Shown here: positions 1 through 24,000 of the stretch, piece after piece
Position numbering within the stretch: position 1 is the stretch's first letter
Layout of the letters: every line of letters begins with the position of its first letter
Translations under genes and position numbers: made by a program
Notes under the pieces: model-generated
What the model was told of the DNA's origin: nothing
The model's database searches: none
The model's input: only the letters and a program-made list of their open reading frames with translations
Assembly (NCBI GenBank): GCA_028691315.1
Contig: JAQUZN010000001.1
Location: forward strand, 121,238 to 145,237
Length of the DNA stretch: 24,000 nucleotides
Source of the DNA: Candidatus Izemoplasmatales bacterium
GTDB lineage: Bacteria > Bacillota_I > Bacilli_A > Izemoplasmatales > Hujiaoplasmataceae
Direction: 5' to 3'

Positions 1-841
1 TACGAATATAGTAAGGTCTTCCTTCTACTTGATAAATATAATCAATTCTTTGCTCAATAAATTCTCTATTTTTCCCATAAGAGGTTACTTCCATATACTT
101 AGGATCTTCATCCTCATCATTAAATAAAGGAACTCCTAATACTTGAGGACCAAGTACATAGATACCATCTACCGTAATGGCATCTATTGTTCCATCAACT
201 AATATCCCACGATAACGATAACTATTAGAAAGTTTCTCGTTAGTGATCGAACCGTTTGCATAAGACTCCGATGTCCATCCACCCTGTGGGGCTTTTACCA
301 AACTTACGGCAGTTTGACCAGTAATAGCTTCTAATACATCTTCACCCAAATTATCTAAATGAATACGAGAAGCATCAGAAGACTTATCTAGATCATTGCT
401 TGTAATGGGAGTATCTTTCTCTCTCTTAGTCGCTAATGAACCTTCAATGTTTTCTTTATCTTGTTGAGTGAACATATTATCTCTAATATCATCAAGCTCT
501 ACATTCACATCATCTTTTTTGGCATAATTCTCTTTTATATGAACAACCAAAAGATTGGTCTCTCCAAGCTGTTGTATAATCTCCGCTTGACCATTCTCAA
601 TCAACTCTACTATTTTTTCAGAAGAATACACTTTAGTATCTGATGGTTGATCATCATCAGAGATAAAATTTCTTCTCAAATCCGCTAAACTTATTGTGCT
701 TGTATTCGGAGTATTCAAACCTTGCACAATAAATAATGCGTCATCTCCTATTTCTGTCACTTGGTCTAATTCATTGATATAGACATCATGACTTTCTGTT
801 TCTATTCCAGCAGTTGTATTTATAGGATCATATTCTGCCAT
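1..841 (-). CDS. tail-fibre-like structural protein, N-terminal 280 aa only (C-terminus lies beyond the window edge)
   Basis: Absent from the supplied track because it runs off the window. ATG at 841-839 follows AAGGAGA with a 7-nt spacer. My hand translation (MAEYDPINTTAGIETESHDVYINELDQ...) stays open to position 1. It contains DDQPSDTKVYSSEKIVELI, the same D-x-DT-x3-SSxKI block as the 954-aa fibre protein (DDNTIKDTASWSSRKIRTEL). Confidence 0.6.
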   Translation of the reverse strand, partial: MAEYDPINTTAGIETESHDVYINELDQVTEIGDDALFIVQGLNTPNTSTISLADLRRNFISDDDQPSDTKVYSSEKIVELIENGQAEIIQQLGETNLLVVHIKENYAKKDDVNVELDDIRDNMFTQQDKENIEGSLATKREKDTPITSNDLDKSSDASRIHLDNLGEDVLEAITGQTAVSLVKAPQGGWTSESYANGSITNEKLSNSYRYRGILVDGTIDAITVDGIYVLGPQVLGVPLFNDEDEDPKYMEVTSYGKNREFIEQRIDYIYQVEGRPYYIR

Positions 842-870
842 TTCAAGTCTCCTTTCAAGGATAATCTATT

Positions 871-882
871 TATTAGGATGTT
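871..882 (-). promoter_or_regulatory. AACA-N6-TA element (AACATCCTAATA), candidate phage-RNAP promoter for the 841 gene
   Basis: The reverse complement of 871-882 is AACATCCTAATA. It starts 41 nt upstream of the ATG at 841 and just downstream of the preceding terminator. The same pattern sits at a similar offset before several other genes (see finding). Confidence 0.4.
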
Positions 883-900
883 TAACTGGGTGAAATAGAG

Positions 901-940
901 ATAAAAAATAAACCACTAGAGGGTATAAATCCTCTAGTGG
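901..940 (-). terminator. rho-independent terminator after the 960-2543 gene
   Basis: Perfect 10-bp stem CCACTAGAGG (913-922) / CCTCTAGTGG (931-940) with an 8-nt loop. On the minus strand it is followed by TTTATTTTTTAT. Confidence 0.7.
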
Positions 941-959
941 TCAATGGGGGAAATTTATA

Positions 960-2543
960 TTAAATCAACAAAGCATATAACAAGATTTCTTCCATAATAA
1001 TATCCGATACTTTATTACAGTCGATCATTCTCCCATCAATCTTTGAATCTTCATAAGAGATGATCTGGAAATCAGATGTTAAAATGGTTGCTATTGTGCT
1101 TTGAAGATATTCTATAATCTTATCATTTTTGTATTTTTCTCGAACCTTAGGCAAGTTCTTAGAACTTTCCAATTTCTCTAATTCTTTTTTATTTACATTT
1201 TTCTTTGATTGAAGTCGAATAATTTTACCACTTACGATATATGGTAAGATAATCATATTACTTGCTCGTAACATTCGAGAAGACGCAATGATTAATTTCA
1301 CATAATCAAGTTTACCAATCGAATTAATCGATTTCGAATCTCCAAAATATTTAAAGAAAATATTAAATACCAATTCTTTTTGAAATGGCATAATAACACT
1401 TCCATTTAATTCTTCACTTAATCTACTAATATAAAAATTAATCTCTTTCTCATCAAATGGTCCATAGATCATTTCTATATTCTTCATCGCATATTCACAT
1501 GCCACTTTATTCTGAATATATAATGCTGGATTCTGCTTAATCGTAAATGATTCATACTTATCAAACCCTGATACATGGTCCGCATCCCTTTCAGCACTTG
1601 ATAAAGGTATGTAATCATATTCATAAGCAATACCACTTACTTGATAATAATTATGCTGTTTAATCGAAGCATAGTTAAATGATATGATATTCTTTTTGAA
1701 TGTATATTTTGGCATAATATTTAAAATGATATTTGAAACACTTTCGATACTATGTGTGGTTACATTCTTACCACGAATTTCTTGAAAACTCCAGAGAGCT
1801 TCATTGATCTTTGAATTCTTGTGGATGTTTGTATTTGATGTCTGGTATAGTTTATTATAAATATTAATCGTCGGATCAAGATTTAGAATAATATCAAATA
1901 CAGTCATTAAAAATTCATTAGCGTCATCAATCCCTTTTACATAGATGAAATGAGTTGCTAATGGAATACACATATTCATCAACATCGACATCCATAACAT
2001 TGTCTTTGCGTGTTTGTCTTTATATACGAGGGATTGATTCTTATCATTTTTATATTTCGTTTGATCTAATGTCAAATCATAATTATCTTCAATCATAACC
2101 AATGCTAATAATGCTAATCGTGAATGAAAGATATATCTGGTTAAATCATATCGAAATACTTCATGATTATAATCAGGTTCAAAATCAATCATAAATTTAA
2201 TATTAAATAGAACCATCAATAATTCTTTATCTGTATCATAGAACTTCTCAAAGTAATTTAGATATAATGGGATATGAACTCTCATATCTTTTCCATTATA
2301 ACATCTCTTAGTAGACAAGATAAAGTTATCAAAATCCTTATCCTGAATATTAAACATCTTTGAGAATTCTACATTTAATGTATTCTTTGTGGTTCTAAAT
2401 ATTGTATCTTCTGTTGGCGGTTCCCAATCATCAACCGGAGGTGGAGTTATCATAATAGGTTTAATTGGTCCGATTAAACTTTTAGACTCATGTAAACTAC
2501 ACTGCTCCAATGGATTCTCAATAAATCTAATAGGTCTGCTCAT
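960..2543 (-). CDS. hypothetical protein (527 aa from the preferred start; track ORF extends to 2582)
   Basis: Long ORF from the track. The ATG at 2582 has no SD. The in-frame ATG at 2543 (MSRPIRF...) is preceded by GGGAAGGAAG with about 8 nt spacing. No family recognised. Confidence 0.75.
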   Translation of the reverse strand: MSRPIRFIENPLEQCSLHESKSLIGPIKPIMITPPPVDDWEPPTEDTIFRTTKNTLNVEFSKMFNIQDKDFDNFILSTKRCYNGKDMRVHIPLYLNYFEKFYDTDKELLMVLFNIKFMIDFEPDYNHEVFRYDLTRYIFHSRLALLALVMIEDNYDLTLDQTKYKNDKNQSLVYKDKHAKTMLWMSMLMNMCIPLATHFIYVKGIDDANEFLMTVFDIILNLDPTINIYNKLYQTSNTNIHKNSKINEALWSFQEIRGKNVTTHSIESVSNIILNIMPKYTFKKNIISFNYASIKQHNYYQVSGIAYEYDYIPLSSAERDADHVSGFDKYESFTIKQNPALYIQNKVACEYAMKNIEMIYGPFDEKEINFYISRLSEELNGSVIMPFQKELVFNIFFKYFGDSKSINSIGKLDYVKLIIASSRMLRASNMIILPYIVSGKIIRLQSKKNVNKKELEKLESSKNLPKVREKYKNDKIIEYLQSTIATILTSDFQIISYEDSKIDGRMIDCNKVSDIIMEEILLYALLI

Positions 2544-2575
2544 GTAAACTTCTTCCTTCCCATTTATTATTTCCG

Positions 2576-2587
2576 AACTCATATGTA
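2576..2587 (-). promoter_or_regulatory. near-consensus TACA-N6-TT element 44 nt upstream of ATG 2543
   Basis: The minus strand reads TACATATGAGTT. Its offset resembles the other AACA-N6-TA hits. It would place the transcription start downstream of the 2582 ATG, which supports 2543 as the start. Confidence 0.25.
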
Positions 2588-2620
2588 TAATATATAACCA
2601 ATTTACAGTTATATAATATA
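2586..2620 (-). promoter_or_regulatory. two copies of TATATTATA (minus strand, 2594-2586 and 2620-2612)
   Basis: The exact 9-mer occurs twice between the upstream terminator and the 2543 start. The same 9-mer also occurs at 8234-8242 (+) and 15700-15692 (-). Confidence 0.3.
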
Positions 2621-2650
2621 CTGGTTACTAGTGAGTTCAGTGGTTAATAA

Positions 2651-2697
2651 ATTCATAAAAATATAGCTGTAGGATTTCAACGTTCCTACAGCTATAT
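2651..2697 (-). terminator. rho-independent terminator after the 2703-3116 gene
   Basis: 14-bp stem ATATAGCTGTAGGA (2661-2674) / TCCTACAGCTATAT (2684-2697). On the minus strand it is followed by TTTTATGAAT. Confidence 0.7.
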
Positions 2698-2702
2698 ATG
2701 TA

Positions 2703-3116
2703 TTAAAGTTCGTCTTCCAACAAGAACCAAAGAGCAACCTCATAATCAAATGGGATCTCCCATCCTTTTAGGGTTTCAGCATCTACACAGAAAAGAGTGA
2801 CTTCGTGTTCGATTTCAGAAATTTCTTTCAATTCATCACGATACGCTTTTACTTGATCTCTGTCTTCTGTGTTGATCTGCCAATAATTTCTACCGTCTTC
2901 AGTCTGTTTCGCTTCTCCATATTTTTGGATCAAATCCTGTTTAGCTTCTGAATACTCTGCGTTTTCTCCTCTGAGAATACGAAGATTACGTCCAAGCATA
3001 TAACCAAATTTCGGGTTATATCTCTGTCCAGAATTTCCTACTGCCTGAATAATAGCAGCAATAGACTCCGCCGCATCATTAATATCCGCATTTGACATTA
3101 CAATTTTTTTATCCAT
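2703..3116 (-). CDS. hypothetical protein, 137 aa; possible fibre accessory protein by position only
   Basis: The track ORF begins at a TTG (3122). The ATG at 3116 is preceded by AAAGGAGA with a 6-nt spacer and overlaps the stop of the upstream fibre gene by 8 nt (ATGGATAA), which suggests translational coupling. Confidence 0.7.
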   Translation of the reverse strand: MDKKIVMSNADINDAAESIAAIIQAVGNSGQRYNPKFGYMLGRNLRILRGENAEYSEAKQDLIQKYGEAKQTEDGRNYWQINTEDRDQVKAYRDELKEISEIEHEVTLFCVDAETLKGWEIPFDYEVALWFLLEDEL

Positions 3117-5268
3117 TCTCAATCTCCTTTAGCTTATTCTTTATACTATTTAGTTCTTTGAGTATTAATTTAATAGCCAGGAAGTTGATAGGATTCAATT
3201 CTTCATACCCAAGGGATAAGAAATGTTCAATTACTCTTTCATTTGGATTTGAAGGGTCTTTGATAATCTCTTCATAAGTTTGAATGATACTGAGATTTTC
3301 TACATTCATACCTAATGATTCAAGTTTATCTTTTATCTTATTAGCAGAGAATCCAAAGTGCGTTAATGGAACTTTACGATCATCATCTCTGTATTCATAT
3401 GCAATAGGCTCTATGGTTTCATAGAAATCATATAATGATTGATTTGATAATTGATTAATTAGAGGAACAATATTATTTTTCTTTCTCTCATCAGAAGTGA
3501 ATTGGTTAGTTCCAGAAGAATTCAATACAGGTTTATTAAATTTAGTTGGCAGATTTACTCTAAAATCTTCTTGATCGGTATCAGCAGACTGACCTATTGA
3601 TAATCCTTTCCCACTAGCTCCAAATTCAACAAAATAACCAGAGGCAGAAACAATCATTTCTCGATAAACTGCGGTTCCATCATTTACTTCTACTCTAATA
3701 GTATAAGCATGTGTTTCATCCAATCCGGTTAAGATTAAATTCTCTTGCCAATGAGCATTTACTGAAGATGGCGGAAATGGAAGCACATTTTCAGCCGGAT
3801 ATGATGTTTCATTTACTTTCTTCCATTGAATTTTAGAAGTCATAGAATCACCTTCAAAATTATCAAGCTCCATTGCAGAAGAATAAGCTTTAAACCATAA
3901 TCTTATATTTAATCCTTCATCATTTGCAACAAATCCATCCGCAGTAGTTCCAATTCCTCTAGTAACAGACATACCATCAATAACCGGAGGCATCGTGGCT
4001 TCTCTTACATTGATGACGACTTCCTTCATAACAGTGATTCCGCGACTATCAGCCAATTCAACGCGAACGACATTTGGACCTATACTATTCACAGCAATAG
4101 TAGCAGTAAAATTATGGTTATATTCTGCTTGATCGCTAGGTTGTGCAGTTGGGGTATATGTAAAAGTTTTTGTTCTGGTAGATATGCTATATTTAATAGT
4201 GGTAACTGTAGCTCCATATCGTTTACTTGCATTGACTCTTACTTGCATGAATGGTTTTGATTTTCCAAGTTCATACCCAGGAACTACTTCTATTGGGTCA
4301 GTTGCTGCTTGTCCTCTACCAGATGAATCATCAACACTAATCGATGTAAGTTTAAATCCAATATTCGGATCATCTTTTGGGACTTTTATTGTTCCTTTAT
4401 AAGTGTATCTTCCTAATAATTCCCCTTTTGTTCCATCGGCTTTACTTATGAATGTTGCAATCGCATAATAGCATGATATGACACTTGTTTTCGTTACATC
4501 ATTAAGTATACTAAGCGGTGGAGTCCAGGGGAGTGATGTTCCTAAATAATCTTGAGTTGCAAGAATACTAGTCTCTGTACCGTCATCTTTTGTATAATAT
4601 AAAGCGATATCACATTTTGTACCAGTAGACCTTGTTAAATTAAATCTTTGTTGTTGACCAATTGTGAGATTTGGTGTTTCTAATGTCATGGTGGTAGCAA
4701 CTGGTTTTGGACCAATATCAGGAACCTGCACTTCTAGTTGACAATTGATGCTGCTACAAGTATTCGTATTATTTTTACCAGTAACCGTAATAATATCGGT
4801 ATAAACACCTGTTAGATTATAATAGGTTAAATCCCATTCATGATACACTGTTCTTTGCCATTTATTGCTTGTTACAAAGTTCTGTGAGTAGTTCTTTTCC
4901 GCTTTTGATCTTGTAGATTTCAATTTAAGCGTTAAAGCGTTATTTGATGCAACCCCATCAGTTCTTCTAAAATAAACCGCACAAGTAATTCGAACTTTTC
5001 GATTTTCTTTACTCGGTGTTTTACATTTCACAACAACCATGATCTGATAACCTTTGCTTGTACCTTGATTCGATACACCATTTCCAAATGTATAACCATC
5101 TGTGTAGGCATAATAATCATTTGGTACAATCGCAGATGTATAAGGTGTTGTGCTTAATTTTACATTTGCAAGATTATTTGCTATTGTAGTTTCATTCGTT
5201 CCATTCATAATAATGGAAGGATATTTTGTATTATCAGATGTAATCCAATATAATCTTGAATTAGCCAT
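3109..5268 (-). CDS. tail fibre/spike protein with C-terminal intramolecular-chaperone (peptidase S74-type) self-cleaving domain
   Basis: AGGAGG lies 6 nt before the ATG at 5268. The last 128 aa start with the S74 hallmark T/SDERKKNNIVPL (Ser codon 3493-3495), followed by a helical region, as in endosialidase and T5 pb1-type fibre chaperone domains. Confidence 0.8.
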   Translation of the reverse strand: MANSRLYWITSDNTKYPSIIMNGTNETTIANNLANVKLSTTPYTSAIVPNDYYAYTDGYTFGNGVSNQGTSKGYQIMVVVKCKTPSKENRKVRITCAVYFRRTDGVASNNALTLKLKSTRSKAEKNYSQNFVTSNKWQRTVYHEWDLTYYNLTGVYTDIITVTGKNNTNTCSSINCQLEVQVPDIGPKPVATTMTLETPNLTIGQQQRFNLTRSTGTKCDIALYYTKDDGTETSILATQDYLGTSLPWTPPLSILNDVTKTSVISCYYAIATFISKADGTKGELLGRYTYKGTIKVPKDDPNIGFKLTSISVDDSSGRGQAATDPIEVVPGYELGKSKPFMQVRVNASKRYGATVTTIKYSISTRTKTFTYTPTAQPSDQAEYNHNFTATIAVNSIGPNVVRVELADSRGITVMKEVVINVREATMPPVIDGMSVTRGIGTTADGFVANDEGLNIRLWFKAYSSAMELDNFEGDSMTSKIQWKKVNETSYPAENVLPFPPSSVNAHWQENLILTGLDETHAYTIRVEVNDGTAVYREMIVSASGYFVEFGASGKGLSIGQSADTDQEDFRVNLPTKFNKPVLNSSGTNQFTSDERKKNNIVPLINQLSNQSLYDFYETIEPIAYEYRDDDRKVPLTHFGFSANKIKDKLESLGMNVENLSIIQTYEEIIKDPSNPNERVIEHFLSLGYEELNPINFLAIKLILKELNSIKNKLKEIENG

Positions 5269-5278
5269 TTCTTACCTC

Positions 5279-8143
5279 CTAAACTTGTCCAGTTTTCTTA
5301 ATGGACAGATTTCCATTTTCTCTTGCAAAGAACTTAAAGTTTCCGAGAGTAACAGCGTTTGTTTGCACTTCTTCTACTTCTAATCGATTCTGTTTAAATG
5401 TCGCTAAAGTTCCAGTTTCATTACTAAAACTAATGTTTGCATCTTCTGTATCATCTCCACTAAAGATTCTTAGTTTAACTGGACTAGCATTATTTCCCAA
5501 TAAGATAGCACCGTTATAAAGATTAATATATTGGAATAAATCACTGATCTCAATATCCATTGGATTACCTTCGCTATCTAATCCTTTAATAATAGTACGA
5601 TTTCTCCATTCTGTGCTAAGACCATCAATAGAAGCTTGCACTGATACAATCTTCTCATCAACTTCTGACATAATTTTTGATAAAGAATCATTCTCTGCAA
5701 TCATGCCTTTCACATCTTCTTCTGTAAGAATCTTTGGTTGTTCTGTTTGGAACACAGCAGCCATTGCATCCTCAAAAATTTCAAATCGCATAGAAGTTGC
5801 TTCGATATAATCCCTCATAGAGTTATCATTTTCAAATTCATTAACCGTAAGATCTTCAGGTGCTGGTTGCCAATCTCGAATTTTAACCAAACTATTATAA
5901 AGACCCATATTAATCAGATTGAAAGTATCACCTTCTTGGAAATCTGTTGATTTAAATCCAATATACTTATATTCAATATTATCAAGTTGATCATAGACAA
6001 TATCATACATTCTTGTTGTCAGAGCAATATTCATGGATGCTATTCTTTTAACATGAGATAGATCTTCTGTCATTAAATATACATTAACAACCAAGGGATC
6101 ATTAGTGCTAGTCGAACCAAATGCTCTAAAACAGAATGAATATCGTCCCATAGCTGGAACTTCACTTAATGGAAGTCTAATGTATTGATTTTCTTCTGTT
6201 TGCTCTTCTTGCAACTCACCCTTTTTAAATTGTAGATAAGTGACTCTTTTAGCAACATCATCTACAGTCATTGCTTCTAAATTTTCTGGTAAGATTGTCA
6301 TCGTCCATGGAATCTCACCAAGTTCCCATAACATTGGTTTATTTACTTGATAATCACCACTGGTAAGAATCATGTTTCGAATACCGAAGGTATGATTAAA
6401 ATTGATGACATCGACATCATTAACACGAAGAGTCTCAGCATTGATTTCTACACGATCGGTATTGGCTTCTACTTTAAAGTTTCTTGAGTCAATTCCACCA
6501 CTAGGACTTAATACCAAATTATTAGATAGATTAATACCACTTTTTCCAATATAAACACTTGTATATCCATCATTTGGATCTTCCCAATAGATTTCATTCT
6601 CTCCGATATTCCAAGGACCAATTCTACCACCTTCAGTAGCAATCAAATAACCTTCGGTTGTTATTTGTACTGCACCATTGATCGATGTCATACCATTCAA
6701 TTTAATATTATCGCCAGTAAGAACAATATCTCTAGATATCAAACTTGCAAAGTTTTCTGTTAGCTCAAAGGACGTCTCATCAGTACCTGAGACTAACCAA
6801 GAAAATCTCTCAGCTGTTTGTGCAGCACTGCTGGAGATCTGTAGGGCATTGTTAGCTTCTTGACTAATAGCCGTTAAAGTACGCACGGTTTCATCCGCAG
6901 ACTCTCTATATTCATTATAAAAGTCAGAAATATATTTCTTTTCACCATCTATTGTTTCATAGTAAGTCGATCTTCGTAACTGCTCTAAACCATGCATAGT
7001 TTCATAACTAGTCTTAACAGCTTCTACGGCTATAATTTGATCTCCACTCACTTCATCTTCTAAATTTGTAATCGCTTGCCAACCCAAAGGGGAACCAGTC
7101 CATTTAGAATAAATATCTGTGGATGGCATATACCAAATATCCCCTATTCGTGGATCATTTGGTACTGTTTCTGATACAATCACATTTTTCCTATTTTGAA
7201 GAGTAATAGAATTACGATAAGTCGCAAGGTTATATCTCATTTCACAAGTGATCGTAGTAGATAAAGCAATACTAGATATAGGTAATGATAATGTATATCC
7301 ACTTGCATTTTGAACCCAGATACCATTCACATACCATCTAAAGGTTGCATCCTCATCCGTCAATTTATTTGAACCTTCATACGCAATAGCTTCTAGTGTA
7401 ATGGTAGATACAGTACGATTATCAAAGATAGTTCCTTCTGGAGAGAATATATTGAATGAGATTGACGTGTTAGTAGGTTCAAATATCATATTACTTAATG
7501 TAATGCTACCAGTAGCACTAATCGCAGCCCCTTCAGTATCCGTTCCATTATAAGCACAATAAAAAGTAGCATTTACAGTATCATTCATTTCATTAGCAGA
7601 TACCGTAACATTTTTGCCAGTATAATGCTTACCATTCCAAAATGTATCATAATCAGCATTCTTTGATTTTCTAGTCCATACCAAATCAGTAGCTTTTGCT
7701 GTAGAGGTAATGTCTTCACCTGTTTTTAATATTCTTGCCGTTAAGGTTTTAACATCACTTGGAGAAGCAAAAATAAAACCCTCTCCACTCATTACTTCAC
7801 AAGTATAATGAGCGTTTGCCGCTAACTTATCAAGCTCTGTTCTTATTTTCCTACTACTCCAAGAGGCTGTATCTTTAATAGTATTATCATCAATATCCGA
7901 AAATTTAGGAAATATAATATTTAATTTTTTCGATTTACTATCTTCATCTATTTCAATACTAGCATCCGGTGTAGCAGAGTCTCCTACTATCAGATCCCCT
8001 ATTTCTAATGACATGCTATTCTTCTCTATGCCATCTTCCATATGGTCTAATCGTTTCTTTGTAATTACAGAATCATCTTGTAATCTAGAAGGTAATGTTT
8101 TATCATAAGTCTTCCAGTTTTGTTTTGTATAATCATAAGACAT
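5279..8143 (-). CDS. large tail fibre / receptor-binding-like structural protein (954 aa)
   Basis: The N-terminus YTKQNWKTYDKTLPSRLQDDSVITKKRLDHMEDGIEKN has the TW...(I/V)T...LNxhExGI pattern typical of Firmicute phage fibre N-termini. It carries the TASWSSRKI block shared with the 1-841 ORF. Its TAG stop overlaps the SD of the next fibre gene. Confidence 0.7.
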   Translation of the reverse strand: MSYDYTKQNWKTYDKTLPSRLQDDSVITKKRLDHMEDGIEKNSMSLEIGDLIVGDSATPDASIEIDEDSKSKKLNIIFPKFSDIDDNTIKDTASWSSRKIRTELDKLAANAHYTCEVMSGEGFIFASPSDVKTLTARILKTGEDITSTAKATDLVWTRKSKNADYDTFWNGKHYTGKNVTVSANEMNDTVNATFYCAYNGTDTEGAAISATGSITLSNMIFEPTNTSISFNIFSPEGTIFDNRTVSTITLEAIAYEGSNKLTDEDATFRWYVNGIWVQNASGYTLSLPISSIALSTTITCEMRYNLATYRNSITLQNRKNVIVSETVPNDPRIGDIWYMPSTDIYSKWTGSPLGWQAITNLEDEVSGDQIIAVEAVKTSYETMHGLEQLRRSTYYETIDGEKKYISDFYNEYRESADETVRTLTAISQEANNALQISSSAAQTAERFSWLVSGTDETSFELTENFASLISRDIVLTGDNIKLNGMTSINGAVQITTEGYLIATEGGRIGPWNIGENEIYWEDPNDGYTSVYIGKSGINLSNNLVLSPSGGIDSRNFKVEANTDRVEINAETLRVNDVDVINFNHTFGIRNMILTSGDYQVNKPMLWELGEIPWTMTILPENLEAMTVDDVAKRVTYLQFKKGELQEEQTEENQYIRLPLSEVPAMGRYSFCFRAFGSTSTNDPLVVNVYLMTEDLSHVKRIASMNIALTTRMYDIVYDQLDNIEYKYIGFKSTDFQEGDTFNLINMGLYNSLVKIRDWQPAPEDLTVNEFENDNSMRDYIEATSMRFEIFEDAMAAVFQTEQPKILTEEDVKGMIAENDSLSKIMSEVDEKIVSVQASIDGLSTEWRNRTIIKGLDSEGNPMDIEISDLFQYINLYNGAILLGNNASPVKLRIFSGDDTEDANISFSNETGTLATFKQNRLEVEEVQTNAVTLGNFKFFARENGNLSIKKTGQV

Positions 8144-8174
8144 AAAAGAAAGATCTCCTTTCCATCTTTTTATT

Positions 8175-8186
8175 TAATATACTGTT
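8175..8186 (-). promoter_or_regulatory. AACA-N6-TA element (AACAGTATATTA), candidate promoter of the fibre operon
   Basis: The reverse complement of 8175-8186 is AACAGTATATTA, starting 43 nt upstream of the ATG at 8143. Confidence 0.4.
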
Positions 8187-8233
8187 CAAGATAGGCAGGA
8201 TGTGGCAATTGTAATTAAATGATCGCTCAATCA

Positions 8234-8242
8234 TATATTATA
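8234..8242 (+). promoter_or_regulatory. TATATTATA element upstream of the Spo0A-like gene
   Basis: Exact 9-mer 42-50 nt upstream of the ATG at 8284. A near AACA-N6-TA element (GACAATTGTATA, 8248-8259) follows it. Confidence 0.3.
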
Positions 8243-8283
8243 AATTTGACAATTGTATAATACCAAAGAAAGGAAATGAACTT

Positions 8284-9168
8284 ATGAAAAAAGTGAATAT
8301 TATCACACCATCAAATGAAAAACTGCCATCAAATTTTGTGACTGCATGTAATCAATTACAGGAGGAATACAAATCTACTGAAGTAAAATTTAAAGCTTAT
8401 GTTTTGAAGAATCAAGATGTAGATGCTACTCAGACATTAAAAGATATTGCTAATGCAGATGTCATGATAATTGTTTCATCTATGTATTTTGGTGTAAGTA
8501 TTAATATGATATGCTCTATGATAAAAGATGTAAACCCATCTTTACATATCATCGTATGTGAATTATCAGAGAATGGAATGCCAAAGAATTTTACCGACAA
8601 GTTAATGGAAGTCCCAGTTGATTGTATACTTAGTAATCCAAAAGATATCAATATTATCAAGTATATTATCAACTATGGAATCAAAAAGAATAATGAGTCG
8701 ACCGATCAATTGTTGATACCATCAGAAAGACAAATTAACAAAGAATCATCCGTTAAAGAAACGGAAATAAAAACCGTAACAGAGATGACGGATGATGAGA
8801 TCAAGAAATTAATTTCTCAGATATTTAGAGAAATTGGTTGTAGTGTAAATCTTATTGGATTTGCCTATGCTGTTGATTCCATATTTTATCTTGTGAGGTA
8901 TGGGCATGACAATAAAATTGTAACTACAGTGTATGGGTATGCAGCAAAAGAAGCAACAAACAAAGGTAGGGAAACAACAGCCAATAGAGTAGAACGAGCA
9001 ATTCGTCATATGATTGAGAATCTTTTTAATAATGGGAAATCAAACTTCGTGTTATCGAATAAGTTCAACCCAGACAAAGGAAAACCAACCAATACGGAAT
9101 TCTTGAAGTATATTGCTGATAGTATTATCAATGGCTGGTATCAAGAAATATTAGATGAAAATAAATAA
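8284..9168 (+). CDS. Spo0A-like transcription factor: Spo0A C-terminal DNA-binding domain fused to a degenerate (pseudo)receiver domain
   Basis: The C-terminal ~115 aa align block-for-block with remembered B. subtilis Spo0A-C: ISQIFREIGCSVNLIGFAY vs ITSIIHEIGVPAHIKGYLY; ANRVERAIRHMIENLF vs ASRVERAIRHAIEVAW; KGKPTNTEFLKYIADSI vs KAKPTNSEFIAMVADKL. The N-terminal ~130 aa have a receiver-like beta/alpha periodicity but lack the acidic pocket and the phospho-acceptor Asp. Confidence 0.85.
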   Translation: MKKVNIITPSNEKLPSNFVTACNQLQEEYKSTEVKFKAYVLKNQDVDATQTLKDIANADVMIIVSSMYFGVSINMICSMIKDVNPSLHIIVCELSENGMPKNFTDKLMEVPVDCILSNPKDINIIKYIINYGIKKNNESTDQLLIPSERQINKESSVKETEIKTVTEMTDDEIKKLISQIFREIGCSVNLIGFAYAVDSIFYLVRYGHDNKIVTTVYGYAAKEATNKGRETTANRVERAIRHMIENLFNNGKSNFVLSNKFNPDKGKPTNTEFLKYIADSIINGWYQEILDENK

Positions 9169-9170
9169 AA

Positions 9171-9210
9171 GAAAAGACCCTAGTGAAGAATATTTCACTA
9201 GGGTTATTTT
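9171..9210. terminator. bidirectional terminator between convergent genes
   Basis: 11-bp stem ACCCTAGTGAA (9177-9187) / TTCACTAGGGT (9194-9204) with a 6-nt loop. It is flanked by an A-run upstream and TATTTTATT downstream, so a T-tract is present on both strands. Confidence 0.7.
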
Positions 9211-9211
9211 A

Positions 9212-9805
9212 TTAAGAAATTCTTTTTCTTTTTTGTTCCAATCGTCGATCAATTGCTTTTTGAAACTCCGGTTTCAAATAATGATAGACATCTTTTACAT
9301 TATAAAATCTACCATATTTCGACATATGATTATCCTTCAAGTTTTTATTGATATATCCATCAAACTCAGACGAATAATCTGCAACGTATAATATATTATG
9401 TACTCCATCCCAATAAATCGACGAATCATAAGCCACGAAAGGTTTGTTAAATAATCGAATATAATCAATACCCGAGAATTTTACATTTTTAATATTGATT
9501 CTTGCTTCTTGTCTAGCTTCTAATACAACTTGTTGATGATTTGCTACATCACGTTCTACAGATCCACCTGGAACTCTGAAATAATTCTTTTCTCTACATA
9601 GAAAGACTTGACCTTTATGATTAAAGATCAAAACTTCTACACGGTTTCTAAATATTTTACCTGGAAACTTAGATATGGTTACCAAGCTATTCCAATTATT
9701 ATTACGATCAAAATATCCTTTATGTAACAATGCAGAGTGCATCGTTATCTTAGGACTAGCCGGTGTTCGCATCGCTCTTTTCTCCTTCTTTCTTTTTTCA
9801 CTCAT
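9212..9805 (-). CDS. Nudix-fold hydrolase-like protein with partly degenerate Nudix box
   Basis: GGSVERDVANHQQVVLEARQEARI aligns to the Nudix box GGxxExGExxxxAAxRExxEExGU. E5, E17 and E21 are kept, but R16 is L, E20 is Q and G23 is R. Start is uncertain: AAGGAGA abuts the ATG at 9814, and the ATG at 9805 has about 10 nt spacing. Confidence 0.5.
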   Translation of the reverse strand: MSEKRKKEKRAMRTPASPKITMHSALLHKGYFDRNNNWNSLVTISKFPGKIFRNRVEVLIFNHKGQVFLCREKNYFRVPGGSVERDVANHQQVVLEARQEARINIKNVKFSGIDYIRLFNKPFVAYDSSIYWDGVHNILYVADYSSEFDGYINKNLKDNHMSKYGRFYNVKDVYHYLKPEFQKAIDRRLEQKRKRIS

Positions 9806-9839
9806 ACAAATCATTCTCCTTATAACGTAAGAATTCTAT

Positions 9840-9851
9840 TATATGGATGTT
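9840..9851 (-). promoter_or_regulatory. AACA-N6-TA element (AACATCCATATA) upstream of the Nudix-like gene
   Basis: The reverse complement of 9840-9851 is AACATCCATATA. It starts 37 nt (ATG 9814) or 46 nt (ATG 9805) upstream and lies just after the terminator of the preceding gene. Confidence 0.4.
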
Positions 9852-9880
9852 TTAGCCTTCGTTATTTACCATATTATGAG

Positions 9881-9924
9881 AAAAAAGAAAAAGGTCAGCC
9901 TAGGCAGTTTCATCCACCTAGGCT
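9881..9924 (-). terminator. rho-independent terminator after the 9935-11374 gene
   Basis: 8-bp stem AGCCTAGG (9897-9904) / CCTAGGCT (9917-9924). On the minus strand it is followed by GACCTTTTTCTTTTTT. Confidence 0.6.
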
Positions 9925-9934
9925 TGTTTTTGTT

Positions 9935-11374
9935 TTATATAATCGTCGGTATGATCCGCTTAAGTGTTTCTAATCGTTCTACCATCAATGTGTTCATCCT
10001 ATTTGCGCTGATAGGATATGCAGGTAATATCGTACCTGGGCGATATGGTGAATCAATTAGAGACTGTATGGTTTGATCAACTTCTTCGATTATATAATTG
10101 TTTACATTATTTCTTGGTTTTATTAATTGGTATTCATACATAATATCTCTTTGAATCTTCTCTAACTCTTTTGTGAAGGGTGTAACCGATTCAAATCTAA
10201 CATCATCCTTAAATGATGATTGTTCATGCTTATGATCAATTAAATTAATATAAAACTCATGGATTGAACAAGAAGATTCAATTAACTGATAATAGTTTTC
10301 AATTTGATCTTCTGATTCTATGAATAAATACGTATATAATAAATCATATGTCTCACAAACAATAGTACGCTGTAATCGTATAGTGGTACCATCTTTAGCA
10401 AATGCAAAGATATCATTCAATCCATCTTTATGAACAATAATCACATCTTCTTTTGGATTATTTGTGAATGTATTTTTCTTCATACAACCACTAATATAGA
10501 TATTATTGCCAGTGCCAACCATAGCTCCATTAGCAGTATTTTCAATGATATTTTTTGGCTCATGGATCTTTTCTTTCCATGAGTATTCATAAGTCTGATC
10601 TTTTTTCACAAAGATATCAATCGTTCCTATGAAACGGGTCTTACCGGCTTTCATATCAGTATATACATAATAAATTCCAGATATAAGACGACCTTTTGAC
10701 AATAATGCAGAAGGTAAATCCGGATAATATTGTTCTTCATCCCAACAAGTGTTTTCTGGTTCTTTATAATCTCTCTCTAAATGATAAGAAGAAAAATGTT
10801 CATAAGAATCTTTTTCTCCTTCTACGGATTCTATTTGATATTCAACCTCTTCTTTTACTAATAAATAAGCAGTATGATAATTATCTGGGCTTAATTTACC
10901 ACCCATTGGTTTAATTACTTTATTAACCATTGGACAATATTTTTCTGGCTTTTCTTCTCCAAAACAGAAACATATACTTTCCTTTGGATCATTTTTAAAC
11001 TTCTCTATTTCTTTTTTTGGTATAATTAGTTTTCTACCAATTTCTTTTTCTACCATACTTCTAGCTTGATTAAATATCTTCATTCGTTTATTAGTATCTT
11101 CTAATATAATACATACTTCATTCATAGCTTCTGGAAGATATTTTAATATACGATTATTCGGATCTATTTGTATATTACCCATTTGAAACTCTTCTAATTT
11201 ATGGATGATATTATTTGCTAATTTTTCTTCATTATTTTCATTCACATAATTAAAAAACTTAATAGCTGATTCTACTTCATTTTTATCACGTAATGGATAT
11301 TTTCTAAGTTCCGGAAGCCCATAATAGGATTCCTCCGTTACTTCTTTTTGTTTATTCTCATAGAATATAGGCAT
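9935..11374 (-). CDS. hypothetical protein (479 aa)
   Basis: Long ORF. AAAGGGGT lies 7 nt before the ATG at 11374. No family recognised. Confidence 0.75.
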   Translation of the reverse strand: MPIFYENKQKEVTEESYYGLPELRKYPLRDKNEVESAIKFFNYVNENNEEKLANNIIHKLEEFQMGNIQIDPNNRILKYLPEAMNEVCIILEDTNKRMKIFNQARSMVEKEIGRKLIIPKKEIEKFKNDPKESICFCFGEEKPEKYCPMVNKVIKPMGGKLSPDNYHTAYLLVKEEVEYQIESVEGEKDSYEHFSSYHLERDYKEPENTCWDEEQYYPDLPSALLSKGRLISGIYYVYTDMKAGKTRFIGTIDIFVKKDQTYEYSWKEKIHEPKNIIENTANGAMVGTGNNIYISGCMKKNTFTNNPKEDVIIVHKDGLNDIFAFAKDGTTIRLQRTIVCETYDLLYTYLFIESEDQIENYYQLIESSCSIHEFYINLIDHKHEQSSFKDDVRFESVTPFTKELEKIQRDIMYEYQLIKPRNNVNNYIIEEVDQTIQSLIDSPYRPGTILPAYPISANRMNTLMVERLETLKRIIPTII

Positions 11375-11390
11375 CTCAATACCCCTTTCT

Positions 11391-11436
11391 TAATACAAAA
11401 ATAAAAACATAGGAGATATATTACTCCTATGTTTTT
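11391..11436 (-). terminator. rho-independent terminator after prfH
   Basis: 13-bp stem AAAAACATAGGAG (11403-11415) / CTCCTATGTTTTT (11424-11436). On the minus strand it is followed by ATTTTTGTATT. Confidence 0.7.
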
Positions 11437-11451
11437 ACCCTCTTTTGACGT

Positions 11452-12042
11452 TCATTTCTTAACCAATTTAAATTCTGGTCCTTCATATACTCTTACAGGA
11501 TTTCCTCGAATTAAATCTTGGTGTGCTCTCCAAGCTTCTTCTTTTTGTTGAGATTGTGCATCATTCTCAATCTCTTTCAAGATAGATTTTAATCGTTCTG
11601 TTACTTCTTTTTTGTTTAAGTATTGACTTCTCTCTGAAGTGGAGACTAAGCTAATTCCAGTAGGTCTATGAATTAAACGAACTCCACTTTCTACTTTGTT
11701 TACATGCTGACCGCCTTTACCTCCACTTCGAAAAGATTCATACTTAATATCGTTCTCATTAAATTCACAAACAGCATTATGGCTAGAGATTCTACTCACA
11801 TCAATGAACCAATTCTTTCGTTTATGGTGAGGACGGATGGGACTTTTACAAATCCATTGAATAGAACCTTCTAGCCATGACAAATCATGTTTTGTTTGAA
11901 ACATAACAGAATCTTGTTTTAAAGCAGCCATATCCGATAGAACTTCAATATCTTCAAATTCATCTTCTAACGAATGAAGCAGAAGTGTAACTGCTAATTT
12001 ACATTCTGTTGGTCCATGACCTGAACTAATCTGTAGTATCAT
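11452..12042 (-). CDS. prfH: peptide chain release factor H (PrfH-type GGQ protein lacking codon-recognition domains)
   Basis: MILQISSGHGPTEC, IQWICKSPIRPHHKRKNWF and RSGGKGGQHVNKVESGVRL closely parallel E. coli PrfH as I remember it (MILLQLSSAQGPEEC, IQWICPSPYRPHHGRKNWF, GGQHVNK). GGQ codons are at 11707-11715. At 196 aa it is far shorter than RF1/RF2. It overlaps rtcB by 4 nt. Confidence 0.9.
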   Translation of the reverse strand: MILQISSGHGPTECKLAVTLLLHSLEDEFEDIEVLSDMAALKQDSVMFQTKHDLSWLEGSIQWICKSPIRPHHKRKNWFIDVSRISSHNAVCEFNENDIKYESFRSGGKGGQHVNKVESGVRLIHRPTGISLVSTSERSQYLNKKEVTERLKSILKEIENDAQSQQKEEAWRAHQDLIRGNPVRVYEGPEFKLVKK

Positions 12043-13184
12043 TCTTTTCCTCCGGCTTTAAAATTATAGATTGGTTTGATTATCTTTGCAATACGAACGG
12101 TATCTTGAATTGCTTCTTGAATATCTTTCAAATCACGATAAGCGAATGGAGCTTCATCTAATGTATCTTTACCAATACTTGGTGAATGAATACCTTTCAT
12201 GATAGATTTATATTCAGATACTGTATGAGAATTCTTTACTTCTTCTCTTTTTATAATTCTTCCTGAGCCATGAGGAGCCGAACAATTCCAATCTTCATTT
12301 CCTAATCCCACACCCAAAATAATACCATCTTTAGAATTAACTGGAATTGCTATATATTGTCCTTCTCTTGCTGAGATTGCACCTTTTCTTAAAATATAAT
12401 CATTCCCGATGAAGTTATGAGGACAATCCATATGCTTACCAGCATTCCATTTCATCTTTTTTACTATTTTACCAATAATTCTTAATCGATTAAAATGTGC
12501 AAATTCCTCTGCTATAAAAGAATCATTTAGATAATCATTTCTTAACCATCCTTCTAAATAAGTCATTTCATAAGGCACGTCAATTCCTTTTCTTTTTAAT
12601 TCTTTCTGTCCTTCGTTTAAATAATAAGATGTGATATCAGAACCAAAACTACGACTTCCACTATGAACAGATAGGAAGAGCTTTCCATCATCGTCTTGAT
12701 CGATTTCAATGAAATGATTTCCTCCACCAAGAGTTCCAACACTTCGTTCTATGATATCTTTTCTGGCGTTTTTCATTCGAATATTATTAAATTCAATTTT
12801 ATCAAAAAAGGTCATAGGCGAATCTTCAATAGAATTATGAATCTTCATACCACATGGAATATTTTCTCGAATAACTGTATCGAGTTTCTGAAATTCAATT
12901 CTCTTTGTATTAATTGGAACTATCGTAACCCCACAACCAATATCATTTCCTAAAAGATTAGGAAGAATGCGATCTGTGAGTGTCATGGATAAACCAATAG
13001 GTCCAACCTTTCCAGGGTGCACATCTGGCATGACTCTTATTTTACTATCTTTTGATACTTCATTATCACAGATCATTTTGATCTGGGCTTCAGCATATTG
13101 TTCAATTTTCTGGTCTTGCTCTTTTGTTGTAAATACCTTTGCTGATCCATATTTTCCTTTAATATAATAATTATAATTTCCCAT
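12039..13184 (-). CDS. rtcB: RtcB-family 3'-phosphate/5'-hydroxyl RNA ligase
   Basis: RtcB signature blocks are present: VMPDVHPGK, GNDIGCGV, GTLGGGNHFIEID, SVHSGSRSFG, CPHNF and NCSAPHGSGR. AAGGAGA lies 5 nt before the ATG at 13184. Confidence 0.92.
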   Translation of the reverse strand: MGNYNYYIKGKYGSAKVFTTKEQDQKIEQYAEAQIKMICDNEVSKDSKIRVMPDVHPGKVGPIGLSMTLTDRILPNLLGNDIGCGVTIVPINTKRIEFQKLDTVIRENIPCGMKIHNSIEDSPMTFFDKIEFNNIRMKNARKDIIERSVGTLGGGNHFIEIDQDDDGKLFLSVHSGSRSFGSDITSYYLNEGQKELKRKGIDVPYEMTYLEGWLRNDYLNDSFIAEEFAHFNRLRIIGKIVKKMKWNAGKHMDCPHNFIGNDYILRKGAISAREGQYIAIPVNSKDGIILGVGLGNEDWNCSAPHGSGRIIKREEVKNSHTVSEYKSIMKGIHSPSIGKDTLDEAPFAYRDLKDIQEAIQDTVRIAKIIKPIYNFKAGGKE

Positions 13185-13204
13185 ATATTTTCTCCTTATA
13201 TTTG

Positions 13205-13747
13205 TTATTTCTTTCCTTTTGGTCTAGCATCCAATTTTTTATAATTTGGCATAGGAAAATCGATCGGTAATGGTTCACCATGATCAAACTCAATATGTGG
13301 TGATTTCATAGTATACATCATTGTTTCTTGAAGAGACATATTACATATCTCTTTATTGAAATAATAAATGAGATATTGATAATTAGTACCCTTGAATACA
13401 TGACCACCATCTTCTTGTAAAACTTTTGTTTTACATTGAGATTTTAAAAAACTTGCTAATTCATCTCTTTGATTAGTTGCTATCATTTTACTAGAACTTG
13501 ATTTGTTAAAATGATTGATATAATCTACCTCGACTAATGAAATTCTTATCGCTTTTGAATCCGAAGAGGTGGAAAGGCCTTCATTAAATTTAAAATAACG
13601 ATTAGTCTTTTTATAAACTTGCGTACCCGATCGATTTATGCTTAGATTGAACGTGACGCCTTGTCTATTAATTAAATTTACAACTTCATTCAAATACTCT
13701 TTATTATTAACTGGATTAAAAATGTGTAAATTATCAAATACTGCCAT
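13205..13747 (-). CDS. hypothetical protein, single copy of the PxP(N/D)Y-terminated ~150-aa paralogous domain
   Basis: It starts MAVFDN, with the same 18-nt 5' end (ATGGCAGTATTTGATAAT) as the 15618 gene. It contains AIRISLVEVDY...NQRDELASFL and the C-terminal FPMPNYKKL. SD is GAGAGGGGA. No terminator separates it from rtcB. Confidence 0.75.
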   Translation of the reverse strand: MAVFDNLHIFNPVNNKEYLNEVVNLINRQGVTFNLSINRSGTQVYKKTNRYFKFNEGLSTSSDSKAIRISLVEVDYINHFNKSSSSKMIATNQRDELASFLKSQCKTKVLQEDGGHVFKGTNYQYLIYYFNKEICNMSLQETMMYTMKSPHIEFDHGEPLPIDFPMPNYKKLDARPKGKK

Positions 13748-13768
13748 TTTTTAGTCCCCTCTCTCTTT

Positions 13769-15115
13769 CTATTCTGGCAATTTCATATAATTTGGTATTG
13801 GTGAATTTTTGTCTAACTTTTCAATATTCAATCTACCTTTCGCTATTAATGTATTGATCATATTGATCATATAACGCCAACAATAAAAATCAGAATTAGC
13901 TCCCAATAACCTCATCAATTCTTTTTTCTGATCATTGTTTAACCTAATTTGCTCTCTTCTATCATCATTACAATCTACATATATCGGTTTATTGATATTG
14001 ATTCTAGCGTGTAATTTTTTATTCTTGCTATAATCAATATCGGTAAAAATGAAATATAAATCATCTTTTTTAATATTCCGATTTAAACATAGATGAAGAT
14101 GGTTTCCTGTCAATTCCCCCCCAAGAAAAGTGAATAGATTATGGTAGTGTTCTCCTAACTCTCGTGATAACCCAAATAAATTAAACATCTCATAATCGGC
14201 CACATAGTATTCTTCCGGACCATCTGGAAGTAACTCGTAATTTGGTTGTTTTGGTATCTTAACCCCAGGTTTTTCCATATCATCGCCTAGTAAACCAGTC
14301 TCATATAAATAATGTCTATATAACCATTCATAATTTGTCATGCCATTGAAGTGGATTAAAGAGCTTAAAAAATTATTCAATTCAACCTTTTCGTCTTTAG
14401 TTAGATATAAAAACTCTTTAGTCTCATCTGGAGTGTGAACATAATAAGGATTCATAAAACTTATTCTTGCAAGTTTAGTTTTAAATTCAAATCTTTCATC
14501 TCTTATATTAAAATATCTCTCTTTGATTGCATGGTTCCATTGTATCTTTATTGATATATGGTAATTTAAAAAATCAGAAATCATATCGTCTGACCAATTA
14601 TAATTCTCAGTCAATTGTCTTGAATCATCATATTCAAAAACATGATCGATATCATGTTCGTATAAATAAAAACCACGAGAACCAATATTGATATCCTTAT
14701 AATCTGGTGGTCTTGTTACTTTATACGGTTTATAACCCATGTCAATAAGACCTTTATTAAAATAATCAAAAATCAAATTCCAGAAAATATCATTATTTAC
14801 CAATTCAATCCATTTTGCTAACTGCTTCTTATTTAATTTAAAATTTCGAGTTCTGAACATATGATTCCAAGGAACTTCATTCATATAACTTGGATAGTTT
14901 AAATGAATTCTAGAACTTCTAGTTGCATGTTTAGGATCCTCGTTATTATACGCTATAATATAAATCAAATCCTGCCTGTTCTTTGGTGGATTGATACACA
15001 GTGACATATGAAGATGTTTATATGAGTATACAATCTTTTCTTCAGTTTTAATTTCTCCTAATATCAATTCTTTTCTTCTCATAAATCTTTTACATTTATT
15101 CATCATTCCTCCCAC
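13769..15115 (-). CDS. hypothetical protein made of three tandem copies of the same ~150-aa domain
   Basis: Modules end at RPPDYKDI (aa 136-143), KQPNYELL (289-296) and PIPNYMKL (439-446). Each has an (A/S)R(I)x(L/F)xxPxY...L(T/N)xx(Q/E)Kx(E)L core. The maximal ORF starts at GTG 15115, but GGGAGGA sits just before ATG 15106/15103, so the true start is probably one of those. Confidence 0.75.
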   Translation of the reverse strand: MGGMMNKCKRFMRRKELILGEIKTEEKIVYSYKHLHMSLCINPPKNRQDLIYIIAYNNEDPKHATRSSRIHLNYPSYMNEVPWNHMFRTRNFKLNKKQLAKWIELVNNDIFWNLIFDYFNKGLIDMGYKPYKVTRPPDYKDINIGSRGFYLYEHDIDHVFEYDDSRQLTENYNWSDDMISDFLNYHISIKIQWNHAIKERYFNIRDERFEFKTKLARISFMNPYYVHTPDETKEFLYLTKDEKVELNNFLSSLIHFNGMTNYEWLYRHYLYETGLLGDDMEKPGVKIPKQPNYELLPDGPEEYYVADYEMFNLFGLSRELGEHYHNLFTFLGGELTGNHLHLCLNRNIKKDDLYFIFTDIDYSKNKKLHARININKPIYVDCNDDRREQIRLNNDQKKELMRLLGANSDFYCWRYMINMINTLIAKGRLNIEKLDKNSPIPNYMKLPE

Positions 15116-15618
15116 TACAGTAATGCATAATCTGGCATCCGGTTTTTCATCTTTCTTAATTTCTTTTTATTTTTTTCATTATCCGTAAACTTGATATGCT
15201 CTTTTATAATATACATCCATAGTGATGCAAATCGATCTCCATATTTCGGGCAATAACCCTTCAATGTTTTTACCAACCATTCTTTCTGTTCAACGGTCAA
15301 TTCTAAATGGGAGAATATATCATCACTAGGTCTTTTCTTATATCTCGGTTTTGACATTTTTACCCTACAGCATTTTGTGCCCTCTAACATTTTACAACTA
15401 TTTATAATTTTAATATAAAAATCGTCATCGTAAGTTTGTTCAAAATGAACTAATATAGATAAATCCATTTCTTCATCTCTTACAACAAATTCCATTAAAT
15501 TGTGAGTCTCACCCAATATAACAGAGCAACTCATAGCATTTTCAATATTTTTTATAGAATCTTCTTCAATAAAAATATCTTTCTCTAAATCTTTCTTTCC
15601 ATTATCAAATACTGCCAT
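15115..15618 (-). CDS. hypothetical protein, single copy of the same paralogous domain; first gene of the operon
   Basis: It starts MAVFDN, contains CCRVKMSKPRY...LTVEQKEWLVKTL and ends RMPDYALL. SD is GAAAGAGAGG. Its stop overlaps the downstream maximal ORF by 1 nt. Confidence 0.75.
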   Translation of the reverse strand: MAVFDNGKKDLEKDIFIEEDSIKNIENAMSCSVILGETHNLMEFVVRDEEMDLSILVHFEQTYDDDFYIKIINSCKMLEGTKCCRVKMSKPRYKKRPSDDIFSHLELTVEQKEWLVKTLKGYCPKYGDRFASLWMYIIKEHIKFTDNEKNKKKLRKMKNRMPDYALL

Positions 15619-15656
15619 TATAATTTCCTCTCTTTCATTTTTAAATTTAGAATATG

Positions 15657-15693
15657 TAATAGTGAGTATAGATCTTTCCTATACTCACTATTA
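15657..15693 (-). terminator. 15-bp perfect hairpin after the 394-aa gene (terminator and/or 5'-UTR structure of the downstream operon)
   Basis: TAATAGTGAGTATAG (15657-15671) pairs with CTATACTCACTATTA (15679-15693) around a 7-nt loop. The downstream minus-strand tract CATATTCTAAATTT is only moderately T-rich. Confidence 0.5.
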
Positions 15694-15700
15694 TAATATA
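15692..15700 (-). promoter_or_regulatory. TATATTATA element upstream of the paralog/rtcB/prfH operon
   Basis: Exact 9-mer on the minus strand, immediately 5' of the 15-bp hairpin and about 75-80 nt upstream of the ATG at 15618. Confidence 0.3.
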
Positions 15701-15714
15701 TCATCATTATTCTT

Positions 15715-16899
15715 TTATAATATATATTTAGCAAAATATTCTATATCACTTTCATTAATATAAATATTACTAATATTATCGTTCTCTTCTATTTTAATTC
15801 CTAAAATTCCTGATTTACCCACTTCTAATTCAGCAGGTATTTCTATACTTCCTACATAAATAGAAGAATGAATAATTTGATTAATGAAAGCAATAAAATG
15901 ACGCAATTCATCAATATCAGTTTCTTTCGTGATCTTATAGATTGCAAATTTCCATTCATTATCATCTGTATGAATATCTATCATTCTACAGAATAACATT
16001 CTATTTTGTTGTCTTAACAATAACAATTTCTTTCTTGCCATTTCAGCAGTCTCTTTATAATCAAGTATATTATTCACTTCATTGATTCTTGTAATATGAA
16101 TGGTTCTTACCGTTTGGTGGGGAGCTTCCATTAGATTCTCTTTCAACTCCAACATCAATTGAATCATTTGGTCAAATCGATTATCCGTTAAACGGATATA
16201 ATTATATTGTTTTTGGTCTTTAATTGCTTTCTCTTTTGCTAATTGTTTTTTTCGATATTCTTCCATGTTTCTTGTATTCGGATTATCTCCACCATCTTTA
16301 ATATCAAATACCAGATTATATGGTTCATAATAATAATCAGTAATCCATTGATGTGTCTTACCATTAAATTGATAATCAATCACTGGTCCAGGCGCAGTTA
16401 AATCCGATGATTTTATATGAAAGAAATTATCCATAAAAGATAAAAATGCTTTTTCATAGCTTCCTACATAAGAAAGAACTCCACCATCTTGAAACTTATA
16501 TTTCCCCGATATGGATCGATTCTGTAACATCTTATTTTGAAACTCAGGATCGTTTAAAAAATCCTCTTTTGTTTTGCCATGTTTCTTATATAATCGATCT
16601 GCCGTTTGTTTGATATATGCTTCTTTACAAGTCTTTCTATTACAGATTCTATCGTACCGAGCTTTTGATTCATCCCATGGAGTTTCTCTTCTACATATCA
16701 CACAACTACCATTTGTTTTTTTATTAATTAAATTAAATATCACTCTTGTAGAAGAATAACCTTCAGGAATCATATCTTCATGAGTACGATCTACATGCGT
16801 AATTAGTTTATTTCTTTCTAATCTTTTCTCACAATAAGGACACTTATATTTCTTTGTATATTTCGGTTGGATTTTTATAATCTCGTTACCATTCGTCAT
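15715..16899 (-). CDS. zinc-finger protein with putative PD-(D/E)xK nuclease core
   Basis: It has an N-terminal CPYC...H(x4)H motif and a second Cys cluster (CVIC...C...C). The central SYEKAFLSFMD...YQFNGKTHQWITDYYYEPYNLVFDIKDGG fits the SxxE..FL..D / D...(D/E)xK layout of restriction-endonuclease-fold enzymes. The C-terminal ~130 aa are unassigned. Confidence 0.45.
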   Translation of the reverse strand: MTNGNEIIKIQPKYTKKYKCPYCEKRLERNKLITHVDRTHEDMIPEGYSSTRVIFNLINKKTNGSCVICRRETPWDESKARYDRICNRKTCKEAYIKQTADRLYKKHGKTKEDFLNDPEFQNKMLQNRSISGKYKFQDGGVLSYVGSYEKAFLSFMDNFFHIKSSDLTAPGPVIDYQFNGKTHQWITDYYYEPYNLVFDIKDGGDNPNTRNMEEYRKKQLAKEKAIKDQKQYNYIRLTDNRFDQMIQLMLELKENLMEAPHQTVRTIHITRINEVNNILDYKETAEMARKKLLLLRQQNRMLFCRMIDIHTDDNEWKFAIYKITKETDIDELRHFIAFINQIIHSSIYVGSIEIPAELEVGKSGILGIKIEENDNISNIYINESDIEYFAKYIL

Positions 16900-16934
16900 T
16901 ATAATTTATCCTCTTTCTTTCGATTTTTCATCAT

Positions 16935-16946
16935 TATATTATTGTT
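16935..16946 (-). promoter_or_regulatory. AACA-N6-TA element (AACAATAATATA) upstream of the 394-aa gene
   Basis: The reverse complement of 16935-16946 is AACAATAATATA, starting 47 nt upstream of the ATG at 16899. Confidence 0.35.
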
Positions 16947-17034
16947 TCCAGTCTATATACATGCATATAAAAGTACAATGATAACTAGAAATTAAAATTG
17001 TACTAATCTATAGGAAAAAGAGAGGTTTTTAATC

Positions 17035-17268
17035 ATGGATTTAACAATTTCAGAACAGATGAAAGATATATTATCAGAAAGATTTGAATTAGAAATATGT
17101 GAAACAAATAAGGATACCGGTCTTGATATTTTAAAAGATGGTTCTTATATTGCCACTATTTATGATTCTTCTGATTTTTATAAATTTGTCTATCAATATG
17201 CTAATTTAACTACAGATAATAATACATTAAAACTTTTTGACAATATGCTTATAGAGTTATTTAATTAA
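17035..17268 (+). CDS. hypothetical protein (77 aa)
   Basis: The ORF has an AGAGAGG SD about 9 nt upstream and is the first gene of a co-directional, tightly packed block. Confidence 0.6.
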   Translation: MDLTISEQMKDILSERFELEICETNKDTGLDILKDGSYIATIYDSSDFYKFVYQYANLTTDNNTLKLFDNMLIELFN

Positions 17269-17279
17269 AGGAGATAAAG

Positions 17280-17663
17280 ATGCCAGTTCAAAAAGAACAT
17301 GTATTTTCATTAAATGAATTTAGAGAATCAAAAGTATTAGAAGGAAAAGAAGCCATTGCAACATTATTGGTTCGTATTATCCTTCTACAACCAGGAACCA
17401 ATCCTGATCATCCAGAAATGGGTGTGGGGTTGGTTGAGAATTATCGATATTCGCAAAAAGATAATATTGATAATCTTAAAAGAGAAATACAGAGTCAAAT
17501 TCAAACATATTTACCTAGATTACAAGCCACGAATGTTAATGTATTACTAAATCCAGATAATACATTAACGATCGGTATTCAGATCGATGATGTGATCTAT
17601 CAATTTGAAACATCAGAACTTACAGATAACGATATAAGGTTTAATGATATAAGTGAACAATAA
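17280..17663 (+). CDS. baseplate wedge protein, gp25/GPW-like
   Basis: AAAGGAGA SD. EAIATLLVRIILLQPGTNPDHPEMGVGLVENYRY...NLKREIQSQIQTYLPRLQATNVNVLLNPDNTLTIGIQIDDV aligns along its length with T4 gp25 (SIKNSLLGIITTRKGSRPFDPEFGCDL...VERNIESAVRNYEPRIDKLAVNVIP...YTLIVEIRFSV). Confidence 0.65.
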   Translation: MPVQKEHVFSLNEFRESKVLEGKEAIATLLVRIILLQPGTNPDHPEMGVGLVENYRYSQKDNIDNLKREIQSQIQTYLPRLQATNVNVLLNPDNTLTIGIQIDDVIYQFETSELTDNDIRFNDISEQ

Positions 17664-17682
17664 TAGAGGAGGAAAATAAAAG

Positions 17683-19860
17683 ATGAGTATGAACATTGAC
17701 GATTTGAGAACACAAAATAGCGGAGCTGCAACAAGCCCCGTGGAAGTTCAACAAGGAAATATCGTTAATATTAATTTAAAGCTATCTGCTGAGGAAAGAG
17801 AAGAACTCCTTAGAAAACGTATGGAGAACAAACCAGATAATATAGATGAAGAAGTTCTTGCAACTGCTCAGGGAGAAGATCTCGGTAATGGTATTCGAGA
17901 GTTTGTACCAGAAACTTTGGGTATCTTCAATAAACCTCAGGAAGTAGAAAAAGATGATGCAATGAAAGCCCTAGAAATCTTTGATAAGGAGATTTTCCCA
18001 CAGAAAGTCGAAGAAATGGAACAGTTTAATGCAGCGCTTGATGTGGCTGGTGAACTAACTGAAGAAGAAGTTCTCCAGATGCAAGGTAAAGATTATATCA
18101 CAAAAGTTGTAGAAGAACCAAGACGACTTGGTGCTTTGAAAACAATCGATCTTACTGATGAGGATGTAAAAGCAAAAGAATTGAAACAAAAAGAAATATG
18201 GGAAAGAATTGATGCTGAAAGATCTCAAGATATTGATCCATCTTCAGATTCTCAGAAATCATATGAAAAAGAAATGGGTATTGATCTTGATAATTTGAAT
18301 CTGCCCTACGCTCCAGAAGAGGTGGAAGCTATGCCAAATCCTACAATGGATGATGAAGACGCATCGATTACATATAAGACAGAACAAACCGAATTAGTCA
18401 TTAAAGGAGATAGCGTAGTAATGGAGACTTCACATTCTAAAACAATAAAAGCCACTCAATTTGAAGATGCTACTGGTATAGTAGATAATGTTACAATTGT
18501 AGGTGGATTAACTAAATCAGCAGATGAATCAACCACATTTTCAACCGAATATACAGGTCATGATGGTGTTAATGAAGGATTTATCGGAAAGTTTGTAAAT
18601 ACAGGTGTAACTGGAAATATCGGGAGTTGGGATTTGCCGAGTGAGGATACTGATACTACAAATGTAACAGAGAATACTTCCAATGAAGAAATAGATGAAT
18701 CTGATGATGATTTTGTTCTTCCGGAATCCCAGATTATTGAAGATGTCTCCCCATATAATGAATTTGCTAACGATGATGATGAAGATCTGAAAGAAGATAA
18801 AGAATCTGAAGATCTTGAGAATATTGATGGTAAAGAAACTGATGAAGAGATTATGAATCGATTTAAGAAATCTATCAAAGAGAAGATCAAACCGGTAACA
18901 AAAGCATTTGATATTTCTACATATACAGTAGTGAATAAAGCAGTTCCATTTAGTAATGCTGTGCAGAGTCAGACCACTCATTTCCGTTCTGCGAAATGGG
19001 CGTTGATGAATAGTGGTAGACCAATCACTATGAGATCCTTCTTAGCTACTGAATTTGATGCAATAAGTAATGGTTCAAGAGGTGATACTCGTTATATGAC
19101 TGTAAAGAAACAATACAAGATGATCTTTGATCATATTATGGATCCGAAACCGAAGACTGTTGAAGAGTGGGCCAAAGTTAATAGTTTCCTTGATTTGGAT
19201 CATATTTGGTTTTCTGTCTATCGTGCATCTTTTGAAGGGTCTAATTACATTCCGAAAGATTGTGTGGATACTACAAAATGCCGAAATGTATTCCTGACAG
19301 AAGATATTCCGTTGATGGATATGGTAAAATTCGAAAGTAAAGAAGTTCGAAAAGAGTTCTTTAATATTTTGAATAAAGAAGCAGACATGACTTCTAATAT
19401 GTATGTATCTGAAGTGGTACCGATTTCTAATGACTATGCAATTGCATTGAGAGAACCATCGATTTATAATATTGTATTTGAAACTGCTCTGTTGGAAGAA
19501 GACTTCCTAAATAGTCATCAAGATCTGGTTTCTGTCTTGGCATATATTGATCAGGTATATAAATTAGATCATACAACTCGTAGTATGGTTCCGATTAATT
19601 CCCCATACTTTGCGAATAATGAAACAAAGACCTATAAAACAAGAATTAAAACACTATCTAAAATATTAGACACTTTGACTTCTGACCAGTATCGTTATAT
19701 CCTTACACTGATTGATAATATCAATAAGCGTGGAGATAAAGTAACTTATATTCATCCTGAAATGACGTGTCCGAAATGTAATACTAAAATTCCCGAAGCC
19801 GTTCAGACTCCTCAGAACATGGTTTTTCTACGGCATCAGTTGGTCAACTTCGCGATCTAG
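17683..19860 (+). CDS. hypothetical protein (725 aa) with a long acidic low-complexity centre and a C-terminal CPKC zinc-ribbon-like motif
   Basis: GAGGAGG SD. Long ORF; no family recognised. Its 3' end may continue in the -1 frame (see finding). Confidence 0.75.
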   Translation: MSMNIDDLRTQNSGAATSPVEVQQGNIVNINLKLSAEEREELLRKRMENKPDNIDEEVLATAQGEDLGNGIREFVPETLGIFNKPQEVEKDDAMKALEIFDKEIFPQKVEEMEQFNAALDVAGELTEEEVLQMQGKDYITKVVEEPRRLGALKTIDLTDEDVKAKELKQKEIWERIDAERSQDIDPSSDSQKSYEKEMGIDLDNLNLPYAPEEVEAMPNPTMDDEDASITYKTEQTELVIKGDSVVMETSHSKTIKATQFEDATGIVDNVTIVGGLTKSADESTTFSTEYTGHDGVNEGFIGKFVNTGVTGNIGSWDLPSEDTDTTNVTENTSNEEIDESDDDFVLPESQIIEDVSPYNEFANDDDEDLKEDKESEDLENIDGKETDEEIMNRFKKSIKEKIKPVTKAFDISTYTVVNKAVPFSNAVQSQTTHFRSAKWALMNSGRPITMRSFLATEFDAISNGSRGDTRYMTVKKQYKMIFDHIMDPKPKTVEEWAKVNSFLDLDHIWFSVYRASFEGSNYIPKDCVDTTKCRNVFLTEDIPLMDMVKFESKEVRKEFFNILNKEADMTSNMYVSEVVPISNDYAIALREPSIYNIVFETALLEEDFLNSHQDLVSVLAYIDQVYKLDHTTRSMVPINSPYFANNETKTYKTRIKTLSKILDTLTSDQYRYILTLIDNINKRGDKVTYIHPEMTCPKCNTKIPEAVQTPQNMVFLRHQLVNFAI

Positions 19861-19871
19861 TTGGAATAGCC

Positions 19872-20036
19872 ATGAACTTGGCTAGTAACTTTAGAGGCAG
19901 GTTGTCATACACTGATGCTCTTAACCTTGAAATGCATCATTTTCAAACTTTAAGACACATGATGTATCTTGAGAGCTTATCGGAAGAAACAAAAGAGCGA
20001 AAACAGATGGAAGCATTAGAGGACGAAATATCATAG
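19872..20036 (+). CDS. 54-aa ORF, more likely the -1-frame C-terminal extension of the 725-aa protein than an independent gene
   Basis: Below the track's size cut-off. Hand translation: MNLASNFRGRLSYTDALNLEMHHFQTLRHMMYLESLSEETKERKQMEALEDEIS. There is no SD before its ATG. Its frame is open upstream back to 19788, overlapping the end of the 725-aa ORF. Confidence 0.4.
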   Translation: MNLASNFRGRLSYTDALNLEMHHFQTLRHMMYLESLSEETKERKQMEALEDEIS

Positions 20037-20054
20037 AAAGGATAGACGAATGGA

Positions 20055-20420
20055 ATGATACAAGACAGAATTCAGTTTGTTAATTCATTAGAATTAAATG
20101 ATGGATTGGCAAAAGAAATAAGTATTAAACATTATTTCGATGAACTTATGGCATTCTATGATCTGATAAGCCTCGATCCGAATCGTGAAGATGGCGTCAA
20201 GAACTTTTGGTTTGAAAATGATCATAACTTTGCTATGAATATACAATTCTCACAAAATGAAAATCTTCAAAGTTTTTGTGAAAAATTGAGTTTATTCGAT
20301 GGCACGGTTTTTATCTATGGTCTTTACTATAGATTACATTATAAATCAAAACGTAATCTTTGTACGGTTCAATTATCGGTCTTATTGGATGATGAAGATC
20401 CAAGAAGTTCTATATCATAA
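20055..20420 (+). CDS. hypothetical protein (121 aa)
   Basis: ORF from the track. The SD is weak (AAAGGA/GGA). No family recognised. Confidence 0.55.
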   Translation: MIQDRIQFVNSLELNDGLAKEISIKHYFDELMAFYDLISLDPNREDGVKNFWFENDHNFAMNIQFSQNENLQSFCEKLSLFDGTVFIYGLYYRLHYKSKRNLCTVQLSVLLDDEDPRSSIS

Positions 20421-20502
20421 ATCAATGGGCGATTATGTTGAGGTCAGCATAATCGCTCTCCTTATGTCACATATAAGTAATTGAAAGGGGTGAATATATC
20501 AA

Positions 20503-21839
20503 TTGGAATCATTGAATTTAAGAAATCTTATGTTAGAATATATTGATGATAATTACAATAGTGATGTTATCATGCTAAACGAAGCCGGTAAAGGAACAAG
20601 TCTATTAGAAGTTGAATTATTGGATGATGAAGACTTTATTAAGAAGAACCAAATAGAACCAATCACAAATCCAATCTTCTTTGTAAGAGAAGGAATTCCT
20701 TCTACCGATGGTTTATTATCAAATCAAATTTTTGGTATCACAAAAGAAGAACGATCTAACACATTTGGTTATATCGATCTTGGTGATACTTACATGCATC
20801 CTCTTTGTTATAAAGTATGGAGTCGAATGGATTCTCGTATTAAAGATATTGCTCATGGAACAAAAAAGTTTATCATCGAGAATGGTGATTTTGTTGAGAG
20901 TGAGAATGGTGAGAATGGTATGGAGTTCTTACGAAAGAATATCAATAACATTAAAATCCGTTCTACCGAATCTCGACAACGTGATAAAAAGATTAAATTC
21001 TTAATGAGTAATCGAAATAAAATGTTTATTAAAAAATTTATGGTTATCCCAGCATACTATCGAGATGTGGAAACTAATTCTGGTGGTAAAGTTGGGGTAG
21101 GTTCTTTAAATAAGCATTATGCATCTTTGATAATCTCTGCTCGATCATTAAAAGAAACTCAAGAGTATGGTCTCAACGTATCTGAAGCTGTGCGTGGGAG
21201 AGTGCAAGAAACAATTCTCGACATATATAACATACTTAGCGGAACTTCGGACGACCCCGATGCCGGAATCGGCTTATCTTCAAAAAGAGGGTACGTAAAG
21301 AGTGCTGTTATGGGGAAAACAGCAGATTATGGATCTCGACTGATTATTTCTGCACCTGAGTTAAAAGTAGAGGCTTTAGATGATCTAATGGTAGATATGG
21401 ATTATTGTGCATTGCCATTAGCATCAGCTATTACAAACTTCTTTCCCTTTATCGTATTCCATGTTAAACGTTTCTTTGAGAATAACTTTCATGGAAATGA
21501 ACAATATTCTACGATCAATAAAAAAACAGGTAAAACAGAATTCGTAACGATTAAAGACCCATTAGAAACTTTCTCTGATGAGAGAATACGAAAAGAGATG
21601 AAACGATTTGTTAAAGGTTACTCTGATCGTTTTTCTCCTATAGAGATTCCAACAACTAATGGCGATATGGTAAGAGCAAGATTTACCGGAAAAGAAGTAT
21701 CCGCTGAAGATATGAAGAATGGAAATGTATCCGGTTCTTCTGCTTTAATACAAAGAGATTTAACTTGGTGTGATGTATTCTATATGGCGGCCACAGAAGC
21801 TGTCAGAGATAAGCATGTTATTATTACCCGTTTTCCGAT
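20503..21839 (+). CDS. multisubunit RNA polymerase beta-prime-like subunit (N-terminal fragment type), exon 1
   Basis: TTG start preceded by GAAAGGGGTGA. Beta-prime blocks are present: STDGLLSNQIFG (cf. ERDGLFCARIFGP), FGYIDLGDTYMHP (cf. MGHIELAAPVAHIW), VIPAYYRDV (cf. VLPVLPPDLRP), MGKTADYGSRLIISAPEL (cf. LGKRVDYSGRSVI) and VIITRFP (cf. VLLNRAPTLH). The exon ends at T21839, the predicted 5' splice site. The track's tail KEEIQVSARPVMV is intron read-through. Confidence 0.85.
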
Positions 21840-22215
21840 AAAAGAAGAAATTCAAGTGTCGGCTAGGCCAGTAATGGTCTAGAAATAACTTTTCTAATTG
21901 CTGGAAATCCTTAAAGCCTCAGAGACCACAACGTAATTCATAAGAATAAGCGTGAGGGTTATCGAAAGATAGAAAAAACGTCTGAGGATGATCTATGGTG
22001 ATAGTAAGCCTAAGGATCGTATAAAATAGGTGATCAGCAGCTAAGCATCTTTATAAAAAGATGAAAGTTCAACGACTATCCGAAAGGAGTAGGGTTCAAG
22101 TGAATTCGAAATGGAAAGCATCCTTATGGGATGAAGATATAGTCTAGTATCCTAATGAAAGTTAGGGAAGTTCATAAGAGAACTGCGTAGCTTAACGACC
22201 TACGTGAATACCACG
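21840..22215 (+). ncRNA. group I self-splicing intron (ORF-less, 376 nt) in the RNAP beta-prime gene
   Basis: The classical core elements appear in order: P AATTGCTGGAAA (21896-21907), Q ATCAGCAGC (22033-22041), R GTTCAACGACTATCC (22067-22081) and S AAGATATAGTC (22134-22144). GCTG/CAGC forms P4 and GACTAT/ATAGTC forms P7. In P1, exon CCGAU (21835-21839) pairs with GUCGG (21858-21862), giving a U:G wobble at the splice site. There is a 7-bp P2 hairpin (21863-21882) and GAAA tetraloop hairpins (TATCGAAAGATA, CCGAAAGG). The intron ends in G22215 (omega-G). Confidence 0.9.
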
Positions 22216-22621
22216 GGACAGTTGTTTTAATAACATGGTTGCTAAAGTAAGAGTCTCTACTGTCAAATATATGGAAAAGGTTTATGTGAATGGAACCTAT
22301 TATCCGTTTTACCCAAAGATTAGACAGAAAGATATTAGTTCTAACACGAGTGATAAATTTATTGATACATTGATGATTAGTAATCTTATGCTCAAAGGAG
22401 CCGGTGGTGATTATGATGGAGATCAAGTATCGGTAAAAGCTGCATGGACACAAGAAGCCAATATTGAATTGGATAAGTTTATCAAATCAGTTTCAAATTA
22501 TATTGATCTTGGTGGTGTCAATATTCGAGTCTCAACAAATGAAGCAGTACAAGCTTTATTTAGTATGACAAAGATATTAAATGAAGATAAAGCTAAGATT
22601 CAAAAACCTATTTTTACATAA
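22216..22621 (+). CDS. RNAP beta-prime-like subunit, exon 2 (carries the catalytic DYDGD loop)
   Basis: Joining AT(21838-21839) to G(22216) restores the frame: ...VIITRFP-M-DSCFNNMVAKVRV..., parallel to bacterial NRAPTLHRLGIQAFEPVLI. GGDYDGDQVSVKA (Asp triad 22409-22423) corresponds to NADFDGDQMAVHV. The ATG at 22235 in the track is internal. Confidence 0.85.
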
Positions 22622-22626
22622 TACTA

Positions 22627-22670
22627 TATATGGTAATCCAGTGATATTTGGATTACCATATATTTATTGT
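22627..22670 (+). terminator. rho-independent terminator after the beta-prime gene
   Basis: 14-bp stem TATATGGTAATCCA (22627-22640) / TGGATTACCATATA (22649-22662) with an 8-nt loop, followed by TTTATTGT. Confidence 0.6.
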
Positions 22671-22765
22671 AAATTAAGTTAATTATACTTGCATATTATT
22701 ACTGTGATATAGTAAGGTAAATGTAAACAAAATAACAAATTTCAAACAAATAGGAGGAAACAATT

Positions 22766-24000
22766 ATGACGTTACCAAGTTGGATGTACATTATGGAAGC
22801 AAATATGAACATAATGAAGAGTGGAATGCAGCTCAAAGCAACGGAGACTTATGGAAAGATGCCTATGAGCGTAAGAAGAATCCGTAAGCCAAGTATTAAC
22901 AGATTCATGAATTCTGTAAAGGATGATAAGAAACAAGAAGAGAAAACGGAAGAGAAGATCGTCGAAGAAACAATCAACAACTGTAATGAAGAACCTGATA
23001 TCAACAAGGATTCCGATACCATCAAAAAAGAAGCTCAGGATATAATGGAATCTGTTAAAGAAGCTTATGATGATATGGTAAAAGATGCTAAGGAAGAAGA
23101 AGTGAAAGAAGACATCAAAAAGAATGTAGAAGATGTTATCACAGAATCAGTGACAAAAGCAGCAGAAGAGAATCAGAAACCCGACGATGAGTTAGAAAGG
23201 GTTGAAGGTGAAATTGTTGAGGTTCCACAGAAACCAATGCAGAAAATGGAAGTTGATGTAAAGGTTAAAGGGAATAAGGTTGATATCAATGCAGATGTAT
23301 ATATGACAAAAAAGCAGTTTGAAAACATCGGTGATGTTAAGAAGCTGTGTAATGATATTTATACATCGATTGTGAATGGAATGGAAACATGGATTCCATA
23401 TGTGATCTTCCCGTATAACGAAAACATGTATAACGACAAGCAGAAGGAAGAGATGAGTGTTAAATTCGATGAAACTATCTTTAATAGTTTGAAGAGTGTC
23501 GTTGAACCTCTCAAAGAAAAAGGACTCAATCTCGAAAACATCGATGATATCCAAAAGATTGTTGGTGAGGATACTATGGTAAGTATTGTACAAGCAGCAA
23601 TACATGCAAATCCGAGTAAAGTTCCAAACTCAACACCTAAAGCCACTCCAGTACAACCAGGACCAAAACCATTGGATTTGTCAAAGAATGTGAAGAAAGA
23701 GAATCCGAAGAAAGAATCTAAAATCAGACTCATTCGGTATGAAGGTGATGTAGAGAATGAAGATGTTCTTCCAACACCTACTCCAATCGATCAATTAGAT
23801 CCAGTAGAAACAACCAATGAAACAAGAGTGAATGATGAATCTCCAAAAGTAACACCGATCAATCAATTAGACCCAACTCCTGCACCTTCGAAAGAAACCA
23901 TTAACAATAATAAGCAGAAGAGATCTAAGAGATATACGAAAGGCGGAAATAAAACAAAGGCAATCGATGGATCAGAAGTGGATCCATATGCTAAGAAAAA
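22766..24000 (+). CDS. hypothetical Lys/Glu-rich protein, partial (runs off the window end)
   Basis: Absent from the track. AGGAGG lies 8 nt before the ATG at 22766. Hand translation (MTLPSWMYIMEANMNIMKSGMQLKATETYGK...) stays open for 411 codons to position 24000. Two track ORFs on the minus strand lie antisense to it. Confidence 0.7.
   Translation, partial: MTLPSWMYIMEANMNIMKSGMQLKATETYGKMPMSVRRIRKPSINRFMNSVKDDKKQEEKTEEKIVEETINNCNEEPDINKDSDTIKKEAQDIMESVKEAYDDMVKDAKEEEVKEDIKKNVEDVITESVTKAAEENQKPDDELERVEGEIVEVPQKPMQKMEVDVKVKGNKVDINADVYMTKKQFENIGDVKKLCNDIYTSIVNGMETWIPYVIFPYNENMYNDKQKEEMSVKFDETIFNSLKSVVEPLKEKGLNLENIDDIQKIVGEDTMVSIVQAAIHANPSKVPNSTPKATPVQPGPKPLDLSKNVKKENPKKESKIRLIRYEGDVENEDVLPTPTPIDQLDPVETTNETRVNDESPKVTPINQLDPTPAPSKETINNNKQKRSKRYTKGGNKTKAIDGSEVDPYAKK

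Follow-up and report, generated by a model that had tools for sequence, protein, structure and literature searches.

A jumbo-phage gene for a divergent Spo0A-like protein whose receiver-sized N-terminal domain lacks the phospho-acceptor

Phages are already known to carry sporulation genes. Genes homologous to the effector domain of spo0A are on record from human-gut phages, where they were proposed to control host sporulation independently of the phosphorelay (Schwartz et al. 2023, mBio; PMC10294663), and the isolated DNA-binding domain of Spo0A binds its legitimate targets without phosphorylation (PMC3485338). Such genes are common in IMG/VR: we obtained 244 matches, mostly to the C-domain alone, and in 80 loci the proteins are short (median 128 aa) and lie on contigs of mostly ~20-60 kb; a length of ~125 aa is typical of viral homologues. 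We came across no publication that puts these catalogued phage copies to an experimental test. GenBank records labelled 'Bacteriophage sp.' were also considered as phage precedents and set aside, as they hold ordinary full-length Spo0A with 40-54 % identity to Clostridium and are probably host DNA.

Phage fate can also be tied to the Spo0A decision through the host. Phage phi29 reportedly exploits host Spo0A in this way, and spore-converting pseudotemperate phages, PMB12 and SP10 among them, intervene at stage 0, through genes that have not been identified (PMC3714127). These phages rely on host Spo0A or on the unidentified 'scn' genes, whereas the phage described here encodes a Spo0A-like protein of its own. 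Receiver-like domains without phosphorylation chemistry are likewise documented: aspartate-less receiver (ALR) proteins and other pseudo-receivers (PMC12632262, PMC4395418) have a predicted (beta-alpha)5 domain before a DNA-binding effector, lack D, DD and K, and must regulate independently of phosphorylation. The published examples are by definition computationally recognised as receivers, or they come from small Pfam families that have been named (PMC12632262, PMC4395418), and pseudo-receivers that work through protein-protein contacts have been documented (PMC12632262). No ALR-Spo0A_C combination occurred among the matches listed.

Our results place the present gene within this reported class of phage sporulation genes, as an unusual variant of it; the novelty that the earlier note, made from the sequence alone, had attached to a phage Spo0A does not hold, effector-domain genes having been published (PMC10294663). 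The gene is carried by a ~246-kb jumbo phage distantly related to AR9/PBS1, of which the window (the whole stretch of 24,000 nucleotides that was analysed) covers ~10 %. Its phage origin, as first proposed, is borne out by nearby genes for a tail fibre, for the subunits of a split multisubunit RNA polymerase (RNAP), for RtcB and for a baseplate protein. The split multisubunit RNAP, a group I intron in an RNAP gene and the motif ATATATTAT-N6-G 5' of genes are shared with AR9/PBS1-type phages (PMC5312081). The RNAP subunit is only ~28-33 % identical to those of cultured relatives. Related jumbo-phage contigs measure roughly 220-270 kb, and relatives known to infect Bacillota include AR9/PBS1 and jumbo phages of Staphylococcus and Listeria. 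A search with PADLOC defence models was negative. The features of the locus are as follows.

8229..8248, plus strand: early-promoter-like motif AATCATATATTAT-AAATTT-G (match to the AR9 virion-RNAP early consensus)
8268..8275, plus strand: ribosome-binding site AAAGGAAA (direct sequence reading)
8284..9168, plus strand: Spo0A-like open reading frame, 294 aa (ORF call; identity with MDD3121987.1)
8284..8688, plus strand: N-terminal alpha/beta domain, aa 1-135, predicted (beta-alpha)5 (alignments; AlphaFold)
8689..8790, plus strand: low-confidence linker, aa 136-169 (pLDDT <50 for aa 137-163), aligning with the variable Spo0A hinge
8812..9126, plus strand: Spo0A_C effector (DNA-binding) domain, aa 177-281 (Pfam PF08769; PDB 1fc3/1lq1; Foldseek)
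8980..9021, plus strand: recognition-helix segment ANRVERAIRHMIEN, aa 233-246 (alignment to homologues)
9022..9081, plus strand: divergent segment after the recognition helix, LFNNGKSNFVLSNKFNPDKG, aa 247-266 (3-residue deletion; without W..RG and FGYT)
9176..9205, no strand assigned: bidirectional intrinsic terminator, common to the convergent NUDIX gene (stems of 13 and 11 bp)
9212-9814, minus strand: NUDIX gene, convergent with the Spo0A-like gene (gene layout)

The reading frame is intact (294 codons, ATG start), and its product is identical to NCBI protein MDD3121987.1. Its C-terminal half is a genuine but very divergent Spo0A_C domain and not a generic HTH, as had been proposed. Pfam PF08769 matches aa 177-281 with 61.9 bits (6.2e-17; cut-off 25) over profile positions 1-104 of 104, the PDB effector domains 1fc3 and 1lq1 match it with E values of 2e-9 and 2e-8, and Foldseek pairs the modelled domain with 1fc3_A (E 7.6e-5, TM 0.69). 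The peptides from which the assignment had been made (ANRVERAIRHMIENLF, KGKPTNTEFLKYIADSI and IGFAYAVDSI) are all present. Both family signatures, invariant in 62 and 73 homologues, are found here as NRVERAIRH and GKPTNTEF; RVERAIR itself is kept in all 62 homologues, in the 73 viral homologues and in the present protein. E237, R238 and R241 align opposite B. subtilis E213, R214 and R217, which we take to be residues that contact bases in 1LQ1. With bacterial Spo0A (TIGR02875; 1fc3, 1lq1) the protein thus shares Spo0A_C, RVERAIRH and GKPTN.EF as well as domain order, overall length and hinge position, yet its C-domain is only 36-42 % identical to that of bacterial Spo0A, and its TIGR02875 score of 59.8 bits lies under the 200-bit equivalog cut-off, so it is not classed as an orthologue.

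The segment that follows the recognition helix, presumably the surface mapped as the sigma-A contact in B. subtilis, is one place where the protein departs from the known phage versions. W224, R226, F236, G237, Y238 and T239 (B. subtilis numbering), 92-100 % conserved in the 62 homologues, are all replaced, and the spacing between RVERAIRH and KPTN is 32, against 35 in 68 viral homologues; the other viral homologues retain W..RG and FGYT, whereas here both are missing. Among the C-domain positions that the family conserves, about half differ here (GVPAHIKGY to GCSVNLIGF, R177 to V, TK to VT, P199 to G), so that binding to DNA, or the specificity of that binding, may be altered as well. This is the most divergent Spo0A_C seen: it scores 61 bits, whereas 80 viral homologues score 87-192.

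A second difference lies in the N-terminal half. The phage-carried spo0A of Schwartz et al. (2023) and the viral proteins with PF08769 only (for example A0A8S5N4T4) are likewise phage-encoded, keep the recognition helix and have no functional receiver, but they consist of the effector domain only, whereas the present protein adds a receiver-sized alpha/beta domain: 170 aa precede the effector domain, of which ~135 form a predicted folded domain. In an alignment to Spo0A receivers, the DD pair is replaced by P9-S10 (nt 8308-8313, in the peptide IITPSN, aa 6-11), Asp56 falls opposite V64 or S66 depending on the alignment (V64-S66, nt 8473-8481, in DVMIIVSSMYF, aa 59-69) and the receiver Lys is replaced by N118 (nt 8635-8637, in ILSNPKD, aa 115-121), while the following Pro is kept as P119 and the T/S position as S95. 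Four of the five key receiver residues (DD, D and K) are hence absent and Ser alone is kept, so that the protein has neither the acidic pocket nor the acceptor Asp nor the Lys of bacterial Spo0A, much as the earlier note had read from the peptides. No Asp or Glu occurs between D59 and D82, so the acceptor is missing whichever register is chosen; an Asp or Glu at the acceptor site was looked for and none was found in any plausible register. The alignments thus support an N-half without phospho-acceptor chemistry.

Whether this half descends from a receiver at all is a separate matter. A Pfam search gave neither a Response_reg nor a pseudo-receiver match at E<=10, a PDB sequence search gave no match, and phmmer with the N-terminal 170 aa against 1.84 billion representatives returned the protein itself and two marginal short matches, with no homologue. 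Unlike the published pseudo-receivers, the N-half is recognised by no model, neither PF00072 nor a named pseudo-receiver family. A Spo0A-receiver HMM scores 4.2 bits, which 99 of 2000 shuffles attain (p~0.05), and hhalign against Spo0A receivers gives P=0.031. Foldseek matches to the model of the N-half are generic, with E values of only ~1e-3 and with Ras, TIR, B12-binding and DHQase folds among them. Other phage Spo0A_C proteins have unrelated N-extensions, such as the Cys-rich type of L011, L024 and P0079, and aa 90-187 are weakly similar to an orphan ORF of another jumbo phage (see below). These observations lend weight to the view that an unrelated flavodoxin-like or novel alpha/beta domain was fused to Spo0A_C and that 'pseudo-receiver' is a misnomer, which we regard as a real possibility, though well short of a probable one. 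Against it, domain order, size and hinge position are as in Spo0A, and the alignments of full-length Spo0A HMMs extend collinearly into the N-half (TIGR02875, aa 25-281; phrog_37855, aa 57-280). AlphaFold with an MSA, in which the alignment to real receivers guided the fold, gives a (beta-alpha)5 model with pLDDT 56-84 (b1 2-9, a1 16-33, b2 34-41, a2 48-56, b3 60-65, a3 67-83, b4 88-93, a4 101-108, b5 114-117, a5 122-134), each element pairing one-to-one with the Spo0A receiver and with the Ser at the T position and the Pro after the K position kept; a single-sequence model has the same alternation of strands and helices. Both hhalign and the HMM pick the correct register in beta4-alpha4-beta5. 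The best target-normalised TM (0.71) belongs to a response regulator, T. maritima 2qxy, and the CheY-like domain of TadZ reaches 0.63-0.68. A degenerate receiver is thus moderately supported, and of the term 'pseudo-receiver' used in the earlier note the lack of a phospho-acceptor stands, while receiver ancestry has only moderate support and is weak statistically, the receiver profile giving no match.

The expression signals point to the phage's own transcription machinery. In AR9, the early promoter consensus of the virion RNAP is AAATATATATTAT-(6N)-G (PMC5312081). The motif 5' of the Spo0A-like gene agrees with it at 11 of 13 positions and at the +1 G; the predicted start of transcription is G8248, which leaves a 36-nt leader, and an AAAGGA Shine-Dalgarno sequence lies ~9 nt 5' of the ATG. 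Seven exact copies of ATATATTAT occur in the window against 2.2 expected, a number reached in none of 100 shuffles, and five of the seven are within non-coding DNA (11.6 % of the window), oriented toward the next gene. The same motif is found in six related jumbo-phage loci, mostly 8-110 nt 5' of genes on the same strand. By analogy, then, ATATATTAT-N6-G 5' of the gene looks like an AR9-type early promoter, its function being predicted. The model phage for this promoter has an RNAP subunit only ~28 % identical. A scan for sigma-70-type promoters 5' of the gene found no correctly spaced site; TTGACA and TATAAT are present with only 4 nt between them.

The gene is the sole plus-strand gene between two minus-strand blocks and ends at the bidirectional terminator, as had been noticed (terminator-like sites number three against 0.4 expected). 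It is also a singleton. Searches of IMG/VR, GTDB genomes and JGI metagenomes yielded no relative of the whole protein, the protein databases searched, which include several relatives of >200 kb, gave no ortholog, and neither AR9 nor PBS1 gave a tblastn match. In L007, a 248-kb relative with ~56 % identity, the syntenic slot is taken by an orphan ORF of 173 aa that runs on the opposite strand and has no Pfam or PHROG match and no family; its similarity to aa 90-187 is weak (27.7 bits) but reached in none of 1000 shuffles, and is not retrieved by tblastn. The locus of the closest relative, L091 (RNAP subunit 77 % identical), stops within the NUDIX gene, just before the slot, and only the negative database searches suggest that it, too, has no ortholog. 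The different orphan in the L007 slot and the lack of an ortholog in databases support the view of the gene as an accessory, self-contained unit. It had been called 'moron-like'; this fits an accessory unit with its own signals, but the promoter resembles the early type of the phage virion RNAP and not a host type.

Taken as a whole, our best explanation, which we hold tentatively and would not quite call probable, is an early phage Spo0A-like protein that occupies 0A boxes independently of phosphorylation and carries an aspartate-less, receiver-like N-domain. The injected virion RNAP would transcribe the gene as a monocistronic early unit, as suggested by the AR9-type promoter motif and the gene's own terminator. 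The protein would then bind Spo0A-box-like DNA (TGTCGAA type) with no input from host kinases or the phosphorelay, and its occupancy of host Spo0A targets, through competition or repression, would hold the infected cell back from sporulation. The N-domain would most likely be a (beta-alpha)5 module, without the aspartate, for dimerisation or for a phosphorylation-independent input. Occupancy is more likely than activation because the stretch that follows the recognition helix, which bacterial and other phage homologues conserve, is not conserved here. AR9-type phages lower host mRNA globally (PMC5312081), so a regulator directed at the host is needed less. The bin label, which indicates a non-sporulating order, also speaks against this explanation: the contig was deposited as a MAG contig labelled Candidatus Izemoplasmatales, an order reported without any spore genes, all having been lost (PMC10868615), and the earlier conclusion that the gene pins the host to an endospore former is not supported, on the same point.

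It may instead be that the captured Spo0A_C fold has drifted to serve the phage's own genes or replication and has no role in host sporulation. The extreme divergence of the domain, with half of its family-conserved positions changed, would fit such a use, as would a phage that supplies its own RNA polymerases and is binned with a lineage that lost sporulation. Yet the base-reading motif RVERAIRH and the motif KPTN.EF are kept exactly, which argues for the ancestral DNA target, and there is no sign of target sites on the phage, at least in the window: 0A boxes are not enriched but below expectation (one perfect box against 2.9 expected, four TGNCGAA against 7.6). We consider this reading unlikely.

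Distinctly unlikely, in our view, is a constitutive activator that resembles the free effector domain and, whatever the host signals, turns on the early genes of sporulation, the phage genome thereby becoming trapped in a spore ('spore conversion'). The intact recognition helix would allow it, and carrier-state infection is a known trait of the PBS1/AR9 lineage. Phosphorylation-independent binding by the isolated domain (PMC3485338) and the stage 0 action of PMB12 and SP10 (PMC3714127) are further precedents. However, the segment after the helix, kept in all other homologues, is replaced and three residues shorter, the intact N-domain could equally keep the effector domain inactive, and this phage gives no sign of a pseudotemperate lifestyle. 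Receivers commonly make partner contacts via the beta4-alpha4-beta5 face. A protein-level decoy, in which the N-domain binds host Spo0A in inactive heterodimers or binds its kinases, phosphotransferases or phosphatases, thereby disturbing the phosphorelay and not DNA occupancy, is highly improbable: the Spo0A-receiver similarity is best preserved in beta4-alpha4-beta5 and pseudo-receivers are known to act via protein-protein contacts (PMC12632262), but the receiver similarity of the N-half is at noise level and an intact DNA-reading motif would be superfluous for a pure decoy.

Returning to 0A-box occupancy, the features that bear on mechanism and set this gene apart are the unphosphorylatable receiver-sized domain, the missing conserved segment after the helix and its apparent early expression by a jumbo phage whose own transcription does not need the RNAP of the host. 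If 0A boxes are bound, setting the protein beside host Spo0A and the short phage versions would tell occupancy from activation, and it would show whether phages block or force sporulation, which bears on the ecology of spore formers in guts and sediments. A bolder and rather unlikely version is that the injected phage RNAP leads within minutes to a Spo0A mimic in no need of phosphorylation, whose aspartate-less, receiver-like domain and altered activation surface override the host's sporulation decision, either as a vegetative lock for the burst or as carrier-state entrapment in the spore. Were this override real, it would provide a first molecular handle on the old, unexplained phenomenon of 'spore-converting phage', and a natural case in which a virus has turned a response regulator into a switch that is blind to signals. 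The locus also calls for caution in MAG curation, since a 246-kb phage genome sits in a bacterial bin, where its Spo0A-like gene could be miscounted as sporulation capacity.

The gene at 8284-9168 on the plus strand is an unbroken ORF of 294 codons in DNA of 31% G+C, preceded by the ribosome-binding site AAAGGA, and is the sole plus-strand gene between a tail-fibre gene and a NUDIX gene. The earlier note described a lone plus-strand gene closed by a bidirectional terminator, and both the gene map and a hairpin downstream bear this out; the peptides it quoted were all recovered in place. The surrounding features are as follows.

3109-5268, minus strand: large tail-fibre-like protein whose C-terminus weakly matches Peptidase_S74 (intramolecular chaperone)
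5279-8143, minus strand: tail-fibre gene on one flank, encoding a large tail-fibre-like protein with a tail-fibre PHROGs match over aa 97-460
9176-9205, both strands: hairpin with a 13-bp stem, scored as a terminator
9212-9814, minus strand: NUDIX gene on the other flank

Neighbouring genes in the window encode tail-fibre proteins, a baseplate-wedge-like protein, RtcB, an RF-1-domain protein, an endonuclease and pieces of a multisubunit RNA polymerase (RNAP), and these structural and RNAP neighbours, together with jumbo-phage relatives, uphold the original assignment of the gene to a phage. By RNAP gene comparison, the nearest cultured relatives are Bacillota jumbo phages at 28-33% identity (Listeria LPJP1; Staphylococcus S6/PALS_2; Bacillus AR9/PBS1/BpSp), and uncultured relatives 56-77% identical lie on contigs of roughly 220-270 kb. 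The identical protein MDD3121987.1, already annotated by NCBI as Spo0A_C-containing, is on a 246,077-bp contig labelled 'MAG: Candidatus Izemoplasmatales bacterium' (locus tags PHC62_*). Its gene content and the size of its relatives mark this contig as evidently the nearly complete genome of a jumbo phage, and a Spo0A_C gene filed in this way could be wrongly taken for a marker of bacterial sporulation. The earlier suggestion that carrying this gene ties the host to the endospore formers is not supported; loss of all spore genes has been reported for Izemoplasmatales (PMC10868615). Bin membership of the phage contig is weak host evidence in either direction, and the window yielded neither a tRNA nor another host marker.

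The Spo0A-type C-terminal domain proposed from the sequence is firmly established. Residues 177-281 give an end-to-end match to Pfam Spo0A_C (61.9 bits; gathering cut-off 25), the C-terminal half matches the solved Spo0A effector domains 1fc3 (E 2e-9) and 1lq1 (E 2e-8), and the AlphaFold model superposes on 1fc3 with a TM of 0.69. RVERAIRH and GKPTN.EF, invariant among 62 aligned homologues, are both kept. Among the residues of these motifs, E237, R238 and R241 correspond to E213, R214 and R217 of B. subtilis, which we take to contact bases in the 1LQ1 complex. Judged by its sequence, this is nonetheless the most divergent Spo0A_C among those found: a bacterial C-domain HMM gives it 61 bits vs 87-192 for 80 IMG/VR homologues, and it differs at about half of the family positions that are at least 85% conserved in the 62-homologue alignment. 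Three residues are deleted in the segment after the recognition helix, the spacing from RVERAIRH to KPTN being 32 vs 35 in 68/68 viral homologues having both motifs, and this segment has neither the W..RG nor the FGYT motif kept by bacterial and most viral copies. In B. subtilis the post-recognition-helix segment (~223-240) has presumably been genetically mapped as needed for sigma-A-dependent activation and not for repression.

In the N-terminal half, the proposed loss of the phospho-acceptor stands whichever register is used: the position falls on V64 in one alignment and on S66 in others, and no Asp or Glu occurs between D59 and D82. The acidic pair of the receiver aligns to P9-S10. The KP motif had been read as altered, which is true of the Lys (N118) but not of the Pro (P119); a Ser (S95) is also kept. 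With the acidic pair, acceptor Asp and Lys missing, phosphotransfer chemistry by this half is excluded.

Descent from a receiver is less firmly indicated than the loss of acceptor chemistry in the pseudo-receiver first proposed. Against it, no Response_reg match was found at E<=10 in a Pfam profile search, a PDB sequence search with the N-terminal half gave no match, and no homologue of this half was found among 1.84 billion representative proteins. A Spo0A-receiver HMM also scores only 4.2 bits, reached by 99/2000 shuffles. In its favour, hhalign against the Spo0A receiver gives P=0.031 with the correct register across beta4-alpha4-beta5, and two full-length Spo0A HMMs extend their collinear alignment into the region. 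AlphaFold with 62 homologues places all ten (beta-alpha)5 elements (pLDDT 56-84), although as receiver evidence this MSA-guided model is partly circular; a poor single-sequence model has the same strand/helix alternation. The best target-normalised Foldseek match is the response regulator 2qxy (TM 0.71), followed by TadZ/CpaE CheY-like pseudo-receivers and ComE REC, but Ras, TIR and B12-binding domains are also matched and E-values are ~1e-3. We consider it fairly probable that the N-terminal half is a degenerate receiver by ancestry.

Phage-borne Spo0A effector domains have been documented in gut phages, whose spo0A homologues have the effector domain without a receiver and were proposed to exert signal-independent control of sporulation (Schwartz et al., mBio 2023, PMC10294663). 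The observation in the earlier note is confirmed, and its interpretation in part, but its headline idea was already published. New here are a receiver-sized, aspartate-less N-domain, a jumbo-phage early-gene setting (the promoter by analogy) and the altered post-recognition-helix segment. Our IMG/VR scan gave 244 Spo0A_C stretches; among the best 80, the median product was 128 aa, nine had a genuine receiver, a few had a Cys-rich N-extension and none was on a jumbo contig. BFVD names for viral Spo0A_C proteins also exist. Stand-alone paralogues occur on bacterial chromosomes too, as in the 168-aa protein below, so receiver-less Spo0A_C is not phage-restricted.

Bacterial locus L009, 8001-8507, plus strand: stand-alone Spo0A_C protein P0002, with the clpP/clpX region on one side and an OmpR-type two-component pair on the other

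In a viral subgroup of 189-226 aa (L011 and L024 from IMG/VR, and P0079), a Cys-rich N-terminal extension (LALCPG..C..C..C) replaces the receiver, and may form a module that senses metals or redox state.

In AR9, the injected virion RNAP transcribes early genes from AAATATATATTAT-(6N)-G (PMC5312081). A similar motif precedes the Spo0A-like gene, and exact ATATATTAT occurs seven times in the window against 2.2 expected (seven reached by 0/100 shuffles). Five of the seven copies, oriented toward the next gene, lie in non-coding DNA (11.6% of the window); four of these five have G at +6, and neither of the two intragenic copies does. One copy precedes the RNAP-like gene at 960-2582.

8229-8248, plus strand: early-promoter-like motif AATCATATATTAT-AAATTT-G, 36 nt before the ATG of the Spo0A-like gene
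2580-2595, minus strand: non-coding AR9-like core ATATATTAT(-N6-G), facing the next gene
15686-15701, minus strand: the same
15710-15725, minus strand: the same
17066-17081, plus strand: the same

In six related loci (L002, L003, L004, L007, L091, L092) the motif is intergenic, in most cases 8-110 nt ahead of a gene on the same strand; these genes include an RNAP-subunit gene (L003) and the ORF in the slot adjoining NUDIX (L007). From this placement in the window and its relatives, and by analogy with AR9, we infer that the Spo0A-like gene would form a monocistronic early unit.

Relatives of the whole protein were absent from scans of a 5.8-billion-cluster database, IMG/VR, GTDB and JGI, making it a singleton. 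Since the long-contig relatives are within the searched databases and gave no ortholog, the gene looks strain-specific and fits an accessory role. In the 248-kb relative L007 the corresponding slot, on the opposite strand, is occupied by an unrelated orphan ORF; the locus of the closest relative, as examined, ends just short of the slot.

L007 9276-9797, minus strand: 173-aa orphan slot ORF, early-promoter motif 108 nt upstream
L007 9989-11620, plus strand: NUDIX gene with a fused C-terminal extension carrying a P-loop (GLSGSGKST)

The 173-aa ORF has a weak, unexplained similarity to aa 90-187 of the Spo0A-like protein (27.7 bits, a score reached by 0/1000 shuffles).

The reading with most support is a 0A-box binder independent of phosphorylation that would be produced early in infection and, through occupancy, competition or repression at 0A boxes, would block sporulation entry. 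Such a role is favoured over activation because the conserved post-recognition-helix segment is lost, which weighs against a constitutive activator leading to spore entrapment, as in spore-converting phages, a phenomenon itself unexplained (PMC3714127). The protein might otherwise act as a protein-level decoy. Repurposing as a regulator of phage genes only finds little encouragement in the window, ~10% of the genome, where 0A boxes are not enriched. With its pseudo-receiver ancestry and its function both putative, the protein is a clean construct on which the role of phage Spo0A homologues could be tested.

Beyond this gene, a minus-strand cluster resembles a module for RNA repair or translation rescue, and a group I intron splits an RNAP beta-prime-like gene into coding parts 20503-~21829 and ~22168-22621.

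9212-13184, minus strand: cluster of NUDIX hydrolase, unknown 479-aa protein, RF-1-domain protein and RtcB
11452-12042, minus strand: RF-1-domain (peptidyl-tRNA-hydrolase-like) protein
12039-13184, minus strand: RtcB RNA ligase
21830-22167, plus strand: group I intron (Rfam RF00028, 88.2 bits, E 1.3e-21)

The RtcB and RF-1 genes are missing from the matching region of the related phage loci L001 and L007. The beta-prime-like gene is unsplit in L001, L006, L091 and L092, and in L003 its second part has a ~1.3-kb insertion at a site different from that of the intron in the window.

Follow-up and report, generated by a model that had tools for sequence, protein, structure and literature searches.

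A putative rtcB–prfH ribosome rescue-and-repair operon in an AR9/PBS1-like jumbo phage

Results

Organization of the rtcB–prfH locus

The stretch of DNA analysed here, referred to below as the window, is 24 kb long and carries on its minus strand two overlapping genes for an RNA ligase, RtcB, and a protein with a GGQ motif, together with putative expression signals (Table 1). A previous sequence-only reading had placed both open reading frames (ORFs) at these coordinates. We indeed found them there, and all of the motifs that it quoted (MPDVHPGK, GGGNHFIE, HSGSR, APHGSGR, IQWICKSPIRPHHKRKNWF and GGQHVNK) are present in the translations. The ATGA overlap that it claimed for the RtcB and GGQ-protein genes was borne out by the junction sequence and, judging from this arrangement, rtcB and prfH are translationally coupled through the overlap.

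An inverted repeat starts 15 nt past the prfH stop codon. Read on the minus strand, it is AAAAACATAGGAG-TAATATAT-CTCCTATGTTTTT followed by ATTTTTG, and it is probably a terminator ending the transcription unit. A scan for sigma-70 promoters returned matches that were rarer than in shuffled sequence; phages of the AR9/PBS1 type transcribe with their own RNA polymerases. No tRNA genes were found by a scan of the 24-kb window.

Three closely packed ORFs lie upstream of rtcB and are possibly co-transcribed with the pair. They had been described as paralogs, but the paralogy among them proved marginal (E 0.01–0.03). The 448-aa protein is an ORFan whose sole homologue is itself, and the 180-aa protein has 9 remote homologues and an AlphaFold model (pLDDT 67.9) with no fold match in the PDB or BFVD. 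Given the marginal paralogy, the ORFan nature of the 448-aa protein and the fact that these ORFs adjoin the pair in none of the related viral contigs, we rejected them as part of the module.

Table 1 Features of the rtcB–prfH locus (positions within the window).
Feature	Position	Strand	Description
rtcB	12039..13184	minus	381 aa RNA 3'-phosphate/5'-OH ligase, short PrfH-linked gut-anaerobe clade
prfH	11452..12042	minus	196 aa peptide chain release factor H, short EcPrfH-type
ATGA overlap	12039..12042	minus	rtcB stop TGA / prfH start ATG; junction sequence GGAAAAGAATGATACTACAGA
Shine-Dalgarno-like AAGGAG	13192..13197	minus	7 nt upstream of rtcB ATG, read from sequence
Shine-Dalgarno-like GGAGG for prfH	12049..12053	minus	within rtcB 3' end, read from sequence
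Inverted repeat	11402..11437		14-bp stem, T-runs on both strands; terminator scan
Three closely packed ORFs (180, 448, 167 aa)	13205..15618	minus	upstream of rtcB

The pair resides in a jumbo-phage genome

The genes of the window are of phage type and include those for a gp25 baseplate wedge protein, tail-fibre-like proteins and split phiKZ/AR9-type RNA polymerase (RNAP) subunits, the last matching phrog_2986 and phrog_25005. This gene content bears out the phage setting that had been claimed for the pair. By tblastn, the closest cultured relatives are the jumbo phages Listeria LPJP1, Staphylococcus S6 and Bacillus AR9/PBS1, to which the RNAP beta' subunit shows about 30% identity. The source contig, at 246,077 bp, has the length expected of an AR9/PBS1-like genome (about 250 kb). 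The only match to near-identical DNA in cultured phages was a chance-sized one of 37–40 nt inside rtcB. Although the record was deposited as an "Izemoplasmatales" MAG, the window is confirmed, on its gene content, as part of an AR9/PBS1-like jumbo phage.

The GC3 of the pair (0.19–0.20) is like that of other phage genes (0.20–0.275) and unlike that of the bacterial homologues (0.35–0.62), indicating that the pair is neither a chimera nor a fresh capture. We also considered that a bacterial operon might have been captured by chance and serve no phage function, or that the contig itself might be bacterial or chimeric. Such an origin would fit the deposition of the source record as a bacterial MAG and the bacterial nature of the nearest homologues of both genes (Lachnospiraceae, 55–60% identity). 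However, the entire window is phage-like, its pair matches the phage genes in GC3, the catalytic and recognition residues are all intact, and the pair is found in other viral contigs, with the same neighbourhood kept in related phages. We regard a passenger or an artefact as highly improbable.

The GGQ protein is a short-type PrfH

On the NCBIfam model TIGR03072 (release_prfH), the GGQ protein scored 187.2 bits (E=2.4e-55), above the curated cutoff of 166.65, as against 93.4 bits for RF2 (cutoff 370), 77 for RF1 (cutoff 400) and 40 for ArfB (cutoff 100); its Pfam RF-1 match had E=6e-24. PrfH is thus the only one of the four models whose cutoff it passes, in accordance with the earlier assignment to PrfH rather than to RF1, RF2 or ArfB. 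ArfB and a truncated RF2 were rejected as identities of the protein because both score far under PrfH.

The best solved-structure matches of the phage PrfH were the PrfH chains 9mor_A and 7sa4_8. Its full length aligns with residues 3–201 of E. coli PrfH, whereas of RF2 only the C-terminal two-thirds align with it. The protein has no RF N-terminal domain 1, and its GGQ peptidyl-hydrolase loop lies at residues 110–112. Phage residues G8, G10 (E. coli G11), P11 (P12), S45 (S53), R70 (R83), H72 (H85), H73 (H86), R75 (R88), K76 (K89), N77 (N90), GGQ110–112, H174 (H184) and R179 (R189) align with the damage-site-contact residues of E. coli PrfH, which touch the cleaved A1493, h18/S12, C1054 and C1914 (PMC9304027). 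The columns given here with an E. coli counterpart show little or no variation among 84 homologues, and the positions of E. coli R52 and R181 vary within the family. As judged from the alignment, the phage PrfH retains every family-invariant residue by which E. coli PrfH grips the cut 16S rRNA end.

The phage protein stops a few residues past the E. coli PrfH end and has no basic C-terminal tail. We rejected membership in the PrfH-CT subfamily, whose proteins are 225–250 aa long; the length of 196 aa and the absence of the basic tail indicate the damage-specific short type instead (PMC12829566). Peptide release by the phage PrfH is accordingly predicted to be damage-specific. The closest PrfH (64% identity, 96% bootstrap) is encoded by a bacterial genome, on a mobile element that carries an integrase.

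The ligase is an intact RtcB of a prfH-linked lineage

The ligase matched Pfam PF01139 with 172.8 bits (E=1.9e-50, cutoff 27) and phrog_1075 with 360.6 bits. The E-values of this RtcB match and of the RF-1 and TIGR03072 matches of its partner show that the family matches are far beyond chance. All catalytic residues are retained, namely D81 (E. coli RtcB D75), C84 (C78), N156 (N167), H157 (H168), H174 (H185), R178 (R189), H256 (H281), H305 (H337) and R309 (R341), and they occupy columns invariant across 63 RtcBs. We take these E. coli residues to be metal- and GMP-binding, including the histidine nucleophile. An intact RtcB operon-linked to PrfH, as had been proposed, is consistent with the complete catalytic residues and the ATGA overlap.

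The sequence-only reading had left it to a phylogeny to decide whether the ligase falls in the PrfH-linked RtcB2 clade, and the outcome was mixed: the link to prfH stood, in a distinct clade with 100% bootstrap, but the ligase lies outside the characterised RtcB2 family. It scored 109.7 bits on the RtcB2 model TIGR03073 (cutoff 271.8) and 133.7 bits on NF007153 (cutoff 407), for which Salmonella RtcB2 reached 642.8 and 641 bits, respectively. Proteins other than RtcB2 scored comparably low on TIGR03073 (E. coli RtcB1, 143.9 bits; a Bacillus phage RtcB, 111.8 bits). Identity to Salmonella RtcB2 was about 25%, and the tree split the phage ligase from E. coli/Salmonella RtcB2 with 100% support. 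We therefore rejected the characterised E. coli-type RtcB2 as its identity. It falls instead within a 100%-bootstrap clade of gut-anaerobe RtcBs in which 16 of the 16 bacterial members adjoin prfH; these are neighbour-joining trees with bootstrap, and their deep nodes are weak. The rtcB–prfH linkage is present in most of 80 bacterial loci, and the RtcBs that accompany PrfH come from several unrelated lineages, only one of which has been studied biochemically. Since the phage ligase lies outside that tested RtcB2 family, we infer 30S (16S) ligation specificity for it and its clade from gene linkage, not from orthology.

In the first tree, the nearest outgroup of this clade was a group of Herelleviridae phage RtcBs (85% support) that have no PrfH partner and are annotated as tRNA ligases; this sister placement was lost after viral pairs were added to the tree. 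Both that outgroup and the position of the ligase outside the only RtcB2 family with measured 30S specificity speak against ribosome repair by the pair. They favour an alternative in which RtcB mends tRNAs or other RNAs that host anticodon nucleases have cut, the function assumed for other phage RtcBs, and PrfH only clears peptidyl-tRNA off the ribosomes that such cuts have jammed, the 16S rRNA not being a substrate. In line with this alternative, RtcB is frequent in phages without PrfH (667 phage records match), and a 218-kb viral contig encodes a PrfH without adjacent RtcB, flanked by a P-loop kinase, a metallophosphatase and a CCA-adding enzyme, a tRNA-repair-like setting. However, the residues of the pocket for the A1493 3'-phosphate are invariant in the phage PrfH and across the family, and E. 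coli PrfH does not act on intact ribosomes (PMC9304027). The PrfH-CT tail that serves non-stop ribosomes is missing from the phage protein, and all bacterial members of this RtcB clade are prfH-linked. With these points on both sides, tRNA or general RNA repair appears unlikely to us.

The pair recurs in other viral genomes

A survey for rtcB–prfH adjacency, which had been suggested along with the original claim, showed the pair to be present in further jumbo phages, likewise uncultivated. Some ten further large, low-GC viral contigs from IMG/VR were found to encode rtcB and prfH side by side, in no fewer than four gene arrangements; the scan was seeded with two peptides only, so that this number is an undercount. 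Terminase, virion-protein or phiKZ-type RNAP genes flank the pair in three contigs that were sampled (L098, L103 and L114), and contigs L096, L097 and L117 have the same neighbourhood as the window. Most PrfHs of these viral contigs pass or touch the TIGR03072 cutoff. In a 292-kb phage contig, an AT-rich phage gene contains a spliced-in GC-rich prfH core, as would fit allele swapping between phages and hosts. Full-length RF-like genes of 360–375 aa were also present in other viral contigs. A database search gave no convincing case of PrfH in cultured phages, its matches being unverified short contigs, host-like RF2 fragments and Lak-phage RF-like genes.

Discussion

Proposed mechanism of ribosome rescue and repair

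We propose that rtcB and prfH probably form a working two-gene ribosome rescue-and-repair operon in this AR9/PBS1-like jumbo phage. The proposal draws on observed family membership (a PrfH above its curated cutoff, with PrfH chains as structure matches) and on the conservation of recognition and catalytic residues, that is, the invariant recognition residues of PrfH and the intact core of an RtcB from a prfH-linked clade. It further draws on operon coupling (the ATGA overlap, two Shine-Dalgarno-like sequences and a terminator-like hairpin), on phage residence with phage-like GC3, and on recurrence in other viral contigs of jumbo-phage type. In such a mechanism, the 16S rRNA would be cut between A1493 and G1494 by a colicin-E3- or CdiA-CT-type rRNase, and the cleaved ribosomes would stall with the A site empty. 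The short-type PrfH would then occupy the A site of the cut ribosome, sensing the 3'-phosphate-ended A1493 via its conserved R70/H73/R75 pocket and the G8-G10-P11 loop, and its GGQ loop would free the nascent peptide. The ribosomal subunits would come apart, and the co-translated RtcB would join the 2',3'-cyclic-phosphate or 3'-phosphate end to the 5'-OH end. For the phage, the gain would be a host translation apparatus that stays usable through a long jumbo-phage infection.

The threat answered by the pair would most likely be a host suicide or defence nuclease, which would make the pair a counter-defence in infection. In the literature searched, no host or phage nuclease is known to cut A1493 during infection, and no link between anti-phage defence and A1493 cleavage was found. 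The same mechanism could instead answer ribosome-cutting toxins of competing bacteria, rival phages or mobile elements. Colicins, contact-dependent inhibition and secreted polymorphic toxins would be examples, and such a role matches that of the pair in bacteria. Interbacterial toxins are the only demonstrated triggers (PMC9304027, PMC9223846, PMC13166195), the closest PrfH lies on a bacterial mobile element, where it would serve the host, and an anti-phage rRNase of the A1493 type is not reported in the literature searched. Against this, a lytic phage profits little from guarding a doomed cell unless infection is long, and recurrence beside core genes in several jumbo-phage lineages suggests a role in infection itself. 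We consider such competitor toxins a quite improbable threat; they and a host nuclease are inseparable by sequence alone. A broader version of the counter-defence proposal, in which PrfH-positive phages use PrfH and RtcB specifically for counter-defence and repeatedly exchange alleles with their hosts, is put forward only tentatively.

Known phage RNA repair is the mending of tRNA, and PrfH–RtcB has so far been regarded only as a means by which bacteria protect themselves from colicins and contact-dependent toxins. To our knowledge, it is the only pathway that reverses the decoding-centre cut. A phage-borne PrfH was not reported in the literature searched, which agrees with the earlier remark that no such pair was known to have been characterised for a phage. 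That several jumbo-phage lineages carry the pair intact and adapted in composition would widen ribosome repair to viruses, with the prediction that decoding-centre cleavage serves against phages, or matters to phages during infection. The recurrence of the pair hints that some bacteria may counter phages by cutting their own ribosomal RNA. If the counter-defence reading is true, PrfH-positive phages would offer a direct handle to find that defence.

Comparison with known systems

Phage T4 Pnkp and Rnl1, which act on PrrC-cleaved tRNA-Lys, likewise set a phage RNA ligase against host-inflicted damage to the translation apparatus, and RtcB 'tRNA splicing ligases' (phrog_1075) are widespread in phages, including Herelleviridae, mycobacteriophages and others. 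Both have tRNA targets and no peptide-release factor, whereas the ligase described here is coupled to PrfH, whose known action is confined to ribosomes with a cut 16S rRNA. The class-I RF superfamily has other phage-encoded members in the full-length release factors that huge phages carry among their translation genes (Al-Shayeb et al. 2020, PMC7162821). These RF1/RF2 homologues read stop codons and were linked by the authors to redirecting translation; in contrast, PrfH is without domain 1 and does not read stop codons.

PrfH-CT of Capnocytophaga gingivalis (Tian et al. 2026, PMC12829566) shares its fold, and its recognition of damaged ribosomes, with the phage PrfH, for which its chain 9mor_A is the best solved-structure match by HMMER score. 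Its basic C-terminal helix enters the mRNA channel, and it also rescues non-stop ribosomes (PMC12829566).

The bacterial RtcB2–PrfH operon of the E. coli ATCC25922/CFT073 type (Tian et al. 2022, PMC9304027; Maviza et al. 2022, PMC9223846; Maviza et al. 2026, PMC13166195) shares the order rtcB then prfH and the overlapping or abutting frames. Common to both are a GGQ PrfH of ~200 aa with an identical set of residues gripping the cleaved A1493, and a complete RtcB catalytic core. However, the E. coli-type operon is chromosomal and uses RtcB2, whereas the pair here is virus-borne and its ligase belongs to another RtcB lineage (~25% identical to Salmonella RtcB2). Both genes have their nearest relatives (52–59% identity) in the rtcB–prfH operons of Lachnospiraceae and other gut anaerobes, which have the same gene order and fall in the same 100%-bootstrap RtcB clade. 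PGAP labels their products 'RtcB family protein' and 'peptide chain release factor H', and they are uncharacterised. Those operons are bacterial, with the higher GC3 given above, in contrast to the phage-like composition of the pair described here.

PrfH identity and operon organisation

The sequence-only reading had described a phage-borne rtcB-prfH pair, and all of the motifs that it quoted were found in the translations of the two ORFs, as was the ATGA overlap in which the rtcB stop codon meets the prfH start codon (junction GGAAAAGAATGATACTACAGA). An AAGGAG lies 7 nt 5' of the rtcB ATG, a GGAGG precedes the prfH ATG within the 3' end of rtcB, and a hairpin follows the prfH stop codon. Taken together, these signals make rtcB-prfH look like a single unit that is coupled in translation and carries a terminator of its own.

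The GGQ protein is indeed PrfH: it scores 187.2 bits with the curated PrfH model TIGR03072 (cutoff 166.65), and 93, 77 and 40 bits with the RF2, RF1 and ArfB models, each far under its own cutoff. The solved structures that match it best are both PrfH chains (9mor_A and 7sa4_8). We aligned it with 84 homologues and the E. coli sequence and mapped the contacts from the cryo-EM study (PMC9304027). All mapped contact residues are kept, in columns that are invariant or nearly so: the A1493 3'-phosphate pocket (R70, H73 and R75; E. coli R83, H86 and R88), the base sandwich (G-x-G-P loop and R179), the h18/S12 contacts (K76, N77), the C1054 stacking residue (H72), the C1914 contacts (S45, H174) and the GGQ at residues 110-112. 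Unlike the PrfH-CT subfamily, which has a basic C-terminal tail and can also rescue non-stop ribosomes, the 196-aa protein has no such tail and is therefore of the short type, which is reported to act on damaged ribosomes only (PMC12829566).

Features of the window
Feature	Position	Strand	Detail
Split phage multisubunit RNA polymerase pieces	960..2582, 20503..21882, 22235..22621		last two are beta' gene pieces
Tail-fibre-like proteins	3109..8143
Protein with Spo0A C-terminal DNA-binding domain	8284..9168	+	Pfam PF08769, 61.9 bits
NUDIX hydrolase	9212..9814	-
Hairpin	11402..11437		14-bp stem, T-runs
prfH	11452..12042	-	196 aa
rtcB	12039..13184	-	381 aa
Three ORFs upstream of rtcB	13205..15618	-	closely packed
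Endonuclease-like protein	15715..16899	-	394 aa; PHROG 'endonuclease' family, 153.8 bits
gp25 baseplate wedge protein	17280..17663
Group I catalytic intron	21830..22167	+	Rfam RF00028, 88.2 bits (gathering score 50), full model length

The three ORFs upstream of rtcB show only faint mutual similarity. For the 180-aa protein among them no fold match was found; the very small family that it defines is marked by YFK...RIS...Y(I/V)xH and, at the C-terminus, by LPIDLPMPDYxKL. Tails of this P-x-Y-x-x-L type are repeated within the 448-aa ORFan of the three. The endonuclease-like protein has a zinc-finger-like N-terminus, and its homologues lie near the pair in the viral contigs L096, L117 and L097 as parts of much longer ORFs. 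The NUDIX hydrolase gene is two genes downstream of prfH, beyond the terminator-like hairpin.

Phage setting of the pair

The baseplate, tail-fibre-like and split RNA polymerase genes of the window bear out the earlier assignment to a phage. Among cultured phages, the beta' piece is best matched in Listeria phage LPJP1, in Staphylococcus phage S6 and its relatives, and in Bacillus phages AR9 and PBS1 (28-33% identity). The beta' gene appears split because a group I intron lies between its pieces. The 100%-identical database entries for both proteins of the pair come from one contig of 246,077 bp, whose record is that of a "Candidatus Izemoplasmatales" MAG. Since this length fits the AR9/PBS1-like group and the window has the genes of an AR9/PBS1-like jumbo phage, the contig looks mis-binned and its bacterial label most likely arose in binning. 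The phage protein with a Spo0A domain is also at odds with this label; it points to an endospore-forming Firmicute as the host and to possible interference by the phage with the control of sporulation.

An alternative is that the pair is passenger DNA or arose through misassembly. The whole window has a GC content of about 0.32, and third-position GC in the pair (0.19-0.20) is close to that of the other window genes (0.20-0.275) and below that of the bacterial homologues (0.35-0.62). By this composition the pair is a long-term phage resident, neither a chimeric join nor a fresh capture. Both its residence in the phage and the identity of the two genes are confirmed.

Recurrence in other viral contigs

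The pair is found again in uncultivated jumbo phages. A profile-seeded scan of IMG/VR located rtcB and prfH side by side in further contigs, low in GC and 67 to 292 kb long (L097, L098/L099, L100, L101/L103, L106/L114, L096/L117 and L120), and in short fragments; most of their PrfHs pass or touch the TIGR03072 cutoff. L096, L117 and L097 share the window's neighbourhood (RNA polymerase beta', gp25, a 725-aa protein and the endonuclease-like protein). In L098 and L114 the pair is flanked by terminase and a virion protein, and L100 and L106 have the same ORF layout. A phiKZ-type RNA polymerase subunit is encoded in L098 and, alongside topoisomerase II, in L103. In L120 the genes sampled near the pair encode a UvsX-like recombinase and a transposase; its viral status therefore comes solely from the IMG/VR classification. 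No convincing PrfH was found in the cultured phages of INPHARED, where RtcB alone is common (667 records).

Four viral contigs (L001, L109, L111 and L116) carry PrfH without RtcB within 8 kb. In the 218-kb contig L001 the region 9342..15171 holds a strong PrfH (TIGR03072, 243 bits) flanked by a P-loop kinase, an NT5C nucleotidase, a metallophosphatase and a CCA-adding enzyme, which may represent a different repair partnership. In the 292-kb contig L103, and likewise in L101, prfH (8001..8588) has a GC of 0.49 and a GC3 of 0.55 within phage DNA of 27% GC; the adjoining rtcB is AT-rich (GC3 0.12). The stretch of high GC runs from about 20 nt past the prfH ATG to about 60 nt short of the stop codon, and the two assemblies are identical over 1201 nt; the prfH core looks like a recent replacement by a bacterial allele. 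Four other IMG/VR contigs (L121, L124, L125 and L163; 170-433 kb) encode full-length RF1/RF2-like release factors of 360-375 aa, distinct from the short PrfH.

Lineage of the ligase and origin of the pair

The ligase is a complete RtcB: it scores 172.8 bits with Pfam RtcB, and 9/9 catalytic or metal-binding residues are aligned. With the curated RtcB2 models TIGR03073 (cutoff 271.8) and NF007153 (cutoff 407) it scores 109.7 and 133.7, compared with 642.8 and 641 for Salmonella RtcB2, 143.9 and 173.2 for E. coli RtcB1, and 111.8 and 142.4 for the RtcB of Bacillus phage Grass. Both scores are no higher than those of a non-RtcB2 enzyme, and the ligase is not the characterised RtcB2.

In bootstrapped neighbour-joining trees that included prfH-adjacent RtcBs from 80 bacterial loci, the ligase falls in a clade of 17 sequences with 100% support, whose bacterial members (Lachnospiraceae, Succinivibrionaceae/Aeromonadales, Desulfovibrio, Adlercreutzia and one mobile element) all lie beside prfH (16/16). 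Canonical RtcB2, the long Bacteroidota type and RtcB1 are on the opposite side of a 100%-supported split. The test proposed from the sequence, whether the ligase is a PrfH-linked RtcB2, gives a mixed answer: the ligase is linked to prfH, but lies outside canonical RtcB2 and fails both curated models. The first tree placed the clade as sister to Herelleviridae phage RtcBs, which lack a PrfH partner (85% support); this support was lost once viral pairs were added. Spirochaete-type loci (Treponema and relatives) have another RtcB type, in the order prfH-then-rtcB. From these placements, PrfH is paired with no fewer than three or four RtcB lineages. Among bacterial loci L004-L085 these are the mutually unrelated canonical RtcB2, ~467-aa Bacteroidota, spirochaete and gut-anaerobe types, of which only the canonical type, and possibly the Bacteroidota type, has been studied.

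Both proteins are 52-59% identical to members of Lachnospiraceae operons. The PrfH nearest to that of the window (64% identity, 96% bootstrap) is encoded downstream of RtcB in a bacterial genome (GCA_964621905.1; L002, 5095..17656), on an element with an integrase, YqaJ, a Rad52-like gene, DUF932, a transposase and a PIN-domain gene, indicating that temperate or integrative elements carry the pair as well. In coarse outline the PrfH tree agrees with the RtcB tree, separating a gut/Firmicute-plus-phage half from a canonical RtcB2, Bacteroidota and spirochaete half; fine branching is poorly supported.

Proposed function and comparison with known systems

In E. coli, PrfH releases the peptide and RtcB then reseals the RNA (PMC9304027, PMC9223846, PMC13166195). 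From homology and linkage, the phage pair is expected to act likewise: when a cut between A1493 and G1494 of 16S rRNA stalls the ribosome, phage PrfH would release the nascent peptide, after which phage RtcB would rejoin the cut 16S rRNA in the 30S subunit so freed. We hold this rescue-and-repair function to be likely. For this RtcB lineage, ribosome specificity would follow from gene linkage and not from orthology to a tested enzyme; an alternative is tRNA or general RNA repair, with PrfH only a clearing factor. A plausible reason for phage carriage would be counter-defence against a host rRNase, as proposed from the sequence. Our literature search found no report of an anti-phage system that cuts the A1493/G1494 site, and the triggers established so far for PrfH-RtcB repair are interbacterial toxins only; alternatively, the pair may shield the infected cell from competitors' toxins.

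The earlier statement that a phage-borne PrfH-RtcB pair was uncharacterised agrees with the literature searched, in which we found no description of one. Neither phage nor virus is mentioned in the PrfH papers Baranov 2006, Burroughs & Aravind 2019 and Tian 2026, and the word phage occurs once in Tian 2022 (PMC9304027). PrfH is not listed in a comparative review of 224 jumbo phages, in which RtcB, ATP-grasp ligases and PTH2 do appear. The NCBI pipeline already annotates the window's PrfH as "peptide chain release factor H". Both proteins are recognisable members of a known system, not a new kind of system; what is new here is that a virus carries them and that the ligase is of a different lineage.

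Follow-up and report, generated by a model that had tools for sequence, protein, structure and literature searches.

Organisation of the locus

The window (the whole 24,000-nt stretch of DNA analysed) comes from an uncultured gut jumbo phage, and a block of five minus-strand genes lies in it, with a gp25-like baseplate gene at 17280-17663 to one side and tail-fibre-like genes at 5279-8143 to the other. Three of these genes, A, B and C, are built from 1+3+1 copies of a domain of about 150 aa, here called the module, and are followed by genes for an RtcB RNA ligase and release factor H (PrfH). The features of the block were the following:

15657-15693, minus strand: 16-bp hairpin between an endonuclease-like gene and gene A (z -3.8)
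15601-15619, minus strand: 19-nt stretch (A+ATGGCAGTATTTGATAAT), copy 1, at the start of gene A
15115-15618, minus strand: gene A, 167 aa, one module of the 'CCR(I/V)K...YKK' subfamily
13769-15106, minus strand: gene B, three modules, 444-445 aa from ATG
14690-15106, minus strand: gene B module 1, core SSRIHLNYPSY, C-terminal end RPPDYKDI
14228-14689, minus strand: gene B module 2, core LARISFMNPYY, C-terminal end KQPNYELL
13769-14227 including the stop codon, minus strand: gene B module 3 (B3), core HARININKPIY, end PIPNYMKLPE
13730-13748, minus strand: 19-nt stretch, copy 2, at the start of gene C and identical to copy 1
13205-13747, minus strand: gene C, 180 aa, one module of the 'YFK..N / ARIS / LP.D.PMP(D/N)Y' subfamily
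12039-13184, minus strand: RtcB RNA ligase, 381 aa, adjoining the array and outside the module family
11452-12042, minus strand: PrfH, 196 aa, with a GGQ motif and a start that overlaps the rtcB stop by 4 nt
11390-11437, minus strand: intrinsic terminator, a 19-bp stem followed by UUUUUAUUUUU, 3' of prfH

The minus-strand open reading frames of 167, 448 and 180 aa described in the first-pass annotation were present, and the motifs quoted there were found in all five modules. The public gene call for gene B is 444 aa, so its start is more likely to be the ATG at 15106 or 15103 than the GTG at 15115. RtcB matched Pfam PF01139 (E 1.9e-50; 172.8 bits, with the cut-off at 27; positions 14-425 of the 426 in the profile) and phrog_1075 (3e-107), while PrfH gave an RF-1 domain match (6e-24) and aligned end to end with the solved PrfH chains 9mor (E 1e-33) and 7sa4 (2e-32), compared with 2.5e-15 for RF2. 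The prfH product is a short RF-1/GGQ protein without the stop-codon-reading domain and is nearer to PrfH than to RF1 or RF2. The PF01139, RF-1 domain and PrfH chain matches bear out the earlier identification of the pair as rtcB-prfH.

The gene A stop is overlapped by a GGAGGA and lies about 8-11 nt from the ATG of gene B, gaps of 21 nt and 20 nt separate B from C and C from rtcB, and rtcB and prfH overlap by 4 nt. Terminator-like sites were not found on the minus strand inside the five-gene block. The hairpin at 15657-15693, which 0 of 200 shuffles equalled in folding, probably either terminates the upstream gene or belongs to a 5' UTR, and a TATATTATAATA motif overlaps its 5' side. Beyond prfH, the hairpin at 11402-11437 together with its U-run gave -28.9 kcal/mol (z -4.1). 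Gaps of at most 21 nt, the lack of an internal terminator and hairpins on both sides make it plausible that A-B-C-rtcB-prfH is a single transcription unit. The tight packing fits the one-operon claim made earlier, with co-transcription read from sequence only. A TATATTATAAAAG motif within gene A, about 95 nt ahead of gene B, could act as an internal promoter.

The identical 18-nt 5' end of genes A and C noted previously is real, with exactly two occurrences against 0.08 expected, and the identity runs one base farther upstream (19 nt) between unrelated flanks. MAVFDN was considered as a family-wide N-terminal motif and was rejected as it was present in genes A and C only.

Relatedness and divergence of the modules

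When each module was scored with an HMM built from the other four, scores of 26.3, 19.2, 27.8, 37.2 and 15.4 bits were obtained, while the top scores of composition-matched shuffles (n=2000) ranged from 10.2 to 14.9 bits and 0/2000 reached the real score. The proposed relatedness of the modules is therefore upheld, and pairwise BLAST between them was weak on its own (E 0.002-0.03). A six-frame scan of the 24 kb with the five-module HMM recovered exactly five copies and no others.

Genes A and C resembled each other less than they did their counterparts in other phages (38% identity for A, 35% for C), in agreement with the claim that the paralogs are diverging. The closest relatives of gene A outside the window shared 34-38% identity with it, and the nearest relative of gene C was P0009 at 35%. 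In comparisons of the window with the related phages L002 and L151, the array genes were 35-37% identical, whereas the neighbouring genes ranged from the RNA polymerase (72%), endonuclease-like (68%) and gp25-like (65%) genes to the NUDIX (54%) and tail fibre (43%) genes. The divergence of the array genes exceeds that of most of their neighbours, and the paralogs are old and fast-diverging.

Size and recognition of the family

With E<=1e-3 as the limit, the profile search placed 424 representative clusters in the module family, 56 of which reached E<=1e-10. Most members were single-domain proteins of 130-190 aa, with nine two-domain and three three-domain proteins, and they came from large uncultured phages of the gut and rumen and from variable islands in the chromosomes of gut bacteria. 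The family was recovered by exhaustive HMMER search and word-indexed homology searches were nearly blind to it: gene B retrieved only itself and a 67-sequence profile only 5 proteins. A tblastn search with gene B, the family consensus and a bacterial member found nothing in 50,697 phage records and 72,556 plasmids. P0075 (1176 aa, seven 'stretches') was discarded as a repeat-driven false positive that was lost with a better HMM.

The domain had been described as unrecognised and this description holds, since no curated family was common to several members. The curated-family scan of 67 sequences took in genes A, B and C and 62 homologues, and no family in Pfam-A, PHROGs v4, NCBIfam 20 or PADLOC 2 matched more than one of the sequences scanned. 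The isolated matches had E-values of at least 4e-4 in Pfam, at least 7.9e-5 in PHROGs, 0.005 in NCBIfam and at least 0.001 in PADLOC. Profile searches of PDB chains returned unrelated proteins, with best E-values of 0.38 (A2), 0.16 (A3) and 0.068 (A4). A match to a Vip2 ADP-ribosyltransferase (E 0.38) covered one lysine-rich helix and was judged spurious.

Predicted fold and conserved residues

An AlphaFold model of module B3 reached a pLDDT of 83 with an alignment of 67 homologues, compared with 35 with the five modules alone as alignment. In the model the domain is alpha/beta, with a predicted N-terminal helix, four-stranded sheet, two helices and C-terminal tail. The sheet strands hold the conserved YFK.(Y)N and A.K.ARIS..P.Y and the two helices hold W.LN..EK..L...L and T.W...I..FN. 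The P.P(D/N)Y..L signature forms the C-terminal tail, which is placed with high confidence and which we infer to pack on the domain. Foldseek found no match to the model in the PDB or BFVD.

Conserved positions were chiefly aromatic or hydrophobic plus one Arg, and residues conserved across the family were Y (95%), K (73%), R (97%), Y (95%) and W (88%). The Y, K, N, K, R, Y, H, W, N and E/K positions were kept from phages to Verrucomicrobia-labelled MAGs. The family conservation profile held no invariant acidic or catalytic residue set and the domain pI ranged from 4.7 to 9.4. This residue conservation and spread of pI fit a scaffold with variable surfaces. A GIY-YIG assignment was rejected as the predicted secondary structure was wrong and there was no support in sequence or fold.

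The element order of a helix, four strands and helices would also suit a divergent, possibly largely inactivated enzyme, such as a nuclease of the PD-(D/E)XK kind with paralogs that drifted. The N-terminal-helix Glu is 66% conserved, a Lys-containing strand follows the position 36 region, position 36 itself is Pro in 52% of domains within a family consensus of N-P-D, and module B3 weakly matched a PADLOC Type II restriction enzyme model (E 0.0054). However, no acidic residue was near invariant, a weak PADLOC match in 1 of 67 members is at chance level for so many scans, and Foldseek returned no nuclease fold, which makes an enzymatic ancestry of this kind quite improbable.

Genomic contexts of the family

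Tandem pairs of family genes occurred in the unrelated large phages L003, L004, L044, L150, L038 and L047. The L003 pair adjoins a gyrB-like topoisomerase gene, the L004 pair follows a ResIII/DEAD helicase gene, and the L041 copy adjoins a giant SNF2 helicase gene. Neighbours in bacterial islands included Type I hsdS/hsdR, a methylase with UvrD-PD-(D/E)XK, a methylase with ResIII and IS1595, and RmuC, Schlafen/AlbA_2 and ankyrin genes. Toxin-like genes were not seen among the annotated neighbours of the family loci examined, and neither a toxin nor a defined defence system was consistently adjacent to them.

The domain was also found at the C-terminus of two PIF1-helicase proteins, P0044 (634 aa) and L013 (698 aa). 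These fusions, the helicase, topoisomerase and endonuclease-like neighbours (L004, L003 and L041; the window, L002, L039 and L151) and the aromatic and basic nature of the family-wide conserved residues would suit a nucleic-acid-binding or recognition module that would aid helicases, topoisomerases and nucleases, with paralogs of different specificities. A module of this kind might recognise, for instance, a certain structure or modification in DNA or RNA. We regard this role as possible though on balance rather unlikely, since the profile and Foldseek searches gave no match to a known nucleic-acid-binding family or fold, and acidic members are numerous, the lowest pI being 4.7. Both PIF1 fusions also come from one MAG group and may be a single event, and helicase or nuclease neighbours are expected anyway in defence islands and phage early regions.

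The position of the block between baseplate and tail-fibre-like genes, and the L044 copies that come after tail-fibre-like genes, would be consistent with structural or morphogenetic components. Copy number nevertheless varies from 3 to 6 among close relatives, copies occur in bacterial chromosomal islands beside housekeeping genes and as PIF1 fusions, and the immediate neighbours in the window are endonuclease-like, NUDIX and RNA-repair genes. A virion role is accordingly very improbable.

Association with rtcB-prfH

The phage lineage of the window is distantly related to jumbo phages of the AR9/PBS1 type. In its syntenic relatives L002 (4 modules), L039 (3) and L151 (6) the array occupied the same slot as in the window, after the endonuclease-like gene, and rtcB-prfH was absent. 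The slot is a fixed accessory slot in this lineage, and fusion of the modules within it varied from single genes (four in L002, six in L151) to two- or three-module fusions (1+2 modules in L039, 1+3+1 in the window). The reverse arrangement was seen in the relative L049, which had rtcB and prfH in the corresponding region and no family gene. Within the phage group, rtcB-prfH lay beside the array only in the window phage.

A similar pattern was found more widely. About 20 further phage rtcB-prfH loci included one with the module family (L047), and the family was absent from all 80 metagenomic PrfH loci, 74 of which also carried RtcB, even at E<=1. Of 100 other rtcB-prfH loci covered, about 99 lacked it. 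Conversely, among about 38 family loci found independently of rtcB/prfH, rtcB was present within 8 kb at one, about 6 kb off. The first-pass description of the array as attached to the RNA-repair pair was not supported, given that L002, L039 and L151 keep the array without the pair and L049 shows the reverse. The array is not an obligatory part of the rtcB-prfH operon as the adjacency is not conserved, and its place beside the pair seems to be a chance feature of the window phage and not a stable partnership. Co-operonic position in a phage accessory hot spot is hence weak evidence for functional partnership.

In L047, an unrelated phage, two family genes directly follow rtcB-prfH in a gene order that differs from the window, so that RNA-repair neighbours of the family were seen twice. 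The refuting case set out in the first reading, a family always found away from RNA-repair genes, thus did not occur. The L047 genes are not close relatives of the window modules, which argues for an independent juxtaposition and against a shared mobile cassette of family and rtcB-prfH genes. A facultative link between the two may exist, as this second adjacency arose independently. Phages L048, L050 and L051, syntenic with L047, had an unrelated 126-aa gene in the slot and no family gene.

The modules might instead be dedicated partners of RtcB and PrfH, either as cofactors or specificity factors of the ligase or release factor, or as immunity-type inhibitors of the ribotoxins whose damage the pair repairs, in one anti-ribotoxin operon. 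The tight packing of the five genes with hairpins at both ends and the juxtaposition in L047 would suit such a role, as would the finding that RtcB2-PrfH counters colicin-E3-type rRNA cleavage (PMC9304027, PMC9223846). Weighing against it are the three syntenic relatives with the array alone and the one with rtcB-prfH alone, the unrelated gene in the slot of L048, L050 and L051, the family's presence in 0/80 metagenomic PrfH loci, and the presence of rtcB at 1 of about 38 family loci. Adjacency limited to the window and L047 also runs against the earlier suggestion of specificity or accessory factors for the repair pair, and we consider a dedicated partnership quite unlikely.

Archease, an alpha/beta RtcB activator of about 140 aa, is often encoded beside rtcB, and the modules are likewise small, predicted alpha/beta proteins encoded next to an RtcB gene. 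They bear no resemblance to this known RtcB cofactor, and identity with archease was rejected as there was no Pfam or solved-structure match and the family mostly occurs without rtcB.

Quite unlikely, too, is that the family is a structurally unprecedented class of conflict proteins wired to RtcB-PrfH in at least two phage lineages as an anti-ribotoxin island. Its modules would inhibit host RNases or ribotoxins or bring the repair enzymes to damaged ribosomes, cleavage would be reversed by RtcB-PrfH, and paralog diversity would follow host toxin diversity.

Interpretation and comparison with known systems

The reading that we favour, tentatively and with a probability of about 40%, is that the modules are fast-evolving binding proteins of phage-host conflict, co-expressed with but independent of RtcB-PrfH. 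They would be non-enzymatic, and each paralog would present a variable N-terminus and loops on a common scaffold, with which it would bind its own variant of a host effector and neutralise it, the likeliest targets being DNA- or RNA-targeting defence enzymes. Expression with RtcB-PrfH may proceed from one promoter upstream of gene A, placing genes that block the attacker beside genes that repair the damage, with no need of RtcB or PrfH for module function. The analogy to immunity or inhibitor arrays drawn in the first reading remains the most plausible one, and its basis is context.

Several observations count against conflict binders. The conservation of polar and aromatic residues also fits a single ligand such as a nucleic acid, the PIF1-helicase fusions suit a nucleic-acid role better than an inhibitor, toxins and defined defence systems are not consistent neighbours, and the L047 adjacency leaves some room for a functional link to rtcB-prfH.

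Immunity domains of polymorphic toxins, including the SUKH/SMI1-KNR4 superfamily, are said to occur in arrays, as Zhang, Iyer and Aravind reportedly described in 2011. Shared with such arrays are a small alpha/beta domain of about 150 aa that lacks a catalytic signature, tandem genes, fused repeats and rapid paralog divergence, as well as a place in bacterial conflict islands and recruitment by DNA viruses. In contrast to SUKH/SMI1-KNR4 proteins, the modules had no Pfam immunity or Foldseek match and no adjacent toxin at the loci examined, and the analogy is a purely functional one. Membership in the SUKH/Imm families was rejected as no Pfam profile, fold or upstream toxin matched.

Ocr, ArdA and ArdB/KlcA are anti-restriction or anti-defence proteins of phages. 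Like them, the modules are small accessory proteins encoded in the variable or early parts of phage genomes and mobile elements, and the bacterial family copies adjoin restriction-modification genes. Unlike them, the modules showed no sequence similarity to these proteins, differed from uniformly acidic DNA mimics in their pI of 4.7-9.4, and, within the sensitivity of tblastn, did not occur in 72,556 plasmids or in 50,697 deposited phage genomes. A DNA mimic of the ArdA/Ocr type was therefore rejected, the pI being wrong and sequence or fold support lacking.

To our knowledge, the PrfH-RtcB pair has so far been studied in bacteria only, and this ribosome-repair pair is now documented in jumbo phages. 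Its presence there suggests that, in the gut, host ribotoxins directed at 16S rRNA cleavage matter as a weapon against phages. The pair of the window resembles the two-gene rtcB2-prfH operon for ribosome rescue and repair in E. coli (PMC9304027, PMC9223846, PMC1586002) in having a bona fide RtcB and PrfH, the stop/start overlap and an intact GGQ, and differs in the addition of three upstream genes with five modules.

If the modules do serve conflict, they would add an uncatalogued and apparently new-fold family to the genes of phage counter-defence and bacterial defence islands, with more than 400 clusters, every one of them from uncultured phages of the gut and rumen or from MAGs. Related phages that carry 3, 4, 5 or 6 modules at the one locus form a natural experimental series.

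Modules of the array

The minus strand carries, in order, an endonuclease-like gene, a 16-bp hairpin, the array genes A, B and C, rtcB, prfH, a strong terminator, a gene for a 479-aa protein (p479) and a NUDIX gene.

15715-16899, minus strand, endonuclease-like gene (phrog_15137, 1e-44)
15115-15618, minus strand, gene A, one module (167 aa)
13769-15106, minus strand, gene B, three modules
13205-13747, minus strand, gene C, one module (180 aa)
12039-13184, minus strand, rtcB
11452-12042, minus strand, prfH

The first-pass annotation had described five copies of one module in these three genes, which was correct. Cuts after RPPDYKDI and KQPNYELL divide gene B into three modules (142, 154 and 152 aa) that can be aligned with A and C. 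Despite marginal pairwise BLAST between modules, a leave-one-out profile test was decisive for their kinship as an HMM of the remaining four recovered each module at 15-37 bits, with 0 of 2000 shuffles above 15 bits. No sixth copy was found in the window by the five-module HMM. The reported gene spacing, ribosome-binding sites and rtcB and prfH identities were confirmed, as was an identical 5' stretch in A and C, which is 19 nt long and not 18. This stretch (15601-15619 and 13730-13748, minus strand) lies at the starts of A and C, which encode MAVFDN, a start absent from all other family members. The A and C proteins are only ~20% identical and the flanks unrelated despite this identity. Gene conversion may account for it, or the stretch may serve both genes as a translational control site or as a substrate for recombination.

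A TATATTAT(A)-like motif, a candidate phage promoter, recurs in intergenic regions of the window. Copies were located at 15689-15700, just upstream of the hairpin preceding gene A, and upstream of 960-2582, 5279-8143 and 8284-9168, while another lies inside gene A (~15205), ~95 nt before B.

An uncatalogued domain family

When 1.84 billion representatives were searched exhaustively by HMMER, the five-module profile picked up 424 proteins at E<=1e-3, of which 56 reached E<=1e-10. An improved HMM built from 67 sequences resolved 139 proteins with a single domain (about 130-190 aa), nine two-domain and three three-domain proteins and one PIF1 helicase fusion; it also exposed one long multi-match protein as a repeat-driven false positive. 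Pfam, PHROGs, NCBIfam and PADLOC gave no match that any two of the 67 sequences had in common, family profiles matched no PDB sequence, and public sources held no informative names for sampled members. The confident AlphaFold model of module B3 (pLDDT 83) had no Foldseek match in the PDB or BFVD. The domain family is real, large and uncatalogued, and possibly new to known folds. The finding is well delimited. The family is new to curated libraries, whereas tandem, fast-evolving accessory paralog arrays are already known in phages.

Family-wide conservation included Y-F-K-x-(Y/F)-(N/D) and A-(T/S)-K-x-A-R-I-S (Arg at 97%), P-x-Y then H, W-x-L-N-x-x-E-K-x-x-L-x-x-x-L, T-x-W, I, N, and L-P-(M/I)-P-(D/N)-Y-x-x-L. 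Domain pI ranged from 4.7 to 9.4. No near-invariant acidic residue was present among these conserved positions, and it is improbable that the module is a degenerate enzyme.

Phage origin and gene order

The window DNA (G+C ~31%) is phage and includes split multisubunit RNA polymerase genes, a gp25-like baseplate gene and tail-fibre-like genes, together with Spo0A_C-domain and NUDIX genes. In the public record gene B (P0001) sits on a 246-kb contig that bears the label of a Candidatus Izemoplasmatales MAG. Since this contig has RNA polymerase, baseplate and tail-fibre genes of phage type and is syntenic with gut viral contigs, it probably belongs to a jumbo phage and was mis-binned. The RNA polymerase beta' piece was only ~31% identical to those of AR9/PBS1-type jumbo phages of Firmicutes (e.g. 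Listeria LPJP1, Staphylococcus S6 and Bacillus BpSp), and no DNA common to the region and any deposited phage was found beyond a 37-nt rtcB stretch.

Three contigs (L002 from pig gut, L151 and L039) were syntenic with the window and carried an array in the same slot. The common order was RNA polymerase, p725 and gp25-like genes, then divergently the endonuclease-like gene, array, p479 homologue, NUDIX, Spo0A_C and tail fibre. Further features noted in the window were:

20503-21882 and 22235-22621, beta' gene pieces
21830-22167, plus strand, group I intron splitting the beta' gene (Rfam RF00028, 88 bits, E 1e-21)
9935-11374, minus strand, p479
9176-9205 and 9897-9924, long perfect terminator-like hairpins either side of the NUDIX gene, the former bidirectional and between Spo0A_C and NUDIX
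8284-9168, plus strand, Spo0A C-terminal DNA-binding domain protein (Pfam 6e-17)

The intron was absent from L002 and L151, where the two beta' pieces lie 19 nt apart. The Spo0A_C protein was kept in both (L002 14922-15698; L151 13450-14226), and its conservation points to a Firmicute host that forms spores and to possible phage interference with the control of sporulation. The N-terminal motif of p479, YGLPELRKYPL.D...AI.FF (aa 18-93), also opened proteins of very different size (478, 961 and 2317 aa) whose genes lie downstream of the array in relatives (L039 11334-11564; L038 2-148; L002 11073-13955) and appears to be a common head on variable bodies.

Age and plasticity of the array

The array comprised four single-domain genes in L002, six in L151, and two genes in L039, one of them single-domain and frameshifted and the other two-domain. 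Array copy number at the syntenic locus is plastic. The array proteins were 35-37% identical between the window and L002/L151, among the most diverged of the common genes (RNA polymerase 72%, endonuclease-like 68%, gp25-like 65%, NUDIX 54%, tail fibre 43%). Gene A was 34-38% identical to a 'CCRIK...YKK' subfamily of other metagenomes and gene C 35% identical to the homologous protein P0009 and its relatives, while A and C were barely alignable with each other; the paralogs are old. The 30-nt element gtttcatatctataattaattttaaggagg occurs identically ahead of the first and third family genes of L002 (8607-8636 and 9576-9605) and may be a repeated promoter and ribosome-binding-site cassette, in which case the L002 array would not be one simple operon.

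Relationship to rtcB-prfH

RtcB2-PrfH rescues and religates ribosomes cut by colicin-E3-type rRNases (PMC9304027, PMC9223846, PMC13166195), and jumbo phages have been noted to encode RtcB (PMC7824862); no paper mentioning both 'PrfH' and 'jumbo phage' was found. The earlier claim that the array is attached to this RNA-repair pair was not borne out, the family being independent of rtcB-prfH in most genomes. Both genes were absent from L002, L151 and L039, with a 127-128-aa gene in their place in L002 and L151. In a fourth relative, L049, rtcB and prfH lie upstream of the endonuclease-like gene, and its 12.6 kb contain no family member. The array and the repair pair thus vary independently of each other in what is an accessory hot spot. 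In L049 (3887-6591) two genes (179 and 162 aa) lie between rtcB and prfH, and an AAA-like gene of 398 aa follows the pair, an unusual arrangement as the pair normally overlaps.

Among 22 IMG/VR loci with PrfH relatives (~20 distinct contigs, L052 being a second retrieval of L047), the family was present in one, L047, which is ordered large terminase-like gene (by reading of the sequence), rtcB, prfH, and 151-aa and 135-aa family genes. These were not closely related to the window modules and the juxtaposition is therefore independent; in the syntenic L048, L050 and L051 an unrelated 126-aa gene filled the slot. None of 80 metagenomic PrfH loci (74 with RtcB, 44 at least 5 kb long) contained the family even at E<=1, and one of ~38 family loci found independently of rtcB/prfH had rtcB, ~6 kb off (L037). 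We conclude that the family does not form part of the rtcB-prfH system. It is improbable that the modules are dedicated RtcB-PrfH partners. The two independent adjacencies in low-GC large phages may reflect either a facultative link or co-location in accessory regions. The connection of the array to RNA repair is mostly positional.

Genomic contexts and possible role

Other large phage contigs usually carried the family as tandem pairs.

L003: pair flanked by a Fic fragment and a gyrB-like topoisomerase gene with an intein
L004: pair directly 3' of a ResIII/DEAD helicase gene
L041: lying two genes 3' of a 1751-aa SNF2 helicase gene
L044: after tail-fibre-like genes, upstream of radical-SAM genes
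L038: 1+3 modules
L150: pair at the contig end

Species-representative bacterial genomes contained 30 family loci, the majority in rabbit-gut MAGs labelled Akkermansia and others labelled Succinivibrionaceae, Fibrobacter, Oscillospiraceae and Gastranaerophilales (Melainabacteria). These loci are chromosomal islands in the vicinity of leuA, pth, asd and aminotransferase genes. Family copies adjoined Type I hsdS/hsdR, methylase with UvrD-PD-(D/E)XK helicase-nuclease, methylase with ResIII and IS1595 transposase, RmuC, Schlafen/AlbA_2-HATPase proteins or SbcCD, and at least 12 loci had the family gene directly after one to three ankyrin-repeat genes. Inspection by eye of family proteins from 15 bacterial loci revealed no evident signal peptides. 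The family is associated with helicase, nuclease and restriction-modification genes and variable islands.

Our tentative reading, at a probability of roughly 40%, is that the modules would serve as binding scaffolds in phage-host conflict, acting in like manner to immunity or inhibitor arrays and probably co-expressed with rtcB-prfH in the window phage. The main rival, a nucleic-acid-binding accessory, is favoured by the conserved aromatic and basic residues and by the PIF1 fusions, two helicases with the domain at the C-terminus, and is less likely. A structural role is very improbable.

The MAG contigs L019-L031, labelled Akkermansia, featured co-oriented strings of ankyrin, ankyrin, family and DUF6567 genes. 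Many contigs of these MAGs bear such strings along with further small families of unknown genes, and together they may represent a multi-copy island or an element of another nature.
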